Positions 1-64,000 of a stretch of 64,000 bases of DNA are shown piece after piece. Each line of letters begins with the position of its first letter. Positions within the stretch are counted from its first letter, which is position 1. Source of the stretch: an uncultured Candidatus Poseidoniales archaeon (lineage in GTDB: Archaea; Thermoplasmatota; Poseidoniia; Poseidoniales; Thalassarchaeaceae). Below the pieces are notes generated by a model. That model was given only the letters and a program-made list of their open reading frames with translations. It did no database searches and was not told the DNA's origin. The stretch is from the NCBI GenBank assembly GCA_905182515.1, contig CAJJBW010000001.1:146275-210274 (forward strand), given 5' to 3'. A program made the translations under genes and the position numbers.

Positions 1-1
1 C

Positions 2-688
2 AATCTCCCATGTATAAGTGGTAAAGATTCAATGAAAAATGATGCAACGATAAATGGAAAAAAAATCAGCGTCCCTCCTACCTTGTTATTCAGCCTAATA
101 GGAAATCATAAAGATGTTAGAAAAGCAGTATCTAGTGATTTTAAAGAATTCGGCGACATAATATATCTTCTAGGAGAAACACACCAAGAACTAGGTGCGA
201 GCGAATTAGCGTTTATGTTCCGGGACGAATCAAATGGAGTAAGCGGTATAGGAGGAGAGGTTCCCAAAATCAACACTACCAGGAATCTAGCTTTATACCG
301 AAGTATAACTAACGCTATGTCGAAAGGATTGATTGCAAGTGCACATGATTGCAGCGATGCCGGACTTGCAGCAGCCGTTGCAGAATGTTGTTTTGGATGC
401 GATTCAGGGGCTATTTTAGATATTTCTAAAGTAATGTCATCAAATATAAACGTGGATATTTGGGGTACACTATTTGGAGAAAGCCTTGGCCGGATATTAG
501 TAAGCATAAAACCAAACAACTGCAAAGAATTTGAGAAACTCATGGCTGACCATGAATATAGTTTACTAGGGGCTGTCGATTCTGGCGACAACATCGCCTT
601 CATCAATTCAGGAAAAACCGTCCTTTCTGCATCTATGAGTAAATTACGTGAATCTTGGAAAGGGGCACTAAATGGAGAGAGTAATTGA
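2..688 (+). CDS. purL: FGAM synthase II (PurL), C-terminal fragment; 5' end lies upstream of the window
   Basis: Frame is open from nt 2 (NLPCISGKDSM...), so the listed Met at 32 is internal. Has motifs 'ISGKDSM' and 'AHDCSDAGLAAAVAECCF'. Its stop overlaps the purQ start (ATGA at 685-688). Confidence 0.85.
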   Translation, partial: NLPCISGKDSMKNDATINGKKISVPPTLLFSLIGNHKDVRKAVSSDFKEFGDIIYLLGETHQELGASELAFMFRDESNGVSGIGGEVPKINTTRNLALYRSITNAMSKGLIASAHDCSDAGLAAAVAECCFGCDSGAILDISKVMSSNINVDIWGTLFGESLGRILVSIKPNNCKEFEKLMADHEYSLLGAVDSGDNIAFINSGKTVLSASMSKLRESWKGALNGESN

Positions 689-1509
689 TGCAACCTAAAG
701 TAGCCGTTCTCTCAGGATTTGGAATTAATTGCGAAACTGAAACTATTGCAGTATTTGAGATGGCAGGGGCAAAAGCCGACAGAGTCCATGTAAATAGATT
801 AGTTAACGGAGAAATAAACTTAGAAGATTATCATATAATGGCAGTACCTGGTGGATTTTCCTTCGGAGATCACTTGGGTAGTGGACGTTTGATGGGAAAC
901 CGCCTCCGTTTTGGACTGAGAAATCAAGTTCGAGATTTTGTTAAAGCAGGTAAACCAGTAATTGGAATTTGTAATGGTTTTCAGGTTTTGGTTAAAATGG
1001 GACTACTTCCCGGCGATGATGATGTAAGTTTAACACAAACAGCGTCTCTCGCTTTGAATGATTCAGGGCACTATGAAAATAGATGGGCAACTCTAGAATT
1101 CAATCCGGACAGTCATTGTATATGGATAAAAGATATGACTAGAATTAGAGTACCTGTCCGCCATGGTGAAGGAAAATTTGTTACTTCAGATAAACAACTT
1201 TTGGATGAGTGGGAAAAAGCTGGTCAACTAGCAGTAAAGTATGTAGACCCTTCAACCATATACCCCTCCTCTTCTAATGATGTGTTACCTTACCCAATCT
1301 CTCCAAATCAAAGTTGGCGAAATATTGCAGGAGTCTGTGATCCATCTGGTTTAGTATTCGGACTAATGCCACATCCTGAAGCCAATCATTCTACATGGTT
1401 AGGGGCGACATGGACTAGAGAAAATATAGAGCATGGAGAAGGTGAAGGGATGAAAATTTTTCATAATGCAGTAAAATACGTTAGAGAACACCACTCTAGC
1501 TTTGAATAA
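685..1509 (+). CDS. purQ: FGAM synthase I, glutamine amidotransferase subunit (PurQ)
   Basis: Class I GATase motifs 'GICNGFQ' (Cys nucleophile), 'GGFSFGD' and 'MPHPE'. Translationally coupled to purL. Confidence 0.9.
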   Translation: MMQPKVAVLSGFGINCETETIAVFEMAGAKADRVHVNRLVNGEINLEDYHIMAVPGGFSFGDHLGSGRLMGNRLRFGLRNQVRDFVKAGKPVIGICNGFQVLVKMGLLPGDDDVSLTQTASLALNDSGHYENRWATLEFNPDSHCIWIKDMTRIRVPVRHGEGKFVTSDKQLLDEWEKAGQLAVKYVDPSTIYPSSSNDVLPYPISPNQSWRNIAGVCDPSGLVFGLMPHPEANHSTWLGATWTRENIEHGEGEGMKIFHNAVKYVREHHSSFE

Positions 1510-1526
1510 ATATCTTATTGCAATAG

Positions 1527-2162
1527 ATGCTCTCCGAGCGTATTATGACAGTTCGTAAAGCAACTGATGTATTTTCTGAATGGGCCCTTAGGGACAGAGA
1601 TGAGGGGATGGAAGAGGGTCATGCCAAATCAGTTAATGATATGTTAAAAATGGTAATTCCAAAGTTTACATCACCATTTTCAGTTATAGATGTTGGTTGC
1701 GGAAACGGATGGGTTTGTCGCTATTTGGAAAGCATTGAAAATTGTTACAAAGCAGTTGGTGTGGATGGCTCAAAAGAGATGATTTTGAAAGCGAAAATAA
1801 AGGGCGATGGTGAATTTCATTTAGCACAATTACCTTTTTGGAAACCTTCTATTAAATTTGATTTAATTCATTCTATGGAATTTCTTTATTATTTACATGA
1901 TCCCTTTGAAATGTTAAAGATTTTTTATGAGGAATGGCTAAAACCGGGAGGAATTTTAATCGCAGGTATCGATCATTATAGTGAGAATACTATCAGCCTA
2001 GGTTGGCCAAAAGCATTGAATGTTAATATGTCTACATTTAGCGAGAACGAATGGAGAAAAGCAATGTTAGATGCAGGATTTATAGACGTTAAAATACAAC
2101 GTGTAGGAATAAAAGAAGGCTTTGTAGGTACCTTAGCAATGTTAGGCCAAAAACTTAATTGA
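1527..2162 (+). CDS. Class I SAM-dependent methyltransferase
   Basis: Motif I 'VIDVGCGNGW' and a Rossmann-like layout; 211 aa. Substrate unknown. Confidence 0.7.
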   Translation: MLSERIMTVRKATDVFSEWALRDRDEGMEEGHAKSVNDMLKMVIPKFTSPFSVIDVGCGNGWVCRYLESIENCYKAVGVDGSKEMILKAKIKGDGEFHLAQLPFWKPSIKFDLIHSMEFLYYLHDPFEMLKIFYEEWLKPGGILIAGIDHYSENTISLGWPKALNVNMSTFSENEWRKAMLDAGFIDVKIQRVGIKEGFVGTLAMLGQKLN

Positions 2163-2233
2163 TCATGTTTAATTCACTTTTAAGTTATAAATAATTAAAT
2201 TGAAAATATAAACAATCTATATCTATAAGTTGA

Positions 2234-3154
2234 ATGGAGAGACGTTATCCGAGTTTCATGGTCGACCCAAATATCAAGGTAGAGAAAGAGGCGACCGTCA
2301 TCGAAATATTATCGCTTTTACATCCAGATGCAAAAAAAAATTCACTTCGTAGAATGGTTGATCATGGCCGTGTAATGGTGAATGGCGAAAAAGTGAATAG
2401 GGCCAATACCAAAATTTCGGTTGGAGTAATTCTTACGGTGCTTTCCAAATCTGAAGGTGATGAAAAACTGGAAAACCCAAGTAATTTAATTCCCAATCCA
2501 GAAATTATTTATTCTGATAATTCAGTAATTATTGTAGATAAACCGGCAGGACTCTTATCTGTCGCTACAGATAGAGGAGAATCGGATACGATGTATGACC
2601 GTACAGCTAAATGGGCTTCAGAGAATCTAAAATCACCCATACACCTTGTTCATCGTTTAGACAGAGAAACATCTGGCTGCTTGATTTTTGCTACATCTCT
2701 CGAAATTCGTGACATGTTACAAAAACAATTTAAAAATCGTTCAATTGAAAGAATATACTATGCAGTTGTTTTTGGAAAGCCAACTACTAGTTCAGGAATA
2801 GAAACAACTAGAATACAAGAAACTAAAGATAAAAGGGTTAGATTAGTTATTGGGAATAAGCGTGCAGGAAAAGAAGCAATTACAAATTGGATGTTGGAGA
2901 AGGCTGGATCTGTACATAGTTTGATAAGAATAAAAATAGACACTGGAAGAAGAGCACAAATACGGCTGCATATGACGAACTTAGGATGCCCAGTCTTGGG
3001 GGATACACGATATGGGAGGGGAAAAACTAGCGTCAATAGATTATGCTTGCATGCTACAGAACTTACTTTTAATCACCCAAATGGTAAAAAAATACATGTA
3101 AAAAGCGAGATACCGGCTAAATTAATATCAGAGTTAAATCGTAAAAAATTATGA
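2234..3154 (+). CDS. RluA-family pseudouridine synthase with N-terminal S4-like domain
   Basis: Catalytic motif 'HRLDRETSGCLIFA', 'GDTRYG', and an S4-like 'LRRMVDHGRVMVNGEKV'. Confidence 0.85.
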   Translation: MERRYPSFMVDPNIKVEKEATVIEILSLLHPDAKKNSLRRMVDHGRVMVNGEKVNRANTKISVGVILTVLSKSEGDEKLENPSNLIPNPEIIYSDNSVIIVDKPAGLLSVATDRGESDTMYDRTAKWASENLKSPIHLVHRLDRETSGCLIFATSLEIRDMLQKQFKNRSIERIYYAVVFGKPTTSSGIETTRIQETKDKRVRLVIGNKRAGKEAITNWMLEKAGSVHSLIRIKIDTGRRAQIRLHMTNLGCPVLGDTRYGRGKTSVNRLCLHATELTFNHPNGKKIHVKSEIPAKLISELNRKKL

Positions 3155-3385
3155 TTCGTCTTCAACAATAAGGTAAGCAGGTACTTCAGTAATGATTTTA
3201 CTACCAGAAGGCGCATCTGTTATTTCTTCAACAAGAACATAATCATCATCCAACAAACTCTCATCTAGAGCTGATAATCTCAGTTCAACTTGCCATCTCT
3301 TTATCATCTCATAAATTAAAATATAAATAATCAATATGAATACTATTGTAGAACAAATCCATGCTACAATATTTTGATCATCCAT
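3149..3385 (-). CDS. Small membrane protein with one TM helix and an acidic tail; hypothetical
   Basis: Hydrophobic segment 'VAWICSTIVFILIIYILIY' followed by a D/E-rich tail. Its start overlaps the pyrF stop by 8 nt. Confidence 0.45.
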   Translation of the reverse strand: MDDQNIVAWICSTIVFILIIYILIYEMIKRWQVELRLSALDESLLDDDYVLVEEITDAPSGSKIITEVPAYLIVEDES

Positions 3386-4208
3386 TCATATCTCTCTCAA
3401 TTAAAGCATCCCATGATGCTTTAGCGTACGCCATTGCTGATTCTTTAGGATTTGTTGAATTATAAATTCCAGATCCTACAATGACTGCGTCCGCACCTGA
3501 TTTAATTGCATCATAAGGATGACCATATCTTTGACCTAATTTGCCTTCTCCAATTTCTAAATTAACACCTGGGGTCCAAATCAATCTCCCTTCTCCAGCT
3601 TTTTTACGAAGTTGAGCAATTTCTTCATCCGAACTTCCATTTCCAATATATCCTACGACATGCGGAGAACTAGTGCCAGTTGAAATAACACTATCTGTGT
3701 AATCTGGAGTTAAAAGATTCCCTCTACTTGACATTTGAGCAAGTAGAAATACTCCTCCAATTCGTTTCACATCATCCCAACCGGCTGCTAGACCATCTAT
3801 GATGTCCGGCCCTGATACTCGATGGGCAGTAACTAAATCTGCCCAAGATCTAATATCATAAATTCCTCCCATTTGGATTTGAGAAATTTTTCCAATATCA
3901 GCAAATTTTCTATCTTCAAAAATCATCAAATCATGTTTTTTTGCAGCAATTAAAACTTTTTCCCATTCATCTCTTTTGAAATCAGTCACCATGTCCACAT
4001 GGGTCTTAAGTGCAGATATGTGGGGCCCCACTTCATTTATTAAGTTCAAAAGGTCACTTATTGTATAAACATCAGCCGCTAATACAACCAACGACTTCTT
4101 CTCAGTAGACGTTTCCATAAATCGATGTGACAAGGGGTGGGCACAACTTCTCCATCTTATGCCCCATATCTCCTCGGCTCGCATTGTACTTACTAAACCC
4201 TCAAGCAT
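3378..4208 (-). CDS. pyrF: Orotidine 5'-phosphate decarboxylase
   Basis: 'LKTHVDM' and 'FEDRKFADIG' (catalytic Lys/Asp region). The more likely start is the internal ATG at 4118 (METSTEKKSLVV...). Confidence 0.85.
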   Translation of the reverse strand: MLEGLVSTMRAEEIWGIRWRSCAHPLSHRFMETSTEKKSLVVLAADVYTISDLLNLINEVGPHISALKTHVDMVTDFKRDEWEKVLIAAKKHDLMIFEDRKFADIGKISQIQMGGIYDIRSWADLVTAHRVSGPDIIDGLAAGWDDVKRIGGVFLLAQMSSRGNLLTPDYTDSVISTGTSSPHVVGYIGNGSSDEEIAQLRKKAGEGRLIWTPGVNLEIGEGKLGQRYGHPYDAIKSGADAVIVGSGIYNSTNPKESAMAYAKASWDALIERDMNG

Positions 4209-4229
4209 ACATCAAGCCTTTCCTTATTA

Positions 4230-5594
4230 TTGATAAACGAACAACAAATATCAATCTCTTTGATTAAGGGGAGTATTCTCGTGGGAGTTATGGTGCTATA
4301 TACTCCCGGTAAAACTTCGGGATACCCCGATGAAAAAATAAAGTCTGGAATTCGATTTTATTTTTTAGGAGGTGCAGGAGAAGTTGGCAATGTTGGATGT
4401 GTTATTGAAGATCATACAGGGACCAGATTACTTATTGATTATGGAATGGCACCTACAAGGCCTCCAAAATATCCTTCTGAATGCCCCCCAGTGTCCGATG
4501 CAATAATTACACATAGTCACATCGATCACATTGGAATGGCCCCATGGCTTGTTGGTGCGCATGGAACCAAATTGCATGGTACTGGCTTAACTGCAAAAGT
4601 TTCTGAGATAATGTGGAGAGATACCTATAAAGTCTCTACAATCGAAGGTTACCCACTTTCATGGGATAAAAGAGATTTAGATTTAGCTTTAGAATCTTGG
4701 GTTACTCATGGCATAGGTGAGTGGTTTGAAATTGGAGCCTGGAAGTGCCGGTTTCATCTTGCAGGCCATATGCCAGGTGCAATAATGGTAGAAATCGTTA
4801 CTCCATCAACAACAATTCTTTGGTCAGGGGATTTGGATGTTCGCAACAGCCCCAATGCTTTAGGTGCCAAAGCGGTAAAATGTGATATTTTGTGCTTAGA
4901 GGGAACATACGGCGGCCGTACGCATCCTCCTCGTGTTGAAGAAGAACAAAGATTTGTAGATCGCGTCAAAGAAATTGTAGATAGAGGAGGAATAGCACTT
5001 GTACCAGCTTTTGCTTCAGGAAGGGGGCAAGATATACTGAGAATTTTACACCGAGAAGCACCACATTTACAAGTTCATTTTGATGGTATGGGGACAAGAC
5101 TCACTAAAGATTGGTTAAAATTTCCAGAGTTAATTAAAGAACCAAATAATTTGATAAAGACATGGAAATGGGCCCGCCGTGTATATGGTAAAAGTGATAG
5201 GAAAAAGGCACTAAATGCAAATGTAATTGTAACTACAAGTGGTATGTTAGATGGAGGGCCAGCATTATGGTATCTAAATCGATTGAAATGGGATAAAGCC
5301 AATGGTATTTTACTGACCGGATATCAAGCCGAAGGTTCCGGAGGTAGACAATTATTAACAGAAGGAAAGTTACCAATTTATGGTAAAATGACCGAAATAG
5401 ATTTGGAAATAGATCAATTTGCCCTATCAAACCATGCTGATCATAATTCATTATCTAATTTCGCTCGTGAGTGTCAACCCAAAAATATCATCATATTTCA
5501 TGCACCCGAAGAAGGCATAAAAGCATTAGATATCGATTTAAGTAAAGATTACACCGTCCATCTCCCTGAAAATAATATTCCTTTGAATTTGTAA
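4230..5594 (+). CDS. Metallo-beta-lactamase-fold beta-CASP ribonuclease (aCPSF2 / RNase J-like)
   Basis: 'HSHIDHIG' (HxHxDH) and a beta-CASP-sized C-terminal half with 'SNHADH'. The listed start is TTG; an alternative ATG lies at 4290. Confidence 0.75.
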   Translation: MINEQQISISLIKGSILVGVMVLYTPGKTSGYPDEKIKSGIRFYFLGGAGEVGNVGCVIEDHTGTRLLIDYGMAPTRPPKYPSECPPVSDAIITHSHIDHIGMAPWLVGAHGTKLHGTGLTAKVSEIMWRDTYKVSTIEGYPLSWDKRDLDLALESWVTHGIGEWFEIGAWKCRFHLAGHMPGAIMVEIVTPSTTILWSGDLDVRNSPNALGAKAVKCDILCLEGTYGGRTHPPRVEEEQRFVDRVKEIVDRGGIALVPAFASGRGQDILRILHREAPHLQVHFDGMGTRLTKDWLKFPELIKEPNNLIKTWKWARRVYGKSDRKKALNANVIVTTSGMLDGGPALWYLNRLKWDKANGILLTGYQAEGSGGRQLLTEGKLPIYGKMTEIDLEIDQFALSNHADHNSLSNFARECQPKNIIIFHAPEEGIKALDIDLSKDYTVHLPENNIPLNL

Positions 5595-5660
5595 ACTTTA
5601 ACAAAAAAAAGGTTTTTCATAGCGAGGTTCATATGCCCCCTGTCTTAGCGTTCACACTAG

Positions 5661-7241
5661 GTGAGCCCAGACTCACCAATATATTTCGAATTAGGAGAAA
5701 GAAAAATGAGTGAATTAGAAAAATTAATGGACGACAGATTTGGATTAACTGATGCCGGCGTAACTTGGCAAAGTGAGATGAGGGCAGGACTAACTACTTT
5801 CATGACTATGGCATATATATTGTTGGTAAATCCTGCAATGCTTTCAAACACAGGAATGCCATTTGATGATGTATTATTTGCAACTGCTATTGCTGCCTTT
5901 GTAGGATGTGCAGTAATGGGCCTTTGGGCAAATTTACCATTTGCATTAGCACCTGGAATGGGCTTGAATGCATATTTTACATTTACAGTTGTAATTGCAA
6001 TGCAAATACCCTGGCAAGTAGCTCTAGCTGCAGTTTTTGTTGAAGGAATAATATTCTTAATTATTTCATTACCACAAATCGGCTGGAGAAGCAAGATGAT
6101 AAATTCAATCCCAAAAGATCTGAAAATAGCAACAGGAGCAGGAATTGGTATGTTCCTTGCATTGATCGGACTAGAGGAAACTGGAATTGTAGTTAATAAT
6201 GGAGTTACTTTAGTGGCACTGGATCAAACTGCATCATGGACACATACATCTGGTGAATTATGGGCAATTATTGGAATAGTTGCAATTGCAGCAATGATGG
6301 CTCGTGGAATTACAGGATCAATTGTATGGGGTATTTTAGGAATCTCTGTAATGGGCTGGTTCCTCGGAGTCTCAGATCCTTACAATATGCTTGGAAATGC
6401 TGACCCAACTTACACTTTTGATAATGATGCAGTTCAATCTACAATTGGATTTGCAATGTATGAGGGAGAAAGCTTCACAGTATTCCATGCTCCAGCAGGG
6501 TGGGGTGCTGCTACAGCAGCAGCGCCAGCACTTGGAGATATATTCGGATTCACAGGGTTACCCGACGAAACATTAGCAGGCTTCGTTGACGGATTTGGAG
6601 ATGTTGGTGATTATAAATGGTCAATAGGCGACTTCCTCCTAATAATGATAACTTTCTTATTCGTGGATATATTTGATACAGCAGGAACACTATACTCAGT
6701 AGGCAGAGCAGCAGGATATGTTGATGATAATGATGAATTACATAATGCAGATGAAGCATTCATGGCTGATGCCGCAGCTACTATAGTGGGTGCAATGACT
6801 GGTACCAGTACAACAACAACTTATATCGAATCTGCGGCTGGTGTCGAAGAAGGAGGAAAAACTGGTTTAGTAGCAGTGACTTGCGGAGTTTTATTCCTAT
6901 CAGGATTATTCCTATCAGGATTATTCCAAGCAATCCCCACATATGCTGCAGCATGTGCATTAGTGATTGTAGGGGCTCTAATGATGCGTCAGGCCGCAGA
7001 TATCAACTGGAACGACCTAGAAGTTGCTATTCCAGCTTTCATAACAATGATATTGATGCCATTCGCTTATTCTATTGCAGCAGGAATCGCATGGGGAATA
7101 ATAGCATATGTTTTAGTTAAAATAGCAGTAGGAAAATATCAAGAAATAAATGCCGTAATGGCCACACTGTTTGTGTTAATGATAATGTTCTACTTAGGGC
7201 CTGGAGATCAGACTACCTTCGAATTCATTTTCCAAGGATGA
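5661..7241 (+). CDS. NCS2/AzgA-family purine (adenine/guanine/hypoxanthine) permease
   Basis: 'AGLTTFMTMAYILLVNP' and a polytopic membrane profile. The likely true start is ATG 5706 (MSELEKL...), preceded by GGAG. Confidence 0.85.
   Translation: MSPDSPIYFELGERKMSELEKLMDDRFGLTDAGVTWQSEMRAGLTTFMTMAYILLVNPAMLSNTGMPFDDVLFATAIAAFVGCAVMGLWANLPFALAPGMGLNAYFTFTVVIAMQIPWQVALAAVFVEGIIFLIISLPQIGWRSKMINSIPKDLKIATGAGIGMFLALIGLEETGIVVNNGVTLVALDQTASWTHTSGELWAIIGIVAIAAMMARGITGSIVWGILGISVMGWFLGVSDPYNMLGNADPTYTFDNDAVQSTIGFAMYEGESFTVFHAPAGWGAATAAAPALGDIFGFTGLPDETLAGFVDGFGDVGDYKWSIGDFLLIMITFLFVDIFDTAGTLYSVGRAAGYVDDNDELHNADEAFMADAAATIVGAMTGTSTTTTYIESAAGVEEGGKTGLVAVTCGVLFLSGLFLSGLFQAIPTYAAACALVIVGALMMRQAADINWNDLEVAIPAFITMILMPFAYSIAAGIAWGIIAYVLVKIAVGKYQEINAVMATLFVLMIMFYLGPGDQTTFEFIFQG
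6891..6927. repeat. Perfect 15-bp in-frame tandem duplication (2.5 copies) inside the permease gene
   Basis: 'ttattcctatcagga' at 6891-6905 and 6906-6920, then a partial 'ttattcc'. Encodes LFLSG-LFLSG-LF. Confidence 0.95.
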
Positions 7242-7266
7242 AATTGAATATATTTACATAAATTAG

Positions 7267-7303
7267 GCACTATAGTCATGCTGAAATATGCATACTATAG
7301 TGC
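7267..7303 (+). terminator. 14-bp stem (one bulged C) with an 8-nt loop, between the permease and apt, followed by a T-rich tract
   Basis: GCACTATAGTCATGC / GCATACTATAGTGC with loop TGAAATAT, then 'tttaaaatgtgtggtgttttt'. Could instead be a protein-binding palindrome. Confidence 0.4.
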
Positions 7304-7326
7304 TTTAAAATGTGTGGTGTTTTTAG

Positions 7327-7869
7327 ATGAGGGATACTCTATTAGAATCAATATCTACTTCCGTAAGGACAGTACCTGACTTTCCTTTAGAAGGTATTTT
7401 ATTTAGAGACATCACTCCATTATTATCCGATTACAAACTTCTATCTCAAACAATTGAAAGAATAGTCCATGATATGGCAAATCTACATTGGGATCCAGAT
7501 ATTATAATTGGACCAGAAGCTAGAGGCTTTATTTTTGGACCATTATTATCAACTAAATTAGAGAAAGCCTTTGTGCCAGTAAGAAAACCAGGGAAACTCC
7601 CGCCACCTACATTAAAAATAGATTATAATCTTGAGTATGGATCCAATAGTTTAGAAATACATGATGATGCTATCTTACCAGGCCAAAAAGTAGTAATTAT
7701 AGATGATCTTCTAGCAACAGGGGGTACAGTATCTGCATGTATAGAATTATGTAAGCAGTTAGGGGCAGAAGTAATTGGCACCATATTCATAATAGAATTA
7801 GAGGGATTAGGGGCAAGAGAACTTATTCACCCTATTCCTATACATTCCCTTTTGAAATATCCAGCATAA
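7327..7869 (+). CDS. apt: Adenine phosphoribosyltransferase
   Basis: PRPP-binding motif 'VVIIDDLLATGGT'; 180 aa. Confidence 0.9.
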   Translation: MRDTLLESISTSVRTVPDFPLEGILFRDITPLLSDYKLLSQTIERIVHDMANLHWDPDIIIGPEARGFIFGPLLSTKLEKAFVPVRKPGKLPPPTLKIDYNLEYGSNSLEIHDDAILPGQKVVIIDDLLATGGTVSACIELCKQLGAEVIGTIFIIELEGLGARELIHPIPIHSLLKYPA

Positions 7870-7920
7870 TAATAACGCGAAACGCCCGATTTATTCAAAG
7901 GTAACACGCCTTTCCAAGGA

Positions 7921-8361
7921 TTGATTACAGTGGCAGACAATAACCCACCACCTCCGCCTCCAGCAGCAAAACCAACTTCTCCTCCACCTCCGCCTCCAGC
8001 AGCAAAACCAAAGACTATGGGAAGTCCCAAAAAAGTTCCAAAAGCAAACAAACCTTCTAACAAACCTATTAGTAAGAAATCTAAACAAAAGAAAAAATCT
8101 AGAGGGCCGCGCCTTCGATTAAAAATTAAATCTGCAAAAATAGATTCCGATGAAGATAACTACCAATCTCAACGTGGCTGGGTTACGGCTTCTACAGATT
8201 TACTTCCAATCGAAGAAGAGGTAAAAAAAGAACCTGAAATCATGATACACCAATGCACTATGTGTGGATCTAGGATGACCATTCCTAGACCAAAAAGAGA
8301 ACGATATAAAGTCATATGTTCTTATCCGGAATGTGGTCACGAAGATATGGTTGGAGTTTAA
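7921..8361 (+). CDS. Pro/Lys-rich basic protein with a C-terminal CxxC...CxxC zinc ribbon; start uncertain
   Basis: 'HQCTMCGSRM...ICSYPECGHE'. The listed start is TTG. If the ATG at MGSPKK is used instead, the Pro-rich repeat is 5' UTR. Confidence 0.5.
   Translation: MITVADNNPPPPPPAAKPTSPPPPPPAAKPKTMGSPKKVPKANKPSNKPISKKSKQKKKSRGPRLRLKIKSAKIDSDEDNYQSQRGWVTASTDLLPIEEEVKKEPEIMIHQCTMCGSRMTIPRPKRERYKVICSYPECGHEDMVGV
7948..8010. repeat. 27-bp direct repeat at 36-bp period, encoding PPPPPPAAKP twice
   Basis: 'ccacctccgcctccagcagcaaaacca' at 7948-7974 and 7984-8010. Confidence 0.9.
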
Positions 8362-8373
8362 ATAACTAAATCT

Positions 8374-9909
8374 TTAATTATTAATGTCCTCATCACTTAA
8401 GATACCCTTTGGCATGTACAACTTTACTAATATTGCATTTATTAATGCAATTATCCCCATTACCTTCGCTGAAGCTAACATGCCTTCCATGAACGCTAAT
8501 TTGGCATTTTCTATTAGCTCCATACCTAGTAAATTCCCCTCACTCAACAATTCTCCTCCGATCCTCATTGCTGCAGGAAAAGACTCCATAGGCACTGTTC
8601 CCAATGACTCCGTTAAACCATTAGGGACTATCATATTCCTTTGATAGAACTCATTTAATACACTTCCTCCAATTGCAATACCAAGTGCACCCCCAATCTC
8701 TCTACTCGCGTCATTTGTTGCACTACCCACTCCTGCTTTGTCTTCTGGGATTGAATCCATTACAATAGTTGTAGATGGTGCCATTGTCAAACCCATCCCA
8801 AAGCCTAGTAGAAAGAAAATACATGCAAGCCGTAAATATTCAGTATTTATGTCGATTGTAGTAAAAATTACCATTGCCAAAGTAATCAATACTAGGCCAA
8901 AAGAAACAACATTATTACTCCCAAATTTTCTAGATAATCTATCACTATTTGCAGCAGCAGGCATAAGCCCCAAAGGAAGAATCAAAAATCTAATAGAAGC
9001 TTCTAGTGCAGTATGACCTCTAATAAGCTGAAAATGTAGCATTTGTGTAAACATAAATGAAAACATTACAAAAGATGCCAAAGATATAGCAATCAACCCT
9101 AAAGTAAATCCACTAGAGTTAAAGAAATTTATCGGCAACATTGGAAATTTAGCTTTCTGTTCCCATTTGATAAATGAATAGGTGAGACAAATACCAATTA
9201 ATCCAATAATGACAAATTCTTTACTTGTCCATCCAAGGCTGGGGCCTTCAATTATGGCATATAGTATAGATCCTAGGGCAAATACTGATAAAATAGCTCC
9301 ATATGGATCTAAAGGCCTTTTTTGCGAATCTCTGGAGTTTGGTACAAACATTAAACCTAAAATTAGTGCTAAAGTAATAATTGGAACATTAATCAAAAAT
9401 ACCATTTGCCAATCATAATTTTCAACCGCCCAACCTCCAACCAGGAGGCCTATGGGGGCGCCAATTCCTGCCATCATCGTCCAAATACCTATGGCACGCC
9501 CTCTTTCTTCTGGTGGAAATACTACAATTACAATAGACAGAGTAGCAGGCATTACCAGTGCGGCGCCAAATCCCATCAAACCTCTTGCCAAAATAACTTC
9601 ACTTGATGAATCAGCAAAAAAACCCGCACTAACAGATGCTAATCCAACTAAAATTAACCCTAACTGTAAAGCCCTTTTACGTCCATATCTATCGCCAAGT
9701 GCCCCCATGACTAAGAGCGTACCACCAAATATTAATGCGTAGGCATCTACTATCCACTGTAATTCGGTATTATCTGCTTTTAAGTCCTTAGATAACTCAG
9801 GTAATGCAACGTTAAGTGTTACATTGTTTAACATTACAACAATGAGACTAAGGCTCATAATTCCTAATATTAACCAACGGCGTTCATGGACATCCGATGA
9901 TACAACCAC
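8374..9909 (-). CDS. MFS transporter, DHA2 (EmrB/QacA-like, 14-TMS) family
   Basis: 'LGDRYGRKR' loop motif; 511 aa with many TM segments. Confidence 0.85.
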   Translation of the reverse strand: MVVSSDVHERRWLILGIMSLSLIVVMLNNVTLNVALPELSKDLKADNTELQWIVDAYALIFGGTLLVMGALGDRYGRKRALQLGLILVGLASVSAGFFADSSSEVILARGLMGFGAALVMPATLSIVIVVFPPEERGRAIGIWTMMAGIGAPIGLLVGGWAVENYDWQMVFLINVPIITLALILGLMFVPNSRDSQKRPLDPYGAILSVFALGSILYAIIEGPSLGWTSKEFVIIGLIGICLTYSFIKWEQKAKFPMLPINFFNSSGFTLGLIAISLASFVMFSFMFTQMLHFQLIRGHTALEASIRFLILPLGLMPAAANSDRLSRKFGSNNVVSFGLVLITLAMVIFTTIDINTEYLRLACIFFLLGFGMGLTMAPSTTIVMDSIPEDKAGVGSATNDASREIGGALGIAIGGSVLNEFYQRNMIVPNGLTESLGTVPMESFPAAMRIGGELLSEGNLLGMELIENAKLAFMEGMLASAKVMGIIALINAILVKLYMPKGILSDEDINN

Positions 9910-9991
9910 AAATCATGCTAAAATATTAATGCTATTAAAGAGAGACCTTCTATACCATAGGTTTCATTGATAGGAGTACTCCGCGATAACT

Positions 9992-11806
9992 ATGGACAAG
10001 TGCTTTTATGCATTTAGCATTACACTAATACTTGCTACATCAAGTATTTCTGGATGCATATTTACCTCAGATGAGGGGGTAACAAATGAGCCAATCGAAA
10101 TTACATATCCTTCAATATATGATCGACATAATATAAATTTTCAAGATAATCACACATTTTCATATACGCTAAAAGAAGGCCAAAATTATGCCTTAGAAGT
10201 ACAGGAAACTTTCATAGAAGTAGATACATCTGATATATGGGAAACAGGTCCAGAAACTTCTGTCGTACATCTGTCTTATTGGTTACCTAATAATACTTTA
10301 GAAGGACACAGAGTTCCAGTAATTGCTATAATAAGTCCATATTTTTCTTATGGCCTACAAGGCGACGAATCAACTCCTACAAATATTATAGGAGCAGGTA
10401 GAGGGGAATTTATTTTTGAGAATTTTGTACCTCATGGATATGCGTTTGTTCAGGTAGCTGTTTTTGGAACAGAACTTTCAAGTGGTTGTTTTGATTATAG
10501 GGGGGCTGGAGAAGGATTAGGCATTCATCATGCTATAGAATGGTTAGGCACTCAAAATTGGTCAAATGGCCATGTTGGATTATATGGCAAATCATATGAA
10601 GGCGCTACACAATGGGAGGCTGCAGCTCTAGGAAGTGAATATTTGAAAACTATAGTTCCAATATCTGGAACGACTGCACTTCATCCTCTACTTTACAAAA
10701 ATGGAAGTGCTGAAGCTAGGAGCCAAGTAATGCATATGAATTATTTTTCAAGTACTGTTGATTATGATGCCGACGATCTAGATAATATTTGTCCAGATAT
10801 TGTTGAAGGATTTTTCGCGGGCCCAATAACCTACGGGGCAGGAGAGTTTGACCCATACATGTCAAATTATTATGATGAGCGAAGCCACATCGATAAAGCA
10901 TTCCAAAACTGGAACGGAAGTGTTTATTGGATACAAGGATTCCAAGATTGGAATGTAGATCCACATCAAGTATTTGGGGGGCCAATAGGGACAAATTGGT
11001 ACCAAGATTATGTTGATGCTGGATATGAAATAAGAGGTATGCTGGGGCAATGGGAACATAATTACCCCGACCAATGGAGTAAACATAATAATCAAGATAT
11101 TGGTTATGGAGGCGAGGCAATCCATAATATGACTCGATGGGATTGGGCTCAAGACTTGTTTGAATGGTATGAGTATTATTTGAAGGGTAATGGACCAAAA
11201 CCAGATTTCGTTGCACAAGTTCAAAGGAATGATGGGCAATGGAGAATAGAAAAAACATGGCCTCCTGAAAACTTATCCTGGCTCATCATACCTCTTTCTG
11301 AATGCGCTACTCCCGGTGCTTTTGTTGGAGGAGGGGCCCCAGTTGTAGGAGGGGGGCAAACTGTTACCACATCATGTACATCCCTTTCTGAAGAAAATGA
11401 TATAAAAATTTCAGGCCTTATTAGATTAGAATTAGAAGTTGTAGCAACAATGGATGGTGGCCAAATATTTGCAGAGCTAAGAGATTCGGAAACGGGCATT
11501 AGACTTGGGCACGCAACAATGGATATCAGATATCATGCTGGAGGCTATGAGCCCCAAACAGTACTACCATCCGAGCAACTCACTATGATGATGGAATTCC
11601 AAGCAATTGATGCAATTTTACCTGCGGGGCATGGTATAGATATTTTATTTTCAGAAACTGGTGAAGATTATCTTGCACCTGCTTGTGGCTCTAGCTGCTC
11701 TATACATATATTACCTTCATTATCCAAACTTTCTATACCTCATATAATCCAAGATGGAGAAGGTATATTAATTACTCCACAAAGCCCAGATGCAGCAAAT
11801 AATTGA
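9992..11806 (+). CDS. Secreted CocE/NonD (S15, X-Pro dipeptidyl-peptidase-like) serine hydrolase; predicted lipoprotein
   Basis: Nucleophile elbow 'GKSYEG'. Signal peptide ends in the lipobox 'ISGC' (Cys22, nt 10055-10057). Confidence 0.8.
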   Translation: MDKCFYAFSITLILATSSISGCIFTSDEGVTNEPIEITYPSIYDRHNINFQDNHTFSYTLKEGQNYALEVQETFIEVDTSDIWETGPETSVVHLSYWLPNNTLEGHRVPVIAIISPYFSYGLQGDESTPTNIIGAGRGEFIFENFVPHGYAFVQVAVFGTELSSGCFDYRGAGEGLGIHHAIEWLGTQNWSNGHVGLYGKSYEGATQWEAAALGSEYLKTIVPISGTTALHPLLYKNGSAEARSQVMHMNYFSSTVDYDADDLDNICPDIVEGFFAGPITYGAGEFDPYMSNYYDERSHIDKAFQNWNGSVYWIQGFQDWNVDPHQVFGGPIGTNWYQDYVDAGYEIRGMLGQWEHNYPDQWSKHNNQDIGYGGEAIHNMTRWDWAQDLFEWYEYYLKGNGPKPDFVAQVQRNDGQWRIEKTWPPENLSWLIIPLSECATPGAFVGGGAPVVGGGQTVTTSCTSLSEENDIKISGLIRLELEVVATMDGGQIFAELRDSETGIRLGHATMDIRYHAGGYEPQTVLPSEQLTMMMEFQAIDAILPAGHGIDILFSETGEDYLAPACGSSCSIHILPSLSKLSIPHIIQDGEGILITPQSPDAANN

Positions 11807-12374
11807 ACAAATTTTAGTAGGGTTGATGATATATGGGTCTCAGGCGCTACATATGTCCCTCCCTCGTCGTGCGATGGAACAAATGGGATTTGCAGTCTGT
11901 TGTCTAATGTGTGATGCAGGGGATGTTGCTGGATCTAACCGATGTAGATATTGCATAGATTCGCATGTCAAAAGTAGAGATAAATTAAACACGCGCCTTC
12001 CAAAAACTAAAGCAGATAGACTAGCTAGAGAGTTTATTACGATGCTAACAGAACCATCAAAATATATAGATGATTCAGATCATGGCGATTCAATGTTATA
12101 TTACTCTAAATTAGTAGATAAACATAATGGTATTGTTCCAGCTAAAACTTCTGAAGATGTAAAAAAAATATTTGAAATGCAAAGAAAAATAAAACCTAAA
12201 TCATTGATAAGAGATGTAGCAAATCAAAATAAATGGGTTGAAGAACCACCAAATGGTATAGAGAGAGAAAAACTGTTGAAGTTAATTACGCAAGACAGCG
12301 TATTAAGTGGTAGTCTTGATTGGGACAATATATTAGATGGGGTAGATGAATTATTAGATAATCAGGATATTTGA
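11790..12374 (+). CDS. Hypothetical soluble protein with an N-terminal CxxC...CxxC zinc finger
   Basis: 'CCLMCDAGDVAGSNRCRYC'. The listed start overlaps the upstream gene by 17 nt; likelier starts are 11853 or 11874. Confidence 0.5.
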   Translation: MQQIIEQILVGLMIYGSQALHMSLPRRAMEQMGFAVCCLMCDAGDVAGSNRCRYCIDSHVKSRDKLNTRLPKTKADRLAREFITMLTEPSKYIDDSDHGDSMLYYSKLVDKHNGIVPAKTSEDVKKIFEMQRKIKPKSLIRDVANQNKWVEEPPNGIEREKLLKLITQDSVLSGSLDWDNILDGVDELLDNQDI

Positions 12375-12405
12375 TTTAGATATAGATTGAGAGAAGTGGA
12401 AAGAA

Positions 12406-13221
12406 ATGACAGCCGAAAGAGATCCTAGAGCATGGTGGTTAGATGATGACCCATTCGACAAAAAAAAACATTCCGATAATACGCAACAAACATCCACCAC
12501 CTCTCCAAAATATGAAAATCCGGCTAACCCGTTCCAAGATATCCTAAATGACTATTTTGGAAATACTGAGAGATACACAATTCCTGTTCATAAAGGTTCG
12601 ATTTGGCACTTTTCAAAAATAGAAATCAAACACCTTATTCAAGCCACACTGGCTTTTACACTTGCTTTAGCATTCATTGGTAAAGGGATAGTGGGCGCCA
12701 TAGAAAATCCTTCAATTTTCATAATCGATGGATTTCTTTATTTCATATCTTTAGCCCCTGCATTTTTACTTCATGAAATGGCACATAAAATAACAGCTAG
12801 AAGATATGGATGTTGGGCAGAATTTCGTGCAAACCCGGCTGGATTACGATTTGGAGTAATTTTAGCCGCTATATTGGGCATCGTTTTTATGGCACCGGGC
12901 GCAGTTATGGTTGCAGGTAGGACAACTACAGCACAATTCGGGCGTATAGCTTTGGCTGGCCCGGTAACAAATATTATACTTTGGAGCATTGGCATTGGCC
13001 TCGCATTAATATTCGGTGAATTAAACATAATATTGGATAGAATAATTCAAACATGGCTATGGGGTAATGCTATTCTAGCCGCTTTTAATATGTTACCGTT
13101 TGGTCCATTAGATGGCAAAAAAATTAAAACATGGTCTGATACTATATTTAATATCTGGTTCTCTATAACTTTAGCAGTCGTATGGATTACTTACAAATAC
13201 TCTTCAATATTATTTGTATGA
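12406..13221 (+). CDS. Site-2-protease-type M50 intramembrane metalloprotease
   Basis: 'HEMAHK' (HExxH) in a TM segment plus 'NMLPFGPLDG' (NxxPxxxLDG). Confidence 0.85.
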   Translation: MTAERDPRAWWLDDDPFDKKKHSDNTQQTSTTSPKYENPANPFQDILNDYFGNTERYTIPVHKGSIWHFSKIEIKHLIQATLAFTLALAFIGKGIVGAIENPSIFIIDGFLYFISLAPAFLLHEMAHKITARRYGCWAEFRANPAGLRFGVILAAILGIVFMAPGAVMVAGRTTTAQFGRIALAGPVTNIILWSIGIGLALIFGELNIILDRIIQTWLWGNAILAAFNMLPFGPLDGKKIKTWSDTIFNIWFSITLAVVWITYKYSSILFV

Positions 13222-13224
13222 TTC

Positions 13225-14955
13225 CTAATTTAACGTATTCAGAACTGGCTTTTCATCACAATGAAAAAATGTTAGTAAAGCCCACCAAGTAATCATATCC
13301 AAACTATTTGCAAGATTTGCTACTCCAGTATTCTCATCACCATAATTTTTACCCATAGTATCCATCCAATTTTCCATTTCTTCTAGTGTATCGCATGTTT
13401 GATGATAACACCAATATCCATCTACTAGACCTCCAAATCCTATTGTAACAGTGCCTAAATTATCTTGGAAACTAGCGTGATCACTTCTTGCTGTAGTGTC
13501 TTCATATACGATTATTTCTGGCCTATCCATGTCTAACCAAACATTAGTTTTCCAAGTATCTGATGAATAATTTGTTCCAACAAGGGTGCCCATTTGCTTT
13601 TCTAGGCCTAAAGAATCTGAGCCAATCCAATTTGATAAACCAATCATTTCAGGTTGATCCAACATGTCATGATTTGGTCCTGGGCCAATATAAACCCTCA
13701 TTGGCCAAATTTCTTCATCTTTAGGGTAACCATCTTCATCAATATTCGGATCAGGATCTCCATGAGGGGCTCCTCCACCTCCGGGCCAATTAACACCAGC
13801 CATATCTAAGTTGATATAATTTGTAACAGTAACTTCGGGATTGTCCTCTTTTACATAATATTCAGTCCAATAATCCGAACCTCTTTTCCCTCCTTCTTCA
13901 CCTGACCAAAGGCAGAAAACCATAGTTCTTCTACTGTCAAATTCAGCTAGGGCTTTAGCAGTCTCAAGAACCATCGAGGTCCCTGCGGTATTGTCATAAG
14001 CACCAACTCTAGTACCATATGTCCTTTCTCCCGTTATATGGGGATCTAATAAAACTGCATTTGCCGGTGGAGCTATATCGAAGTGAGCACCAAAAACCAA
14101 CCACTCATTTATTATTTCTTCTCCCCACTTGTATGCACATATATTGTAAGCTTCAGGATTTTGTGTGCCTACAATGTCCGTAAATTCAAACCTATGAGTT
14201 TTTACTTCTAATCCAAATGAACTCAACTCATCAATAAGATACATAGCCGCATCTTCATATGCAGTATTCCCCTGACCTGCCCATCTATCGTAATATCCAT
14301 TTTTACCATCTATGATATCAAATGTGTCAGTTGGGTCAGTTATTTCATAGAGTCTATCATATACAACCTTACCATTAACAATCCCAGTTGAATGGACCCC
14401 TCCCTCTCCAATACTTGTTGATTGTATTCTCTCGACAAGTATACTTTTGATAATCACAAAACCTCCAGTAATTTTACTTGGTGAAACCGTATCAAATGTT
14501 GTGTTATTTTCCGGCCCACTTCGTTTTATGCCATTTCCAAAATCTCCATCAGGTCCTGAATTAATTAACCATGTATTCCAAGACTCATGTTGGTCTCTTA
14601 TTGGCCAAAATTCTCTATTAATATCACCAATCATAAAAATCATTTCATTAATACGAGGAGGTGCCAATATCGATATATCAATAATTTCTCCTATAGTTAA
14701 ATCAATTACAGTGGAGTTTTGAACAAAACCGGTTTCTGGATCTATTAATAGATATGGAATAAAAACCGACATTTTAGTTGTCGCTTTAAACTCCACTTCT
14801 TGAAAAAAACCTCCTTGCATTATATCAACATCCACTATCAAGTCATTTATATCCAAATTTTTATTTTCTGCTCCTATGCAACCACTAATGGGTCCGGATA
14901 CCATAATCATAACAAGAAATAAAGCAATATTACGTTGAGGCAAATATGAAAACAT
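13225..14955 (-). CDS. Secreted M28-family aminopeptidase with an unknown ~250-aa N-terminal domain; predicted lipoprotein
   Basis: M28 metal ligand contexts 'GAHFD', 'DNTAGTS', 'SGEEGG', 'NLDM' and 'SDHASF'. Lipobox 'ISGC' (Cys26). Confidence 0.8.
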   Translation of the reverse strand: MFSYLPQRNIALFLVMIMVSGPISGCIGAENKNLDINDLIVDVDIMQGGFFQEVEFKATTKMSVFIPYLLIDPETGFVQNSTVIDLTIGEIIDISILAPPRINEMIFMIGDINREFWPIRDQHESWNTWLINSGPDGDFGNGIKRSGPENNTTFDTVSPSKITGGFVIIKSILVERIQSTSIGEGGVHSTGIVNGKVVYDRLYEITDPTDTFDIIDGKNGYYDRWAGQGNTAYEDAAMYLIDELSSFGLEVKTHRFEFTDIVGTQNPEAYNICAYKWGEEIINEWLVFGAHFDIAPPANAVLLDPHITGERTYGTRVGAYDNTAGTSMVLETAKALAEFDSRRTMVFCLWSGEEGGKRGSDYWTEYYVKEDNPEVTVTNYINLDMAGVNWPGGGGAPHGDPDPNIDEDGYPKDEEIWPMRVYIGPGPNHDMLDQPEMIGLSNWIGSDSLGLEKQMGTLVGTNYSSDTWKTNVWLDMDRPEIIVYEDTTARSDHASFQDNLGTVTIGFGGLVDGYWCYHQTCDTLEEMENWMDTMGKNYGDENTGVANLANSLDMITWWALLTFFHCDEKPVLNTLN

Positions 14956-14961
14956 AACTAC

Positions 14962-17900
14962 TCAACTACTACTTCGTTTTTTAATCGAAATGTTACAATT
15001 TGAAATACTAACCACTTCAATATTTGGAATGAAAACAAGAGGCCTAGTAAATTTATTTTCACTCGCTTCTTCTTCTATTATCTTAATCTCTGCAGCTCTT
15101 CTTCTCTTACTTCGTTTTTTCATTCTAGCCCTAACTCGCCATGTGATAAATAATAATAGAATTACTATATATGGTAAAAGTTGTTGCAGAATCCATTGCC
15201 ACCCAATTACTAAATTAAAATTTAAGGTATCGCTTGAATCTGAAAGCATTCTATATTTTATCACCTGCCGTCCTTCACTATTGAATTCCATACTTGTTAT
15301 AGTATTAAGTGAACTTAATTCTTCCAACTTAATTCCTAGGGGTAAAGTAAGCGTTAAGTCTACAGGCATATCAAATGAATTACTACTTGGAATAGGAGTT
15401 TGTATCCCGTCTAAAACTAATCCATCTATTATTGTGGATGCTGCGACCATTGTAATAGCGTTAGTCAAACCATCCATCGCAGTAATCATAGGTGTCATTA
15501 TTGGGGTAACTATATTTTCAATCATCGGAGCATTTATGTCAATATTCAGATTATCTAATCCATCGCCATTAACTATGTCAAATATTTCAGACCAGCTATT
15601 TCCTAACCCTACTGTAGTTCTTACCTTGGGTATACTTATTGAAAGAACAATTCCATTTCGATCCCCAATAATACCATCATCATCAATTAAACCTTCAAGA
15701 GTAGTGTTAATTTGGAAACCATCAATATTAATTTCCCCCATTGAAGGTTCTGTTTGTAATTCTGATTTTATTAAACTAGTAATACTTTCGCCAAAATTAT
15801 TAGTAAATTCTGTAATGCCAGCAGTTGAAAACTCAATTACCTGTTCTTCTCTACAAATGTCTATTTGATCGTTGTCGCATATAGAAAATGTTGTTGAATA
15901 TGGAGACTCGCCTCTGTCTGCAATCTCTAAGATTAATTTTAATAAATCAGCTGGTAGAACTGGTATAGAAACATCTGTTGAATCGCTTTTCATAGAATCT
16001 AAAATTGAATTAGGCACCTCTATACGATGTATAGCTACTTCCATATTTAGTTCAAACTCGATAGATATCCCTTTTTGTAATTCAGAAAAAGAATATTCTG
16101 AAATATCTAATTCAATGGAACTTCTTTTACATGATTTTTCTTCAGATGTGCAAAATACATCTGCACTAACATCTGAACAAGATGATAAACCATCATAACA
16201 AAGTGCATGAGACCAATCAAAAGAATTAGATCCCTGTAATCCAAAGTTACCAATATAATTGTTATCTGTTTTATGAAATAAAGTAATTATATTTCCGCCT
16301 TCACTATTTGATGCCCAAGTTGGTAAAATTAATTTTAGATTTATTTCCGTACTCCCCATTCCAGTAGGTTTCATTGAACTCAAAAAACTAGGATCTAAGA
16401 TAGTTTCAAATGACATTCCACTATTAACTATTTGTTCTAAATCGTCTTGCGTAACGCCACTAAGAAAACTTAAATCTCCTAACTTATCTCCAATCAAATC
16501 ACTTAGAGCAAGTTGAAATGGCTGACTTGTACTTCTTAGATAAACAGGATAATTATTACTCATTGCAGCATCCCCAGATGTACAATAATTTACTCCTACT
16601 TCTTCACAATCCGCCAAAGTATGTTGATAGTTTAAACCTCCTGGAAGTAACCCAGAATTATCTAAAGAACTATCTAATATCCATTCAAAATCACCCATTT
16701 GTACTGATAATCCAGGTACAGTTTCAGAAAGTGAATTACCAACAGTACTGACCGGAAACTTGTTTGATATTGAATCAAGATCAATCAATCCATTGTGATG
16801 AGCCATTCTTATACCATCAGATGTAACAACTGGGATGTTGCCTTTGTCAGTAGGAATTAATTCTAAACCATCTATTGAACCAGTTTCAATATGATTTATT
16901 GTTGCAACCAAATCAATAGTAGCAGCATTTTCATTAGACAAGTCAAGTACAACTTCCAAATCCATAGATTTAGAATTTGATTCCAAATTAAATGTGTTAG
17001 TGGTTTCATTATTTCTAAAGCCCATCATAAATTCCAAATTAGAGGAATATGTAGACGCTGAATTTAAATTATTAATTTGCCATTTCCCTGAATAATATGG
17101 AAAATCACCAGAAACAGGAATTTTTTCTGCCGTTGGTCCATTGGTGCCAATTATTGTTGCATATGGAGGCGGATCAATATAGTATGTACTTTTATGTCCA
17201 GACTCGGTATTGACAGGTAATTCAGTTTTAACCTGCCCACCCATTACCAATAGAGATTTATAGGCACTTTCTAAATTAAGATTCGAATTGGTATTAAGTC
17301 CAAATTTATCTGCGGATAATCCTATTTCTACTGTTGTCTGAATGCATATTGGAGGAGTGTAAGCATTTCCATTGTCGTCCTGTGCTCCATCAATTTCACA
17401 ATTGACTATTACACCATTATTTTCAACTTCATTAGCCCATGTTGTACTAGGAGAAGAAGCACTTCCCAAGGAACTTAATATATTCTCCACACTAGAATTA
17501 ATTTCACCCATTAATTTATCTTTAACTAATATTGAGCCCTGCTCACCATCCCAAGGCTCATTCCATGAGTTACGTATTACGTCAGCAGGTATTCCATCAC
17601 CTTGGAAAATACCGTCATTTTCTAATAATAAATCTGCTACCGAATTTGAGAAGCCCAATGGCGCCCTAGCGTATTCATATATTGCCCAAGTTGCACTAAA
17701 TTCCATGGTCTCCGTGTCTTTCATATTTATGTTATATATGCCCTCAATCCATGATTCTCGGCTTGACCCATCATGAGCACCATTAACATCATCACAAATG
17801 CCTTCATTTTCCATACAAATTTCTAAATTATCAACATCTGTATTTGCACTTGCAACTGGTAAAATAATTTGAATTAAGAAAATAATTATCATAAATATTA

Positions 17901-17964
17901 CAATATTATTATTATATTTTTGTTGAGAAGAGAAAGAAGCTTTCGATGCTAGCCGCTCAACCAT
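14962..17964 (-). CDS. 1000-aa type I surface protein with signal peptide, large ectodomain, C-terminal TM and basic tail; hypothetical
   Basis: Signal '...ILPVASA/NT'. C-terminal 'LLPYIVILLLFITW' followed by 'RVRARMKKRSKRRR'. Only 6 nt upstream of the M28 gene. Confidence 0.7.
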   Translation of the reverse strand: MVERLASKASFSSQQKYNNNIVIFMIIIFLIQIILPVASANTDVDNLEICMENEGICDDVNGAHDGSSRESWIEGIYNINMKDTETMEFSATWAIYEYARAPLGFSNSVADLLLENDGIFQGDGIPADVIRNSWNEPWDGEQGSILVKDKLMGEINSSVENILSSLGSASSPSTTWANEVENNGVIVNCEIDGAQDDNGNAYTPPICIQTTVEIGLSADKFGLNTNSNLNLESAYKSLLVMGGQVKTELPVNTESGHKSTYYIDPPPYATIIGTNGPTAEKIPVSGDFPYYSGKWQINNLNSASTYSSNLEFMMGFRNNETTNTFNLESNSKSMDLEVVLDLSNENAATIDLVATINHIETGSIDGLELIPTDKGNIPVVTSDGIRMAHHNGLIDLDSISNKFPVSTVGNSLSETVPGLSVQMGDFEWILDSSLDNSGLLPGGLNYQHTLADCEEVGVNYCTSGDAAMSNNYPVYLRSTSQPFQLALSDLIGDKLGDLSFLSGVTQDDLEQIVNSGMSFETILDPSFLSSMKPTGMGSTEINLKLILPTWASNSEGGNIITLFHKTDNNYIGNFGLQGSNSFDWSHALCYDGLSSCSDVSADVFCTSEEKSCKRSSIELDISEYSFSELQKGISIEFELNMEVAIHRIEVPNSILDSMKSDSTDVSIPVLPADLLKLILEIADRGESPYSTTFSICDNDQIDICREEQVIEFSTAGITEFTNNFGESITSLIKSELQTEPSMGEINIDGFQINTTLEGLIDDDGIIGDRNGIVLSISIPKVRTTVGLGNSWSEIFDIVNGDGLDNLNIDINAPMIENIVTPIMTPMITAMDGLTNAITMVAASTIIDGLVLDGIQTPIPSSNSFDMPVDLTLTLPLGIKLEELSSLNTITSMEFNSEGRQVIKYRMLSDSSDTLNFNLVIGWQWILQQLLPYIVILLLFITWRVRARMKKRSKRRRAAEIKIIEEEASENKFTRPLVFIPNIEVVSISNCNISIKKRSSS

Positions 17965-18098
17965 ATTACTTGACTATAAAGTATCATTAATCTATGATTC
18001 GGTATTAGGATTCATTTATTAGATATTTTTATATAAATAATAATTAAATAGATACTTGTAAGGGAGCACTTGAAACCCTATGACTTATCCAAACAAAT

Positions 18099-19229
18099 AT
18101 GCCGAGTTGGCTTATTTCAAATTCACCTCGGACATTCGAAGAAATAGCGATTCCCAAATCTGTTTGTAAGTCATTAAAGATTGCCAGCACTTCTTCAGAC
18201 CCCCCGCATTTACTAATCACAGGTCCAGCAGGTGTAGGAAAAACAATTTCGTGGCAATTATATGCAAGGCAGATTCTTGGTGCCGGCTGGAAATCTACAA
18301 CACATATTTTACAATGTAGAGATTTGGTACGAAAAAGAGGCGCAATGGCGCAATTTGAAGAATTTTTAAGACCAGGTGGATCCTCCGCGAATACTCTTGC
18401 AGGCATGATAAGTCTGGACTCCTTTGATAGAGAAATTTTCACAAAAGAAGAAGGGGACATCCCTCCTGCCGGACAAGAAAACGATATTGGTAATAAAATA
18501 CCAATAAGCCGTTTAATAATTTTAGAAGATGCAGATTACTTAGGCCATATTAGACAGGCATATCTACGTAGAATGATGGAGACAGTAGGAAATGCTTCTA
18601 GATTCATATTGGTGACCCGCGCCCCTTCTAGAATAATAGATGCATTAAGGTCAAGAACTCAAATGATCCGAATTCCCTCAACAAGTAATGACTTAATTAT
18701 CGATACACTGGCAAATATCCCTACATTTAATTCTAGACAACCTTCAGTTGGCGTTTTAGAAGATATTGCCTATATATCACAAGGAAATCTAAGGAAATCA
18801 ATTTTTATTCTAGAACTATTAGATATGCGAAATCTATCTTCAGACCGCTCGGCTGTACATAACCTAGTCCAATCTACCACACTTCAATCAAGTCGCCATA
18901 TACTAGAAATGTCCCTAAGAGGGGCGGTTGTTGAATGGCGGTGGGAGAATAAAGCAGGAAGAAAGCGTAAAGTTTTATCAGGGGCAATGGCAGAAATTGA
19001 TAACCTAATGAATAATTATGGACTTGATTCTGACGACATAGTGTTACAGTTACACGATGTGCTAATAGGTAGAAGGTTAACATTACCAGATAAACTTAGA
19101 GAAAAGTTACTTTCATCCTTGGCGATTTGCGACACAACATTGCAGAAGTCCACATATGCAAGAATACATTTTGAAAATTTTCTTCATAAAGTGGCCAAAG
19201 CTGGAAAAGAACACGGACTTGCATTTTAA
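18099..19229 (+). CDS. Replication factor C-like AAA+ clamp-loader subunit (divergent)
   Basis: Walker A 'GPAGVGKT', 'ILEDADYL', 'RFILVTR' and 'ALRSRTQMIRI' (SRC-box position). N-terminal 'WLISNSPRTFEEI' resembles the RFC box. Confidence 0.7.
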   Translation: MPSWLISNSPRTFEEIAIPKSVCKSLKIASTSSDPPHLLITGPAGVGKTISWQLYARQILGAGWKSTTHILQCRDLVRKRGAMAQFEEFLRPGGSSANTLAGMISLDSFDREIFTKEEGDIPPAGQENDIGNKIPISRLIILEDADYLGHIRQAYLRRMMETVGNASRFILVTRAPSRIIDALRSRTQMIRIPSTSNDLIIDTLANIPTFNSRQPSVGVLEDIAYISQGNLRKSIFILELLDMRNLSSDRSAVHNLVQSTTLQSSRHILEMSLRGAVVEWRWENKAGRKRKVLSGAMAEIDNLMNNYGLDSDDIVLQLHDVLIGRRLTLPDKLREKLLSSLAICDTTLQKSTYARIHFENFLHKVAKAGKEHGLAF

Positions 19230-19249
19230 TTTACATCAAACCCTAAGTT

Positions 19250-20038
19250 TTGAGTATAACCCACCCGTCAGCGAATATTGTGTACCGTTCCGGAAACCCC
19301 GCTCTTTCTAATTCAACATTTGAAAAAAACTCATATAAAGATATGAATTGGTGGGATAATTCAGAATCAAATTTAATGACAATCGAGGGAGTTGCAGAAA
19401 AAACAGCATTTTTATTATTAATTACCGCAACTAGTGCTATAGCAACTGCAATGATGATGCCAGGAGCAGCATTATTGTGTGTCTTAGGCTTCATTGGTAG
19501 CCTTATTTGTTTAATTATGGTAATGTGGTCAAAGTCCAACAGCCCCTTATTAATTTGTTCATACGCTTTATTTGAAGGCTTATTATTGGGTGGCATTACA
19601 TGGATATTTGAAGTATCTACTGGCATAGAAGGCTTAGGAATAATTTCTGCTGGGATAACATTTCTAATACTTGGGGTAATGATTACAATTTATAGATTAG
19701 GATTAATACATTGGGATAAAAATATGCAAATAGCAGTTACTTCATCAATGATGGCTATTATGTTAATATATTTAATTTCAATACTTGGTTCATTTTTAGG
19801 ATATAATATGCCTTATATACATGGCTCAGGGACAATTGGAATAGCATTTTCAGTCTTTGTTGTCGGTATTGCATCATTATGTTTGGTTGCCGATTTTGAT
19901 TTTATAGAAAGAGGTGTATTGAAAGGAGCACCAAAACAACTAGAATGGAGAGCGGCATTTGGCTTACTCGTTACCTTAGCATGGTTATATCTTGAAATAT
20001 TAAAATTAGTGTCAAAAATTGCTGCATCGAGGAATTAA
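19250..20038 (+). CDS. Bax inhibitor-1/YccA-like integral membrane protein
   Basis: N-terminal 'YRSGNPALS' and about 7 TM segments. The listed start is TTG; an alternative GTG lies at 19280. Confidence 0.5.
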   Translation: MSITHPSANIVYRSGNPALSNSTFEKNSYKDMNWWDNSESNLMTIEGVAEKTAFLLLITATSAIATAMMMPGAALLCVLGFIGSLICLIMVMWSKSNSPLLICSYALFEGLLLGGITWIFEVSTGIEGLGIISAGITFLILGVMITIYRLGLIHWDKNMQIAVTSSMMAIMLIYLISILGSFLGYNMPYIHGSGTIGIAFSVFVVGIASLCLVADFDFIERGVLKGAPKQLEWRAAFGLLVTLAWLYLEILKLVSKIAASRN

Positions 20039-20040
20039 AT

Positions 20041-20673
20041 TTGGAATTTGATTTAATATTAGCATTAAGCGTAGCAGGAATAATGCTCGGAGTAATAGAG
20101 GGAATAAAACCCGGGCCTTTACTAACTATGGTGATTAAAGAAACCCTATCGGGAGGATTAAAAGCAGGAATTTGGACTGCAGCAGCGCCAATATTTACCG
20201 ATGGGCCACTGATCATTATCAGTTTGTTTGCAGCAACCTGGTTTTCAACAAGACCCGTATTCTTAGCCATAATATCATTGCTTGGAGCAATATTCTTGAT
20301 AAAAATGGGATTTGAATGTTTTTCAATCGAACCCCCAGATCTAAAATCTACTAATTCTGAATATTCTAAATCTTTTAAGAGAGGAATATTAACTAATTTA
20401 TTAAATCCTAACGTTTATGTATTTTGGTTTTTAATAGGCGGTCCATTGATGGCTTCAGTTGTGAATGAGGAGCCATTAGCACCCGTCGCTTATGCAATTT
20501 CTTTCCTAATTTCGATAATTGCTGTAAAAACAACAATAGCATATTTCTTTGATAAAACTAGAGGGCAAATATCTTCAAAAACCTACAAACTATGTTTATC
20601 TATATGTGGCATAGCAATGATAATATTTGCATTTGGCTTCCTGTATCAAGCTATTGATCTATTCAATGTTTGA
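20041..20673 (+). CDS. LysE/RhtB-family amino-acid exporter
   Basis: 'GIKPGP' near the N-terminus and 'LTNLLNPNVYVFW'; 6-TM size. TTG start. Confidence 0.7.
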   Translation: MEFDLILALSVAGIMLGVIEGIKPGPLLTMVIKETLSGGLKAGIWTAAAPIFTDGPLIIISLFAATWFSTRPVFLAIISLLGAIFLIKMGFECFSIEPPDLKSTNSEYSKSFKRGILTNLLNPNVYVFWFLIGGPLMASVVNEEPLAPVAYAISFLISIIAVKTTIAYFFDKTRGQISSKTYKLCLSICGIAMIIFAFGFLYQAIDLFNV

Positions 20674-20677
20674 ATAA

Positions 20678-22186
20678 TTATAAGGTAGAAAAACCACCTT
20701 CTGGAAGGGGATTCAAGGGGACAGTGGATTCCCTCAGACTAGGGCCGGTCATCATTGTCCCATATATTCCCTGATCTACAATATTATGCGAAAGGCCGAA
20801 CCATGGCCTACCATGCTTATCAATTAAAATATCAATAAAATCACCAAATCCTCCACATCTGTTGTACCCACAATCAATTGTAGTATCAAGTGGATCTCCA
20901 AAATTATTGACTTGAATTGTAGTGATTAGTGGCATAGGAGAGAAAGCATCAGTCATAACTGAAATATATCCATTCCAAGTATTACCCCCCGAATCACCAA
21001 GATATGCAAATGCCACACGTCCAGAATCACCTGCTGCGAGGGCAGGAAAACCCGTTCCATTTAGATTAGTAGGTGGAGCAATCATAATCGGGTCACTCCA
21101 AGTATCACAATTATCAAATGAATATGAATAATAAGGCATATTGTCCAAACCAATCCACATTGCATGAACATTATTGTCCTCATCAGGATAAACTTGCGCT
21201 TCTTCTGCATTCCAAGTTGCTGCAGTTCCAGTTTGATCTGTAGGCAATTCATGTTCAGTCCATGTCAAACCTCCGTCTGAACTTCGATAAATTGAATACC
21301 CTTCTCCATCGCAACTAGGATTACCTCGGTAAAAATTACCATTGTTTGATCCAACCATATGCCCAGTTAAACCTCCGCTGTTACAATTAGCAGGTGCACC
21401 AGGTACCTCAGGGCCCCAAGTTAAACCACCGTCTTGACTTGTTGAACAGAGTGGAGATTGCCAATTCCCATTTACACAGAAAACCCATGTGGTTTCATGC
21501 AAGAGAGCATTATAGGGAGAGGATGCAATTGTCTGGTGATCTTGTACGGAATACCCGGTTGCAAATGATGATAGCCCCAATGGGCCCCATGTTTCGCCTT
21601 CATCATCAGACCATTCCACAGTCATTCCTACTAACGCATGCATGTCAAATTTCATTATTCTATCAGTCCAAGGGTCAACGTAAACATAAGGGTCATTGCT
21701 ATTGGCAATTTGTCCTTGGTATGTATTTTCACAGGAATAGTCTAAACTAGTCATTTCAATCATATTAGAACACCTAATTATTGCAGTGGAACCACCAGGG
21801 CCATTGCCCCAACTAGTCATGAATAGATTATCTTCTGATGTTATTCCAATAGTTGGCTCAAATGTAGAAAAACCAATTCCATAATATGTCCCTTTTGAAC
21901 AAATTGGAATATTTTCACCTACTAAAATAGTAGTTATGTCGATAGAACTGTCAACATTACGAATATCAGTAGAATTTGGAAAATGATACCATGAATTATT
22001 AGCAAAACCATCAGGGCATATTTCATCAAAAAATGAATCTATCCCTCCCATCTCATTTGATTCTTTACTAAAACAACCAGATACCATTGAGGTTAAAACC
22101 AATAAAACAACAAATGCTGTAACGGTCTTCATATTTCTACGGCCGTGCTTTCTATACATCATATGTACGGCGAGGTGCTCTCTCAT
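20678..22186 (-). CDS. Secreted BNR/Asp-box beta-propeller (sialidase-fold-like) protein, paralog A; predicted lipoprotein
   Basis: Asp-boxes 'SDDEGETW', 'SQDGGLTW', 'SSDGGLTW' and 'FDNCDTW'. The likely true start is 22132 (MKTVTAFVVLLVLTSMVSGC). Confidence 0.75.
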   Translation of the reverse strand: MREHLAVHMMYRKHGRRNMKTVTAFVVLLVLTSMVSGCFSKESNEMGGIDSFFDEICPDGFANNSWYHFPNSTDIRNVDSSIDITTILVGENIPICSKGTYYGIGFSTFEPTIGITSEDNLFMTSWGNGPGGSTAIIRCSNMIEMTSLDYSCENTYQGQIANSNDPYVYVDPWTDRIMKFDMHALVGMTVEWSDDEGETWGPLGLSSFATGYSVQDHQTIASSPYNALLHETTWVFCVNGNWQSPLCSTSQDGGLTWGPEVPGAPANCNSGGLTGHMVGSNNGNFYRGNPSCDGEGYSIYRSSDGGLTWTEHELPTDQTGTAATWNAEEAQVYPDEDNNVHAMWIGLDNMPYYSYSFDNCDTWSDPIMIAPPTNLNGTGFPALAAGDSGRVAFAYLGDSGGNTWNGYISVMTDAFSPMPLITTIQVNNFGDPLDTTIDCGYNRCGGFGDFIDILIDKHGRPWFGLSHNIVDQGIYGTMMTGPSLRESTVPLNPLPEGGFSTL

Positions 22187-23691
22187 AACTTGAGTGTGGA
22201 ATTACCACCTTCAGGTATAACTGGTAATTGTAAAATTGTGCCATATAATGAAGGCCCAGTAGTTAAGGTTCCTATTATGGCTTCATCACTACCTGCAGCA
22301 TTGTGGGCCAAGGCAATCCAAGGCCTTCCCTCATCATCAATCTCTATATCTATAAAATCACCAAATCCTCCGCACCTTATATTCCCGCAATCAGGTAAAA
22401 TATCCAAAGGGTCACTTGGTATGTTAACTGCAACACTAGTAATTAGGGGATTTTCAGCAAATACATTAGTCATAATTGACATATAGCCAGACCAACCTCC
22501 TCCTGATGATTCATTCCAGTCTCTAGATTCTCCTATATATCCAATCACCACTCTTCCAGAATCTCCAGCAAATATTGTTGGAAAACCAGTTTCATTAACT
22601 TCTGGTGGAGCAACCATCATTGGAACACTCCAAGTTTCCCCTTGATCCTTGGAATATGCATACCATGGCATTTGATCATCAGATATCCAAGTAGCATGAA
22701 CATTCCCTCCTTCATCAACAGCGGTTGCAACCTCATGAGAATGCCATCCTTGCTGCATCCCAATCACGGTAGTTATGGTATGCTCACTCCAAGTTACTCC
22801 ACCGTCTAGTGAACGGTAGACTGCCGGACCTTCACATGATGGATTTCCTCTATAAATTGAACCATCTGTACCTGCAGCGAGATGGCCGTGTAACCCTGAG
22901 CATTGACTACCAAATGACTCAGTAGGGTAACCCAATCTCTGAACATCCCATGTCTGGCCACCTGTGACGGAACGAGAGCATTGAGGGCCAGCAGCAGCAG
23001 ATCCGGTGTTAATGCAATAAACATATACCACATCTCCAATAATGGCATTTGAATGCGGTACAGATGCTATACTCTGATGGTCTTGAGTTACATAATAACC
23101 TTCAACAGGATAGGGGATACTCCAAGATTCTCCATCATCATCAGAGTATTCTACAAACATAGCTGCCAGTGCATGCATATCAAATTTTACTAATCTATCA
23201 TTGAATTTATCAACATATAAATATGGATCGTTAGAATTTGGTGTTTGCCCCGAATCATCATCAACTTGGCCAAATGGCCCTACATCTTCCCATGTTTGCC
23301 CTTGATCTTGTGATCTAATAATATGTGTTCCGTCTCCAAGTCCATTATAATTTGTAAAGAAAATAGCGCCCGATGAAGTAATTCCTAATGTGGGCTCAAA
23401 AGTATCCCATCCAGTCCCATAATAGGTTCCAGCGGAATAAAAAGGAATGTTATCTCCTGTTAGATTTGGAGTTATATTTGCATTTAATACTGCATTAGGG
23501 TCAGTAGCATCAATTGCCCATGGGTTTATTGGATTACCAGGATAATGGTACCATGTAGTAATAGGAATTTCCCCTTCTTCAAAGGAAAAAATACCATTGG
23601 TTTCTTCCATATTGTCTTCTTTTACGGATAAACAACCAGATAAAGTAGGCATTATCATGAGTATCGCAATAAACATACTAAGGTTTCTCAT
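22183..23691 (-). CDS. Secreted BNR/Asp-box beta-propeller protein, paralog B; predicted lipoprotein
   Basis: Asp-boxes 'SQDQGQTW', 'SDDDGESW', 'SVTGGQTW', 'SLDGGVTW' and 'SKDQGETW'. Lipobox 'LSGC' (Cys20). Confidence 0.8.
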   Translation of the reverse strand: MRNLSMFIAILMIMPTLSGCLSVKEDNMEETNGIFSFEEGEIPITTWYHYPGNPINPWAIDATDPNAVLNANITPNLTGDNIPFYSAGTYYGTGWDTFEPTLGITSSGAIFFTNYNGLGDGTHIIRSQDQGQTWEDVGPFGQVDDDSGQTPNSNDPYLYVDKFNDRLVKFDMHALAAMFVEYSDDDGESWSIPYPVEGYYVTQDHQSIASVPHSNAIIGDVVYVYCINTGSAAAGPQCSRSVTGGQTWDVQRLGYPTESFGSQCSGLHGHLAAGTDGSIYRGNPSCEGPAVYRSLDGGVTWSEHTITTVIGMQQGWHSHEVATAVDEGGNVHATWISDDQMPWYAYSKDQGETWSVPMMVAPPEVNETGFPTIFAGDSGRVVIGYIGESRDWNESSGGGWSGYMSIMTNVFAENPLITSVAVNIPSDPLDILPDCGNIRCGGFGDFIDIEIDDEGRPWIALAHNAAGSDEAIIGTLTTGPSLYGTILQLPVIPEGGNSTLKL

Positions 23692-23743
23692 AGTATTGCC
23701 CGCCTGTTCAATGTTGAAAATATCATGCTTTGTCTGATCACAC

Positions 23744-24847
23744 TTAGTCCCAACTATTTTCTATAATATTTGGAATCGTTTCTATTATCGTTTCATCTAG
23801 GTCCCGCCATTGTATTTTAAAATCTTCAGAAGCAGGTTTCGCATCCCAATATAATTTATTTTTTAGATGTGTTTTCGCCCAAGAAATACTAACTTTTGGA
23901 TGGAATGCAGCAATAATTAATGCAACCCAGTAAGGTATGACGCGCGTTGGCCATTTCCTACTGGGATAATTGAATTTCAGTAAATTAGCAATGTCTCCTA
24001 ACATCATTTCTCCTCCCACAGTTAAATAACGCCCTCCTGATTCACCCATATCCAATGCCCTAACATGAATTTCTGCTACATCTCTAACATCAACAATACT
24101 AATTTGCATTGGTATTAAAACAGGTAAATTACGCTTTACTAACATCATAAGAATAGCCAATGAACCGTTCAAATGGCGCGAGGAAAGAGGAGGTCCAAAT
24201 ACCATACATGGATGTATTGTCAACATCCTAGGCCTCACCGCAGGCTCTAAATTATTATGCCAATTTCTAACTAACATCTCAGCACTATATTTTGCCAGTC
24301 CATAAGGATTTTTAGATAAGGTTGCATCGTGGGCAAAAGTTTCAGTGGTAAGTATTACCCCGTCTTCCCAGGATGCAGGCCTAATAGCTGCAGTGGATGA
24401 AGTATGTATCAAATTCTTTACAGTTCCGCTTTTATCAATAGCATTTAGTATATTTTTTGTTCCAATAATACTTGGGTCAACAATATCTCCTTGAGGATTT
24501 TTTGATTTAATAATTACAGCAGCAGCAGTATGGATTACATCATTAGCACCATTTATAGCAGAATTTACACTATTTACATCAAATAGATCCATTTCCACGA
24601 TCTCTAAAGTTCCATCCCCTTGGATTGGAAGTGTACATAAATGTTTGATTCTAGAGGGGTCATTAAGATCCCTAACAGTAGCTCTGACATTTCTCCCTTT
24701 TGATAGAAGATTAGATACAATGTGACTTCCTATATAGCCACTAGCACCAGTTACTACAACGACGTCATCCATGTTCTGCCCTAGGGGGTATAATGATTGA
24801 GGCTTCCCTCTAAACCAAATCTTCTCCGAGATGGGATAATAACTCAA
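23744..24847 (-). CDS. NAD(P)-dependent epimerase/dehydratase-family reductase (extended SDR)
   Basis: 'VVVTGASGYIGSH'. The likely true start is 24772 (MDDVVVVTG...), which removes the 38-nt overlap with the upstream gene. Confidence 0.8.
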   Translation of the reverse strand: MSYYPISEKIWFRGKPQSLYPLGQNMDDVVVVTGASGYIGSHIVSNLLSKGRNVRATVRDLNDPSRIKHLCTLPIQGDGTLEIVEMDLFDVNSVNSAINGANDVIHTAAAVIIKSKNPQGDIVDPSIIGTKNILNAIDKSGTVKNLIHTSSTAAIRPASWEDGVILTTETFAHDATLSKNPYGLAKYSAEMLVRNWHNNLEPAVRPRMLTIHPCMVFGPPLSSRHLNGSLAILMMLVKRNLPVLIPMQISIVDVRDVAEIHVRALDMGESGGRYLTVGGEMMLGDIANLLKFNYPSRKWPTRVIPYWVALIIAAFHPKVSISWAKTHLKNKLYWDAKPASEDFKIQWRDLDETIIETIPNIIENSWD

Positions 24848-26240
24848 TTAATTCAGCATTATTAGGAAATAAATCTACTGCTTTTTGTGCTGCGAAGAAC
24901 GCTGATAAATTTTGATTAATCTCCATATGTGCCCTAGTTAAGTTGATCCAAGCCTCTCCTCTTTTAGAGTAATTTTTCGATACAATGGCTTCTCTAAACC
25001 AATTAATTGAATTTTCAATCTCACCCCTTTTCATCATTATTTCTCCTATTTCATTCCACGATTCGCCAAAATTAGGATCTGTTTCTATAGCCCTTCGTTG
25101 CCATGCTAAAGCATCTTCATTATCTATTGAATATGTCATACCTAAATAGCAAGCCGATTCTGCAGATGGAGAGAGTAGGTATGATGTGCCATGATGCTCA
25201 GCTGCTAATCTAAAAACCCCAATTTTTTGAAGAACATGACCCATTCTAAACAAATCTCTGGCAATTGAATCCTTAAGTGTGATATTATCATATTCTAATA
25301 ATATATCTGTAGAATTCCATACCTCTCTTATTATTTCAAGTAAAGAATTTGGCCCAATCCTGTCTTTTGTAGGATTATCATTTGCATGCAACCATGCTTC
25401 TCTAATTAAATCCGGACTTTCTTCAACATGAACCGTATCTCCTTTTTCATATTCATTACTATGGCAAAGAACGCTTTCAGCTTCATTTCCTAACATATCT
25501 ACATCCCACATTGCCATATATTGTTCTTCAATACCATTTGATGTTGTTTTTGTTATGCGTTGTAATATAGTATTATTTTCCAAACCAATGGGGGCCCAAA
25601 CCTCTCCATTATTTTTTAGTTTTTTAAACAATTCAGTGGGAATTTCTTTCAAACCTCCTGTTATCAAAATTTTATCAAATAGATCTTCAGAATCAATTGT
25701 CATGTATTCCAAACCACTCCAAACAATATCACAATTCAATGCCTTAGAAACAATATCTAAACGCAAATCTTCCCATCTATTCTTCAATGATTCTCTTCTA
25801 AAATCATCTATCTCAAGAATATGAATCTTTGATACTCCTAAATGTAATATAACTTCTGTCCACCAATTACCTCTGGGGCCAATTAATAAAATTTTATCAT
25901 TTGAGGAAATTTCCATCATCTGAAAAATTTGACAAGTTTCAAATAATCCCGGTAGAAGTGAGTTGGGCTTCCCCAAATCTACCCACCATGGTAATTTCAA
26001 AGAACTACTTTCAATATTCTTGATATTTTCAGATAAAGGAAGTGCATGAGCCCCTCTAGGGGTTATTGACAAAGTATCTTTTACGACCAAGTTATCCAAT
26101 GCCCCCATATGACTTAGTCTTTCTAGGGCTTCAGATTGTGAAGACAGTTCCGGCCAAGATATAATTTCTGGTAACAATTCTAAATCACAGTCCGAGATGT
26201 CCCGAACGCGCCAGTCTTTATCCACAATGCACAGTCCCAT
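24810..26240 (-). CDS. PCMT-like (protein-L-isoaspartate methyltransferase fold) domain with degenerate SAM motif, fused to C-terminal TPR repeats
   Basis: 'FDKILITGGLKEIPTELFKKLKNNGEVWAPIG' parallels the PCMT post-motif region. The motif I position reads 'ILLIGPRGNWW'. The C-terminal ~130 aa are TPR-like. Confidence 0.5.
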   Translation of the reverse strand: MGLCIVDKDWRVRDISDCDLELLPEIISWPELSSQSEALERLSHMGALDNLVVKDTLSITPRGAHALPLSENIKNIESSSLKLPWWVDLGKPNSLLPGLFETCQIFQMMEISSNDKILLIGPRGNWWTEVILHLGVSKIHILEIDDFRRESLKNRWEDLRLDIVSKALNCDIVWSGLEYMTIDSEDLFDKILITGGLKEIPTELFKKLKNNGEVWAPIGLENNTILQRITKTTSNGIEEQYMAMWDVDMLGNEAESVLCHSNEYEKGDTVHVEESPDLIREAWLHANDNPTKDRIGPNSLLEIIREVWNSTDILLEYDNITLKDSIARDLFRMGHVLQKIGVFRLAAEHHGTSYLLSPSAESACYLGMTYSIDNEDALAWQRRAIETDPNFGESWNEIGEIMMKRGEIENSINWFREAIVSKNYSKRGEAWINLTRAHMEINQNLSAFFAAQKAVDLFPNNAELIELLSHLGEDLV

Positions 26241-26293
26241 TCTAGGTTATTTAATGAAACCCATAATTATATTATAATGCTTTGTTATATGCT

Positions 26294-27082
26294 CTATCTG
26301 ACCAATTCATCAACAGAACTAACGACCAACTCGGGTTGTTTTGATATTTTACCTAAATCTTCTTTAGTTGCTTCACCCGAGAGTACTAATATTCCATTGA
26401 CATTAGATCGTATAGCCATTTCCATATCTGTATAAATTCTATCTCCTATCATTGCACATTCCTCAGGGGCAAACCCTAACTCAATTATTTTATGTAGAAT
26501 CATTCCGGGATTTGGTTTGCCGCATATATGTGAGGGACGCACTCCTGTAGTTGCCTCAAATAATGCCATATATGCACCACTATCAGGTAATCCTCCTAAA
26601 GGAGAAGGGCATACTATATCTGGATGACTAGCTACTAATTTCACACCATTATGTAAATGAAATGATGCTTTTGATAATTTTTCATAATTGATTTCCGTAT
26701 CATATCCAATAATTACATATTCCGGGTTATCCGATTTCGTTCCTATCCCTTCAGATTCCAACATCTCACGCATGCCCTCTGTCCCCACAAGGTAGCTTCT
26801 TGATACATTTTTTGATTTTAACCAAGATATTAAATCATGAGTAGATAGTAAAATATCACTTTTTTTTGCAGAAATACCCATATTTTCTAATTTTTTCACA
26901 TATTGCCTCACAGATTTACTAGAATTATTGGATAAGAAAAAATATTGTATTTTTTTTTCATCTAATCGTTGTAAAAATTCAATCGCTCCATTGATTAATT
27001 TTCCTCCTAGGTATATTGTTCCATCCAAATCTAAAAAGACACATCTAATTTTATCGAGTGATACATCCAACTGACCATTCAA
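26294..27082 (-). CDS. HAD-superfamily subfamily IIA phosphatase (NagD-like)
   Basis: 'FLDLDGTIY', 'LSNNS', 'GKP' and 'IGDRIYTDM'. Confidence 0.85.
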   Translation of the reverse strand: MNGQLDVSLDKIRCVFLDLDGTIYLGGKLINGAIEFLQRLDEKKIQYFFLSNNSSKSVRQYVKKLENMGISAKKSDILLSTHDLISWLKSKNVSRSYLVGTEGMREMLESEGIGTKSDNPEYVIIGYDTEINYEKLSKASFHLHNGVKLVASHPDIVCPSPLGGLPDSGAYMALFEATTGVRPSHICGKPNPGMILHKIIELGFAPEECAMIGDRIYTDMEMAIRSNVNGILVLSGEATKEDLGKISKQPELVVSSVDELVR

Positions 27083-27091
27083 ATTAACACC

Positions 27092-28450
27092 TCAGGGTAA
27101 TAATAAGGACTTAATTACGAACCATTTACTATATACGCCGCCGGAAGCTTCCTTGCCGGCAATCATTTCAGTCATCATTTCTCTAATTGACTCCTTTTTT
27201 GAAGCCTTTTTCATGAACCAATTTAATAACCATTTCCTTTTTATTACTTGCTGTAATCTATATGAATTAGTTAACTCCGGCCCTAACAAGTCCCATAATT
27301 TTTCCATATATATTATAGCAGATTCTTCTGTAAAACCTGAAGAATGTAAGTCCATATCAAAGATATCCGATGTCATTTTTGCAGAAACTAACGCATTCCC
27401 GATACCTTCTCCACTAAATGGATCAACAAGACTGGCTGCATCTCCAACACACATTGCTCCAGCCATTGCACTTCTTCTTGGCTGGTATGATGGAGCATTC
27501 TTTCTTGGTGAACCAAAGGGTAATTGCCAACCCTTTTCTGTACCTTCAACTAAACTTGCATTTGTAAATCTTTCTTTAAAAACTGGATGATTCTCAATAA
27601 CATTCTTTTGCATTTTCTTTAATGATTTTTTGATTCCTACCTGCTTCCTTTGTTCTGAAATGACCATCCCAATTCCAACATTCACAGTACCGTCGTTAAC
27701 CGGAAATATCCAAAAATATCCAGGGTTAACTTCATCGATAAAATGTATTTCTATTGCTCCTGAATCTCCTTCACAACCCTTGACATTATTCCAGTATTCT
27801 CTATATGCACCACAATAATGCTCAATATCTCTCATTGACTCATCATGGATACTTTCTGTGATCGTTTTAGCAACTGGACAATTGTATCCTCCTGCACCAA
27901 TTGTTAATAGTGAATCGAAAGACAACTCTTGTCCATCCTTTGTCTTACCATTAACGCCAATTATTTTTTGAGTACTACCGTCTTTCGTGTGTCTAACCTC
28001 TGTTACAGAAAATCCTTGAATAACATAACCTCCATTTTCATGTAAAATTTCAGTAGCTCTTTTGAACATCATATAATCAAATTGTATCCTAGGAAGTGAA
28101 TATCCTGCCTCCATTTTCTCAAAGGCTTCCTTGGGTAATTCTATTTTTACTTCCTTTCCATTAGAACTACTCATCACTATTGAGTCTACACGAAAGTGTG
28201 GAGTATCTTCTATCATTGTTTTAACGCCTAATTCTTTAACATGGCGTAACGATTTGCCACCCACTGCATCTCCACAAATCTTGTCTCTAGGCCATATTTC
28301 TTTTTCTAACAATAGGACCTTTCGACCTTTCATGGAATGGTATGATGCAGCTGCCGAACCTCCCGGCCCTCCACCTACAACAATTACATCAAAATTAGAA
28401 CCATTTGCTGGAACATCACCAACATCGATTGGCTTAGACCATTCACTCAT
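27092..28450 (-). CDS. Geranylgeranyl reductase-family FAD-dependent oxidoreductase
   Basis: 'DVIVVGGGPGGSAAA' and 'GDAASLVDPFSGEGIGNAL'; 452 aa. Confidence 0.85.
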   Translation of the reverse strand: MSEWSKPIDVGDVPANGSNFDVIVVGGGPGGSAAASYHSMKGRKVLLLEKEIWPRDKICGDAVGGKSLRHVKELGVKTMIEDTPHFRVDSIVMSSSNGKEVKIELPKEAFEKMEAGYSLPRIQFDYMMFKRATEILHENGGYVIQGFSVTEVRHTKDGSTQKIIGVNGKTKDGQELSFDSLLTIGAGGYNCPVAKTITESIHDESMRDIEHYCGAYREYWNNVKGCEGDSGAIEIHFIDEVNPGYFWIFPVNDGTVNVGIGMVISEQRKQVGIKKSLKKMQKNVIENHPVFKERFTNASLVEGTEKGWQLPFGSPRKNAPSYQPRRSAMAGAMCVGDAASLVDPFSGEGIGNALVSAKMTSDIFDMDLHSSGFTEESAIIYMEKLWDLLGPELTNSYRLQQVIKRKWLLNWFMKKASKKESIREMMTEMIAGKEASGGVYSKWFVIKSLLLP

Positions 28451-28516
28451 ACACTCTCACCGTATACAGCGGAAAGGACTCAATAATTCAAACTATACCA
28501 TTGAGTTGATTCGTTT

Positions 28517-28849
28517 ATGCCTCTTCGAACTATTATGGATCAGAATATCTGGATTATTCAAACAACTTTACCCGACTCACTCATTGAACCTACTGTTGAT
28601 TCATGGATATCATATTTTATAGAAGAAAAGTTAACAAAATGTATACAAAGATCTCGAATCACATCTGTTTATGAATGGGAAAACAAAACTTTGAATACTG
28701 AAGAACGGAAACTACAAATGAAAACTACACTATCCAACAAAGAACTTTTAATTCAAGCGATTAAAGATAAACATTTTTATTATATTCCGCAAATTATTAC
28801 ATGGCAGGCTGAAACTAGTAATCAGTACGCTAGATGGATTGAAGGTTGA
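28517..28849 (+). CDS. cutA: CutA divalent-cation tolerance protein
   Basis: 110 aa. 'IIQTTLP', 'TKCIQ...ITSVYEWENK' and 'HFYYIPQII' match the CutA1 pattern. Confidence 0.75.
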   Translation: MPLRTIMDQNIWIIQTTLPDSLIEPTVDSWISYFIEEKLTKCIQRSRITSVYEWENKTLNTEERKLQMKTTLSNKELLIQAIKDKHFYYIPQIITWQAETSNQYARWIEG

Positions 28850-28867
28850 CACCTCTACGCACAATTA

Positions 28868-29539
28868 ATGCAATGGTCTTCAATATTAAAGCCAGCAAAG
28901 AAAGTCCCCCTTACTCATTGGAGCGCAAAGGATCCAATGACGCTAAAGCCAAAAACTAAAACAGTCACTATATTAATTATAGGATTATGGATTTTTGGTA
29001 CTGGAGATGCAATAATAATAGCAGCCGGTATTGGAGTTGCTCCGTGGACAATACTCGCACAGGGTATTACAGAACAAATAGAAATTTCAGTTGGCCAAGC
29101 AACCTTTTTAGTAAGTTTAATTGTACTTATGTTATGGTTACCTTTGAGAGAAAGGCCAGGAATTGGCACCATACTAAATGCAATATTAATAGCCGCTGCT
29201 ATAGATATAATGGAACCACACTTACCACATCCTGAGCAATATATTTTCCAAATAATTCAAGCCTTCTTTGGGACAATTTTAGTTGGAATAGGAAGTGGAT
29301 TATATCTTACTTCAAATTTAGGTCCAGGCCCAAGAGATGGATGGATGACTGGAATTCAAAGAATTACTGAAATACCAATTGGACGAGTTAGGGCGACCAT
29401 CGAAATATTAATTTTAATTATGGGATATTATCTTGGTGGAACAGTAGGATTAGGTACTGTAATTTTTGCATTTTTCATCGGTCCTATCGTTGCCATCAGT
29501 TTACAATTGACGGGCCGTTTTGGTAAAATTAAAAATTAA
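28868..29539 (+). CDS. YczE/YitT-like integral membrane protein
   Basis: 'GIGVAPWTILAQGI' and 'GPGPRDGWM'; 5-6 TM segments. Confidence 0.5.
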   Translation: MQWSSILKPAKKVPLTHWSAKDPMTLKPKTKTVTILIIGLWIFGTGDAIIIAAGIGVAPWTILAQGITEQIEISVGQATFLVSLIVLMLWLPLRERPGIGTILNAILIAAAIDIMEPHLPHPEQYIFQIIQAFFGTILVGIGSGLYLTSNLGPGPRDGWMTGIQRITEIPIGRVRATIEILILIMGYYLGGTVGLGTVIFAFFIGPIVAISLQLTGRFGKIKN

Positions 29540-29603
29540 AAACTATCCAAAAATAATTGCTTTTAGCCGCTTACTTGATTGGTGACTACCCTTCCCCCTG
29601 TCC

Positions 29604-30806
29604 ATGGTTGAGGGCCACGATGATAAAAAATTTGGAACAAAAGCAGTACATTCAGGTACAAATCCAGTGGGAGGAGGAGTCAATACTCCTGTATTCTTAT
29701 CTTCGACATATCATCTCACTGAGGATAGATATGCAGGGTGGGCTGCAGGTGCCCAACATACAATGTTATATTCCCGATTATCAAGTGTAAATTCCGAAGC
29801 AGTAGCAGCTAAATTAGTTGCATTAGAAGGCGCTGAAGATGCTGAAGTGTTCGCTAGTGGAATGGCTGCAATTTCAACCACACTTTTGGGTCTTCTGTCA
29901 AGCGGGGATCATATCATAGCAAGTTCAGATGTATATGGCGGCACATATGGCCTATTGACTCAAGATCTCCCAAGATTTGGTATTGAGGTAACAATGGCAG
30001 ATATGCGAGACCCATCTTCCTATGAAGCAGCAATAAAAGACAATACTAAGATGATTTATGTAGAGACATTAACTAATCCCGTGCTAAAGGTTTGTGATTT
30101 AGAGGCAATGGCAAATTTAGCTAAACAATATGATCTAATCTCTGTTGTTGATAATACCTTCGCATCTCCATGGGGGTGTAATCCAATAAAGTTTGGTTTT
30201 GATTTAGTAATTCATTCAGGTACTAAATATTTAGGAGGCCATTCTGATTTAATTGCTGGATTGGTCGCAGGAAAAAAGGAACTTATAGCTCAAATTTTTC
30301 CTAAAAAGGTACATTTTGGAGGGGCAGCAGATCCTCACATGTGTTATTTGCTTGAAAGAGGCATGAGGACGTTGCACGTTCGAATGCCTACGCATACTTC
30401 TAATGCCGAGGAGCTGGCAAAAAGACTTTCAAATCATCATATGATTGAAAGTGTAAATCATATCAGTTTACCTGAAAATATGGATTTTGAATTAGCAAAA
30501 AAAATCTTACCCAAGGGCAGTGGAATGTTAGCCTATGTTGTAAAGGGGGGCGATTCAGCCGCGCTTGAATTCATGCGTACATTGAAACTGTCTTTAGAAG
30601 CAACAAGTCTTGGAGGCGTAGAAAGCCTTGTAGAATGCCCATTTAATTCTAGTCACATGTTTGTTCCTGATGATATCAGACAAGAAGCCGGGGTTGTCCC
30701 TGGATTTGTTCGCATGAGCGTAGGAATAGAGGATGTTGAAGATATATGGTCAGACATAAATCAGGCACTTAAAGCGGTCGAAAGCCTTCTTATTACCCAT
30801 TCTTGA
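29604..30806 (+). CDS. Cys/Met-metabolism PLP enzyme (cystathionine gamma-synthase/lyase or O-acylhomoserine sulfhydrylase family)
   Basis: PLP-lysine context 'HSGTKYLGGHSDL'; 'DNTFASP'; 400 aa. Confidence 0.85.
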   Translation: MVEGHDDKKFGTKAVHSGTNPVGGGVNTPVFLSSTYHLTEDRYAGWAAGAQHTMLYSRLSSVNSEAVAAKLVALEGAEDAEVFASGMAAISTTLLGLLSSGDHIIASSDVYGGTYGLLTQDLPRFGIEVTMADMRDPSSYEAAIKDNTKMIYVETLTNPVLKVCDLEAMANLAKQYDLISVVDNTFASPWGCNPIKFGFDLVIHSGTKYLGGHSDLIAGLVAGKKELIAQIFPKKVHFGGAADPHMCYLLERGMRTLHVRMPTHTSNAEELAKRLSNHHMIESVNHISLPENMDFELAKKILPKGSGMLAYVVKGGDSAALEFMRTLKLSLEATSLGGVESLVECPFNSSHMFVPDDIRQEAGVVPGFVRMSVGIEDVEDIWSDINQALKAVESLLITHS

Positions 30807-30815
30807 GGATTTTTA

Positions 30816-31412
30816 ATGGCATCGACTGGCCTGATAGCAGTACTTGTATTCATAATACCAATGTGTTTTACCCCCGGACCAAATAATTTACTTTGTGCTG
30901 CACACGGGTCTCAACATGGCTTTCGAAAAACCATTCCTCTTACTCTTGGTATGGCAATTGGTTGGACAACTCTAGGGATGTTTGTTGCAGCATTCACCTC
31001 ATTTATTGAAGAATATAATACATTTTTTGACTTATTGACATATGTTGGAGCCCTGTACATCACATATTTAGCATATAAGATCGCTTCATCTTCACATCTT
31101 AAGGAAGAAACCAAAACAGAGTTATTAGGTATCAAGACAGGAATATTCTTACAAGTAGTCAATGGAAAAGCATGGATCCATTTTTTGGTACTAATGTCAA
31201 TGCCATTCACAGCATTTGGTAGTGGATTTTTAGCAAATGCTGGATTGGTTATTTTAAATTTATTTTTTGGCTATCCTGCAGTTCTAACCTGGTCTTATTT
31301 TGGAACGGTTTTAAGAGTATTTTTTAAATCACCAGAAAAGGTAATGTGGCTTAATTATGGCTTAGGCGTGTCATTATTTGCTGTCGCAGTTTGGATTATT
31401 TTGCCACATTAG
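30816..31412 (+). CDS. LysE/RhtB-family exporter (second copy in the window)
   Basis: 'FTPGPNNLL' N-terminal motif; 6-TM size. Confidence 0.7.
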   Translation: MASTGLIAVLVFIIPMCFTPGPNNLLCAAHGSQHGFRKTIPLTLGMAIGWTTLGMFVAAFTSFIEEYNTFFDLLTYVGALYITYLAYKIASSSHLKEETKTELLGIKTGIFLQVVNGKAWIHFLVLMSMPFTAFGSGFLANAGLVILNLFFGYPAVLTWSYFGTVLRVFFKSPEKVMWLNYGLGVSLFAVAVWIILPH

Positions 31413-33118
31413 TAGTCTAAAGAGGAACCAGATACTTCAGCCAACCATTTCATGCCAGATTTGTAATCATCAATGGCATCTAGATTATCATTTACTAATA
31501 AATCCTCAGCCGCATCCCACAGAGAACGCAATGCTGGAACCCAATCTCCACCTTTGTCTCTACTTGATTCATCAAACCTCCACGCATCTGATTCTGTCCT
31601 GTCATGTACATTGAGCCAAGCCCATCCCATTGCCATTTCCAAACCTTTACTTTTTCGAGCTTTCGAAACAGTTGATGCTACGCCATTTTTAATTGCATGC
31701 CTGATAAGAAAATCAGCAAAACTTAATGGAGAATTCAAATCTTCAGATTTCCATGGTAATCTATTAAGTCGTTTTGTAATGAACAAGCTTTCTTTCAATT
31801 CTCTTAAAAATGCTCCAAAGCCTTGTTTTCTTTGAGATTGCTTGTCAATTATATCACCAATTTCTTCTTCTGATATTTCATACATTTTGTCTAATATTAT
31901 GTGCCCATATTTAGGCCAAAGTGCTACTAGAACGGGGTGACAAGATGAGTCTTCAAATCTAATTACCTCTTCTTCTAAATCTATTATCAGGCCATCAGAT
32001 CTAACATGAATGCCAGTATCAAGAGAAGCTAGAATATATGATATAGCCTCTTTCTCATCATCGGTCCCATTCATTTCTTCTAACATCTTATCTAAGTCTT
32101 CACTGTTATACCAACGATTACCTATGACAAATCCATCTTTAATTGAATTTAGAATACCGCTTCTACAAGCACTAGCTAATTTTTTATCATCATATAACAT
32201 AAGCAACCATTGTTGTAACACTTCTTCGACCTTTTCAATTCCTTCAGGAGGCAAATCCTTACCTTTAGGCCAACCCTCCGGTCTCCAAATCCAATCAGAT
32301 TTAATTATTTCACCAATCTTTGGTGGCATCATTGACATAGCTATACTCTGAACAAATGATTCTTCAGCCCTCACTAACGAATCCCTAGATATTCCTGCTA
32401 TTACACCATTATCAAATTCTAATTTCAACCATCCACTTTCGGTTATAGTATTATTTGTAACTATTGTCTCATCTAATCCCTTTGACCATTTAATAGTGCT
32501 CCCAGATAAGCCTATACTTGCATTCTCTAAGACATAATTTATCCAGTCATCTGGGGCATCTGCATTTTTTCCGGTGAATACAAATCCTTTGTCCCACGAA
32601 AAGAACCATTGTCCCGACTTAGCATGATCATCCCATACTAGCATTCGTAATTTTGTATGATTAAAATTTTGTATCCCTGCTAAGTGACTTTGTTTACCAT
32701 TACCTCTTCGAATATAACTTGCAGATCCAAAAAGTGGATTTTTGAATACAGAAACTGTCGATAAATCGCCACCACTTGCAGCCAACAAGCTTCCAGCCAA
32801 CGCTCTACAAACTAAATCTCCTCCTTTTTTGCCCATTCTTCTTGTTAACCATTTTTTATCGTGCCTTTTTTTAGACACCGAATCAATTTCTTGCAATGTT
32901 AGCGCCATCAAGTCTTTGTTTTTACCAAAGAATGAAGCTTTACCAATTTCACCTTTAATTTCAGGTAAAAATATTTCTGGATTATCTAATAAATCTTGCA
33001 AGTTTTTCTCTAATCGCTTTTGTATTTCTTTACTTGCTTGTTTAATTCCCCTGACTCTTACTTTCTTTCTCCGGTTTTTATCGCCGGGAAAACTAACTTC
33101 AGCAGGGGGTTTCGCCAT
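31409..33118 (-). CDS. 569-aa hypothetical protein with a basic N-terminus; no family recognised
   Basis: Long uninterrupted ORF starting 12 nt downstream of dph5 on the same strand. N-terminal 'KNRRKKVRVRGIKQ'. Confidence 0.65.
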   Translation of the reverse strand: MAKPPAEVSFPGDKNRRKKVRVRGIKQASKEIQKRLEKNLQDLLDNPEIFLPEIKGEIGKASFFGKNKDLMALTLQEIDSVSKKRHDKKWLTRRMGKKGGDLVCRALAGSLLAASGGDLSTVSVFKNPLFGSASYIRRGNGKQSHLAGIQNFNHTKLRMLVWDDHAKSGQWFFSWDKGFVFTGKNADAPDDWINYVLENASIGLSGSTIKWSKGLDETIVTNNTITESGWLKLEFDNGVIAGISRDSLVRAEESFVQSIAMSMMPPKIGEIIKSDWIWRPEGWPKGKDLPPEGIEKVEEVLQQWLLMLYDDKKLASACRSGILNSIKDGFVIGNRWYNSEDLDKMLEEMNGTDDEKEAISYILASLDTGIHVRSDGLIIDLEEEVIRFEDSSCHPVLVALWPKYGHIILDKMYEISEEEIGDIIDKQSQRKQGFGAFLRELKESLFITKRLNRLPWKSEDLNSPLSFADFLIRHAIKNGVASTVSKARKSKGLEMAMGWAWLNVHDRTESDAWRFDESSRDKGGDWVPALRSLWDAAEDLLVNDNLDAIDDYKSGMKWLAEVSGSSLDY

Positions 33119-33130
33119 GTCAATCCTCTT

Positions 33131-33955
33131 TCACGCTAATAGGCGTCTACGGTTGAAGGCTTCTTCTTCCATGCCTGTAAATTTCGCAGGTAGGATAAAG
33201 CTATGAATTTCCCCAGTCTCTATTTTAGAAAGTTCCCCCAGAGTACCTGCAAAGATTTGCTGATCAGTCCCCCCCAAATCACTCAATAGTATGCCTCTCC
33301 AGTCTTTAACAGAAGTATTTAATAGTGCATTAAAATCATTACTTTCTATATATTTCATAACGATTTTTTCTAGTAAAACTAACACTTCTTTAGGCTGCAT
33401 TGGCTTAGGCTTTTCTAACCCCATTCCGGTTGGATCCAAATCTAATAGCATAAGCGTATGTAATCCAAAATCATAATTTTTCAAATATATTTCGAGAGGC
33501 GACGTTGGCAAATAATCACCAAATGAATAAGGTAATGTTATTTGCCTACCAAAACGATAAGACTGCATTCCAGATAATGATACCGCAAGAGATGTGGCAG
33601 ATATACCAGGTATCAGATGAAATTCAATATTCTCCTCTTCACAATATGATTCCAAATCTATGTGAGTTGTTGCTTGCATTGGATCTCCGACAACTAATAT
33701 GCCAACTGCCATAGTTTTTGCTTCTTGTAAGATTTTTTTAGGAATCTCAATTTCCTCTCGCATTATCCTTTCCCAAGGTCCAATTAAAGTTTTTAGTCGA
33801 CTTTCCTCGTTTTCGGGGAGAACTGCTGTATAACCTTCTAAGTAAAGTTTTGAACAACTTTTTGCTGATTTCCTCGCCAATACTGTCATTTGGTCTAAAT
33901 TACCGGGTCCAAGGCCAATTAGCCACAACCCGGGAGGTGCATCATCCGCCGTCAT
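33131..33955 (-). CDS. dph5: Diphthine synthase
   Basis: Tetrapyrrole-methylase fold with 'LIGLGPGNLDQMT', 'LYLEGYT' and 'VVGDPMQATTH'. Confidence 0.85.
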   Translation of the reverse strand: MTADDAPPGLWLIGLGPGNLDQMTVLARKSAKSCSKLYLEGYTAVLPENEESRLKTLIGPWERIMREEIEIPKKILQEAKTMAVGILVVGDPMQATTHIDLESYCEEENIEFHLIPGISATSLAVSLSGMQSYRFGRQITLPYSFGDYLPTSPLEIYLKNYDFGLHTLMLLDLDPTGMGLEKPKPMQPKEVLVLLEKIVMKYIESNDFNALLNTSVKDWRGILLSDLGGTDQQIFAGTLGELSKIETGEIHSFILPAKFTGMEEEAFNRRRLLA

Positions 33956-33956
33956 C

Positions 33957-35156
33957 GTGAAGCACTCTACCCCCCTCCCAGTGATGAATATGATGCGTCA
34001 TCTTAAGGTGCCAAACTCTGATGTTGAGGGCGCCTTCACCAAATTAAAAGAAAATAATTGGCTTGCAAGTAATATGCTTATTTTTGCTTCTGAAAATGGT
34101 AAAAATAGATTAATACCTCTTAATAACGATGCTCCTGAAATGCCAAATAATTTATTAAAATACAGAGAAGTTAATTGTAAAGGAAAAATCGATAACCGCG
34201 TTAATCCAAATTGGTTAAACCATCTTAAAAAAACAATAGACAATGAAATTATAGAAAAATATGATGAATTATGGCCAGCATCCCATGAATTTATTGGTGA
34301 TATGATGATTGTAAGGATAGATGAGGAAATAATACAATTTTCTTCAAAGATAGCCAAAGCCAAACTTGATGCTCATCCTAAATTGAGATTAATTTTATCT
34401 GATCAAGGAGTTTTTGGAGAGTTACGAATAAGAGAATTGATTCCAATTGGAGTTAGGAATAATAATCAGATTATATTAGAAAATATACCTTTAGAATTAT
34501 GTAAGACTAAAGTTATTGTTAAAGAATCTGGAAGAGAAATAATTTGTGACCCTTCTATAGCTTATTTTTCTTCAAAATTACAAACTGAACGCCAAGAAAC
34601 ATTATATTTTGCTAAAAAATTAAAGAAAATATTAGGCAGACCTATAAATATTTGTGATCCATTTTGCGGAGTTGGTCCTGCTGTGTCTTCTCTATTAAAT
34701 GAACCAAATTTAACACATAATATACTGGCTTCAGATTTAAATCCTGAGGCTGTAAATATTCTTTTTGAAAATTTGTCCAAATGGGATAAAAGAAAATATC
34801 CAGAATCTTCTGGAAATATTGATTGGATGTATCCAAACAGATTAGTAGGAGTTGCAGATGCTACAGTTGTAGCCAAAAATAAAAACTATATTGGCAAATG
34901 GGATTTGTTGATGATAAATCTACCACACAAAACTTTAGAATTACTACCCTACTTACTCCCTTTAATTGACAATAATTCTCCTTCTTTAATCAGGGGCCGT
35001 ATAATTATTGAAGAAAGTAAAATAGAATATACAAACAAAATACTACACGAAATTCTCCCAGACCTTCTTCCGGGTTCAAAATCACTTTCGCTCAAAATAA
35101 AAAGAGATTATAGCGCAAAATTAAGGCTATGTTCTTTTGAAGCGTGGCTAGCATAA
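33957..35156 (+). CDS. TRM5/TYW2-family tRNA methyltransferase (Trm5 or Taw2)
   Basis: 'ICDPFCGVGP' (SAM motif) and 'MINLPH' (NLP catalytic loop). The listed start is GTG; a likely ATG start lies at 33984 (MNMMRHLKVP). Confidence 0.75.
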   Translation: MKHSTPLPVMNMMRHLKVPNSDVEGAFTKLKENNWLASNMLIFASENGKNRLIPLNNDAPEMPNNLLKYREVNCKGKIDNRVNPNWLNHLKKTIDNEIIEKYDELWPASHEFIGDMMIVRIDEEIIQFSSKIAKAKLDAHPKLRLILSDQGVFGELRIRELIPIGVRNNNQIILENIPLELCKTKVIVKESGREIICDPSIAYFSSKLQTERQETLYFAKKLKKILGRPINICDPFCGVGPAVSSLLNEPNLTHNILASDLNPEAVNILFENLSKWDKRKYPESSGNIDWMYPNRLVGVADATVVAKNKNYIGKWDLLMINLPHKTLELLPYLLPLIDNNSPSLIRGRIIIEESKIEYTNKILHEILPDLLPGSKSLSLKIKRDYSAKLRLCSFEAWLA

Positions 35157-35168
35157 AACGACGCTTTT

Positions 35169-35244
35169 TGGCGCCCCGACCGGGATTTGAACCCGGGTCG
35201 CAGCCTCGACAGGGCTGCATGATAGGCCACTACACCATCAGGGC
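35169..35244 (-). tRNA. tRNA-Asp (GUC), CCA encoded
   Basis: Hand-folded from the reverse complement GCCCTGATGGTGTAGTGGCCTATCATGCAGCCCTGTCGAGGCTGCGACCCGGGTTCAAATCCCGGTCGGGGCGCCA. Has a 7-bp acceptor stem, anticodon stem CAGCC/GGCTG with loop CTGTCGA, and T-arm CCGGG-TTCAAAT-CCCGG. Confidence 0.93.
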
Positions 35245-35325
35245 TTGGATTAGTCCGACGTGCGTTCTCTTTTTCAATCTTTAACCAGGGCATCATTCAT
35301 GACCTGTCGACTTTTCGCCTCAAAT

Positions 35326-35913
35326 ATGTCTGATGTCCAACTTGTGATTGACGTTGTAGATAATGGAGGACAATGGACTCACCGTGAATGGAGAATGTTA
35401 CGATATTTGGACGTTAATACCAAAATTTTATCCAATAAAACTCCACTTTCTGAATTTAGACAAGTCGATGGGTTGATTCTTTCTGGAGGCGCTGCAAGAG
35501 TTGGATTAACAGGGGAATTAGGTAATTGCGCTGAATATTTTGAATTGGATGTACCAATACTTGGAATTTGCGCAGGTCATCAATTCATGGCTGATTTTTA
35601 TGGTGGTAGTTCACGTGAAGCACTAAAACCAGAATTTGGAGAAGCTACAATCACATTAGTCAATGGAGGAGGTAGATTGTTTCAATCTACACCAACCAAA
35701 CAAATGGTTTGGGAAAGCCACAATGATGAAGTCATAGAATTACCTAAAAATTTTACAATAACGGCGTTTAGCCCCTCTTGTCAAATCCAGGCAATGGAAA
35801 ATGAATTTGGAAATAGATTTGGCGTACAATTCCACCCCGAGGTTGACCATTCTGAATACGGACAAGAAATATTTTCAAATTTTGTCAAAATTTGTAAATC
35901 TTCAAAAAATTGA
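35326..35913 (+). CDS. guaA: GMP synthase, glutamine amidotransferase subunit A
   Basis: 'VIDVVDNGGQWTHREWR', 'ILGICAGHQ' and 'QFHPEV'. The start is taken at ATG 35326 (MSDVQ) rather than 35260, which runs into the tRNA promoter region. Confidence 0.85.
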   Translation: MSDVQLVIDVVDNGGQWTHREWRMLRYLDVNTKILSNKTPLSEFRQVDGLILSGGAARVGLTGELGNCAEYFELDVPILGICAGHQFMADFYGGSSREALKPEFGEATITLVNGGGRLFQSTPTKQMVWESHNDEVIELPKNFTITAFSPSCQIQAMENEFGNRFGVQFHPEVDHSEYGQEIFSNFVKICKSSKN

Positions 35914-35962
35914 TACTATACCCAAAGGACAGATTGAAGAAGGGCAGGTGGGTCGCCCAAAC

Positions 35963-36235
35963 ATGGCTAAAGAGACCGAACACATGATTCTGTACAAGTG
36001 TAGGAGAACTCTTCGTACTCAGAGAATGCCCTATAATCCGACCGGAGATGTAATTTCCCCTTTTGATAATGTATCTATGATGGATCCAATGGAGATTAGA
36101 TACAAATGTCTTCGATGTGGGCATCTGGCATGGGTAGAAGCTGGCTCAACTGGAAAATCTTGTCACAAATGTGGATATCGCATCTTTATAAAACCAAGAA
36201 AACCAGGCGAACACAAGATTCTAAAAGCAGAATGA
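35963..36235 (+). CDS. rpoP: DNA-directed RNA polymerase subunit P (Rpo12) zinc ribbon, possibly with an N-terminal extension
   Basis: The C-terminal 48 aa, 'MEIRYKCLRCGH...KSCHKCGYRIFIKPRKPGEHKILKAE', match the RpoP pattern (CxxC...CxxCGY+I...+PR). Alternative starts at 36077 or 36089 would give the canonical ~50 aa. Confidence 0.65.
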   Translation: MAKETEHMILYKCRRTLRTQRMPYNPTGDVISPFDNVSMMDPMEIRYKCLRCGHLAWVEAGSTGKSCHKCGYRIFIKPRKPGEHKILKAE

Positions 36236-36340
36236 AATATTTTAAACTATAAATATAGATTTAACAAATGGTTTATTGCTAGGCTAGCATATACAAAATT
36301 AACTTACCTTCTTAAGTCGAAGGATGGGCCGCCAACAATT

Positions 36341-39300
36341 ATGAGTAACGCGAGCCAGTCCAAAAGAACAGCTTCTTTTCTAGTATTATTAATGATATTA
36401 ACTCCTGTATTAAGTTTGCAAACAAGTATGTTAGACACAAATCAAATTGATATTGAAAATAATTTCCAATTTAGAACTAATTCAAGTAATTCTGTAGTCG
36501 ATTGTGAATTAACAAATGTAACTATTACCGAGATTTATCACTATGGTAGTAACGAATGGTTCGAACTACATAATAGTGGTAATGAAACATGTGATTTGGG
36601 AGAATGGATAATCGGCGACAATGACGGATCTAATTTTCAGATTTCCAACGATACTAATATTACTTCTGATGGGTATATGTTATTCTCTAGAAGTAATAAT
36701 GATTTTAATTTCGACGTATCATGTTCTAATACAATGCTAATTGCAACTAGGGATGTTAGTTTTTCTAATGCAACCGACATAACCTCTTTGAGTTGTTACG
36801 GAGAATATGACGATAATTATTACACCACTAGTGGCGACGGCTCATGGGAGAATTGCAACGATGTGTGGGATTGGAATGAACCAGATGAGATGACTCCTAA
36901 TGCTACTAACTTATGCGCGGGTAATCCAATTATTTTATATGCCTTAGAATCGGATGGAACTTTAACCCAAAATCCAATTTCTATTAATAATGGAAGCTCA
37001 ACATTATTTTGGAATACAAGTAACTTACAAGATGGTCTTGAATACCAACTTTATTCAAATTGGAATTCTGAAACTTCATATGATTCCCAAACTAGTATTT
37101 TTATTGCAGATGGTTCAGATATAGAATTTAATTTAGATTCGAATCCATACTGGACCTGTGAAATTGGAATTAATGCATACATACTAAACCAATCTTCAGG
37201 TCAAACTGTAGAAAGATATACTAATGATTTAGACGTAAATTGCGATGTAGAAACGTCTCTTATATTGACGCATGTTTCCGATGGTTCAGAAGTAATTAGT
37301 GATGGATTCAATTTTAGCGGTAATAACTGGGGAGGAGACATTAAGTGGACAATTAGTAGTACAGAAATGAATATTCAAAATGATTACAAGTTGCAGGTAA
37401 TCATAAACCAAGACGATGAAGTAACATACTTCTCTCAAAGTGATTCCTGCGATAGCTGGCTAACATCTACTTCCTGTTTTATTGAAGAAAATTTTGTAGT
37501 TTATAACGAAACTTGCGACATATCAATTTTAGGATCATTCTACACAATTTCACCTTATGGATGGACAGAAATTGGAAGTAAAGAAATTAATGGTGTTGGC
37601 CTCTGTGATGGCGTTTCTGATGAGATTGAACCAGCAATTAGTCTATATATGAAAAATACTCTAAATGGTGAAACTTGGACAGAAGTTACAGATGACAATT
37701 ACGAACTTGATGAAAATACGACTACTCAAGAGTACTATTGGCAGTTTTCGGAATCTGCAATTGGTTCTGATGTAAGATTCCTATTCTATTATGAATATGA
37801 AAATGTAATGGATGAACAGTATAATTATGATGGCCTTCCAATATTTTGGAATGCTTCAATTAACGATTGCAATCCAAATATATATGCATATATCTATCTA
37901 TCCTCGCCAAATGGCGCTTCTCAAAACATCGATTATTGGTCCAGAACTATGTCTATAAGTTGTGAAGATTCAGAAGATATTGCTTTGCATATTCACAATG
38001 AAAGTAACTCCGACAATGACCTAGACAATGGAACAACAAATATGATCACAAATCTATCTAATCTTAATATTGGTGAAGAATACTTATTTGAGTGGTATTC
38101 ATATGAAAGTAGTTCATATACTGCTTCTAATGATGGTGCTGTTTATGGCGAGTATTATGACACATATACATTTACTCCTACATCTGAATTTGAATTAATT
38201 AATTGGGCTTTTGAAACACCTGGCCATTTATGTTCTATTACTATCTATTCTAATCTATATGTTATGTCAAACTTTTCTCAAGAATGGTGGCCCGTAGAAC
38301 AAATAGCAACTAATGATTGGCAGGAAGTAGATTATGCTAGCCTTGGTACTAGTGGCATCTGTGATGGTTCTGATATAGCCGAATTCAGCCCTGTAAATTT
38401 ATATTATAATTATGAAAATACATGGATTGAAGTAAACGAATCTACAAATTTATCTTCAGGAATTCATGATATGAAATGGCAAATTAGCGGTCTTAGCGAA
38501 GATATCAGCCTCTCACTTAACACCAATGTTGAGTATTATCTAAATAGTACTTATCATAGTTCATCCTACATTGGAAACGGAAATTTTGAATCTATTTGGG
38601 AACTAACTGTATCAGATTGGTCTTGTAATATCAATTATGAATTTGACTTGTATTTCTATACTATGAACGGAAATGGATATAATATTGACCAAGAAGTTGA
38701 CAATTCATTTATAGATGGGCCTTGCAACTCTCCAGTAGATGTTAGTAGTAGCAATGGCAATGAACCTAGCATGTCAGTGTCAGTTGTTGAAGGAAATACA
38801 GTAACTGAGATTGATTCAGGGAACCAGCTGAATGAAGGTGTAAATACCCTTAGATGGAATATTCAAGATCCAGTAGAAGATTATGAGCATTATATTCACA
38901 TGTATTTACAGTATAATGGAGCAAGACAAGAAATTTTATCCCATAGCTTCATTGCAGATTCTGGAGATATGTATGGAGATTGGACAATAGATATCCAAGA
39001 AGATGCGTGTGACTTGTATTTATTTTCAAGTTTATACGTTAAAGAGTATAATACTTGGGACCAAATCGACTCTCAAGGTATAAATATAGGTTATTCTGGA
39101 AATAATTCTGATTGTAATTACTCTACTCACCAATTTACAATTTCTGCATTAGATAATGAGACGTGGATTCAGAATCCAGATTCTCTAAATATCGGAATGA
39201 ATCAATTGAAATTCGACATCGAATCCCTTGATTTATTTGATAATATGACTTATTATATTAATACTAATTTTAATGGAATAGGATCAAATTCATTCAGTTT

Positions 39301-42300
39301 CTCTACATATTTTGATTTAGGCACTGGATCTTCAGTATCTCAATCTAATAACTATTATTATACTGGAGATGATATTTATTTCAATTTCACTGTAGAAGAA
39401 TGGACCTGTAGTGCTCAGGCGTCTTCACAAATTTACTATTTGACTCCTTACGGAGGTTGGGAAAATATTAGAAGTATGCCATCTGTTAATTTCGACGTTG
39501 ACGGTTGTTCAGCCCCGGCAGAACTGTCTCTATCACGCTTTATAGAGGGGGAATGGGAAGAAGACTTAGAAGGCCATAATACATTTGAATTAGAGGTAGG
39601 AGTAAATGAAATGTATTGGAACATGTCCAACTTAAATATGGAAGAAAAATATGAATTATATTTCTATGTTTATGAAAATAATAAATATACATATCAATCA
39701 GCAGGTGCTACTTTCTATCCTGAAGATTCTTCAATATCTTGGTATTTCCCATTAGATATAGAACAATCTAGTTGCAATTTACATGGTTATGGTACTTTAA
39801 GAATATATTCTGATGGTCATTTTAGAGATATTGATTCCATAACTTTCTATCCTGAAGAGCCATGTATTCCAGAGTTTGATATCACATTCCTAGATGACTC
39901 ATCATCTTGGTTAGATACATCAAATAACTCACTATCTCTTGGCACTAATCAAATGCTTTTTGATCTATCAAATTTAGGTCACGGAGATTATGAAATAGAC
40001 TATTATTGGAATAGTGAAAATACAGCAAACGGATGGTTCTATGATAACTATTTCACCGTAGATGAAAATAACAATGGTTTGTATTGGAATATGACTTTAG
40101 AAGAGACAGATTGTAATATATATATTGATATAAATGTTTATGATAGATCATACCAACGTAATGATTACATTGGAGGTTATAATAATGTTGAACTAATTGG
40201 CCCTTGTATGTTGCCATTCTCATTAGAAGTTGCAAATGCCGATGGAACTTTTGATGATGCCAATGATGATTCTTTAGTATCTGGTATAAATAATATGGTT
40301 TGGAATATTACTTATTTAGAAATTGGTAGTGATTACCGATTAAACTGGCACTGGTATTCAGCCACTGATAGTATGCAAACAGATTATGATTTTACTTACA
40401 ATGGTACAGATATATTCTGGGACTTAAACCTCTCAATTTGGGACTGCTATGTTAATATCAATGCTTACCTGTATAATGATAGTAATGGCGGTAATAATGA
40501 ATTTACTCAGTACTTAACATATAATCCAGAAGGATGCAAGGAAGGAGGAGTCATTAACCTTCAAGCAAATAGGTCTTATGGCTGGGATGATACTGATGAT
40601 AATACAAATGCTAATGATGGTATAAATGAACTTAGATGGAATGTAAATAACTTAGAAATAAATTATAGTTATACTTTAGAAGTGTTAGCTTATAATAATG
40701 GATATCTAATGGATTATACGACTACCACTTGGTATTCTTCTTCAGACAATGAAATAATAGAATTTACAATTGATATAGAAGAACAAACTACTTGCAACGT
40801 CAGATTTTCTGCTAGATTGTTTGTCGACTCCGGAATTAAATTAATTCAGGTTGACAATAGAGACTTCTATATTTATCCAGATTGTGATAATTCAGAAGAA
40901 TTTTGGACAATACCTGTTTTAGTATTGCAGGATGACGGCACATGGTCTGAAACACCCTTTTCTGAGAATGGCAATATTACAGTAAGATTAGATTTATCAA
41001 ATTTACAAAATGAAACAATGTATTACATCAATGGCTATGTTTCTAATGATTATACATCTGAATCCTTTAATTGGAATGACTTTTACCCTTCTGATGAACC
41101 AAATTATATAGATTTGGAAATTACATCTGACCAGTGGACCTGCGAAATTTCAGTATATGTTCACTTACATATGTATACAATTACAGGTAATGAGCACGTC
41201 AGTATCCCACAATATTATATAGATACTCCATGTATAGATATTGGCGAAATTGAATTAGATTATAATGGGCAACAATCCTCATCTAATAATATAAATTTAC
41301 AAAATGGTACCAACAATATGACATGGGATTTAACAGAGTTAATAAATAATCAATCATACACCTTAGAATGGAAAACTCAATACAACAATGATATTGTCGA
41401 CTATCAATACGAAACATGGTTTACTGGTAATGATACAAATGCTACATTTGAATGGATTTTAGAGTTAGATACAGAAATAACATGCAATGTAAATATCGAC
41501 TATAGAATTTTTATAGATATATCTTCAGACTCTTCTCTAGACTGGAAAGAAATGATAAATATGAATTATTACGATAGCATTAGTTGTAATGAATATGTTT
41601 ACCCAGATAACTATTACTTGAACTTACACGCTGAAATTAATGGTACAATGGTGGAAGATCCAGAGACTCTCCCTTCAGGAGAAGTAAACTTTGAACTACA
41701 CTTCGAAAACATGTCAGTTGGTGCTGATTACAGAATGTATTTCTATTACAGTAATACAGGATTTAATAGTAATTCTCAATACATATATTTCACATACGAT
41801 GGCTCTCCAATGGAGATGACTATCGACATCGCTCCTTGGGCATGTGATGTTTACTTTAATTGGGATATGTATTTGTTAGACTTTAGATATGATTCTGGAA
41901 ATAGTTACAACGAGTGGTATCTAGGAAATGATAATTTCTACATCGACGGCCCTTGTGAAACTTTGAATTATGACAGTTCTGACTACCCTAATTTCACAGT
42001 AACAGATGATGCTGGAAATGATATTGATGATGATACTGATTTCTCAACAGGAAACAACACAATCATACTTGGAGCAGATAATCTACAGAATGATTTCCCT
42101 TATTATATGGAATTACAAGTACGTTATGACGGATATCTAAATATCTTCAATACTCATAGATTTATAGGAAACAACACAACTGCAGAAGAGTTTGTAGTGA
42201 CATTAGATATTCCCGGACATGTATGTAATGTAGAAGTAAGATCTTACTTCTATGTAATTACTTCAAGTGGAAGTAATCAGATGAACTCCACAAATCACTA

Positions 42301-45300
42301 TGCAGATGGACCATGTGATGGATCAGATGGAGATAGCCGAATCAATACTCCATTACACGCGTACATCAACGGAACATGGGTTGAAGTTGATGATGATACT
42401 TTCTTCCCTACTGGAGATACAGACTTGTCTTGGAATCTTAGCGCATTAGATCCAGATACATACTATTACATGAATTTCAATGCAGCTAATTCTGGATGGA
42501 GTGGATACTTCTATGGAGATGATATCCCAGATTATCTATCAGATTGGACAATGACTCTGAGTGAGTTTAAATGTGATATGTATATCTATAATTCTATCTA
42601 TGCAATCAGTGATTATACTGGTTGGAATGATTTCGGCAGTGACTACTTATATCCAAACAATGATTGTCTAGATGGTGGAGATATTACTCTAGAAGCTCAA
42701 GATGATGAAGGCAATTGGAGCTCACTAACATCTTATGGTTTTGATCTATTACCAGGAACAACAAACTTCTCTTGGTCATTAGATAATCTATTAGAAGGAT
42801 ATGATTATGAATTTTATTGGTATCAACAAGGATCAGATTATGTATCTGAATACCAATATTTCACTGCAGATTCTAATGGTTCAGAATCACTTGATTTCTC
42901 AATAACAATAGATCAATACGAGTGTAACGTGTATTTCTATGCATACTTGAGACCAATGTCTGAATATACTGATACGTATGAAGAAACAGAAAGTTTCTCC
43001 TTTTGGCCAAACACACCATGCTATCCTCCATTCAACGTTGCTGCAGAAGATGCTGCAGGTGATTTGACTTTGGATGCATTAGATCCTGACTTTGTACTAA
43101 GCCCAGGAGATAATCACTTATTCTTTGACTTCAATCATATGGATAATGGAACAACATACTACCTAGATTGGTACTGGAGCTCCCAGAATAGCTGGAATGG
43201 CTGGTATCAAAACTATATCTATGTAGATACTTCAGACAATATCTCTGATGGTCTACATTTCAATATGACTTTGGATCAAATGGAATGTTATGCTTATGTT
43301 TATGTGAACGTGTATAATTATTCTAATGGTAATTCAAACCACATGGGAGCCTATGACATTAATTTCGAAGGACCTTGTATGGTACCATTCGATCTAGATG
43401 GTATACCTGAGAATAATATTATTGATATCGGTGAAAATAATTATACTTGGAATCTTGATAATCTAGATACAGGTAGCAATTATTCTTTAGAGTATTATTA
43501 TTCTATGAATTCAGGATGGTATGGTTTTTATAATCACGACTTTACATTCAATGGTACGGAAGAATTTATTGATTTCAGTATGAATGTTACCGAGTGGGAT
43601 TGCAATGTAAACATCAATGCAAATATTTACAATACAACAGATGGAAATATGAATTATATATATGGAGAATCCTGGAACTTGTATAATCCAAATTGTTATC
43701 AAGTTGATTATTATGCATTAGATTCTGATGGAGATTGGATTCAATATAATAATATTGACGCAGGAACTACTGAATTATTCTGGGAAATAAACTACATGAA
43801 TGAAAATGTTCCAACCGGATATGAATTTAAATTACAATATGAAGTAGTAACAGATTATGATTGGTCTAATTCGATTCAGTATAGCATTAATTGGACACAA
43901 GACGATAATACAATACAACAACTACCATGGAGTATTAGCATTAATGAGTTTGTATGCAACGTCTATGTAACTTCCAATTTATATGTAAATACATCAAATG
44001 GATGGTCGAGTGTTAGAGGATCCGGATTCGATCTCTACGCTCCTTGTGAACCAATGCCTTCAGGATGGTATAACTTCTCTATGAATGATAACGGAACTTG
44101 GGATCAATTGTATGACGGCTGGAATCACATGATTCAAGAAGAGGGAGTTTATGAAATGAGATGGAATGTAATGGACCTTGATATCGGAGTTACATACGAA
44201 ATGTCTTGGGTTGCGTATGCATTTGGGCACGAATTATCAAGTTATTCATTGCAATGGAATGCAACAGATAGTAATGGCACAATAGATTTTAACATCACTA
44301 TTCCACATTGGTATTGTGGTATGGAATTTGAGTCTAAATTGTCCTTCGATAATGATGGTACAATGTTTGACATAGCATCTAACTATTATTATGAAGAAGG
44401 TCCTTGCAATTCTTCTATTGAGGAATTCACAGATGCAGTCAATGTTGATTTAGATTTGATACTTATTAATGATAATATATATTCTCAAAATTATGAACTT
44501 ATGATACCATTTGGCTATACTCTTAATGATGAAATAAAACTATACTTAGATGCGGTATTTGGTAATATGGATGGTATTCTAAACGCATCAGAGGCAACCA
44601 TGGCAGAGAATTCATTTAATTCACAAACAAATGGTACTGAAGAGACAACTCCGGAATTCGCATTGAACGGAGTAAATTTGACTAGTTTCACATTTAATCC
44701 AGCAATTCTAAGTAATTTAACAGGAACTCCAACGCTTACTGGATCATGGATTTTAGAATATTTCCATATATATGGTGTTGAAGTAACTTTAACAATTGAA
44801 CTTGAATCTGAAGAAGAAATTGAATGGTATTTCAATATCTTAGAAAACTTAGACCTTATGGTGGAATCTGTTAAGGTTACAGATAGTGAGAATGTATCTA
44901 TGATGCTATCAAATAGCTTTAATCTTACATCTGGAAATTATTCGCTGAACATTACTTGGTTATTGGCTAATATTCCAGATCCAAATTTAGAATTAGAACA
45001 ACTTGATCTAGTTTCTGAGGAGTTTGATGAATTAACAAATATAATGGATGAGAGTTTCAATGTGACTATCCATACTTTCCAGATAAATCTAACTAATTTG
45101 AGCCATCAAGATTATTTAATCACCTACAATGTACATGTTGATGAATATTATGATGATAACGTATCATATGATATTAACCAAGAAGTGAACAATGACATCA
45201 GAAACTTTACTTTACTATCGAATATACACACGTGTAGTGCTTTAATTTCTATTGAAGTGTATGATAGAAATAATGAACAGGTACTTAGTGAAAATTACAC

Positions 45301-46489
45301 ATTAGAAGGTACATGTCAACCATATGATTATGATATGGACGGTATTTCTAATGAAGATGATGCATTCCCATTCGATGCAAGTGAATGGCTAGATACAGAT
45401 GGAGATGGTTATGGAGACAACTCAGATGCATTCCCTAATGATTCAAACGAGTCATTAGATACTGACGGAGATGGAATTGGAAATAACGCTGATGATGACG
45501 ATGATGGCGATGGAATAGATGATGAATCAGATAATGATAACGATGATGATGGAGTTTCTGACGATTATGACGTATTCCCTTACGATCCAACTGAATGGTC
45601 TGATGATGACGGTGACGGAGTTGGAGACAATTCCGATGTTTTCCCTTACGATCTAACTGAATGGTCAGATTATGATGGCGATGGAATTGGAGATAACTCT
45701 GATGACGATTCTGATGGCGATGGAGTGCCTAATGATGTCGACGATCTACCTTTCAATAGTGAAGAATCATCCGATACTGACGGCGATGGAGTAGGGAATA
45801 ATAATGATGCATTCCCTAACGACCCTGATGAACAATTAGATACTGATGGTGACGGAGTTGGAGATAATGCTGACGGTGATGATGATGGTGACGGAGTTGG
45901 AGATAACTCCGATGCATTCCCATTAGATTCAACTGAAACAACCGATACTGATGGTGACGGATTTGGAGATAATGTAGACCAATTCCCCACAGATTCCAAT
46001 GAAAATACTGATAGTGATGGAGATAATGTTGGAAATAACGCTGATGCATTCCCCAGTAACCAAAATGAATGGGCAGATTCTGATGGTGACGGAGTTGGAG
46101 ATAACTCCGATGTGTTCCCATCTAATGCAGCTGAAACTACAGATACAGATTCTGATGGATTTGGAGATAACTCCGATGAATTCCCTAATAATGCTAACGA
46201 ATGGATTGATACAGATGATGATGGAGTTGGTGATAATGCTGATTTATTCCCAAGCAATATTAATGAATGGGCAGATTCTGATTCTGATGGAACTGGAGAC
46301 AATTCCGATGCATTCCCTGACGATGATTCAGAAACAGAGGATACAGATGGCGATGGTATTGGAGACAATGCACAAGCCGCTGCTGAAGAGGCCGATAAAG
46401 ACGGATTTTTACCAGGATTTTCATCAATAATGGGTGCAGTATCTATGTTGGGTGCCGCAATATTAGTAGCCGGACGACGAAAAGACTGA
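36341..46489 (+). CDS. 3382-aa acidic secreted cell-surface giant (signal peptide, LTD, repeat modules, TSP3 repeats, PGF-CTERM)
   Basis: Single uninterrupted ORF. See the sub-features below for the domain evidence. Confidence 0.9.
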   Translation: MSNASQSKRTASFLVLLMILTPVLSLQTSMLDTNQIDIENNFQFRTNSSNSVVDCELTNVTITEIYHYGSNEWFELHNSGNETCDLGEWIIGDNDGSNFQISNDTNITSDGYMLFSRSNNDFNFDVSCSNTMLIATRDVSFSNATDITSLSCYGEYDDNYYTTSGDGSWENCNDVWDWNEPDEMTPNATNLCAGNPIILYALESDGTLTQNPISINNGSSTLFWNTSNLQDGLEYQLYSNWNSETSYDSQTSIFIADGSDIEFNLDSNPYWTCEIGINAYILNQSSGQTVERYTNDLDVNCDVETSLILTHVSDGSEVISDGFNFSGNNWGGDIKWTISSTEMNIQNDYKLQVIINQDDEVTYFSQSDSCDSWLTSTSCFIEENFVVYNETCDISILGSFYTISPYGWTEIGSKEINGVGLCDGVSDEIEPAISLYMKNTLNGETWTEVTDDNYELDENTTTQEYYWQFSESAIGSDVRFLFYYEYENVMDEQYNYDGLPIFWNASINDCNPNIYAYIYLSSPNGASQNIDYWSRTMSISCEDSEDIALHIHNESNSDNDLDNGTTNMITNLSNLNIGEEYLFEWYSYESSSYTASNDGAVYGEYYDTYTFTPTSEFELINWAFETPGHLCSITIYSNLYVMSNFSQEWWPVEQIATNDWQEVDYASLGTSGICDGSDIAEFSPVNLYYNYENTWIEVNESTNLSSGIHDMKWQISGLSEDISLSLNTNVEYYLNSTYHSSSYIGNGNFESIWELTVSDWSCNINYEFDLYFYTMNGNGYNIDQEVDNSFIDGPCNSPVDVSSSNGNEPSMSVSVVEGNTVTEIDSGNQLNEGVNTLRWNIQDPVEDYEHYIHMYLQYNGARQEILSHSFIADSGDMYGDWTIDIQEDACDLYLFSSLYVKEYNTWDQIDSQGINIGYSGNNSDCNYSTHQFTISALDNETWIQNPDSLNIGMNQLKFDIESLDLFDNMTYYINTNFNGIGSNSFSFSTYFDLGTGSSVSQSNNYYYTGDDIYFNFTVEEWTCSAQASSQIYYLTPYGGWENIRSMPSVNFDVDGCSAPAELSLSRFIEGEWEEDLEGHNTFELEVGVNEMYWNMSNLNMEEKYELYFYVYENNKYTYQSAGATFYPEDSSISWYFPLDIEQSSCNLHGYGTLRIYSDGHFRDIDSITFYPEEPCIPEFDITFLDDSSSWLDTSNNSLSLGTNQMLFDLSNLGHGDYEIDYYWNSENTANGWFYDNYFTVDENNNGLYWNMTLEETDCNIYIDINVYDRSYQRNDYIGGYNNVELIGPCMLPFSLEVANADGTFDDANDDSLVSGINNMVWNITYLEIGSDYRLNWHWYSATDSMQTDYDFTYNGTDIFWDLNLSIWDCYVNINAYLYNDSNGGNNEFTQYLTYNPEGCKEGGVINLQANRSYGWDDTDDNTNANDGINELRWNVNNLEINYSYTLEVLAYNNGYLMDYTTTTWYSSSDNEIIEFTIDIEEQTTCNVRFSARLFVDSGIKLIQVDNRDFYIYPDCDNSEEFWTIPVLVLQDDGTWSETPFSENGNITVRLDLSNLQNETMYYINGYVSNDYTSESFNWNDFYPSDEPNYIDLEITSDQWTCEISVYVHLHMYTITGNEHVSIPQYYIDTPCIDIGEIELDYNGQQSSSNNINLQNGTNNMTWDLTELINNQSYTLEWKTQYNNDIVDYQYETWFTGNDTNATFEWILELDTEITCNVNIDYRIFIDISSDSSLDWKEMINMNYYDSISCNEYVYPDNYYLNLHAEINGTMVEDPETLPSGEVNFELHFENMSVGADYRMYFYYSNTGFNSNSQYIYFTYDGSPMEMTIDIAPWACDVYFNWDMYLLDFRYDSGNSYNEWYLGNDNFYIDGPCETLNYDSSDYPNFTVTDDAGNDIDDDTDFSTGNNTIILGADNLQNDFPYYMELQVRYDGYLNIFNTHRFIGNNTTAEEFVVTLDIPGHVCNVEVRSYFYVITSSGSNQMNSTNHYADGPCDGSDGDSRINTPLHAYINGTWVEVDDDTFFPTGDTDLSWNLSALDPDTYYYMNFNAANSGWSGYFYGDDIPDYLSDWTMTLSEFKCDMYIYNSIYAISDYTGWNDFGSDYLYPNNDCLDGGDITLEAQDDEGNWSSLTSYGFDLLPGTTNFSWSLDNLLEGYDYEFYWYQQGSDYVSEYQYFTADSNGSESLDFSITIDQYECNVYFYAYLRPMSEYTDTYEETESFSFWPNTPCYPPFNVAAEDAAGDLTLDALDPDFVLSPGDNHLFFDFNHMDNGTTYYLDWYWSSQNSWNGWYQNYIYVDTSDNISDGLHFNMTLDQMECYAYVYVNVYNYSNGNSNHMGAYDINFEGPCMVPFDLDGIPENNIIDIGENNYTWNLDNLDTGSNYSLEYYYSMNSGWYGFYNHDFTFNGTEEFIDFSMNVTEWDCNVNINANIYNTTDGNMNYIYGESWNLYNPNCYQVDYYALDSDGDWIQYNNIDAGTTELFWEINYMNENVPTGYEFKLQYEVVTDYDWSNSIQYSINWTQDDNTIQQLPWSISINEFVCNVYVTSNLYVNTSNGWSSVRGSGFDLYAPCEPMPSGWYNFSMNDNGTWDQLYDGWNHMIQEEGVYEMRWNVMDLDIGVTYEMSWVAYAFGHELSSYSLQWNATDSNGTIDFNITIPHWYCGMEFESKLSFDNDGTMFDIASNYYYEEGPCNSSIEEFTDAVNVDLDLILINDNIYSQNYELMIPFGYTLNDEIKLYLDAVFGNMDGILNASEATMAENSFNSQTNGTEETTPEFALNGVNLTSFTFNPAILSNLTGTPTLTGSWILEYFHIYGVEVTLTIELESEEEIEWYFNILENLDLMVESVKVTDSENVSMMLSNSFNLTSGNYSLNITWLLANIPDPNLELEQLDLVSEEFDELTNIMDESFNVTIHTFQINLTNLSHQDYLITYNVHVDEYYDDNVSYDINQEVNNDIRNFTLLSNIHTCSALISIEVYDRNNEQVLSENYTLEGTCQPYDYDMDGISNEDDAFPFDASEWLDTDGDGYGDNSDAFPNDSNESLDTDGDGIGNNADDDDDGDGIDDESDNDNDDDGVSDDYDVFPYDPTEWSDDDGDGVGDNSDVFPYDLTEWSDYDGDGIGDNSDDDSDGDGVPNDVDDLPFNSEESSDTDGDGVGNNNDAFPNDPDEQLDTDGDGVGDNADGDDDGDGVGDNSDAFPLDSTETTDTDGDGFGDNVDQFPTDSNENTDSDGDNVGNNADAFPSNQNEWADSDGDGVGDNSDVFPSNAAETTDTDSDGFGDNSDEFPNNANEWIDTDDDGVGDNADLFPSNINEWADSDSDGTGDNSDAFPDDDSETEDTDGDGIGDNAQAAAEEADKDGFLPGFSSIMGAVSMLGAAILVAGRRKD
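36503..36800 (+). other. Lamin-tail-like domain (LTD) within the giant protein
   Basis: 'VTITEIYHYGSNEWFELHNSGNETCDLGEWIIGDNDGSNFQI...GYMLFSRS' matches the LTD signature (I-EI...-EWIEL-N....DLSGW-L-D). Confidence 0.6.
36920..45322 (+). repeat. About 22 divergent tandem protein modules (~120 aa each) with two conserved Cys; one Cys-free ~280-aa spacer precedes the last module
   Basis: Recurrent '[LM]xW[ND][ILMV]xxL....Y' entry, 'WxC[ND][VI]x[IVF]....[LIV]Y' core and '[GTA]PC' exit. Examples are 'YWTCEIGINAYIL', 'TEWDCNVNINANIY', 'DQYECNVYFYAYL' and 'FIDGPC'/'FEGPC'/'ADGPC'. Confidence 0.8.
45323..46369 (+). repeat. About 18 thrombospondin-type-3-like Ca-binding repeats (DxDxDGxGDNxD-xFPxD)
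   Basis: 'DTDGDGVGDNSDAFPND'-type units repeated. At DNA level, 'ggtgacggagttggagataa' recurs several times. Confidence 0.85.
46400..46486 (+). other. PGF-CTERM archaeal sorting/anchor signal
   Basis: Extreme C-terminus 'DGFLPGFSSIMGAVSMLGAAILVAGRRKD': a PGF tripeptide, a hydrophobic helix and a basic end. Confidence 0.75.
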
Positions 46490-46492
46490 TTT

Positions 46493-46552
46493 GCCCTAAA
46501 TGGGCACTTCAGTACCTCGTGAGAACCAGATAGTGGCAACCTTATTTTTTTT
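46493..46552 (+). terminator. Short hairpin plus T8 tract downstream of the giant gene
   Basis: GCCC-TAAAT-GGGC at 46493-46505, and 'tttttttt' at 46545-46552. Oligo-T is the usual archaeal termination signal. Confidence 0.5.
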
Positions 46553-46615
46553 AAAAATGAGAATTTACATTAGGTAGTTTATAGTTTACTTACATTGTAC
46601 TGAGGTGAGACTTAA

Positions 46616-46701
46616 TGGTGCAGAGGACAGGATTTGAACCTGCGAAGCACTACGCACTGGGACCTCATCCCAGCCCCTTTGACCAACTCGGGTACCTCTG
46701 C
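46616..46701 (-). tRNA. tRNA-Leu (GAG), type II with long variable arm, CCA encoded
   Basis: Reverse complement GCAGAGGTACCCGAGTTGGTCAAAGGGGCTGGGATGAGGTCCCAGTGCGTAGTGCTTCGCAGGTTCAAATCCTGTCCTCTGCACCA. Acceptor GCAGAGG/CCTCTGC, anticodon stem CTGGG/CCCAG with loop ATGAGGT, and discriminator A. Confidence 0.92.
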
Positions 46702-46750
46702 TTTTAACGAACCACGTGTTACAATGTATTTCACAATGATGAATAAATTA

Positions 46751-47209
46751 TTATTGCACAGAGACTAAATCACCAGAATTTACTATACCTTTTTTTATTA
46801 TTGATGCATACCATCTTGACCAACCAGGATATGTTTTTTCTGATATTCGATTGAAGTTACCATCAGAGAAAGAATCTATTATAGTTTTACAAGGTGGTGC
46901 TACACCTGTCAATTGAATAATACATTCTCCAATATTAATTATTACTCCAGATCTAAGTAAATCCCAATCTATTCCTTGGATTGTAATATTTTCTCCCGTG
47001 CTTCCAGCAAATATCGGATTATACTCCTCTTGTAACTGACGTATCTTTTCTATAGAATATATGCAGACTGCCCTCTTAGGGCCACCATGATATTTCAAAT
47101 CATTTTGTTTATCCCCAATTACTCCTTCATAATTAATATTTATTTTTTCAACAGGATATTTAGGAACTCCGCCCAACGAATTAACATTTACAGAATGTAC
47201 TACTCCCAT
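46751..47209 (-). CDS. MOSC-domain protein
   Basis: 'KYHGGPKRAVCIYS' and a beta-barrel-sized 152 aa, typical of YiiM-like MOSC proteins. Confidence 0.75.
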   Translation of the reverse strand: MGVVHSVNVNSLGGVPKYPVEKININYEGVIGDKQNDLKYHGGPKRAVCIYSIEKIRQLQEEYNPIFAGSTGENITIQGIDWDLLRSGVIINIGECIIQLTGVAPPCKTIIDSFSDGNFNRISEKTYPGWSRWYASIIKKGIVNSGDLVSVQ

Positions 47210-47332
47210 GTCTTAGCCGTACAGGGCAAAATCAATAATATTATTGCAGAATAAGGAAATAAAATGGCTGTTTTTCTATTTTTTATCATAATTTGTCTGA
47301 ATCATCATATCCTTTGACCTATTGGAAGGAGT

Positions 47333-48700
47333 ATGGCAGAATTTGGTGACCACCCTTCTATTCCAGATAGTATCGAAAATTTATTGATTGATGATACTGT
47401 TTCTACAATATTTCTTAAAGCCGAATGCCCTACTAGGGTAAAAAGTGGCCATATTTCTTCTTTATCGCTGAAGCAGTTAGAAGATCCTCCTTGGGATAAA
47501 CCAACTTTACAGTTATTATGTGATGATTTATCTTTAGTAATAGAACAAAATGACGCTCGTTCAGACTGTTTCGTTGAAATTGAAAGAACAGGTTGTAAAA
47601 TAATGCAAATAGGAGATTTGCGAATTGCATGTGCGTGGCCACCCTTTTCAGATGCATGGGAAATTACAATCGTTAGGCCAGTAGCGTATTTACAAATTTC
47701 AGATTATGATCTAAATCCAGAATTAATGGGCAGATTAAAAGATCATCACAGAGGGGTGTTTGTAGTAGGCCGCCCCGGTTCTGGAAAGACAACTTTTGCT
47801 CAAGCAATAGCCGCGTATCTTGATTCTGAAGTAGGAGCAATGGTAAAAACAATGGAGGCCCCAAGAGATCTTCAAGTTCCACAACGAGTTACTCAATATG
47901 CACCACTGGAAGGAGATTTAGAAAAAACTGCCGAAGTAATTTTCTTGGTACGTCCTGATTTTGTTATTTTTGATGAAGTTCGTAGATCCAGAGATTTTGA
48001 AATATTTAGTGATGTGCGATTAGCGGGAGTGGGTTTACTCGGCGTAACTCATGCCAATAGTGCACTCGAAGCTATTCAAAGAATGGTTGGCAAGGTAGAA
48101 TTAGGTTTAATAGCACAGGTTCTTGATACTGTAATACATATTGAAAAAGGAAAAATAGCACAGGTTCTTGAGTTAAAAATGGTGGTTAGAGCACCTACAG
48201 GAATGGAATCAGATTTAAGCAGGCCAGTTATTGAAATTAAGGAATTTCCTTCTGGCAAAATAACTCACGAAATGTTTGCGTTTGGTTCAGAAATTGCTGT
48301 CGTACCAGTAAATATGGAGGATGGCGAGGGCGGAAGTCCTGCTATGAGGATGGCAGCTGAACAGTTAAAGAAAGAAATATCAAAGTTAACAGGAATTCCC
48401 GTATCTCACGCAAAATTTTTGACTGACGCTTCAGCTGAAATATACATTAACGAATCTAGTATCGGGGCAATGGTTGGGACTAGGGGCGAATCTATAAGAC
48501 AATTAGAGCAAGATTTGAATGTAAAGTTAAATGTAAATTCAGTTAAAGATTTACCTCGGGCGTTAAGAAAAAGAATTGAAAACTCCTCTAATAACTCCCA
48601 AGAAGACACAGATCAATGGCGCAGTAGATCTGGGAGGCAATGGGATAATAATCCTGGAAAAACTAAAAAAGGAAAAGGTAGGAAAGGAAGAAGGAACTAA
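47333..48700 (+). CDS. COG1855-type archaeal PilT-family ATPase with C-terminal KH domain and Lys/Arg/Gly-rich tail
   Basis: 'ACAWPPFSDAWEITIVRPV', Walker A 'GRPGSGKTT', 'VIFDEVR' and the KH GxxG 'VGTRGESIRQLE'. Confidence 0.7.
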   Translation: MAEFGDHPSIPDSIENLLIDDTVSTIFLKAECPTRVKSGHISSLSLKQLEDPPWDKPTLQLLCDDLSLVIEQNDARSDCFVEIERTGCKIMQIGDLRIACAWPPFSDAWEITIVRPVAYLQISDYDLNPELMGRLKDHHRGVFVVGRPGSGKTTFAQAIAAYLDSEVGAMVKTMEAPRDLQVPQRVTQYAPLEGDLEKTAEVIFLVRPDFVIFDEVRRSRDFEIFSDVRLAGVGLLGVTHANSALEAIQRMVGKVELGLIAQVLDTVIHIEKGKIAQVLELKMVVRAPTGMESDLSRPVIEIKEFPSGKITHEMFAFGSEIAVVPVNMEDGEGGSPAMRMAAEQLKKEISKLTGIPVSHAKFLTDASAEIYINESSIGAMVGTRGESIRQLEQDLNVKLNVNSVKDLPRALRKRIENSSNNSQEDTDQWRSRSGRQWDNNPGKTKKGKGRKGRRN

Positions 48701-49647
48701 ACCACCATTCTTCTATAAGCCATAAAAGTAATTATCAATATAATGATACTAATAATTCCCCCTCCATAAATTAAAGCCTCACCTTCTGAAATTCCTAAAT
48801 CATCCAATATAGTGAAGTTACTACCTAACCCATTTTCAATTACTCCTTTAATTTCTGGCGCTACAACTAGTAATACAGACTCTTCTTTCTGACAGGATTC
48901 TGCTACTAACTTTCTTTCATCCAAAATTATGAGGCAACCTCTATATTCTTCATTTAAGTTTGAAGGGGTCGTCATTTCAAATTCACAATTGGCAACTCCA
49001 CTACCACTTGATATTTGTATTGAACATTCACTACTCAAGATATTAAATCCAGAAACCCACATTCCCTCAGAGTTAGCATTTTCATCTACAAGATGTAGAT
49101 CCAAAATCATTTTCTGGTCCAAATTGCTGCTACATGAGTATGATGCTGAGAAAGTCACAATATCGCCCGCATTTACTTCAATCGAATTAACGCCATAATT
49201 CACATCACATGAGGTGTATTCTAGTAACTCCACTTCAACATTCCATTCCTCAGTATTTGTTAAGAAACCAACAGGAATTCCCACTGCAGTAGTTACTTCT
49301 GCTGTAATATTCATTTCATAAAATCCAGAGGAAATATCGCTACTTGTCTCGACAGACACCACAAAAGATTCTTCAGAGCCAGATGAAATTGAAACAGTAT
49401 TCGGGCCAGAAAATGTAAATTCTTCCGATTCATAGTTAATAGAAACATCTTCATCATAAGGTCTGTTATTTGTAAGGACACAATGAACATTTTCATTTTT
49501 ATTTAGTTGTGGATTTATTATTAGATTATCTTCAATACATTCTAGTTCAATGCCTGGTAATATTTCTTGTCCGGATACATTTGGTGTTATGACTACTAAT
49601 TGAGCCCCCAAAAAACAAAATAGAACCACTAGAACCTTACCACTCAT
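48697..49647 (-). CDS. 316-aa secreted Cys-containing protein with C-terminal TM anchor; hypothetical
   Basis: Signal peptide 'VLVVLFCFLGAQLVVITPNVSG' and C-terminal 'GGGIISIIILIITFMAYRR'. Confidence 0.6.
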   Translation of the reverse strand: MSGKVLVVLFCFLGAQLVVITPNVSGQEILPGIELECIEDNLIINPQLNKNENVHCVLTNNRPYDEDVSINYESEEFTFSGPNTVSISSGSEESFVVSVETSSDISSGFYEMNITAEVTTAVGIPVGFLTNTEEWNVEVELLEYTSCDVNYGVNSIEVNAGDIVTFSASYSCSSNLDQKMILDLHLVDENANSEGMWVSGFNILSSECSIQISSGSGVANCEFEMTTPSNLNEEYRGCLIILDERKLVAESCQKEESVLLVVAPEIKGVIENGLGSNFTILDDLGISEGEALIYGGGIISIIILIITFMAYRRMVV

Positions 49648-49795
49648 ATTAATTGAATTTAAGTATATGACATAGGCTTTCCTATTATTTGATTATTTTA
49701 TCTCATTAACTGTTTGATTTATACTATAAATTCCATTCAATATCTAATTTTATGTTTCAAAGCATTCATCACGACCTTTCTTTTCGAGGCCAGTA

Positions 49796-51367
49796 ATGAG
49801 CGACGGCGAGGGTAAGCCAAAGGTTGTGATTGTCCGTGAACAAACAAACATAACAAGTGGTACCGATGTACAAGAAAAACTAATCTTAGCAGCCCGTGTA
49901 TTTTCTGATTTGCTAAAACCAACACTAGGTCCTAGGGGTTTAGATAAAATGTTATACAAAACAGATGGAACTACGGCTGTAACTAATGATGGGGCAAAAA
50001 TAGTTGCAGAACTTTTAGTCAAACATCCTGCTGCAAAGATGATGGTTTCAATGGGAAATGTACAAGAAGAGACCTGCGGAGATGGAGTTACTACGACTAT
50101 GTTACTTTGTGGCTCTATGTTAATAGAGGCTAATACTTTACTAAAAAAAGGACTCCATCCTCTAACTCTCGTTGATGGTTATAAAATGGCTTTGGAAGCA
50201 GCTAAATTACAGATAAAGAAGGATATAAAAGAAGTAAATGATAAATATCTTCTTTCAACAGCCATGACTGCTTTGAGAGGCAAAGGTGCCGAAACAGCAC
50301 TCAACGTTTTCTCACCAATAATTGTTGAATCCCTATCAATACTTTCTAAAAATAGGAAAAATCCGGGCGCAGAGCATGTTTTAATGTTCAAGAGCGGCCT
50401 AGGTTCATTACAAGATTCACGCCTCCTCAAAGGAGTAATAATAAATCGAAGGGTATTAATGGACAACTTACCTAATAATTTAATCAATCCTAAAATTGCA
50501 GTATTGGATTCTGATTTAAAAATTCGTACTCTTACTAGGTCTGTAGAAATTAAAATTACTAGCGCAAATCAATTGGATTCATTCGTAGACGCGGAACAAG
50601 ATCGAAAGGACTCTATTGCAAATGCAATAATTCAAAGTGGTGCTAATGCTATCTTTTGCTCTGGAGAAATAGATCGTGAGATTTTACATCAACTATGTGA
50701 TAATTCCATACTTACAATAGGGGAATTAGACTCTTCTGAAATAGAAAATATTGCTTCAGCAGTTGGGGCCAAGATAGTAGATTCAATGCTTGACATAAAC
50801 TCAACAGATTTAGGAGGTTGTACCTCTATAGGGTGGGAAAGACGTGAAAATACCGATCAAGTAGAAGATATAATCACTATAGATGGTTGCTCTAACCCTC
50901 AAATCGTTACAATAGAAGTTGGAGGCTCCGGAGGTATAGGAACAGACGAAATAATAAGGGGTCTACATGACTCCTTGCGTGCTACTTCAATAGCAATATC
51001 GGATAATGAACTACTTCCTGGAGCAGGTGCCATTCATTCTAGAATGGCTAATGCAGTTAGAAAAGCATCTGAGACAGAACCCGGAAGGGCCAGACTTGCA
51101 ATGGAGGCCTATGCAAGAGCACTAGAAACAATACCTGCTACTTTGGTGGAAAATGCCGGCGGCGACTCATTAGATAGAATACTAGAATTAAGGGCAACAT
51201 CAAGAGATAGTGACGCGCCTATAGGTATAACGCCAGATGGTTTTGTATCTATAATTGATGATGTTTGGCACCCTCGTTTAATTATAGAAGCTGCATTAGA
51301 ATCAGCAACAGAAACTGCAATGAGTATGTTACGAATAGATCAAGTAATATCCGCAAGAGGCGACTAA
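49796..51367 (+). CDS. ths: Thermosome subunit (group II chaperonin)
   Basis: 'TLGPRGLDKML', 'VTNDGAKI', 'GDGVTT' and 'PGAGA'. Confidence 0.93.
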   Translation: MSDGEGKPKVVIVREQTNITSGTDVQEKLILAARVFSDLLKPTLGPRGLDKMLYKTDGTTAVTNDGAKIVAELLVKHPAAKMMVSMGNVQEETCGDGVTTTMLLCGSMLIEANTLLKKGLHPLTLVDGYKMALEAAKLQIKKDIKEVNDKYLLSTAMTALRGKGAETALNVFSPIIVESLSILSKNRKNPGAEHVLMFKSGLGSLQDSRLLKGVIINRRVLMDNLPNNLINPKIAVLDSDLKIRTLTRSVEIKITSANQLDSFVDAEQDRKDSIANAIIQSGANAIFCSGEIDREILHQLCDNSILTIGELDSSEIENIASAVGAKIVDSMLDINSTDLGGCTSIGWERRENTDQVEDIITIDGCSNPQIVTIEVGGSGGIGTDEIIRGLHDSLRATSIAISDNELLPGAGAIHSRMANAVRKASETEPGRARLAMEAYARALETIPATLVENAGGDSLDRILELRATSRDSDAPIGITPDGFVSIIDDVWHPRLIIEAALESATETAMSMLRIDQVISARGD

Positions 51368-51412
51368 GAAATATTGTCGAACCATTGAAGGACTTAGTAG
51401 AAATGCGAGAGC

Positions 51413-53005
51413 ATGGATAGTCCACGTGCACTCATCAGTGTTTGGGAAAAAGAAGGAATAGTTGATTTTGCAACAAAGCTTTCAGAAATGGGTTGGACAA
51501 TACTTTCCACCGGCGGAACTTCTAAGAAATTACGAGAATATGGATTAGAAGTTAATGATATTTCAGAAATAACGCAACATCCTGAAATTTTAGATGGGCG
51601 AGTAAAAACTCTTCATCCTGCAGTACATGGAGGAATTCTTGCCAGAAGAAGTCATGATAAAGATATGAAAACCTTAGTTGATTTAAAATATGGTACTATA
51701 GATTTAGTATGCGTTAATTTGTATCCTTTTGAAAATGTTGCTGCACAAAAACCACCTGTTTCAGATATTGAGTTAATTGAAATGATTGATATCGGGGGTC
51801 CCACAATGATTCGTTCAGCAGCTAAAAACCATAAAGATGTAATTATCACAACAAAGAAAGAACAATATTATTCTATAATAAATGAACTCTCTAAATCAAA
51901 TGGCCAATCTTCAGGAATAAATATTCAAATGAGGAAACAATTAGCATTGGAAGCATTCCAATCTACTGCAGCATACGATACTGTTGTAAGTAATGAATTA
52001 GAATCTAGATTTAACAATCCTGAAATACCAAGTAAAATTCAAATTACATCAGAAGTAGGTATTCAACTTAGATATGGCGAAAATCCTCACCAACCCGCAT
52101 CTTTCTATCCCAACTCTGATACTAGTAAACCATCAGGTTTAGCTGCTGCTTTACAACATGGGGGAAAGGCATTATCATTCAATAATTACCTTGACTTAGA
52201 TGGGGCATTACGTATTACACGTGGTTTGTTAATTGACATGGATAATACCTATCATCATGGATGTGTAATAATTAAACACACTAATCCATGTGGAGTTGCT
52301 TTAGATGAAAGCCAACCTTCAGCATGGGAAAATGCCTTGGCCAGTGATCCAGAAAGTGCTTTTGGTTGTGTAATAGCTTTCACATCTACAGTTACTAAGG
52401 AAACTGCAGAAAAAATTGGTAACCACTTCTTTGAATGTATAATAGCCCCCGGATATGAAAAAGAAGCATTGGATATATTATCTTCCAAGAAGAACAGGAG
52501 AATGTTAACCTTGGAAGATTTATCAGATAGAAAAGATGAATTAAGAATCAGACAAATTGATGGCGGATGGGTTGGACAGATACAAGGCCCGCCCAATATT
52601 AATTGGTCTGCCATTCAATGTGTAACAAAAAGAACTATTGATTCTAGTGAAATTATATTGGCTAAATTCGGTTGTACAGTTCTTTCAGAAGTTAAATCAA
52701 ATTCAGTAGCATTGATTTCAAAAACCGATACTGGATTAGCTACTGTAGGGATAGGCCCAGGGCAAACAAGTAGGGTTGAAGCTGTGCATATCGCAGCCCG
52801 AAGAGCAGGTGAAAGAGCTGCTGGATCAATGATGATATCTGATGCCTTTTTCCCCTTTAGAGATGGAATAGAAGCCGCTCACAGGATTGGTGTAAAATCC
52901 ATAATACAACCAGGAGGGTCCATCCGTGATCAAGAAGTCATTGATGCTGCAAATGAATACCATATGTCTATGCTTTTTACTAATAAAAGACTTTTTTTAC
53001 ATTAA
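51413..53005 (+). CDS. purH: Bifunctional AICAR transformylase / IMP cyclohydrolase
   Basis: 'ALISVWEKEG', 'STGGT', 'LDGRVKTLHPAVHGGILARR' and 'QPGGSIRD'. Confidence 0.93.
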   Translation: MDSPRALISVWEKEGIVDFATKLSEMGWTILSTGGTSKKLREYGLEVNDISEITQHPEILDGRVKTLHPAVHGGILARRSHDKDMKTLVDLKYGTIDLVCVNLYPFENVAAQKPPVSDIELIEMIDIGGPTMIRSAAKNHKDVIITTKKEQYYSIINELSKSNGQSSGINIQMRKQLALEAFQSTAAYDTVVSNELESRFNNPEIPSKIQITSEVGIQLRYGENPHQPASFYPNSDTSKPSGLAAALQHGGKALSFNNYLDLDGALRITRGLLIDMDNTYHHGCVIIKHTNPCGVALDESQPSAWENALASDPESAFGCVIAFTSTVTKETAEKIGNHFFECIIAPGYEKEALDILSSKKNRRMLTLEDLSDRKDELRIRQIDGGWVGQIQGPPNINWSAIQCVTKRTIDSSEIILAKFGCTVLSEVKSNSVALISKTDTGLATVGIGPGQTSRVEAVHIAARRAGERAAGSMMISDAFFPFRDGIEAAHRIGVKSIIQPGGSIRDQEVIDAANEYHMSMLFTNKRLFLH

Positions 53006-53007
53006 AA

Positions 53008-53517
53008 TCATTCATTTCTACTAGATACCTTGAAAATAATGTACCATATACCTATCAATCCTACTATTATTATTGTTATGGCGCCGTATCCCGGATCTGC
53101 GCCATCCCATGAGGATAGATCAAATAATTCTCCATCTCCTTTTGTAGAAACATACCAAACAAAATATGCCGATAAACAACTCATTAAACCTATTAATGAA
53201 ATTATTCCATATTTGGCGTGTTTTGGAATAGTTTTTCCAGTTGCATAGTATTCAAATATAGTAGATCCAAAATAGTCATTCGACAAAGTCCAGCGAAATA
53301 ATTTCTCATTTGAAAGAGAAAATAAGAAAGCCGCTGGAACAGCCCATGAGATGGTTGGCCATCCTGGGATGAAAATACCTATTATTGCAAATGAAACAAA
53401 TATAATACCCAATAAAGTGTATATAGTGCTTTTAATCGAGCTGCTTGCAACAGAGTATTTTGTAATAATCTGCTCGATTGAATCAAGCCTTTCCATTAGT
53501 TCACCACACTCTCGCAA
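53008..53517 (-). CDS. DUF454/YbaN-like small inner-membrane protein
   Basis: 'IGIFIPGWPTISWAVPAAFLFS...' pattern and 3-4 TM segments. Confidence 0.4.
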   Translation of the reverse strand: MRECGELMERLDSIEQIITKYSVASSSIKSTIYTLLGIIFVSFAIIGIFIPGWPTISWAVPAAFLFSLSNEKLFRWTLSNDYFGSTIFEYYATGKTIPKHAKYGIISLIGLMSCLSAYFVWYVSTKGDGELFDLSSWDGADPGYGAITIIIVGLIGIWYIIFKVSSRNE

Positions 53518-53562
53518 GAGATACCATTTTTAAGTTCCAGTAGCCACTCTTCTCTGTATATT

Positions 53563-54249
53563 ATGTATTTTATTACGAAACCTCAAACCATAAAGATACC
53601 TGAGAAGTTCGTGGAGAGAGATTATGTGCTTCCCCGAATAGCCTCTGTTCAAAACCCATTAAGGGTTGCAGTTTTTATTTCAGGAAGCGGTTCAGGGCTA
53701 AATGCAATGTTAGAATATCAAAAAACCCCAAGAGCATATTTGATAAGTTTAATTTTATCTGATAATGAGGATGCACTAGGTCTTAACTATGGATCAAAAT
53801 ATGGTGTAAAAGCAACAGCAATACCATTACCCCACACTCAAGATAAAATCCACCAACGGTTGAGTCATGAAGCAATGATCGATGAAGAATTAGTTAATTC
53901 AAATATTGAACTTATCGTACTGAATGGCTACATGAGAATTATTACTCCGTTATTTATTAATAAATGGAAAGGCCGAATTATTAATATTCACCCTTCCTTA
54001 CTTCCAAAATTTCCAGGTATATACGCTCATAGAGATGCAATTAATGCCAAAACTAATGAAAGTGGTTGTACTGTTCATTTAGTGGACGATGGTATTGATA
54101 CGGGCCATATTTTAGCCCAGAAAAAAGTTTCTGTCTCTCCTAATGAAACAATAAAAACACTTCAAGAAAAAATTAAAAAAATTGAACACCAGTTGTATCC
54201 AGAGATTATTAATCTTTTATCTACGGGGCAATATCATTCTAAATCATGA
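53563..54249 (+). CDS. purN: Phosphoribosylglycinamide formyltransferase
   Basis: 'VFISGSGSGLNAML', 'NIHPSLLPKFPG' and 'GCTVHLVDDGIDTGHIL'. Confidence 0.9.
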   Translation: MYFITKPQTIKIPEKFVERDYVLPRIASVQNPLRVAVFISGSGSGLNAMLEYQKTPRAYLISLILSDNEDALGLNYGSKYGVKATAIPLPHTQDKIHQRLSHEAMIDEELVNSNIELIVLNGYMRIITPLFINKWKGRIINIHPSLLPKFPGIYAHRDAINAKTNESGCTVHLVDDGIDTGHILAQKKVSVSPNETIKTLQEKIKKIEHQLYPEIINLLSTGQYHSKS

Positions 54250-54797
54250 GGATAATTTATATTCTTTAAAATAGCTTTATTTTCAAAATATAATGAATGT
54301 TTTAATTCTGAAAATTGAATCCGCAAAGGTCTATTATTTCCATCCGATACTTTCCTCAAGATATTCTTAGGTCTAATGAGGGCCAATAGTGGATGAATAT
54401 TTTTTCCATCAGTAGGCATTATTAAATCATCTCCACTTTTAATTGAATTTCTTAATTCGATAAAAAATTCTTCTGTTACCCAAGGTACATCAACAGTAGC
54501 CAGTTGAATGAAATCTTCATTTCCAGCAAATTTCTCAAGATTTTCAATAATGGATTCAATAGGTCCAGCAAATTTTTCTTTATCTACGGACCATTCTATT
54601 TCAATTGAAGAATCTATTACTTGGCTATATGAGTCAATCAAGTCCAAATTGGATATGGATATTGTTATTGGTACTCTACCGGCTTTATTTAAGGCATTAA
54701 TCACTCTTGAAATACATGCTTCACCATCTATTTCAATTAATGCTTTATCCATATTCATTCTTGATGACTTACCACCTGCTAGAAGTAAAGATCTCAA
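54234..54797 (-). CDS. MobA-like NTP transferase (molybdenum cofactor guanylyltransferase family)
   Basis: 'LLAGGKSSRMNMDKALIEIDG'; 187 aa. Its 3' end overlaps purN convergently by 16 nt. Confidence 0.65.
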   Translation of the reverse strand: MRSLLLAGGKSSRMNMDKALIEIDGEACISRVINALNKAGRVPITISISNLDLIDSYSQVIDSSIEIEWSVDKEKFAGPIESIIENLEKFAGNEDFIQLATVDVPWVTEEFFIELRNSIKSGDDLIMPTDGKNIHPLLALIRPKNILRKVSDGNNRPLRIQFSELKHSLYFENKAILKNINYPHDLE

Positions 54798-54801
54798 CTA
54801 A

Positions 54802-55011
54802 TCACCTTAATTCATCAAGTCTTTGTAAAGCGAATTGAGTTTCATCCATTAGTTCCAATGCTCTTTTAAGAAAAATTTGCTGTTCTTTTCTACCTGTAGA
54901 TTCTCTCAACCATCTCATTAATTGCGCGATATCATTTGAATTTTGTTTGATAGTCCATTCTAGAACCTGTTCAGAAATAGGATTATCTGAGGGCAATAGT
55001 CGACTGCTCAC
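54802..55011 (-). CDS. 69-aa helical hypothetical protein
   Basis: ORF only. It sits between two same-strand genes with gaps of 4 and 25 nt. Confidence 0.4.
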   Translation of the reverse strand: MSSRLLPSDNPISEQVLEWTIKQNSNDIAQLMRWLRESTGRKEQQIFLKRALELMDETQFALQRLDELR

Positions 55012-55036
55012 ACATATCCGAGAGAGTACTTACCAA

Positions 55037-55693
55037 TCAGTTCTGCGGCTTTGCAGCAATAATTTTGTCCATAATCCGTGTAATTACAGAGTCACTTTCA
55101 GGTAAATTAATTTTGTTAAGGACATCAACCATATTTGCACTAGGCATTATTTTCCTAATCATCCCTGCATAAGTTGTTAGTATTGCCAAATGCCCATCAA
55201 CAAGTCTTTTTTTAGACCATTCTTCACGTATCTGTTCACTTGGGATTTTACGTCCAGAACGTAATAATTCTTCAATTGTTAATAGTAATCCATCAATTGG
55301 TTCTTGCTTCCTCAAAGACAATTTTAATATCTCCCATGGATTTGTTCGTAACATAGAATGATCTATGTTTGATAATATTATTGCAGAAAGTGCAACATCC
55401 TCTCTCCCATGCCTCTTCCATAGTCTTCTATTTAATTTTAATAATAAATTATGCTTTCCATTATTTTTGGTTATTAACCATGATGCTAATCGTCTAAGTA
55501 AACCATCTGGAGTACCTAGGTGAAAAGAATAGCCAGCAGAAGCACCTAACCTATCTGTACTCGACTTCATTATTAATGCGGGTATGCCTATTGGATATGC
55601 TTCACGAACAACCTTTGCTAGTTTTCTTGAAGAGTAATGGACACTATCATCCTGATTACCTAAGTATTCATCTAATAGAGAAAATTCTTTCAT
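55037..55693 (-). CDS. HEAT-like repeat protein, possibly of the AlkD-like 'DNA alkylation repair' family
   Basis: 'FHLGTPDGLLRRLASWL' and 'LWKRHGREDVALSAIIL' loosely resemble AlkD-family helices. Weak call. Confidence 0.35.
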   Translation of the reverse strand: MKEFSLLDEYLGNQDDSVHYSSRKLAKVVREAYPIGIPALIMKSSTDRLGASAGYSFHLGTPDGLLRRLASWLITKNNGKHNLLLKLNRRLWKRHGREDVALSAIILSNIDHSMLRTNPWEILKLSLRKQEPIDGLLLTIEELLRSGRKIPSEQIREEWSKKRLVDGHLAILTTYAGMIRKIMPSANMVDVLNKINLPESDSVITRIMDKIIAAKPQN

Positions 55694-56169
55694 TTACGCT
55701 CATCTTTCCTAATAAGAATATTATCAAAAATATCTCCCATACGGTCTATTGAATCATATAGTCTAATTCTAAACTCATCCTTTATAGTTCTATGAATTAC
55801 TTCTTCTAATTGCCTATCCATACTTCTAGTAATTGCTCTATGTTCGGAATCATCTATTGAAAATATCTTTCTGAGATATGCAATTTGCATTAATTCATCG
55901 TCAGATCTATCTGTATGAATTAACATAGCTTCCAAAACTTGCCCATAAATTCTTCTTTGCTCTTCTTCATTTAGAGACTTACCTGGTTTTAAGGGATTAT
56001 TTTCTACAATTGAATCATAAATCATTTTTGGTTCATCATCATCCAATTTTAAGGAATATGCTAATTTCATAAGTAACCTTTTCTCACCATTACTTAATTG
56101 TCCATCTCGCAATGCCAAAGAAGCGGCTCCTCTAAAAACAGCCCTTCTGTCAAAAACTGATTCATCCAT
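55690..56169 (-). CDS. TerB-like (tellurite-resistance TerB fold) protein
   Basis: 'ASLALRDGQLSNGEKRLLMKLAYSLKLDDDE' fits the TerB D-G-x-x-x-x-E helix pair. Its stop overlaps the next start by 4 nt. Confidence 0.4.
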   Translation of the reverse strand: MDESVFDRRAVFRGAASLALRDGQLSNGEKRLLMKLAYSLKLDDDEPKMIYDSIVENNPLKPGKSLNEEEQRRIYGQVLEAMLIHTDRSDDELMQIAYLRKIFSIDDSEHRAITRSMDRQLEEVIHRTIKDEFRIRLYDSIDRMGDIFDNILIRKDERK

Positions 56170-56392
56170 GCCACTCGATGCAAGCCAACCAATTTAATGC
56201 CTCGGCCAAATAATGATATTTTACTATAATTATCTTTCTAATAGTCGGAGCATTCATGAAGTAAGCACTTCTCCCATATATTGCTTTTAAGCCACACTCG
56301 AGGATGCCCTGCGTCCATTCACCCAAATGCCGAATAGGCAAAACAGGAACCGAGTTTCTAGGGTGTGGATTATAAAAAAGGAGAATTAAATA

Positions 56393-57559
56393 ATGTCAAA
56401 TGAAGGAAAATATGTCATACACGCATCTATTCGAACAGATGGAACAGTTGCTAGAAAAGACGTCATAGGAGCAATTTTCGGTCAAACCGAAGGCTTACTT
56501 GGCGATCAATTGCAATTGAGAAAATTACAAAGAACAGGCCGAATAGGCCATGTAGATGTTGTGTTACATCAAAATAAAGGAAAAGTACAAGGAGAAATAA
56601 TGGTAACATCGTCTTTAGATCAAGTTAGCACTGCTGTTATAGGGGCAGCTTTAGAAACCATAGAAAGAATCGGGCCATGCAAATCGTCAATAAAAGTAAA
56701 ACAGATTGAAAATATACGCTCTGCAAAGAGAGACCATGTCATAGATCGTGCTAAAGAATTACTAGTTACCTTAGTTAATTCAGGTACAGATGAATCTAAG
56801 AATATATTAGAGGAAGTTAGATCAGTCCTCACTCTAGATACTGAAATCGAAATTTCAGGAATGACGGCTGGACCAAACGTTGAGAATAGTGAAGCAATAA
56901 TTATTGTAGAAGGTAGAAATGATGTTAGAAATCTATTAAAATACGGGATCAAGAATGCCATTGCTACAATGGGTTCTGGAATAAATCCAGAATTAATAAC
57001 TCTTGCAAGTAATAAAAAAATTGTTACCGCGTTTTTAGATGGAGATAGAGGTGGCAAATTACTCTTGATGGAATTAAGTGGAAAATTAGGTAAAAGTCTG
57101 AGCCACGTCTCAATAGCACCTCAAAGCAGAGAAGTCGAACATCTAGAAGGAAAAGTGATAACAAAATGCCTAAATCAAAAAGAAGTAGCCTCCAAAGCAG
57201 TCGCTAGGATTCAAATTGAAATTCAGAAAGATGATGATGATACAGTTGGTACTGGAAGTGAATTATTAGAGGCACCAGAACATGTTAAAGAATGGGCCAA
57301 TCTTTTAGAAGGATTACCAAGAAATAATGCAATAATAATTCTTGAAGATGGCTCAAATACTGATCCAATTGGAGCTAGTAATTTGAAAGAGTCCCTTGAA
57401 GAAACTAAAGGCGCACTAGGACTTGTATTCGCAGGAAAAATAAATGATAAAATATTTGATTATGCTTCTGGAGCAGGTATTGAAAATGTACTTGGAAACT
57501 CAAGAGGAAAAGTATCTAGAAAACAAGATGTACAGGCTTTTTCACCTGATGATTTTTGA
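56393..57559 (+). CDS. dnaG: Archaeal DnaG primase-like protein (TOPRIM)
   Basis: 'YVIHASIRTDGTVARKDVIGAIFGQTEGLLG' and TOPRIM 'IIVEGRNDV ... LDGDRGG'. GGAG lies 10 nt upstream of the ATG. Confidence 0.9.
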   Translation: MSNEGKYVIHASIRTDGTVARKDVIGAIFGQTEGLLGDQLQLRKLQRTGRIGHVDVVLHQNKGKVQGEIMVTSSLDQVSTAVIGAALETIERIGPCKSSIKVKQIENIRSAKRDHVIDRAKELLVTLVNSGTDESKNILEEVRSVLTLDTEIEISGMTAGPNVENSEAIIIVEGRNDVRNLLKYGIKNAIATMGSGINPELITLASNKKIVTAFLDGDRGGKLLLMELSGKLGKSLSHVSIAPQSREVEHLEGKVITKCLNQKEVASKAVARIQIEIQKDDDDTVGTGSELLEAPEHVKEWANLLEGLPRNNAIIILEDGSNTDPIGASNLKESLEETKGALGLVFAGKINDKIFDYASGAGIENVLGNSRGKVSRKQDVQAFSPDDF

Positions 57560-57577
57560 ATATCATAATTAATTTAC

Positions 57578-57608
57578 TTGCAATTAGTCTCATAATGACT
57601 AATTGCAA
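57578..57608. promoter_or_regulatory. Perfect 12-bp inverted repeat with a 7-nt spacer, between dnaG and the TPR gene
   Basis: TTGCAATTAGTC-tcataat-GACTAATTGCAA. No flanking T-run. Confidence 0.4.
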
Positions 57609-57682
57609 ATAAGTTAAAAATCACCATATAACATACAAAAGTAATAGAAGCCATCAAAAGTCTTCTATGTTCGCTTAGGGTA

Positions 57683-59977
57683 ATGGAATCTTCTACCATG
57701 GCTGTGGTAACGGTTTATGCAATACTAATTATTGCATTTTCAGCACTTTGGTTGAAACATAAAAGTATGATGAAGAAAAGCCAAAAATTTCATACTAGAC
57801 TAGGATCACTACAAGGTAACTTAAATGATGCTTCAAGCTCCTTAGAGTTACTATCCCGAGGGGTTAATACTATTCTTTCTGATACACCTGAAGTACATGG
57901 ATTGCTAGATGTACACAAGTCATTGGAAAATGCAGAAAAATTATTATTAAATCAAAGCTTCTTAATAAGTTCTAGCGAATCTTGTGCCATTGCAACCCAC
58001 GCTACTAGATCAATTTTAAGCCATTATCCGGGAATTGATGTGGATGGAAAAATAGACGTAGTTCCAGGGCTTTTGCCACTGACCAAAAGGCTAGACTCAA
58101 TTTTGACAGAGTCCAACATGAGGGCAGAAGATATAGAGTTGAATGGACACGAACAGCGAAGAATTGGTGAACTTTTTCATGCTATGGGTAAAATTGATAG
58201 AGCGTCAGATTGCTATAAAATGGCACATGAATTAACCCCTGAAGATATTAAACCTCTGAGGTCTTTAGCAAATATACAACGAGAAAAAGGAGACTTTGAC
58301 TCTCTTGATATTAGTTTAGAAAGATTATTGGCAGTTAATCCAGATGACACTGACGTACTGCAAGAACAGATTTTATTATTACTTGGATCAGATTCAGATC
58401 GAATCAAAAGAAACCAAAAAAGACTAGAGGGATTGGGTGTGGATAGTTTACAAGAATCTGAGAATGTCAACGAATTATCTAATATAATGGTGAGAGCAAA
58501 TAGAGCAGGATCAAATTCATATCATGATAAATCCCAAAACTCAGATGACTTAGTTCATAAAGCAACTAAATTATTACTTCTTGGTGAAATTAATACGGCC
58601 TTAGAATATGTCGATAAAGCATTATCATTAGATAATAAGAATGGAAAAGGATGGCTTTTACATTCAAGAATATTGGCCACTAATCCTAATAAAATAAAAG
58701 AAGCCCTTAATAGTATTAAGAAAGCAAAGGGGTTAGGTGAATTCGGCATAATAGTTGAAGCAGAAATATTGGAAAATAATGGTAAATCACAACCTGCCAT
58801 AGAGGTACTAGAAGAATTCTTAGTACAGAATCCCGAAAATCCAGAAGTTAGGGCAAAACTTAGCCTTTTACTTCTTAGATCAGGAACATTTGAATGGGCT
58901 AAGAAGGTGATAGAAGATGCACCTGCTGAATCATGGGATCATGAAGCATTGCATGTCATGAAAGGCCGTCTGTATCTTTTCGAAGTAGATGAGTATAGGG
59001 ACAATACTGGTAATTATGATCAGATGCTTCTTTTAGAATCAATTTCATCCTTTGACTCGGCAATTGAATATAATCGTGAATCTGGACTAGCATGGTTAGG
59101 AAGATCAAGAGCTTTAAGATATCAAGGAGCATATAATGAAGCAGAAATAGCATTAGTTAGGGCCCGGCGTTTAATACCAAAACATCCATCAATATCGTTA
59201 GAGGAAGCGCAGTTAGCTTTAGATTTAGGTAACTTAGATCAAGCAAATGCTATGATTTCTGAAGCATCTACTTTATTGAATAACAACCCTTCTATTTCAT
59301 TTATTAAAGGCCTTATAGCAGCAAAGAAAGGACATTTAGCAGAGGCTCAAGGATTTTTTACAAGAACTCTAGAGATGGACGAAAATCATGTTAGAGCAAG
59401 ATTGAATAGATGTTCTGCCGCATTACTTAGAGAAGAACTAAGTTTAGCACTTGATGATGCAAACCTTTTGGTTGAAACTAGACCTTCTTTGGATTTAGCC
59501 AAATTGAGAAGATCTGAGATTTTGATGAATCTTGGAGATTGGCCAGAGGCGGAATCTGAACTCAGATTATTGTTGAAGAAAAATCCAGAATATACCATGG
59601 CATTAGTTCATTTAGGAACTTGTATGAATGCAATGGGTAGGGCTGAACAAGCTGAAAAACCTTTGAATAAAGCTATAAATATAGATCCTCAATTGTCCGA
59701 AGCATGGTATCAGAGAGGGTTATTATATGTTGATTTTGCTAGATTAGAAGAAGCATTTTCCGATTTTGAAAGTGCTGTCAGATGTAATCCCAGACATTTA
59801 GATGCTAATCTAAGAATGGCTGCTATATTGCACGAAGGAGAATATCCAGAAAAAGCCGTTTCTGCATGGAGGGCGGTTTTAGATATTGACCCTGAACACC
59901 GATTAGCTAGAAGAAGATTAGAAGAATCAAGAGAAAAGGCTGTAACAAAGAATTCTAATTATATTACAAAGCATTAA
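57683..59977 (+). CDS. 764-aa membrane-anchored TPR-repeat protein
   Basis: N-terminal TM 'MAVVTVYAILIIAFSALWL' and many 34-aa TPR-like units (e.g. 'AWYQRGLLYVDFARLEEAFSDFESAVRCNP'). Confidence 0.75.
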   Translation: MESSTMAVVTVYAILIIAFSALWLKHKSMMKKSQKFHTRLGSLQGNLNDASSSLELLSRGVNTILSDTPEVHGLLDVHKSLENAEKLLLNQSFLISSSESCAIATHATRSILSHYPGIDVDGKIDVVPGLLPLTKRLDSILTESNMRAEDIELNGHEQRRIGELFHAMGKIDRASDCYKMAHELTPEDIKPLRSLANIQREKGDFDSLDISLERLLAVNPDDTDVLQEQILLLLGSDSDRIKRNQKRLEGLGVDSLQESENVNELSNIMVRANRAGSNSYHDKSQNSDDLVHKATKLLLLGEINTALEYVDKALSLDNKNGKGWLLHSRILATNPNKIKEALNSIKKAKGLGEFGIIVEAEILENNGKSQPAIEVLEEFLVQNPENPEVRAKLSLLLLRSGTFEWAKKVIEDAPAESWDHEALHVMKGRLYLFEVDEYRDNTGNYDQMLLLESISSFDSAIEYNRESGLAWLGRSRALRYQGAYNEAEIALVRARRLIPKHPSISLEEAQLALDLGNLDQANAMISEASTLLNNNPSISFIKGLIAAKKGHLAEAQGFFTRTLEMDENHVRARLNRCSAALLREELSLALDDANLLVETRPSLDLAKLRRSEILMNLGDWPEAESELRLLLKKNPEYTMALVHLGTCMNAMGRAEQAEKPLNKAINIDPQLSEAWYQRGLLYVDFARLEEAFSDFESAVRCNPRHLDANLRMAAILHEGEYPEKAVSAWRAVLDIDPEHRLARRRLEESREKAVTKNSNYITKH

Positions 59978-59983
59978 TTCTTC

Positions 59984-60556
59984 ATGTGCTTTGGGTTGGA
60001 TATGAAAGGGCCATCAGGGATAGAGCCAGGCGATGCAGCACCAGATTTTAATTTAAAAAATGCAAATTTTACCAAAAATGGAGACAACGTCTCTCTCTCT
60101 GATGTTATGTCCAAAAATGGCGTTATAATTTTATTTACTTGTAATCACTGTCCGTATGTAGTCGGGTCAGAATCAAGAATAGAAATGATGTCCATCAAAG
60201 CGGAAAAGAGTAATATTGGATTCGTTGGAATTAATTCCAACGATCCAATAAATTATACTACCGATTCCTGGGAAAATATGGTTAAGAGAGCCAAGAATGG
60301 AATGTCGTATGCATATCTTGTTGATGATACACAAGAAGTTGCTGTAGAATATGGTGCTGAGAGAACTCCAGAATTTTTCTTAATAAATTCATCTGGGATT
60401 GTTGTTTATCGGGGAAGACTTGACGATTCACCACGAGACCCTTCTCACGCAACAACTTCAGAATTATCAGATGCGATTGATTCTGTGCTATTAGGAAACG
60501 ATATTTCACAATCTAGAACAGAAAGTATAGGTTGTTCGATTAAATGGAAATTATAA
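59984..60556 (+). CDS. Thioredoxin-fold (AhpC/TSA-redoxin-like) protein
   Basis: 'FTCNHCPYV' CxxC and C-terminal 'GCSIKW'. An alternative start lies at 60002. Confidence 0.7.
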   Translation: MCFGLDMKGPSGIEPGDAAPDFNLKNANFTKNGDNVSLSDVMSKNGVIILFTCNHCPYVVGSESRIEMMSIKAEKSNIGFVGINSNDPINYTTDSWENMVKRAKNGMSYAYLVDDTQEVAVEYGAERTPEFFLINSSGIVVYRGRLDDSPRDPSHATTSELSDAIDSVLLGNDISQSRTESIGCSIKWKL

Positions 60557-60560
60557 ATTT

Positions 60561-60983
60561 TTAGTACTGCTCTAATACTAATTCTGTTTGTGTAGAACTT
60601 ATATCACCGGGTGCAGCCATCCACATTTTGTCTAACATATTTCTTAATCCTGCTGTATCATCAACATGTACTATTACTATTAAATCTGCATCGCCACTTA
60701 TCTCATAAACCGATTCAACTCCATTCCATCCCGCAAATTCTCCTGCTAAAGATCCAATTTCAGTACCTGCTCCTATTTTCATACGTATAAGTGCAGACAA
60801 ACCTATGCCAGCCTCTCTAACAGTATATCCTCTAATTACACCCTCTTCTTCCAACTTACGCATCCTAGTTCTAACTGTTCTTTCTGTAACTCCAACTGCT
60901 TTTGCAATATCTACATAAGGGGCCCTTCCATTGTCTCTAAGTACTGATAGTATCCCTCTATCCAAAGAATCAATATTTAACAT
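60561..60983 (-). CDS. Lrp/AsnC-family transcriptional regulator
   Basis: HTH 'LDRGILSVLRDNGRAPYVDIAKAVGVTERTVRTRMRKLEEEGVIRGY' plus a RAM-type C-terminal domain. Confidence 0.9.
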   Translation of the reverse strand: MLNIDSLDRGILSVLRDNGRAPYVDIAKAVGVTERTVRTRMRKLEEEGVIRGYTVREAGIGLSALIRMKIGAGTEIGSLAGEFAGWNGVESVYEISGDADLIVIVHVDDTAGLRNMLDKMWMAAPGDISSTQTELVLEQY

Positions 60984-61110
60984 ATTTTATACCGGAAAGT
61001 GCATCTTATTTGTACTTTTACAACTTTATATACATTTTTTTAATATTATATTTCCGGATTATGGTTAATCAATCTTCAATTTTTAAAAAGTTGTATTAAA
61101 ATGGGATGCC

Positions 61111-61560
61111 ATGTACAGAGGGGTTATGAAATCAGATAAGGCGACAGCCGACCTCCGAGTTCAAGAATATCTAGATGATATATCTCAGTTAGATATTTGC
61201 CGTGAATATTCTCAATGGTACAATGTAGACGTATCCTCATTACTTTCCAATACAAATATACTAGGTCACGAAATAGACTATGACTCCGGGACTTCTCTTA
61301 TATTCTTAGATCGAAGCGTGATGCTTTGTTGCCCCCAATCAGGTAAAATCCATCATTATCCAAAACACTTACTACACTGTTTTATTGATGATAAGAGAGG
61401 AAAATGTCATGATAGTGATGGCACTATTTTTAGAGCAGAATTATTTTCTATATCCCCTACAAATGAACAGCTTTGTTGGGAAAAGTGTTGTGTTTCTGAA
61501 ATTGATGTCCCTCAAATACAATATAAAGTTGCAAAATGGATTGGTTGGCTAAATTCATAA
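61111..61560 (+). CDS. Cys/His-rich hypothetical protein
   Basis: 'LCCPQSGKIHHYPKHLLHCFIDDKRGKCHDSDG' and 'CWEKCC'. No family recognised. Confidence 0.5.
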   Translation: MYRGVMKSDKATADLRVQEYLDDISQLDICREYSQWYNVDVSSLLSNTNILGHEIDYDSGTSLIFLDRSVMLCCPQSGKIHHYPKHLLHCFIDDKRGKCHDSDGTIFRAELFSISPTNEQLCWEKCCVSEIDVPQIQYKVAKWIGWLNS

Positions 61561-61605
61561 TTTTAATCCCGTTACATTGACAAACAAAATCCGTTTCGTC
61601 ATACT

Positions 61606-62856
61606 ATGGGAATGCCCATAAGCAACTTACATGGTAGGATGATTCTTGATTCAAGAGGTAATCCAACGATTGAAGTTGAATGTTATGCAAGTATAGATAT
61701 TCCATCTAGAGCAACAGTTCCATCTGGGGCATCAACAGGAAGTTACGAAGCTGTAGAATTACGTGACAACAGTAATCAATGGGGGGGTAAAGGCGTAGAT
61801 TTAGCCATTAGTAATATTAATGGTAAAATAAAAGATGCATTATTGGGAGTAGATGTTTCAGAACAAGGAAAAATTGATTCATTGATGATAGATTTAGATG
61901 ACACCCCAAATAAATCAATATTAGGTGCAAATGCAATTCTTGGAGTATCAATGGCATGTTTACGTGCTGCTGCTGGCGTCGGATATCCTCTGTGGTCATA
62001 TATAGCGACGAATGAAGAAAATTGTGCTTTACCAGTCCCATTGATGAATATATTGAATGGTGGGGCACATGCAAACTCTAATGTTGATATTCAGGAATTC
62101 ATGATAGTCCCTCATGGTTTTGACGATTTCAAAGAAGCCTTACGTGCCGGTGTTGAAATATATCACATGTTAAAATCAGTTTTAAGAGAAAATGATTTAC
62201 TAGGAGGAGTAGGGGACGAAGGTGGGTTTGCTCCAAATTTGCCATGTAATGAAGAAGGACTAATTTATGTAGTACAGGCAATAAAAAAAGCAGGTTATGA
62301 ACCAGGTAAGCAGGTATCAATAGCATTAGATGTTGCAGCTCAGGAATTTTATGATGGGAATCAATACCTAATTGATGGCAAATTAATCTCTGGATCAGAA
62401 TTAGCAGATATTTATTCTTATTGGATTCAATCATATCCTATAGTATCCATAGAAGATCCATTTGGAGAAGATGATTGGCATTCCTGGATTGAATTTACTA
62501 AAAAGGAAGGGCACAGGGTGCAAATAGTAGGAGATGATTTGTATGTTACAAACCCAGAGCGATTTGCAAAAGGAATCGAGAATTCGGCATCAAACGCCAT
62601 ACTAATAAAATTAAATCAAATAGGAACATTTACAGAGACTATGAAAGTTATTAAAATGGCAAAAGAAGCAGGTTTTGCCACCATAATAAGCCACCGTTCT
62701 GGGGAAACTAGTGATGATATTATTTCTGATATTGCAGTTGGTACAAATGCCGGGCAGATAAAAACCGGGGCTCCTGCTAGAAGTGATAGAACATCTAAAT
62801 ATAATCAGCTACTTAGAATCTATGAAGTCTGTAACAAGTACACAGATCTATTCTAA
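61606..62856 (+). CDS. eno: Enolase
   Basis: 'ILDSRGNPTIEVE', 'SHRSGETSD' and 'IKTGAPARSDR'. Confidence 0.95.
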   Translation: MGMPISNLHGRMILDSRGNPTIEVECYASIDIPSRATVPSGASTGSYEAVELRDNSNQWGGKGVDLAISNINGKIKDALLGVDVSEQGKIDSLMIDLDDTPNKSILGANAILGVSMACLRAAAGVGYPLWSYIATNEENCALPVPLMNILNGGAHANSNVDIQEFMIVPHGFDDFKEALRAGVEIYHMLKSVLRENDLLGGVGDEGGFAPNLPCNEEGLIYVVQAIKKAGYEPGKQVSIALDVAAQEFYDGNQYLIDGKLISGSELADIYSYWIQSYPIVSIEDPFGEDDWHSWIEFTKKEGHRVQIVGDDLYVTNPERFAKGIENSASNAILIKLNQIGTFTETMKVIKMAKEAGFATIISHRSGETSDDIISDIAVGTNAGQIKTGAPARSDRTSKYNQLLRIYEVCNKYTDLF

Positions 62857-63795
62857 TGACTTAAGTAATAGTGGCAGTACAATAGATGCATCTGATTCAA
62901 TCATAAATCGTGGAGTATCAACATCTAATTTCCCCCAACTTATTTTTTCATTAGGAGGCGCGCCCGAATATCCTCCATATGATGACTTAGATTCGCTAAT
63001 CTGTCCAAACCATTTCCAACGATTTATTTTTAAGCCCACATCTTGCTCTAGCATTGGTACAACACAAATGGCAAAATCGCCTGCAATTCCTCCTCCGACT
63101 TGTAATATTCCTGTGGGGGAATCATCTTCTCTGTACCAATCCGCAAGAGATTGCATAGCATAAAGTCCACCTTTAACAATATCTGGACTTTTTAGTGTGC
63201 AATCCAAGACTCTCGCAGCAAGTATATTTCCTAAAGTTGAATCTTCCCAGCCTGGGACAAATAATGGAAGATTAGCATCCGCAGCGGCCATCAACCATGA
63301 ATTATTAGGATCAGCATCAAATTCTATTCCACTATGCAATAAAATGTCATAAAGATATTCATGCGGAAATCTTCTATCTCCAGCCGCTTCAGCATTTTTC
63401 CATAAAGGTAGTAAAAACTTCTCAATTTTCCTAACTGCCTCTTCTTCCGGTATTGCTACATCAGTTACTCGATTCATCCCTCTGTCCCTAAGTTCAGCAT
63501 CATTTTCTGCGGTCATCTCTCTCCAATTTGGAATTTTCTCATAACTAGAATGGGCAACTAAATTGAATAAATCTTCTTCTAGGTTGGCGCCTGTACAACA
63601 TATGGCATGAACTTTTTGAGATTTTATTACAGGGGCCAATGTTCGTCCTATTTCAGCTGTAGACATGGCACCGGCTAAAGTAACAATTAACCTTCCTTTA
63701 TTCCCAATAAAGCCTCTTAGGGATTCTGCACATTCTGCTAAAACTCCGGCATTAAAATGTCTGTAATTATCTTCTATAAATTCTCTAATTGACAT
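62848..63795 (-). CDS. dys: Deoxyhypusine synthase
   Basis: 'LAGAMSTAEIG', 'ICCTGANLEEDL' and 'GGGIAGDF'. Its 3' end overlaps eno convergently by 9 nt. Confidence 0.88.
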   Translation of the reverse strand: MSIREFIEDNYRHFNAGVLAECAESLRGFIGNKGRLIVTLAGAMSTAEIGRTLAPVIKSQKVHAICCTGANLEEDLFNLVAHSSYEKIPNWREMTAENDAELRDRGMNRVTDVAIPEEEAVRKIEKFLLPLWKNAEAAGDRRFPHEYLYDILLHSGIEFDADPNNSWLMAAADANLPLFVPGWEDSTLGNILAARVLDCTLKSPDIVKGGLYAMQSLADWYREDDSPTGILQVGGGIAGDFAICVVPMLEQDVGLKINRWKWFGQISESKSSYGGYSGAPPNEKISWGKLDVDTPRFMIESDASIVLPLLLKSLE

Positions 63796-63804
63796 AAAAA
63801 CACC

Positions 63805-64000
63805 CTATTGTAAAAACCTTCTAAAAGAATCTTCCCTAATCAATTTCAATCCATTTATTGATTTAGAAAGCAATAATTTTAATTCATCTACTATCAACTG
63901 TGGGTCATTTTTTCCACAGGTAAAAACATCTATTGCTAGAATGCCAATTTCAGAATAACAATGAGCAGTAATATGACTTTCATCAACTAAAACTACAGCT
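63805..64000 (-). CDS. speH: Pyruvoyl-dependent S-adenosylmethionine decarboxylase proenzyme (SpeH-type), C-terminal part; 5' end beyond the window
   Basis: My own translation of the minus strand gives AVVLVDESHITAHCYSEIGILAIDVFTCGKNDPQ...RRFLQ*. It carries the self-cleavage 'ESH' motif and 'IDVFTCG'. The stop TAG is at 63805-63807, 9 nt upstream of the dys start. Confidence 0.75.
   Translation of the reverse strand, partial: AVVLVDESHITAHCYSEIGILAIDVFTCGKNDPQLIVDELKLLLSKSINGLKLIREDSFRRFLQ

Follow-up and report, generated by a model that had tools for sequence, protein, structure and literature searches.

Lipoprotein-type signal peptides predicted on two peptidases and two beta-propeller proteins from a Marine Group II archaeon

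Introduction

In the surface ocean, Marine Group II (MGII) archaea rank among the most abundant heterotrophs, and proteins and other polymers are presumed to sustain them. The stretch of DNA analyzed here (64 kb, hereafter referred to as the window) comes from such an organism, an MGII archaeon (Poseidoniales) that is nearest to MGIIb and whose genome carries archaeal genes for thermosome, RFC, deoxyhypusine synthase and geranylgeranyl reductase; the names of homologs likewise place it among the archaea. The window encodes four putative secreted proteins in which a hydrophobic N-terminal stretch ends in the tetrapeptide x-S-G-C, and thus raises the questions of (i) whether these are lipoprotein signal peptides; (ii) whether the conserved cysteine would carry a lipid in this archaeon; and (iii) whether such proteins form a class apart from the C-terminally anchored surface proteins encoded nearby.

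Lipoproteins have been predicted across the Euryarchaeota and DPANN, and outside the haloarchaea their predicted export is mostly by the Sec pathway (Hong et al. 2025, PMC12462473). Mutation of the lipobox cysteine affects the processing of haloarchaeal lipoproteins (Storf et al. 2010, PMC2945643). No homologs of Lgt, Lsp or Lnt are known in archaea, and in 2024–25 AliA (arCOG02177) and AliB (arCOG02178) were identified as archaeal lipidation enzymes; lipidation in Haloferax requires both, and a thioether-linked archaeol serves as the anchor (PMC12462473). The view expressed in an earlier note on this DNA, that archaeal maturation is poorly understood and its machinery not recognizable, has been superseded by this work (Hong et al. 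2025, PMC12462473). We found no literature tying MGII to the lipobox or to Lgt.

Results

Four signal peptides end in a lipobox

The four proteins had been described as having a short N-terminus, a hydrophobic stretch and then [ILV]-S-G-C, and all of the open reading frames and cysteine positions proved to be as claimed (Table 1). The lipobox was defined strictly, as [LVI][ASTVI][GAS]C closing a hydrophobic stretch at the N-terminus, and in this form is present in all four. Their n-regions are short (MDKCFY, MFSYLPQRN, MKTVT and MRNLS) and none contains the RR of the Tat twin-arginine motif, the h-regions comprise 10–15 hydrophobic residues, and the residue at +2 is hydrophobic in every case.

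Table 1. Predicted lipobox proteins and C-terminally anchored surface proteins of the window
Feature	Position	Strand	Length (aa)	N-terminal signal	Lipobox Cys (codon)	C-terminus
S15 peptidase (X-Pro dipeptidyl-peptidase / CocE-NonD family), predicted prolipoprotein	9992-11806	+	604	N-terminus MDKCFYAFSITLILATSSISGC; signal peptide aa 1-21 (9992-10054); lipobox I-S-G-C	Cys22 (10055-10057)	
M28 metallopeptidase (Pfam PF04389, Peptidase_M28, 2e-21), predicted prolipoprotein	13225-14955	-	576	Signal peptide aa 1-25, ...VMIMVSGPISGC; lipobox I-S-G-C; Pro at -4	Cys26 (14878-14880)	
1000-aa surface protein	14962-17964	-	1000	Signal peptide without lipobox (…ILPVASA/NT)		Helix aa 922-944; basic tail
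BNR-A, BNR/Asp-box beta-propeller, predicted prolipoprotein	20678-22132	-	484 (from Met at 22132)	Lipobox V-S-G-C (...TSMVSGC)	Cys20 (22073-22075)	
BNR-B	22183-23691	-	502	Lipobox L-S-G-C (...IMPTLSGC)	Cys20 (23632-23634)	
3382-aa giant surface protein	36341-46489	+	3382	Ordinary signal peptide		…GFLPGFSSIMGAVSMLGAAILVAGRRKD
316-aa secreted protein	48697-49647	-	316	Signal peptide (…NVSG/QE)		Helix aa 288-315

For BNR-A, the longest open reading frame (20678–22186, minus strand) overlaps the BNR-B stop codon in an ATGA and would make the lipobox residue Cys38. A start at its Met19 (position 22132) is supported at the sequence level, because the NCBI call for the same gene is likewise 484 residues long and because the closest orthologs (82–84% identity) begin with MK, have Cys20 and are without the upstream extension. 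BNR-A and BNR-B are tandem paralogs (47% identity).

The motif is short, which is all that favors reading x-S-G-C after hydrophobic stretches as a chance co-occurrence, and we consider the likelihood of this practically negligible. The strict motif occurs only six times in the 20,117 residues of 49 proteins, and four of these six occurrences end an N-terminal hydrophobic stretch. When the first 45 residues of the seven signal-peptide proteins were shuffled, a mean of 0.18 motif matches was obtained, and four were reached in none of 20,000 trials. Scanning all six frames, with 1,109 possible starts, turned up no further open reading frame that begins in this way, the sole exceptions being internal helices in two polytopic membrane proteins. 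Together with the conservation in homologs described below, these results refute chance as an explanation.

The classical PROSITE-type rule for prokaryotic lipoproteins reads {DERK}(6)-[LIVMFWSTAG](2)-[LIVMFYSTAGCQ]-[AGS]-C, with the cysteine at position 15–35 and a lysine or arginine within the first seven residues. In this form, the pattern is passed by the S15 peptidase, BNR-A (from Met19) and BNR-B and failed by the M28 peptidase, because the latter has a proline at −4 and its first basic residue only at position 8. The description of all four as canonical thus holds for the four-residue lipobox, M28 included, but not for the classical pattern, outside which M28 falls.

Two peptidases and two beta-propellers

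All four proteins had also been called hydrolase-like. Pfam backs this for the two peptidases, the S15 protein matching PF02129 (Peptidase_S15, 1e-35) and PF08530 (PepX_C) as well as NCBIfam CocE_NonD, but the BNR pair is hydrolase-like at the fold level only. Pfam BNR_2 is barely over its cut-off of 31.4 in BNR-A and BNR-B (31.6 and 35.8), and the PDB profile matches of the pair lie mostly over short repeat regions. In the AlphaFold2 model of BNR-B (pLDDT 86), a helix (residues 2–18) and a low-confidence linker (24–29) precede the beta-propeller, and the top Foldseek matches of this model are sialidases, GH145 enzymes and non-enzymatic lectins alike, at query-length-normalized TM scores of about 0.4–0.5. 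BNR-A and BNR-B are candidate, not proven, hydrolases; assignment as sialidases (GH33) was not adopted, the evidence for it being that of a generic propeller.

The lipobox cysteine is conserved while its surroundings drift

The G-C pair is retained in 98 of 99 distinct BNR and in 74 of 74 distinct S15 homolog N-termini, and for M28 it directly follows the h-region in 57 representative homologs taken from clusters at 50% identity or less. Information content reaches 4.3 bits at −1 and +1, compared with 1–2.5 bits at most of the other positions between −8 and −4 of the signal peptide. In homologs from MGIIa, MGIIb and MGIII, down to about 55–60% identity, G-C is essentially invariant and the neighboring signal-peptide residues vary freely. 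The clade has its own version of the motif, in which −1 is always glycine, +2 is usually phenylalanine, leucine or isoleucine, and −3 is hydrophobic; an acidic or Gly/Ser-rich segment follows the lipobox in the homolog families. The alignments therefore support strong purifying selection on the lipobox cysteine in three unrelated families and, since homologs keep G-C even as the remainder of their signal peptides drifts, the lipobox of the four proteins is, to judge by sequence, no relic.

This conservation bears on the possibility that the genes were acquired from bacteria and that the lipobox came with them as a bacterial signal, without being used as such in the archaeal host. The S15, M28 and BNR families are indeed mainly bacterial, as judged by their PDB and NCBIfam matches, and the motif cannot be told apart from the lipobox of bacteria. 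However, a neutral relic would decay, whereas here G-C is invariant in all three MGII and MGIII groups amid varying neighbors, and the motif has acquired a flavor of the clade's own at −1 and +2; we regard such an origin without function as quite improbable.

A second alternative is that the signal peptides are cut by signal peptidase I, or remain uncleaved as signal anchors, and that the cysteine is kept for a disulfide, as a metal ligand or for a similar role, no lipid being attached. Inspection of the S15 protein points to a candidate site for signal peptidase I (A-T-S, small-x-small) five residues upstream of the cysteine. About 10 distant full-length M28 relatives have an N-terminal helix but no cysteine, and membrane tethering without a lipobox therefore occurs in the M28 family. 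Non-lipidated Haloferax precursors can remain membrane-bound via their signal peptide, and the absent or patchy occurrence of AliA in Thermoplasmata (see below) would also fit this explanation. Yet it would require three unrelated folds each to need a functional cysteine exactly at the end of the h-region, preceded by glycine and with a hydrophobic residue at −3; the BNR-B cysteine precedes the low-confidence segment and lies outside the folded domain of the model; and no fewer than 11 additional unrelated secreted families of MGII and MGIII share the motif. We therefore consider a lipid-free role of the cysteine unlikely.

Taken as a whole, the sequences support the assignment of lipoprotein-type signal peptides to S15, M28, BNR-A and BNR-B in an archaeon. 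It is likely that the four genes encode Sec-type prolipoproteins of this MGII archaeon, and by analogy with characterized lipoproteins their products are very probably lipid-anchored at the cell surface.

Lipobox and C-terminal anchor exclude each other

The other surface proteins of the window had been said to combine an ordinary signal peptide with a C-terminal anchor, and this was seen in three of three: the signal peptides of the 1000-, 3382- and 316-residue proteins are free of cysteine, and all three carry a C-terminal hydrophobic helix. The 1000-residue protein matched no family in Pfam or NCBIfam, and the 316-residue protein resembles NF041740 ('choice-of-anchor T'; 5e-14) with 52 bits, under the cut-off of 70. 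At the C-terminus of the 3382-residue protein, the tripeptide PGF precedes a helix and a basic RRKD tail, an arrangement that, by eye only, resembles a sorting signal. Archaeosortase (ArtA)/PGF-CTERM processing, with its C-terminal lipid anchoring, is an alternative means by which large surface proteins are held in place in archaea; it is inapplicable to the four lipobox proteins. Assignment of the 3382-residue protein as an archaeosortase A substrate was rejected, as NCBIfam reported only sub-threshold LPXTG and VPXXXP-CTERM matches and not the PGF-CTERM model.

Within the window, lipobox and C-terminal anchor are thus mutually exclusive (four versus three proteins; Fisher p=0.029, two of the four being the BNR paralogs). 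The same holds in a wider sample, 1.25 Mb of related MGII/MGIII loci, where a C-terminal helix was found in 0 of 151 lipobox open reading frames versus 32 of 82 other secreted-like ones, a census that relies on our own crude hydrophobicity heuristic, is biased to BNR gene neighborhoods and is trustworthy only for the lipobox side and for large C-terminally anchored proteins, its non-lipobox class including false positives such as Rossmann-fold N-termini and LysE fragments. Mutual exclusion is therefore supported in both samples. Possession of a lipobox is, furthermore, all-or-none within families: across 80 MGIIa, MGIIb and MGIII genome loci it was found in 126 of 126 BNR, 6 of 6 M28, 5 of 5 S15 and 4 of 4 M23 proteins, and in all three members of one unknown family.

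The proposal that enzymes are anchored N-terminally and structural proteins C-terminally is borne out as a tendency, but it is no rule: an amidohydrolase-domain protein in another locus (L088) has a signal peptide and a C-terminal helix, and an enzyme domain could be recognized in only about half of the lipobox families found.

Synteny of the four lipobox genes extends to close relatives only. Assembly GCA_054183625.1 contains this locus as well. Homologs with 65% identity (in MGII) and 57% identity (on a contig of 69% G+C) lie in unrelated gene neighborhoods, and a conserved operon was therefore rejected; the four-gene cluster is no functional unit.

Discussion

By analogy with Haloferax volcanii and bacteria, the cysteine thiol would, after export, become thioether-linked to a glyceryl lipid from a membrane phospholipid, through an AliA-type transferase or an analog of it. 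The signal peptide would then be cut directly before the cysteine by an archaeal counterpart of signal peptidase II (we know of no archaeal lipoprotein signal peptidase), and the N-terminal lipid would keep the mature protein attached to the outside of the cytoplasmic membrane. In a planktonic heterotroph surrounded by dilute seawater, such a tether would hold the S15 and M28 exopeptidases and the BNR propellers at the surface, where their products could be taken up and not lost, and the same may apply to the M23 and alpha/beta-hydrolases of other clade members. A C-terminal helix or sorting signal would instead hold the large proteins that are rich in repeats or resemble adhesins. A division of this kind, with exopeptidases and propellers built to stay at the surface via a predicted N-terminal lipid and adhesin-like giants anchored C-terminally, would refine the view of how MGII cells harvest dissolved organic matter.

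The likeness to Haloferax volcanii lies in the archaeal host, in a signal peptide ending in [L/V/I][A/S/T][G/A/S]C, in the conserved cysteine, which in Haloferax is needed for processing, and in substrates that are extracytoplasmic enzymes and binding proteins. However, the four MGII proteins are without a twin arginine and their sequences suggest Sec export, unlike the lipoproteins of haloarchaea, which are for the most part Tat substrates; the MGII motif is also the narrower one. With bacterial Lgt/LspA/Lnt lipoproteins they share the tripartite signal peptide, the lipobox, the linker after the cysteine, the principle of fixing hydrolases and binding proteins on the outside of the membrane and, in three of the four proteins, the classical pattern; the archaeal anchor characterized so far is an ether-type archaeol, in contrast to the bacterial diacylglycerol. 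The four proteins are an expected case of a documented archaeal lipoprotein class, in which a known mechanism is extended to an uncultured lineage and the paradigm is unchanged.

The only point of wider consequence is the identity of the enzyme and of the lipid that this clade would use. In the 2015 arCOG survey, which gives locus tags MMP0328 and HVO_2859 and seven transmembrane segments for AliA/AliB, arCOG02177 is listed as missing from Thermoplasmata (PMC5898192, Table 1), and in 2025 it showed 'several gaps in Thermoplasmata' (PMC12462473). No AliA or AliB candidate gene was found within the 64-kb window. In the 1.25 Mb of related loci there are 30 polytopic membrane families, too small a sample for inference on lipidation enzymes; those annotated are LysE, BaxI, DUF6198, TauE, UbiA, CDP-OH transferase, ceramidase, MMPL, Na/Ca exchanger and MscS, and four unknown families with five to seven transmembrane segments had no Pfam or NCBIfam match.

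Poseidoniales might therefore make lipoproteins without AliA or AliB, via an undiscovered lipidation enzyme, an unusual lipid anchor or both. We hold this to be somewhat unlikely and keep it in view because arCOG02177 is absent or patchy in the phylum, because MGII are without G1P dehydrogenase, their membrane lipids being uncharacterized (PMC6962369), and because some archaea with many predicted lipoproteins are without both enzymes (Hong et al., PMC12462473). If it were true, the G-C-[F/L/I] lipobox, being invariant and carried by abundant surface peptidases, would offer a practical handle, and the N-terminal cysteine lipid, detectable in marine metaproteomes, would report the MGII membrane glycerolipid directly.

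Lipobox-containing proteins of the window

On re-reading, the coordinates and residues that the earlier note had given for an S15 peptidase, an M28 peptidase and the paralogous BNR-A and BNR-B were all exact, and the lipobox observation on these four proteins is confirmed: among the genes of window 9992-23691, each has an N-terminus that ends in a lipobox (see table). The domain assignments also hold, and BNR-A and BNR-B are tandem paralogues with 47% identity.

Coordinates of the features discussed (in the window, unless a sampled locus is named)
Feature	Position	Strand	Description
S15/CocE-NonD peptidase	9992-11806	+	N-terminus MDKCFYAFSITLILATSSISG followed by C; Cys22 at nt 10055-10057
M28 metallopeptidase	13225-14955	-	N-terminus …LFLVMIMVSGPISG followed by C; Cys26
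BNR-A, BNR/Asp-box propeller	20678-22186	-	N-terminus …FVVLLVLTSMVSG followed by C
BNR-B, BNR/Asp-box propeller	22183-23691	-	N-terminus MRNLSMFIAILMIMPTLSG followed by C; Cys20
BNR-B/BNR-A overlap	22183-22186	-	ATGA
1000-aa contrast protein	14962-17964		signal peptide without Cys, C-terminal helix
3382-aa giant surface protein	36341-46489	+	signal peptide without Cys, C-terminal helix
316-aa contrast protein	48697-49647		signal peptide without Cys, C-terminal helix
Membrane metalloprotease	12406-13221	+	271 aa
Pro- and Lys-rich ORF	7921-8361	+	146 aa
Amidohydrolase-domain protein, L088	10750-13656	+	968 aa
7-TM protein, L046	2565-3299	+	244 aa
7-TM tandem pair, L045	3087-5249	-	357 aa each
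TraB-family protein / CPBP/Rce1-like protease, L008	8187-9335 and 660-1367	both +

The lipobox of BNR-A had been made conditional on a start at 22132. An in-frame ATG of BNR-A lies across the BNR-B stop codon and gives an 18-codon upstream extension; the JGI and ENA calls accept it (502 aa), but the NCBI call, on the identical gene in GCA_054183625.1, does not (484 aa). The closest orthologues (82-84% identity; fetched loci L010-L012 and L015) start with MK, have the Cys at position 20 and lack an upstream extension, and where such extensions are present they are not conserved. On this orthologue evidence we favour the shorter form, which begins at the proposed start.

A strict lipobox, [LVI][ASTVI][GAS]C, matched six times in 49 likely window proteins (20,117 residues), and four of these matches are those of S15, M28, BNR-A and BNR-B. 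When residues 2-45 of seven signal-peptide proteins were shuffled with Cys content kept, the mean number of proteins with the motif was 0.18 and none of the 20,000 trials reached four, so that among the window proteins the shared motif is more than chance. When the 1,109 possible starts of the window were all scanned in six frames, no further ORF with a lipobox N-terminus emerged; the other matches fell only in internal helices of a permease and a DUF454 protein.

Between the S15 and M28 genes lies a membrane metalloprotease that contains HEMAH and weakly matches Peptidase_M50 (site-2 protease), in the same position in the close relative L001; any role in lipoprotein processing would be speculative. 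Elsewhere, a short ORF has an extremely Pro-rich and Lys-rich N-terminal half (…NNPPPPPPAAKPTSPPPPPPAAKPK…).

Conservation of the lipobox cysteine

Where distinct N-termini of homologues have a hydrophobic stretch, it is followed by G-C in 98 of 99 BNR and all 74 S15 sequences, and the same is seen in 57 M28 representatives, which are diverse, since each stands for one cluster at 50% identity or less. Gly at -1 and Cys at +1 are invariant (4.3 bits), position -3 is L, F, M or I, position -2 is S, A or T, and F, L or I at +2 precedes a stretch rich in Gly/Ser and Asp/Glu. Positions -8 to -4 mostly carry 1-2.5 bits, with up to 3.0 in the S15 set, which consists of closely related sequences. The sequences show lipoprotein signal peptides of the Sec type (no RR) that are subject to purifying selection. 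The AlphaFold2 model of BNR-B (pLDDT 86) places a helix at 2-18 and a low-confidence segment at 24-29 ahead of the propeller, a predicted layout of signal helix, linker and folded domain as expected for a lipoprotein. About ten distant full-length M28 relatives have an N-terminal helix without Cys in place of the lipobox; tethering is therefore kept even where the lipobox is not.

Host organism

The window encodes the archaeal markers thermosome, RFC, deoxyhypusine synthase, a diphthine-synthase-type methylase, a TYW2-type enzyme and geranylgeranyl reductase, and the MAGs in which the four proteins have homologues bear the labels Poseidoniales, Thalassarchaeaceae, Poseidoniaceae, MGIII or Thermoplasmatota. 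Since MGIIb-N1 (78% identical) is the best-matching GTDB species representative, the sequence places the window in an archaeal Marine Group II (MGII) lineage near MGIIb. BNR homologues 74% and 68% identical occur in MAGs labelled Gemmatimonadetes bacterium (L049) and Yoonia sp. (L054), most likely misbinned archaeal contigs. A 3.0 Mb contig with 69% G+C (L007) encodes a BNR homologue (57% identical) with an L-S-G-C lipobox, and thus the family and its lipobox reach beyond low-GC MGII; a 333-aa protein with …ATAAGC adjoins this homologue.

Anchoring and protein function

The earlier note had ascribed ordinary signal peptides and C-terminal anchors to the non-hydrolase surface proteins, and the three other secreted proteins in the window indeed combine a signal peptide without Cys with a hydrophobic helix near the C-terminus, after which basic residues come. 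By eye, the C-terminus of the giant (…LPGFSSIMGAVSMLGAAILVAGRRKD) looks like a PGF-CTERM archaeosortase sorting signal; in NCBIfam the PGF-CTERM model was not reported for the giant, and the matches to LPXTG and VPXXXP-CTERM, the only ones given, were sub-threshold. A resemblance of the 316-aa protein to the 'choice-of-anchor T' family scores below cut-off.

We extended this comparison to 80 loci of MGIIa, MGIIb and MGIII genomes that surround BNR homologues; together with the window they comprise 1.25 Mb with 1,019 ORFs (120 aa or longer), a sample skewed to BNR neighbourhoods. A simple signal-peptide heuristic, which admits false positives to the non-lipobox class, selected 233 secreted-like ORFs, 151 of them with a lipobox. 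A C-terminal helix occurs in none of these 151, in contrast to 32 of the 82 others; lipobox and C-terminal helix therefore robustly exclude each other. These ORFs form 53 families, 12 with a lipobox, which is all-or-none by family (BNR 126/126, M28 6/6, S15 5/5, M23 peptidase 4/4, one unknown family 3/3). Further lipobox families include a PETase/chlorophyllase-like alpha/beta-hydrolase that also has thrombospondin repeats and a protein whose matrixin motif is weak; five or six are without a known domain. The C-terminally anchored proteins that lack a lipobox are mostly large repeat proteins. A Peripla_BP_2 binding protein has no canonical lipobox.

The interpretation that enzymes are lipid-tethered N-terminally and structural proteins anchored C-terminally is thus partly supported, as a tendency but not a rule: the L088 protein, with signal peptide, lamin-tail, amidohydrolase and pacifastin-like domains, a C-terminal helix and no lipobox, is a counter-example. 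BNR-A and BNR-B are only possibly hydrolases. Their BNR_2 scores lie at the gathering threshold, sialidases in a profile search of PDB sequences match mainly over short, repeat-containing stretches, and sialidases, GH145 enzymes and non-catalytic Photorhabdus lectins match the BNR-B model about equally (query-normalised TM-score ~0.4-0.5).

Proposed lipidation pathway

Following the Haloferax and bacterial paradigms, the Cys would be thioether-lipidated, cleavage would occur before it and the mature protein would be retained on the membrane's outer face, which may hold exopeptidases beside the cell's transporters. Hong et al. (PMC12462473), using SignalP 6.0 on 524 archaeal genomes, found predicted lipoproteins prevalent in Euryarchaeota and DPANN and mostly Sec-exported outside haloarchaea. 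In Haloferax, AliA (arCOG02177) and AliB (arCOG02178) are required for lipidation, and the anchor is a thioether-linked archaeol (PMC12462473); the premise that archaea have no recognisable lipidation machinery is therefore out of date. Archaeal lipoproteins are already known, and the four MGII proteins add members to that class; in the literature searched, we found no paper that links MGII with lipobox or Lgt.

That MGII uses a pathway other than AliA or has an unusual anchor is a residual and rather unlikely reading. AliA was marked absent in Thermoplasmata in 2015 (PMC5898192, Table 1) and had 'several gaps in Thermoplasmata' in 2025, and some genomes rich in predicted lipoproteins are without both AliA and AliB (PMC12462473). 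G1P dehydrogenase is missing from MGII, whose membrane lipids are uncharacterised (PMC6962369).

The unannotated 5-7-TM proteins of the sampled loci had no Pfam or NCBIfam family match. Two conserved, uncharacterised 7-TM sets without such a match are a protein that contains GDGVTGIVRN and lies next to ThrC, near the gene for geranylgeranyl reductase (L046), and a tandem pair whose first member has an N-terminal zinc-ribbon-like CxxC…CxxC (L045). On the MGII contig L008, where BNR-B has a homologue of 65% identity, the gene two places upstream of that BNR lipoprotein encodes a strong TraB-family (Tiki superfamily) protein (TIGR00261, 330 bits), with a CPBP/Rce1-like intramembrane protease nearby. 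The Tiki-like arCOG02142 is the other unassigned membrane family flagged as co-occurring with archaeal lipoproteins (PMC12462473), and the TraB-family protein, of the same superfamily, is a lead only.

Follow-up and report, generated by a model that had tools for sequence, protein, structure and literature searches.

The stretch of DNA analysed here (64,000 nucleotides, referred to as the window) carries a complete giant gene at 36341..46489 on the forward strand, consisting of 3382 codons plus the stop codon according to the open reading frame (ORF) list and its translation. The single uninterrupted ORF of 10,149 nt, put at about 16% of the window in an earlier reading made from the letters alone (hereafter the sequence-only reading), fills 15.9% of it, and the odds of such an open frame arising by chance at 34% GC are ~1e-111. 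The product is identical to a database protein (P0185) encoded on a 287,764-bp NCBI contig. The gene is real and belongs to an uncultured archaeon of Marine Group II (MGII); its product is a highly acidic protein of the cell surface, and the gene is probably the largest of a small genome. The protein (386 kDa, pI ~4.05, 52 Cys in total) contains 11.3% Asp, 11.2% Asn and 7.5% Tyr with 0.62% Lys and 1.06% Arg, in agreement with the richness in Asn, Asp and Tyr and near-absence of Lys and Arg noted previously. Hydropathy analysis of the whole protein in 15-aa windows gave two hydrophobic segments only, at aa ~10-28 and aa ~3362-3378. N-x-S/T sequons, which would point to glycosylation, were enriched (88 versus 62 ± 6.7 in shuffled sequences) as had been claimed, but the further claim that they often lie in a conserved WN motif is weaker than stated, the 'WNxS/T' position carrying a sequon in only 6 of the 22 modules described below. 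The layout proposed in the sequence-only reading was recovered from the N- to the C-terminus: signal peptide, lamin-tail domain (LTD), 21 modules, spacer, module 22, 18 thrombospondin type-3-like (TSP3) loops and PGF-type anchor.

The predicted Sec signal peptide (36341..36421, + strand, aa 1-27) was assigned from hydropathy and conservation; it has a basic n-region and a hydrophobic core, ends in SLQ and is kept in orthologues P0003, P0005, P0007 and P0009. The LTD (36515..36835, + strand, aa 59-165), which would form the membrane-distal tip, sits within an N-terminal region bearing six Cys (aa 28-192). The Pfam profile PF00932 scored 35.9 bits with the whole protein and 42.1 bits with the N-terminal 200 aa, above its gathering cutoff of 34.3 bits, so that the lamin-tail-like domain named earlier stands, as a partial and marginal match covering profile positions 7-74 of 109. 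We know of no established ligand for an LTD in prokaryotes.

The LTD is followed by 21 consecutive two-Cys beta-sandwich modules (36917..44407, + strand, aa 193-2689), delimited by Cys segmentation, alignment and AlphaFold2 modelling, and, beyond the spacer, by module 22 (44948..45316, + strand, aa 2870-2992), a divergent copy delimited by segmentation and alignment. The 22 pairs have the form C-x(27-43)-C with a period of 106-133 aa, and a Cys-free gap of 276 aa separates pair 21 from pair 22. In the module alignment both Cys are invariant and one Gly is near-invariant, no other residue being invariant, and identity of the other modules to module 10 is 16-36%. The family is defined here as units of ~115 aa with the core ...TW...L..G.N...W...NL..G..Y... 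and a terminal C-x(27-43)-C, arranged in tandem arrays that precede a spacer, TSP3 region and PGF tail, a definition that fits 22 of the 22 modules of the window. No consistent curated family was obtained when the whole protein, pieces of it and the 22 modules singly were searched against Pfam and NCBIfam at E up to 10, and no Pfam or NCBIfam family matched more than one of the 22 modules. The repeat region is therefore not assigned to known families in these two libraries, and the 'novel module' of the sequence-only reading is an uncatalogued family.

Its novelty does not extend to the fold. Two different modules were modelled by AlphaFold2 with pLDDT values of 91.7 and 90.2, and the models, with 8-9 strands, predict an ordinary Ig-like beta-sandwich. 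Foldseek searches with the module model, a check suggested earlier, returned Ig-like PDB matches only, all of them weak (TM 0.44-0.58); the top ones were repeat domains that carry intramolecular ester bonds in the stalks of Gram-positive adhesins (8f9l, 8fha, 8dj2 and 4ni6), and the further ones were other Ig-like sandwiches. Because the structural matches are weak (TM ~0.5), the likeness to adhesin stalks is one of fold class only. A PDB profile search with the module gave marginal titin matches (E 0.04-0.7). The support for an assignment to FN3 is too weak to place the module there: bacterial FN3 arrays appear among the weaker matches of an exhaustive profile search, and the 'W...NL..G..Y' segment locally resembles the FN3 E-F strand motif, but hhalign against an FN3 profile built from these weaker matches gave 59% probability over 38 of the ~115 columns, Pfam fn3 matched 1 of the 22 modules (E=0.09), and the module is predicted to have 8-9 strands and a terminal disulfide hairpin.

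The Cys-free spacer domain (44408..44947, + strand, aa 2690-2869) had no match in Pfam, NCBIfam or PDB. It is 33-85% conserved among orthologues, and its core is common to the paralogous giants P0020 and P0022. The spacer alignment contains the motif D-x3-G-[ND]-x-D-G-x-L-N-x-S-E (44549..44593, + strand, aa 2737-2751), in which D48, G52, D55, G56, L58, N59, S61 and E62 of the alignment are invariant or near-invariant; since this motif resembles an EF-hand loop, it is a putative additional calcium site. The predicted TSP3 calcium-binding region (45317..46375, + strand, aa 2993-3345) was delimited with Pfam TSP_3 and by counting loops. It contains 18 DxDxDG loops (17 by regular expression plus the last at aa 3334), 107 Asp, no Cys and no Lys or Arg; the loops are spaced 22 or 13 aa apart, in keeping with the long/short alternation (~23/13 aa) of TSP3 repeats. 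The ~18 TSP3 repeats counted previously were thus confirmed, TSP_3 (PF02412) scoring 37 bits against a cutoff of 25 when the region was scanned alone and only 17.6 bits in the whole protein. The disulfide-forming Cys pairs of eukaryotic-type TSP3 repeats are missing from aa 2993-3345, and judging by its sequence the region is a prokaryotic, Cys-free variant.

At the C-terminus a PGF-CTERM-like sorting signal (46412..46486, + strand, aa 3358-3382) is visible, with the three parts of such a signal, namely PGF, a hydrophobic helix and the basic end RRKD, in the terminal sequence ...DGFLPGFSSIMGAVSMLGAAILVAGRRKD*. A PGF-type tail is retained by all orthologues read. The PGF-CTERM anchor of the sequence-only reading is accordingly seen as a motif, but the profile PF18204 remained sub-threshold (15.6 bits against 18.8, E=0.016). 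No dedicated PGF-CTERM model of NCBIfam matched the whole protein at E<=0.1 or the C-terminal 63 aa at E<=1. The C-terminus weakly matches the tails of ArtA-dependent haloarchaeal proteins (TIGR04216 and TIGR04281), the score with TIGR04216, the haloarchaeal S-layer glycoprotein model, reaching 14 bits where the cutoff is 400. No archaeosortase or exosortase was found among the 30 Pfam-scanned ORFs of the window. A 316-aa unannotated ORF downstream was considered as an archaeosortase and rejected, being a surface protein with a signal and a transmembrane segment and not a multi-pass protein. A literature search found no paper linking ArtA with MGII.

A profile of the module was searched against 1.84 billion proteins and gave 203 representative matches, 71 of them at E<1e-10. 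The full-length matches inspected were MGII (Poseidoniales) giants, all with the C-terminal part of spacer, TSP3 region and PGF tail, and among GTDB species representatives 5 of 5 matches were MGII/Poseidoniales metagenome-assembled genomes (MAGs); every member of the family that was inspected is from MGII. The gene has eleven orthologues, 3352-4772 aa long, which keep the frame open throughout and share its core-gene synteny; in P0002 the module profile matches 22 stretches, module 22 among them. Across species the gene has a GATase gene upstream and genes for MOSC, a secretion-type ATPase, thermosome and PurH downstream. Three related MGII giants (P0020, P0022 and P0029) have the modules, the spacer core, the TSP3 region and the PGF tail in common with it, and in them the LTD is replaced by a periplasmic-binding-protein domain (Peripla_BP_6) and LDL-receptor-A repeats, a swap of payload on a common C-terminal part that fits a stalk presenting binding domains. 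A literature search found no paper characterising the combination of LTD, module, TSP3 and PGF-CTERM. The architecture had been called apparently undescribed, and this holds in that module and spacer lack a curated family, but the 11 orthologues and the paralogous giants are already public, some relatives under the names 'lamin tail domain-containing protein' and 'thrombospondin type 3 repeat-containing protein'. MGII genomes had likewise been noted to carry 'thrombospondin genes' and adhesion domains, which have been proposed as adhesion factors (PMC6461757, PMC4511931).

Conservation along the protein is a mosaic. Identity to orthologues is 28-64% in modules 1-9 and 72-95% in modules 14-18, and flanking housekeeping proteins are 58-89% identical to their counterparts; hypervariability marks the outer (N-terminal) modules, and strong conservation those next to the membrane. 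In exposed adhesins the outer end is typically variable and the inner end conserved.

The orthologue and length-polymorphism check proposed in the sequence-only reading yielded, in addition to the 11 orthologues, a longer form of the gene. Modules 10-18 constitute a 9-module super-repeat, and a 1780-bp segment covering most of modules 14-18, termed R, occurs as a single copy in the window (41621..43400, + strand, aa 1761-2354; BLASTN versus contig L001). L001, which is 99.94-99.97% identical to the window, encodes a form of 4435 aa and 31 modules, in which the two copies of R are identical beyond the first 11 bp and four extra modules lie between them. By BLASTN exactly 3159 bp, located between the two R copies, are missing from the window. 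The window form equals the 4435-aa form minus one 3159-bp period between the R copies, and the 3382-aa protein is therefore either a short allele or the result of an assembly collapse, a risk that had been raised beforehand and that the 99.95%-identical contig with the longer form in part bears out.

In the case of collapse the assembler would have run through R and skipped a loop of 3159 bp, made up of modules B19-22 and a second copy of modules 14-18, and the true gene would encode 4435 aa and 31 modules. This explanation, which is given an appreciable but minor probability, is favoured by the additional 3159 bp in the near-identical L001, by the occurrence of the 4435-aa form on at least five contigs of up to 310 kb, and by sister species, which also show long and short forms in pairs with copies 99.9-100% identical. 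Short reads are unable to prove the short form, which lacks a junction sequence of its own. Several MAGs from the window's population break the gene off either ~45 aa into R or shortly before R ends, and R thus behaves as a repeat there. A plain de Bruijn assembler, however, is expected to break at such a loop and not to skip it, and other contigs of the window's population do break, ~k-1 bases into R. The unbroken short form was obtained in four separate assemblies, including the window (P0185, 288-kb contig), P0186 and P0002, the last on a 131-kb contig with a MEGAHIT-style name (k141_...), and the sister species likewise yield many short forms, on at least 14 contigs. The window and L002 have three SNPs in common (42975, 43348 and 43406), within R or directly behind it, that set them apart from both R copies of L001, so that they are not a collapse of L001-type reads. 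Self-BLAST of the window showed no long DNA repeat internal to the gene; as a repeat that would by itself cause collapse, only one of 238 bp and 76% identity was found, in the TSP3 region, and it was rejected. A scan of JGI metagenomes gave seven loci at 47-81% identity, none of the window's population. A real copy-number polymorphism is favoured, with moderate confidence, over assembly collapse. A more far-reaching proposal, put forward tentatively and rather doubtful at present, is a length-switching fibre, in which the 3.16-kb super-repeat would be homogenised within lineages by gene conversion, unequal recombination could switch natural populations between stalks of 22 modules and stalks of 31 or more, and the outer modules would greatly outpace the rest of the genome in diversification.

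A secreted, acidic and calcium-binding surface fibre anchored at its C-terminus would fit the topology, as the sequence-only reading had suggested. It is reasonably probable that the protein is a giant cell-surface fibre of this MGII archaeon (Ca. Thalassarchaeaceae), lipid-anchored and calcium-stiffened, with adhesion or contact as its most likely role. In the proposed arrangement the N-terminal signal peptide would direct export and the PGF-CTERM-type signal would hold the C-terminus at the membrane, where, by analogy with the S-layer glycoprotein of haloarchaea, this signal would be cleaved by archaeosortase A and exchanged for a lipid. From the membrane outwards, the 18 TSP3 loops would come first as a Cys-free 'wire' loaded with calcium, followed by module 22, the spacer with its EF-hand-like loop, a rod of 21 Ig-like modules with a disulfide probably stapling the last hairpin of each, and the lamin-tail (Ig-fold) domain as the distal tip. 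Such a rod would measure ~90-100 nm, taking ~4 nm for each domain. In contacts with particles, other cells or the surfaces of phytoplankton, specificity may come from the tip together with the outer modules, and reach from the stalk; recombination between identical super-repeat copies would give the length classes of 22 (window) and 31 modules. The sub-threshold PF18204 score, the lack of an archaeosortase among the scanned ORFs of the window and the possible assembly artefact in length count against this model. MGIIb archaea are mostly free-living (PMC8821943), a habit that is awkward for a particle adhesin.

Among known systems, the Gram-positive ester/isopeptide stalk adhesins (Clostridium perfringens Cpe0147) likewise have long tandem Ig-like arrays with an internal covalent cross-link per domain (here predicted), a distal binding domain and a C-terminal sorting signal for a sortase-type enzyme. 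In contrast to these, the predicted cross-link is a disulfide in place of their Thr-Gln ester, and a presumed lipid anchor in an archaeon replaces LPXTG attachment to the cell wall. The modules cannot be counted among the Cpe0147-type domains, since TM is only 0.44-0.51 at 10-15% identity with no detectable sequence homology, the Foldseek E value is 2.6e-4 at best, and apart from its two Cys the module has no invariant residue, only the near-invariant Gly. The best NCBIfam match of the giant protein was Myxococcus xanthus MtsC (NF047638, MYXO-CTERM), annotated as a cell-cell cohesion protein, in which a Cys-free TSP3 array likewise directly precedes a short C-terminal sorting tag. The scores of 64.8 bits (whole protein) and 83.8 bits (region) against a cutoff of 350 reflect the TSP3 part alone. 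The two proteins have different tags and sorting enzymes, and MtsC has neither a module array nor an LTD. The marine-bacterial giant adhesins (the Marinomonas primoryensis ice-binding adhesin and LapA/SiiE-type BIg arrays) similarly project a ligand-binding end on tens of Ig-like extenders and are very acidic and calcium-dependent (as would be the case here). Each is encoded by the largest gene of its genome, as is probably true here, and tends to vary in repeat number. They are, however, type-I-secreted, with an N-terminal anchor in the outer membrane and calcium between Ig domains, whereas the giant protein has its calcium motifs in a separate TSP3 block, a putative C-terminal anchor and modules unrelated in sequence.

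The S-layer glycoprotein of Haloferax volcanii and other ArtA substrates are likewise Sec-exported (predicted here), acidic and sequon-rich with a tail of PGF, helix and basic end, and in Haloferax the PGF-type signal is cleaved and lipid-modified. The giant protein differs from them in its entire architecture, that of a fibre and not of a lattice protein, in its sub-threshold PF18204 score and low TIGR04216 score, and in that no ArtA was seen among the scanned ORFs of the window. As the best-known PGF-CTERM protein of haloarchaea is the S-layer glycoprotein, the giant protein might be mainly a structural part of the envelope, such as an S-layer-like canopy, a glycocalyx or a spacer shielding the cell from viruses and grazers, and not a ligand-specific adhesin. 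Extreme acidity, sequon enrichment and the weak match to TIGR04216 accord with such a role; phage-driven selection on an exposed coat would likewise yield a hypervariable outer half, and switching of length class would alter coat thickness. Nevertheless, this reading is considered unlikely, given that a linear array of 22-31 domains with a distinct tip is the layout of a fibre, unlike that of lattice-forming S-layer proteins, that relatives bear the ligand-binding payloads Peripla_BP_6 and LDL-A, and that TIGR04216 scored far below its cutoff. Less probable still is a tethered device that captures dissolved or polymeric substrates (DNA, peptides or glycans) and draws them to the cell surface without attaching the cell. 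Prokaryotic LTDs are known from extracellular nucleases and DNA-metabolism proteins (PMC5118699), the paralogous giants have a periplasmic solute-binding domain embedded in the stalk, MGII are heterotrophs degrading proteins and polymers (PMC6461757), and peptidases and transporters are encoded nearby; however, the giant protein is without a catalytic or solute-binding domain, solute capture needs no stalk of ~100 nm, and the LTD match is to a generic Ig-fold whose ligand is not established.

Contact of MGII with particles, algae, viruses and each other has so far been inferred only from vague 'adhesion domain' annotations, and the adhesive or contact fibre favoured here defines a concrete, order-specific surface structure open to testing. 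Relatives in public data, thrombospondin genes and adhesion domains in MGII were already known; new are the Ig-like module family, the spacer domain with its putative calcium loop, and the 9-module super-repeat with its 22- and 31-module forms. The structure also comprises the common part of spacer, TSP3 and PGF tail that carries other binding domains in relatives. If length switching is true, the archaea most abundant in the surface-ocean plankton would have a built-in means of varying surface reach as well as recognition by phages or grazers, resting on a module family and a spacer known so far only from that order. The 22/31 dimorphism and the split between outer and inner conservation are handles for population genomics (phage pressure and strain tracking). 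The repeat accounts for the frequent breaks of MGII MAGs at this locus, and lengths of such genes from short-read assemblies are unreliable at face value.

The window also encodes peptidases M28 and S15 and several transporters. The giant-gene locus is flanked by tRNA-Asp and tRNA-Leu; a mobile island, at which these hinted, was ruled out by the core archaeal neighbours in cross-species synteny, and the composition of the gene (GC 0.315-0.360) is also near that of its flanks (0.351-0.378 outside).

The segment 36341..46489 (+) was confirmed as a single open frame of 3382 codons (15.9% of the window; chance probability ~1e-111 at 34% GC). The encoded protein (386 kDa, pI ~4.05) was nearly free of Lys (0.62%) and Arg (1.06%) and rich in Asp (11.3%), Asn (11.2%) and Tyr (7.5%), as had been described from the sequence alone. 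Only two strongly hydrophobic 15-residue windows were detected in the entire protein, at aa ~10-28 and aa ~3362-3378, the pattern expected of an N-terminal signal peptide plus a C-terminal membrane anchor. For the PGF-CTERM anchor claimed earlier, the PGF-CTERM model scored 15.6 bits on the C-terminus (...DGFLPGFSSIMGAVSMLGAAILVAGRRKD), slightly below its cutoff of 18.8. The 52 Cys residues were arranged as 22 C-x(27-43)-C pairs that recurred every 106-133 aa, and their spacing defined 21 consecutive two-Cys modules (aa 193-2689), a Cys-free gap of 276 aa and a 22nd module (aa 2870-2992), in agreement with the ~21 modules, Cys-free spacer and one further module of the sequence-only reading. 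The lamin-tail-like domain (LTD) and the ~18 TSP3 repeats of that reading were likewise recovered, the former by Pfam at 35.9 and 42.1 bits (cutoff, 34.3) and the latter by TSP_3 at 37 bits (cutoff, 25) when the TSP3 region was scanned alone; this region of 353 aa contained 18 DxDxDG loops at a spacing of 22 or 13 aa and 107 Asp, and was free of Cys, Lys and Arg. N-x-S/T sequons were enriched as claimed (88 versus 62 ± 6.7 in shuffles), but their placement in the WN motif was less frequent than had been stated, the 'WNxS/T' position being occupied in only 6 of 22 modules. The spacer held an EF-hand-like loop with the invariant motif D-x3-G-[ND]-x-D-G-x-L-N-x-S-E.

The two Cys were the only invariant columns of the module alignment; identity to module 10 was 16-36%, and no long internal DNA repeat was found within the window's giant gene. 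Neither modules nor spacer matched Pfam/NCBIfam even at E<=1, and no family matched more than one module when all 22 were scanned individually at E<=10, so that the profile searches of single modules proposed earlier returned no consistent family. AlphaFold2 models of two different modules, computed with the paralogous modules as alignment input, were confidently all-beta (pLDDT 91.7 and 90.2; 8-9 strands). Foldseek against the PDB returned only Ig-like sandwiches among the best 30 ranked matches (TM 0.44-0.58; best E, 2.6e-4), headed by Gram-positive adhesin-stalk repeat domains with intramolecular ester bonds (8f9l, 8fha, 8dj2, 4ni6) and including RhoGDI, PDE-delta and UNC119; the module called novel earlier is thus predicted to have an ordinary Ig-like fold. 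Searched against the PDB, the module sequence profile matched titin/FN3, and only marginally. Taken together, these results make the module a beta-sandwich of Ig-like or FN3-like type that constitutes a sequence family of its own. Filing it under FN3 or any Pfam family failed, because hhalign gave 59% probability over 38 columns to the FN3 profile and no Pfam match was consistent. In the models, Cys 1 lay directly before the second-last strand and Cys 2 directly after the last; therefore, the terminal hairpin could plausibly be closed by a disulfide.

A profile of the 22 modules was scored against 1.84 billion representative proteins, of which 203 matched at E<=1e-3 and 71 at E<=1e-10. The inspected full-length matches were fragments or orthologues of the giant gene, or other giants (P0020, P0022 and P0029; 2037-2806 aa) with the same modules, spacer core, TSP3 block and ...PGF...GRRKD tail, in which a periplasmic-binding-protein domain and LDL-receptor-A repeats stood in place of the LTD. 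The weaker matches were bacterial FN3 arrays aligned only at profile positions ~14-56. A direct homologue search, also proposed earlier, yielded 11 orthologues (between 3352 and 4772 aa long), among them one that bears the name 'lamin tail domain-containing protein [Candidatus Thalassarchaeaceae archaeon]', and the spacer pattern, searched in one genome per GTDB species, detected five loci, all in Marine Group II (MGII)/Poseidoniales MAGs. The order TYW2-like methyltransferase, GATase, giant gene, MOSC, secretion-type ATPase, thermosome and PurH was kept in several species; this conserved core synteny ruled out an island origin, and the gene is resident. In MGII giants, the C-terminal part, made up of the spacer core, the TSP3 block and the PGF tail, seems to serve as a reusable chassis. 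The Peripla_BP_6/ANF-receptor ligand-binding domain lay inside the module array (P0020, aa 503-839; P0022, aa 501-836), and the LDL-receptor class A repeats at aa ~1858-1885 of P0020 and aa ~1274-1304 of P0029.

Comparison of related assemblies for length polymorphism showed that 22- and 31-module forms recur. The JGI contig L001, 99.94-99.97% identical to the window across 28.7 kb, encoded a 4435-aa form (annotated as 4406 aa owing to a later start). Relative to L001, the window lacked exactly 3159 bp, one period from the first to the second of two direct repeats (R) of 1780 bp, which in L001 were identical beyond the first 11 bp; the single R copy of the window lay at 41621-43400 (+) (aa 1761-2354, most of modules 14-18). 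Module-by-module comparison identified P0009 and P0011 as the most divergent orthologues, in which modules 1-9 are followed by two nine-module blocks, A (10-18) and a diverged B (19-27), and then by modules 28-30, the spacer and a last module; this layout is probably ancestral. In the clade to which the window belongs, blocks A and B have become identical in their last five modules, and P0003, P0004 and P0005 carried a duplication of the entire 3.16-kb block at 99.9-100% DNA identity. The gene carries a recombination-prone super-repeat. Additional modules beyond the spacer were observed in P0009 (aa ~4030-4110) and P0011 (C-terminal third), together with a Cys-rich insert bearing LDL-A-like 'NDG..DC.DG.DE' motifs; the window's protein lacked this part.

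The 22-module length probably reflects real copy-number polymorphism. Short forms had A-type first four modules in the window and B-type ones in P0006, P0007, P0008 and P0010, and every short form had a close long-form partner. Collapse of the long form during assembly is a possible but less likely source of the same length: no junction is unique to the short form, the long form was found on at least five contigs of up to 310 kb, and in several same-population MAGs the gene was cut ~45 aa inside R, 40-59 aa short of the end of R, or right on the boundary between R and X1, the module sequence following the first R copy in L001. Gene truncation at contig ends was frequent in other species, too. 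Against collapse, the short form was unbroken in four independent assemblies, including the window (identical to P0185, on a 288-kb NCBI contig), P0186 and P0002, the last on a contig of 131 kb whose k141 name is of the MEGAHIT style; assemblers of this type are not known to skip such repeat loops but rather break at them. Moreover, the window and contig L002 shared three SNPs in and directly after R that differed from both L001 copies, and many short-form contigs, one more k141 contig included, occurred in the sister species. The sequence-only reading would have been undermined by a collapsed or chimeric ORF; gene and architecture are genuine at either length, but the near-identical L001 encodes the longer product, and doubt is limited to the module count (22 or 31).

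Conservation between the window's protein and short orthologues was mosaic: identity was 28-64% in modules 1-9, 30-46% in modules 10-13 (paralogue swap), 72-95% in modules 14-18 and 52-92% in modules 19-22, and 58-89% in flanking housekeeping proteins (modules 14-21, window 41590-44407, were set against flanks 33131-35913 and 46751-53005). Therefore, the membrane-distal half evolves much faster than the genome, and the membrane-proximal half is conserved at least as strongly as core enzymes. The high conservation of modules 14-18 reflects either unusually strong constraint or recent interspecies exchange or gene conversion.

In the most likely reading, the giant protein would be exported by Sec, processed C-terminally by archaeosortase A and lipid-anchored, as is the Haloferax S-layer glycoprotein. 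Calcium would load the 18 TSP3 loops and the EF-hand-like spacer loop, and with one disulfide per module and N-glycosylation the product may form a fibre of ~90-100 nm (long form, ~130 nm) with the LTD and variable modules at its far end. Solute-binding and LDL-A domains mounted by relatives on the same spacer/TSP3/PGF-tail part support a stalk presenting binding domains; an envelope or canopy component and a substrate-capture device are less likely rival readings. The design resembles that of giant bacterial stalk adhesins built from Ig repeats, which include both the Gram-positive ester-bond/isopeptide stalks and calcium-stiffened BIg arrays, e.g. the Marinomonas adhesin. It also resembles proteins that combine TSP3 with a C-terminal tag, such as MtsC, but the protein missed the membership cutoffs of both MtsC and the haloarchaeal S-layer family. 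Giant repetitive adhesins are commonly found, and the results overturn no expectation. The function class is familiar; the module and spacer family appears undescribed and, among inspected members, restricted to Poseidoniales. In the MGII literature, thrombospondin-type genes and 'adhesion domains' are taken as adhesion factors and this architecture is undescribed (PMC6461757, PMC4511931, PMC8821943), consistent with the earlier claim of an uncharacterised combination. The finding bears on MGII biology and on MAG interpretation.

The giant gene was flanked by tRNA-Asp(GTC) (35169-35244, -), ~1.1 kb upstream, and tRNA-Leu(GAG) (46616-46701, -), 127 bp downstream. Several public contigs (10.4 kb, 13.65 kb) carried the gene alone and ended ~100-200 bp beyond either side; therefore, assembly breaks seem to fall not only within the gene but also in its flanks. 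An ORF at 35801-36235 (+), without a Pfam match, ended in ~50 aa (YKCLRCGH...CHKCGYRIFIKPRK) that resemble the RNA polymerase subunit P zinc ribbon, and the actual gene there is probably a short ORF directly upstream of the giant gene. The 1000-aa ORF at 14962-17964 (-), adjoining an M28 peptidase and unmatched in Pfam, seems to encode a further uncharacterised surface protein: a segment at its N-terminus is hydrophobic, its large middle part is acidic and contains Cys, and its C-terminus has a TM helix and a basic tail. The 316-aa ORF at 48697-49647 (-), also without a Pfam match, combined a signal peptide with an acidic ectodomain that contains Cys and with a TM anchor at the C-terminus, and was located two genes downstream of the giant gene in the locus-bearing contigs L001, L002, L004 and L005 and missing there in L003. 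Two adjoining 502-aa paralogues with BNR/Asp-box (sialidase-like beta-propeller) repeats lay at 20678-23691 (-). A basic, non-secreted 569-aa ORF upstream of the giant gene (31409-33118, -), unmatched in Pfam, was 78-81% identical in sister species with synteny kept.

Follow-up and report, generated by a model that had tools for sequence, protein, structure and literature searches.

A giant archaeal protein carrying 22 divergent copies of a two-cysteine module with a predicted Ig-like fold

Archaea of Marine Group II rank with the most numerous archaea of the plankton, but none has been cultured and next to nothing is known about the surface of their cells. We analyzed a window of 64,000 nucleotides (the whole stretch of DNA considered here) from a Candidatus Thalassarchaeaceae archaeon, a member of Marine Group IIb. 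An earlier note on this DNA had described about 22 tandem copies of an unrecognized ~120-aa module with two Cys residues at positions 36920-45322. The locus raises two questions: what kind of domain is this module, and what might a protein built largely from it do? A single ORF encloses the entire array, and its 3382-aa product consists, from N- to C-terminus, of a putative signal peptide, a lamin-tail domain (LTD), 21 modules, a 190-aa insert, module 22, thrombospondin type-3-like (TSP3) repeats and a PGF-CTERM-like anchor. The features are as follows:

36341..46489, + strand: whole protein, a single 3382-aa ORF enclosing the entire array (ORF list and translation)
36341..36421, + strand: signal-peptide-like N-terminus, aa 1-27, with a basic n-region (KR) and hydrophobic FLVLLMILTPVLSL (from the translation, by eye)
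36515..36835, + strand: LTD, the presumed distal head, aa 59-165 (Pfam PF00932)
36917..44407, + strand: modules 1-21, head-to-tail, ~117 aa each, aa 193-2689 (Cys periodicity, alignment and HMM)
36917, 37244, 37607, 37964, 38363, 38726, 39116, + strand: DNA starts of units 1-7
39509, 39866, 40208, 40538, 40886, 41234, 41588, + strand: DNA starts of units 8-14
41957, 42317, 42668, 43022, 43379, 43697, 44048, + strand: DNA starts of units 15-21
44408..44977, + strand: 190-aa Cys-free insert between units 21 and 22, aa 2690-2879
44978..45316, + strand: module 22, set apart from the other copies and more divergent, aa 2880-2992 (HMM match, E 2e-20)
45326..46375, + strand: thrombospondin type-3-like Ca-binding repeats, aa ~2996-3345, with 14 DxDxDGxG[DN] motifs
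46409..46486, + strand: PGF-CTERM-like sorting/anchor signal, LPGFSSIMGAVSMLGAAILVAGRRKD (read from the sequence)

All 22 units were confirmed to be true copies of one module. Between residues 273 and 2689, the spacing of Cys alternated regularly between ~30 and ~86 aa, defining 21 contiguous units, and in leave-one-out HMM searches every unit scored 20-80 bits, compared to no more than 15 bits for 200 composition-matched shuffles of each; the outlying module 22 reached 25 bits, its shuffles at most 6. The number of copies proposed earlier was therefore correct, and they span 36917-45316 in one ORF, but only 21 are in tandem, with the 22nd located past the insert. A MAFFT alignment showed both Cys residues to be invariant across all 22 units, although unit 2 holds four Cys instead of the usual two that the earlier note had assigned to each ~120-aa copy. 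The core (C[ND]VxIxAxLY) and closing (GPC) motifs were found in the alignment as described. The motif said to open each unit was also present, as LxW[ND]xxNLxxGxxY, but was located ~35 aa into the domain, and the closing Cys, placed 35-45 aa after the core, actually follows the first Cys by 27-43 aa (median 30).

Protein-level identity between units was 11-37% (mean 20%). Tandem Repeats Finder (TRF) detected no ~350-bp repeat over the array, the only TRF repeats being those of the thrombospondin type, with a 66-bp period at 45575-46317. Because the units are only ~20% identical and invisible to TRF, the array appears to be old rather than a recent expansion, as had been suggested from the divergence of the copies at the DNA level; in addition, single units have orthologs in other species. 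A recent DNA expansion as the origin of the repeat was rejected on the same grounds, although recent block duplications exist in other assemblies.

Sequence searches assigned the module to no known family. None of the Pfam and NCBIfam families recognized it, either in the whole 3382-aa protein or when 64 units were scanned one by one (E<=10), and a sequence-profile search of PDB returned no family. A word-indexed profile search using the 22 units found nothing; the module alignment contains no conserved stretch of 7-10 columns, and relatives were retrieved by exhaustive HMMER search. For CARDB (PF07705) in particular, no single unit matched (0/64, E<=10), nor did the whole protein (E<=1). Several observations involved FN3 domains. 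Pfam fn3 (PF00041) was touched by one of the 64 units (E 0.11, 13.2 bits vs. a cut-off of 25), the PDB profile search reached a titin FN3 (E 0.022, across 29 residues only), and the exhaustive search with the module profile retrieved multi-FN3 proteins. When 119 FN3 domains from these distant matches were compared with the module by hhalign, a probability of 66% was obtained over 31 columns only, which paired module positions 32-62 with FN3 strands E-F. The HMM mapping was consistent but crossed an FN3-FN3 boundary (module 20-65 to strands E-G, 81-97 to the A strand of the next domain). In the literature we found no description of a two-Cys module of this type, nor of PGF-CTERM in Marine Group II. 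By these searches, the module appears to be a sequence family that Pfam and NCBIfam do not yet cover; given its predicted fold, it belongs to a familiar kind of stalk domain.

The predicted structure was less unusual. AlphaFold2 modeled a single unit as an all-beta sandwich of nine strands (pLDDT 88.4, pTM 0.81), in agreement with the beta-rich domain expected earlier, and three consecutive units, modeled with an alignment built from non-overlapping unit triplets, had an identical strand pattern, which points to one fold across units. Foldseek searches of PDB with the single-unit model yielded 43 matches at E<=1e-3, all of which were Ig-like sandwiches; neighbors included CARDB, RhoGDI, PDE-delta/UNC119, Wzt-CBD and PAD N-domains. 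The best match was CARDB 3idu_A (E 5.7e-5, TM 0.51/0.55, 118 aligned columns), a second CARDB structure, 2kl6, gave E 9.7e-5, and RhoGDI 1ft0 had a TM of 0.64. The triplet model resembled tandem FN3 arrays, including fibronectin FN10-12, as well as macroglobulin-domain arrays. The module is thus predicted to be an Ig-like (E-set/FN3-like) beta-sandwich with a local LxxGxxY motif similar to the FN3 E-F strands. The earlier description of the module as unrecognized holds at the level of sequence; in its predicted fold, it is a common type of Ig-like sandwich, closest to CARDB and RhoGDI.

CARDB, represented by PF1109 of Pyrococcus furiosus (PDB 3idu/2kl6), shares an Ig-like sandwich, a similar length and an occurrence in archaeal and bacterial surface proteins; however, there is no Pfam match at E<=10 and sequence identity is ~14%. 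To our knowledge, the conserved Cys pair and LxWNxxNLxxGxxY are not features of CARDB. In the case of FN3, NLxxGxxYxL of the module aligns with the E-F tyrosine-corner region (LxPGxxYxxxV), but over strands 4-5 of 9 this stretch occupies the first half of the module, which is not in E-F register, and the module is ~30 aa longer. A circularly permuted FN3 with boundaries mid-unit, suggested by the HMM mapping, was considered and rejected: a unit cut after the closing PC folds compactly in the model (pTM as above), the alignments with CARDB and RhoGDI are sequential over 118-131 columns with TM up to the RhoGDI value, and strands 6 and 7 are linked by a 4-residue loop.

The Cys pair was retained in 221 of 222 domains of the family. 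In the model, these residues flank the terminal hairpin, with C91 located two residues ahead of strand 93-102 and C121 two residues past strand 107-119. Because the pair is strictly invariant, surrounds this hairpin and would be extracellular, each module probably contains one disulfide, which would connect the Cys before the second-last strand to the Cys after the last strand.

The regions outside the array point to a location at the cell surface. The signal-peptide-like N-terminus also occurs in the proteins P0003, P0004 and P0005, and is followed by a 6-Cys N-terminal region (aa 28-192) within which the LTD sits; the LTD passed the PF00932 cut-off (35.9 vs. 34.3 bits), a Pfam assignment that concerns the head and not the repeat. 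The 190-aa insert had no Pfam or NCBIfam match and was 81% identical to the same region of the ortholog P0004. The C-terminal ~350 aa are homologous to TSP type-3 Ca-binding repeats: phmmer against PDB sequences matched COMP (3fby, E 3.4e-11) and thrombospondin-2 (E 4.8e-10), and Pfam TSP_3 scored 17.6 bits, under its cut-off of 25. A partial match to the NCBIfam model of MtsC (NF047638; 64.8 bits vs. a cut-off of 350) was confined to these repeats. MtsC, a MYXO-CTERM cell-cohesion protein of Myxococcus, likewise has TSP3 repeats followed by a C-terminal sorting signal; however, MtsC and eukaryotic thrombospondin/COMP do not possess the two-Cys module, and TSP3 repeats are the only part in common.

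The very C-terminus fits the PGF-CTERM layout, in which a hydrophobic helix and then a cluster of basic residues come after a PGF motif, and the same tail (LPGF..LGAA.L.AGRRKD) terminates 16 other module-bearing proteins. Weak matches limited to the tail were observed for TIGR04216 (ArtA-dependent S-layer glycoprotein) and TIGR04281 (PGF-CTERM-anchored binding protein), with E values of 0.027-0.053; no match of the dedicated PGF-CTERM domain model was reported on the protein, and no archaeosortase (ArtA) was present among the ORFs scanned in the 64-kb window, which is a small part of the genome. The protein is very acidic (D+E 18%, K+R 1.7%, 52 Cys) and contains 88 NxS/T sequons compared to 61.5+-6.9 in shuffles (z ~3.8). 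These features suggest a protein that is secreted and C-terminally anchored at the cell surface.

A scan of genome contigs with the giant protein returned no matches; the neighboring thermosome, used as a probe, provided both the taxonomic placement and the syntenic loci. The giant gene was syntenic in ~5 related species and absent from one: it was missing at the otherwise syntenic locus L008 of a close relative, which shows that it is dispensable. Orthologs in loci L001 and L002 had 3386-4446 aa, and the number of units varied from 22 to 31 between genomes. Such presence/absence and copy-number variation is typical of surface-exposed proteins. Its neighbors are housekeeping genes, and the locus neighborhoods examined contain no operon dedicated to secretion or glycosylation.

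The possibility that the repeat reflects an assembly or annotation problem (a chimeric ORF, or a repeat that is non-coding or was collapsed) was weighed against these data. Repeat-rich genes break assemblies, and four of the closest species-representative contigs stop at the 3' end of the giant gene; moreover, the protein P0001 contains an exact 589-aa internal duplication together with cassettes from another lineage, and hence 22 may under- or overestimate the number of units. However, the 3382-aa product is present identically in the independent NCBI and ENA assemblies, the 10-kb open frame has syntenic orthologs with 48-93% identity, and units that are ~20% identical are too divergent for collapse, the recent block repeats of other strains excepted. 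A non-coding artifact was rejected given the syntenic orthologs and the identical product, and we regard an artifact of any of these kinds as very improbable.

An S-layer or other lattice-forming envelope protein, in which the modules would be lattice blocks and not a stalk, is a more serious alternative. The S-layer glycoprotein of Haloferax volcanii is PGF-CTERM-anchored, N-glycosylated and built from Ig-like domains, and the giant protein is likewise acidic, sequon-rich and composed of predicted Ig-like domains, with a PGF-like anchor whose tail resembles the end of the model for that glycoprotein (HVO_2072, TIGR04216). HVO_2072 and other ArtA substrates have PGF, TM and basic tail in common with it. 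Nevertheless, the TIGR04216 match is limited to the last ~50 residues (12.7 bits vs. a cut-off of 400), and the giant protein is ~4x larger, variably present and equipped with LTD and TSP3. A core lattice protein would be expected in all genomes, whereas this gene is lacking at L008; the variable unit number, the hypervariable distal half (see below) and the use of the module as a stalk for binding-protein heads also argue against a lattice. We therefore consider an S-layer role quite unlikely.

Divergence was distributed unevenly along the protein. Between the window and P0004, distal units 1-13 were 28-60% identical, whereas proximal units 14-22 were 73-95% identical, and flanking housekeeping genes 69-92%. 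Thus, the distal half of the giant protein has diverged much further than the genes on either side. Pressure from viruses or grazers, acting on a protective glycocalyx or a virus-receptor decoy with no part in attachment, could produce such hyperdivergence, and a coat of this type would fit the high sequon density, the mosaic of cassettes, the changes in copy number and the variable presence of the gene. However, adhesins would show all of these features equally, no link to viruses emerged from the analysis, and a protective or decoy coat is in our view improbable.

The explanation that we favor, and consider reasonably probable, is that the protein is an adhesin-like stalk, glycosylated and anchored in the membrane, whose rod consists of the 22 probably disulfide-stapled Ig-like modules acting as spacers. 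The protein would be exported through Sec and held in the membrane by its C-terminal PGF-CTERM-like signal, presumably following archaeosortase processing. The TSP3 Ca-binding repeats would then be positioned beside the membrane, and the N-glycosylated chain of modules would reach outwards, by ~80-100 nm if each domain spans ~4 nm, so that the N-terminal LTD and the distal modules, which evolve fast, would face the environment. As spacers, the modules may be passive and resist protease and force.

A similar design principle is shared by giant tandem-Ig adhesins of bacteria. Bap, SiiE, LapA and the Marinomonas ice-binding adhesin MpIBP contain tens of divergent ~100-aa Ig-like extenders, a distal binding region and Ca-binding elements. 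These adhesins are RTX or Bap proteins that leave the cell by type-1 secretion and contain domains of Big or cadherin-like families. In contrast, the archaeal protein combines a Sec-type signal and an LTD head with TSP3 repeats and a PGF-type anchor, its modules have putative disulfide staples in place of Ca bridges, and no RTX, Big or cadherin-type family was detected in it by Pfam and NCBIfam with units scanned singly. In Acinetobacter Bap, copy number is reported to differ between strains (PMC4647330), and a published study connects thrombospondin-type genes of Poseidoniales with adhesion (PMC6461757).

We identified ~68 representative proteins (50% clustering) that contain the module, and all members with a named source were from Thalassarchaeaceae. 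Further PGF-anchored proteins of the lineage have stalks made of the same module, with LTD, RCC1 or a Peripla_BP_6 substrate-binding domain as heads; the Peripla_BP_6 versions are 'ABC transporter substrate-binding proteins' of 2400-2800 aa. Reuse under different heads is as expected for a spacer. The substrate-binding heads, which are of the amino-acid type, also raise a different function, namely that the distal LTD head and modules would bind polymers (DNA, protein or glycans), whether dissolved or particulate, and keep them near the cell for extracellular peptidases and transporters encoded nearby. Bacterial LTDs often occur together with secreted hydrolases, and genes for S15 and M28 peptidases, BNR proteins and transporters are present in the window. 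However, no catalytic or solute-binding domain was found in the giant protein by Pfam or NCBIfam, and there is no genetic linkage of its gene to a transporter; nutrient capture in place of adhesion is unlikely.

The adhesin-like stalk may be one case of a broader arrangement, which we propose tentatively and regard as possible but doubtful. The module may represent a lineage-specific 'universal stalk' of Marine Group IIb archaea, such that a ~100-nm glycosylated canopy of PGF-anchored rods would carry interchangeable heads (LTD, RCC1 propeller, or ABC-transporter substrate-binding domains inside the long proteins mentioned above). The fast-evolving, recombining distal units may serve as the interface where particles, prey polymers or Poseidoniales viruses are contacted. 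If true, the most abundant archaea of the surface ocean would have a new way of capturing substrates or particles at long range. Because the predicted fold is conventional, the module by itself extends the tandem Ig-like stalk design to a new lineage and introduces no new principle.

Module-bearing proteins are candidate attachment factors or virus receptors. A profile of the module would improve annotation of surface proteomes of Marine Group II and would draw attention to a locus at which MAG assemblies break. Since family databases miss the module, its giant genes are now annotated as 'hypothetical' or named after a minor domain; a fragment from the cluster of the 3382-aa protein, for example, is named 'lamin tail domain-containing protein' by NCBI.

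A single ORF at 36341..46489 (+), coding for a protein of 3382 aa, encloses the region (36920-45322) in which an earlier note had proposed about 22 tandem copies of a two-cysteine module. This giant protein has 52 cysteines, whose spacing alternates between ~30 and ~86 residues from aa 273 to 2689, and this periodicity therefore defines 21 contiguous units of 106-133 aa each. A further Cys pair (aa 2965/2992), which follows a 190-aa Cys-free insert, belongs to unit 22. The number of copies was supported by both MAFFT alignment and leave-one-out HMMs, but the layout is 21 tandem units plus one separated unit. When each unit was scored with a model of the other 21, it reached 20-80 bits, whereas shuffled sequences (200 per unit) never exceeded 15 bits. 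Both Cys are invariant across all 22 units; the proposal of exactly two Cys per unit fails in unit 2, which has four. The three motifs noticed previously were recovered in the alignment (LxW[ND]xxNLxxGxxY, C[ND]VxIxAxLY and GPC). However, the motif thought to open the unit lies ~35 residues inside the domain, and the two Cys of a pair are 27-43 aa apart (median 30) rather than 35-45 aa. Unit-unit identity within the protein is 11-37% (mean 20%), with a weak offset-9 pattern (37% between units 9 and 18, 36% between units 10 and 19), and no ~350-bp period was detected by TRF in the gene DNA, in agreement with the suggested divergence of the copies at the DNA level. We conclude that the array is real and ancient.

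The N-terminus, as read from the translation, resembles a Sec signal peptide, and is followed by these regions, all encoded on the (+) strand:

aa 59-165: lamin tail domain (LTD; 35.9 bits in Pfam, cut-off 34.3)
aa 193-2689: module units 1-21
aa 2690-2879: the insert between units 21 and 22, not assigned to any family
aa 2880-2992: module unit 22
aa ~2996-3345: Ca-binding region similar to thrombospondin type-3 (TSP3) repeats, with 14 DxDxDGxG[DN] motifs

The TSP3-like region is homologous to type-3 Ca-binding repeats of COMP (E 3.4e-11) and thrombospondin-2, and was partially matched by the Myxococcus MtsC model. It also contains the only DNA-level tandem repeats of the gene (45575-46317 (+); 66-bp, i.e., 22-aa, and 198-bp periods, 68-84% matches), and this part of the protein must therefore have been homogenised, or have expanded, much later than the Ig-like array. 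The final 26 residues of the protein, LPGFSSIMGAVSMLGAAILVAGRRKD, have the PGF, helix and basic layout common to archaeosortase (PGF-CTERM) substrates. The giant protein is strongly acidic (D+E 18%, K+R 1.7%) and contains 88 NxS/T sequons compared to 61.5+-6.9 in shuffles.

As the earlier note had anticipated, the module could not be assigned to a known sequence family: Pfam and NCBIfam searches with the whole protein revealed no family for it, and Pfam searches with 64 individual units (E<=10) gave only scattered noise. In a PDB sequence-profile search, it touched titin FN3 domains over just 29 residues (E 0.022). An AlphaFold2 model of unit 11, based on 64 aligned units taken from the window protein and from two of its orthologues, was a confident all-beta domain with nine strands (pLDDT 88.4, pTM 0.81), consistent with the beta-rich domain expected previously, and a model of units 9-11 showed one strand pattern three times over (pLDDT 79.5). 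Foldseek searches of PDB with the single-unit model detected Ig-like sandwiches exclusively, including the CARDB domain of Pyrococcus PF1109 (E 5.7e-5, TM ~0.5), RhoGDI (TM up to 0.64), PDE-delta/UNC119 and Wzt carbohydrate-binding domains; the triplet model matched tandem FN3 and macroglobulin-domain arrays. Because of these matches, the predicted all-beta fold and the absence from sequence libraries, the module is modelled as an Ig-like (E-set/FN3-like) sandwich of an as yet uncatalogued sequence family.

An exhaustive profile search with the module also retrieved non-acidic multi-FN3 proteins. The module stretch NLxxGxxYxL maps onto the FN3 E-F tyrosine-corner motif, and hhalign aligned just 31 columns (probability 66%). 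The E-F register of FN3 differs, however, as the module's motif is located in strands 4-5 of 9. A circularly permuted FN3 was rejected: a unit cut after the PC of the closing motif is predicted to fold into a single compact domain, its alignment to CARDB and RhoGDI is sequential, and a 4-residue loop is found where the permuted model needs a ~40 Å connection. In our view, the similarity to FN3 reflects a local motif that both have, and does not indicate family membership.

In the AlphaFold2 model, the last two strands form a hairpin; Cys1 precedes the first of them by two residues, and Cys2 follows the second by two residues. The pair is complete in 221 of the 222 family domains that span the two sites, compared to a background identity of ~20%. 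Together with the predicted extracellular location in oxic seawater, this suggests that each module likely has one intradomain disulfide.

A profile search of 1.84 billion representatives identified 244 proteins at E<=1e-3, 25 of them at E<=1e-30. A near-full-length module was present in 68 of the 150 examined among the matches listed; these 68 were acidic (mean D+E 19%, K+R 3%), and 16 ended with an LPGF...RRKD tail as in the giant protein. Architectures varied, some combining LTD with modules and one LTD, modules and RCC1. Other module proteins, of 2400-2800 aa, carry the source annotation of ABC transporter substrate-binding protein and contain a Peripla_BP_6 domain set among two-Cys modules, LDL-receptor-A and TSP3 repeats. 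Such proteins on other Thalassarchaeaceae contigs include P0008, P0013 and P0036, whose lengths of 2232-2806 aa (2821 aa for the longest cluster member) are unusually large for solute-binding proteins, and which end with the same PGF tail as the giant protein. The use of the module with different heads points to a generic extracellular spacer.

The thermosome encoded near the giant gene shares 74-87% identity with its counterparts in Ca. Thalassarchaeaceae/Poseidoniales MAGs, and cluster fragments from these organisms are named in NCBI as hypothetical or lamin tail domain-containing proteins. Orthologues of 3386-4446 aa were detected at the same site, between GATase/rpoP and MOSC-PINA-thermosome, in several compared loci: L001/L003, L002, L010 (MED-G38), L011 (TMED129) and L012. 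An artefact is dismissed, as it is contradicted by independent assemblies and these orthologues. The gene was absent from L008:6195-6995 (CALSZZ010000004.1, a Ca. Thalassarchaeaceae PacBio MAG), which has ~800 bp between GATase and MOSC in place of a 10-kb gene. On both sides of this site (DphB-TYW2-GATase and MOSC-PINA-thermosome), L008 is syntenic with the window, and related species are therefore polymorphic for the presence of the gene. Contigs L004-L007, four of the closest species representatives, end at the 3' end of the gene, 2.0-2.3 kb upstream of the thermosome, which suggests that this repeat-rich gene routinely breaks MAG assemblies.

P0001 (4406 aa, JGI) is a same-species variant, 99-100% identical to the window protein outside nine extra units (P0001 aa 1736-3377 versus window 41588-43378). 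The latter consist of a 589-aa exact internal duplication and four units that match units 10-13 of P0004, a more distant orthologue, at 90-99% identity. A 9-unit block duplication was also observed in P0003. Such variants could be either genuine recombinants or chimeric assemblies, and the number of 22 units may thus be provisional. Compared to P0004, units 1-13 of the window protein are 28-60% identical and units 14-22 73-95%, with flanking housekeeping proteins at 69-92%; the half presumed to be membrane-distal is therefore hyperdivergent. The S-layer glycoprotein (ArtA-dependent) and PGF-anchored binding-protein models matched the giant protein weakly, in the extreme tails only. An S-layer subunit is disfavoured by this tail-confined homology, the presence/absence variation and the variability.

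We propose that the giant protein is a stalk. It would be exported via Sec and anchored C-terminally by the PGF-type signal, with Ca-binding TSP3 repeats close to the membrane, and 22 glycosylated, disulfide-stapled Ig-like domains would form a rod, with a reach of perhaps ~80-100 nm, displaying the LTD head and variable distal units. Such a design would match that of giant bacterial adhesins, built from archaeal parts. Thrombospondin-type genes have been tied to adhesion in Poseidoniales (Rinke et al., PMC6461757); our literature search found no description of the module. A polymer-capture device and a protective or decoy coat are weaker explanations, as are all four alternatives considered, of which the artefact alone is dismissible. 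We regard the module as an Ig-like stalk domain that forms a new sequence family, arrayed in a giant archaeal surface protein restricted to one lineage; the array brings no new structural or mechanistic principle. The family helps annotate surface proteomes of Marine Group II archaea, and the giant protein is a candidate attachment or virus-interface protein.

A sequence of ~44 aa that resembles RNA polymerase subunit P (Rpo12) is encoded directly before the giant gene (~36101-36235 (+); E 1.8e-7, under the curated cut-off of the family). It forms the C-terminal part of a mechanical 144-aa ORF (35801-36235); this ORF is probably over-extended, given its overlap with the end of the GATase gene. 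A 569-aa ORF (31409-33118 (-)) had no match in the family search and is 81-84% identical to proteins at the same position in L001 and L002. A 999-aa ORF (14962-17964 (-)), with no Pfam or NCBIfam match, is low in K+R (5.8%), has 13 Cys and is probably another secreted protein of an unrecognised family, judging from its sequence; it adjoins an M28 peptidase and is near two tandem BNR/Asp-box paralogues (20678-23691). Finally, a 316-aa protein encoded between PINA and thermosome (48697-49647 (-)) has a signal peptide, a beta-rich body and a C-terminal TM with an RR tail, and scored below the threshold of the NCBIfam choice-of-anchor T model (52 bits versus a cut-off of 70). L001 has just 183 bp there, and the giant gene therefore has another variable surface-protein gene beside it.
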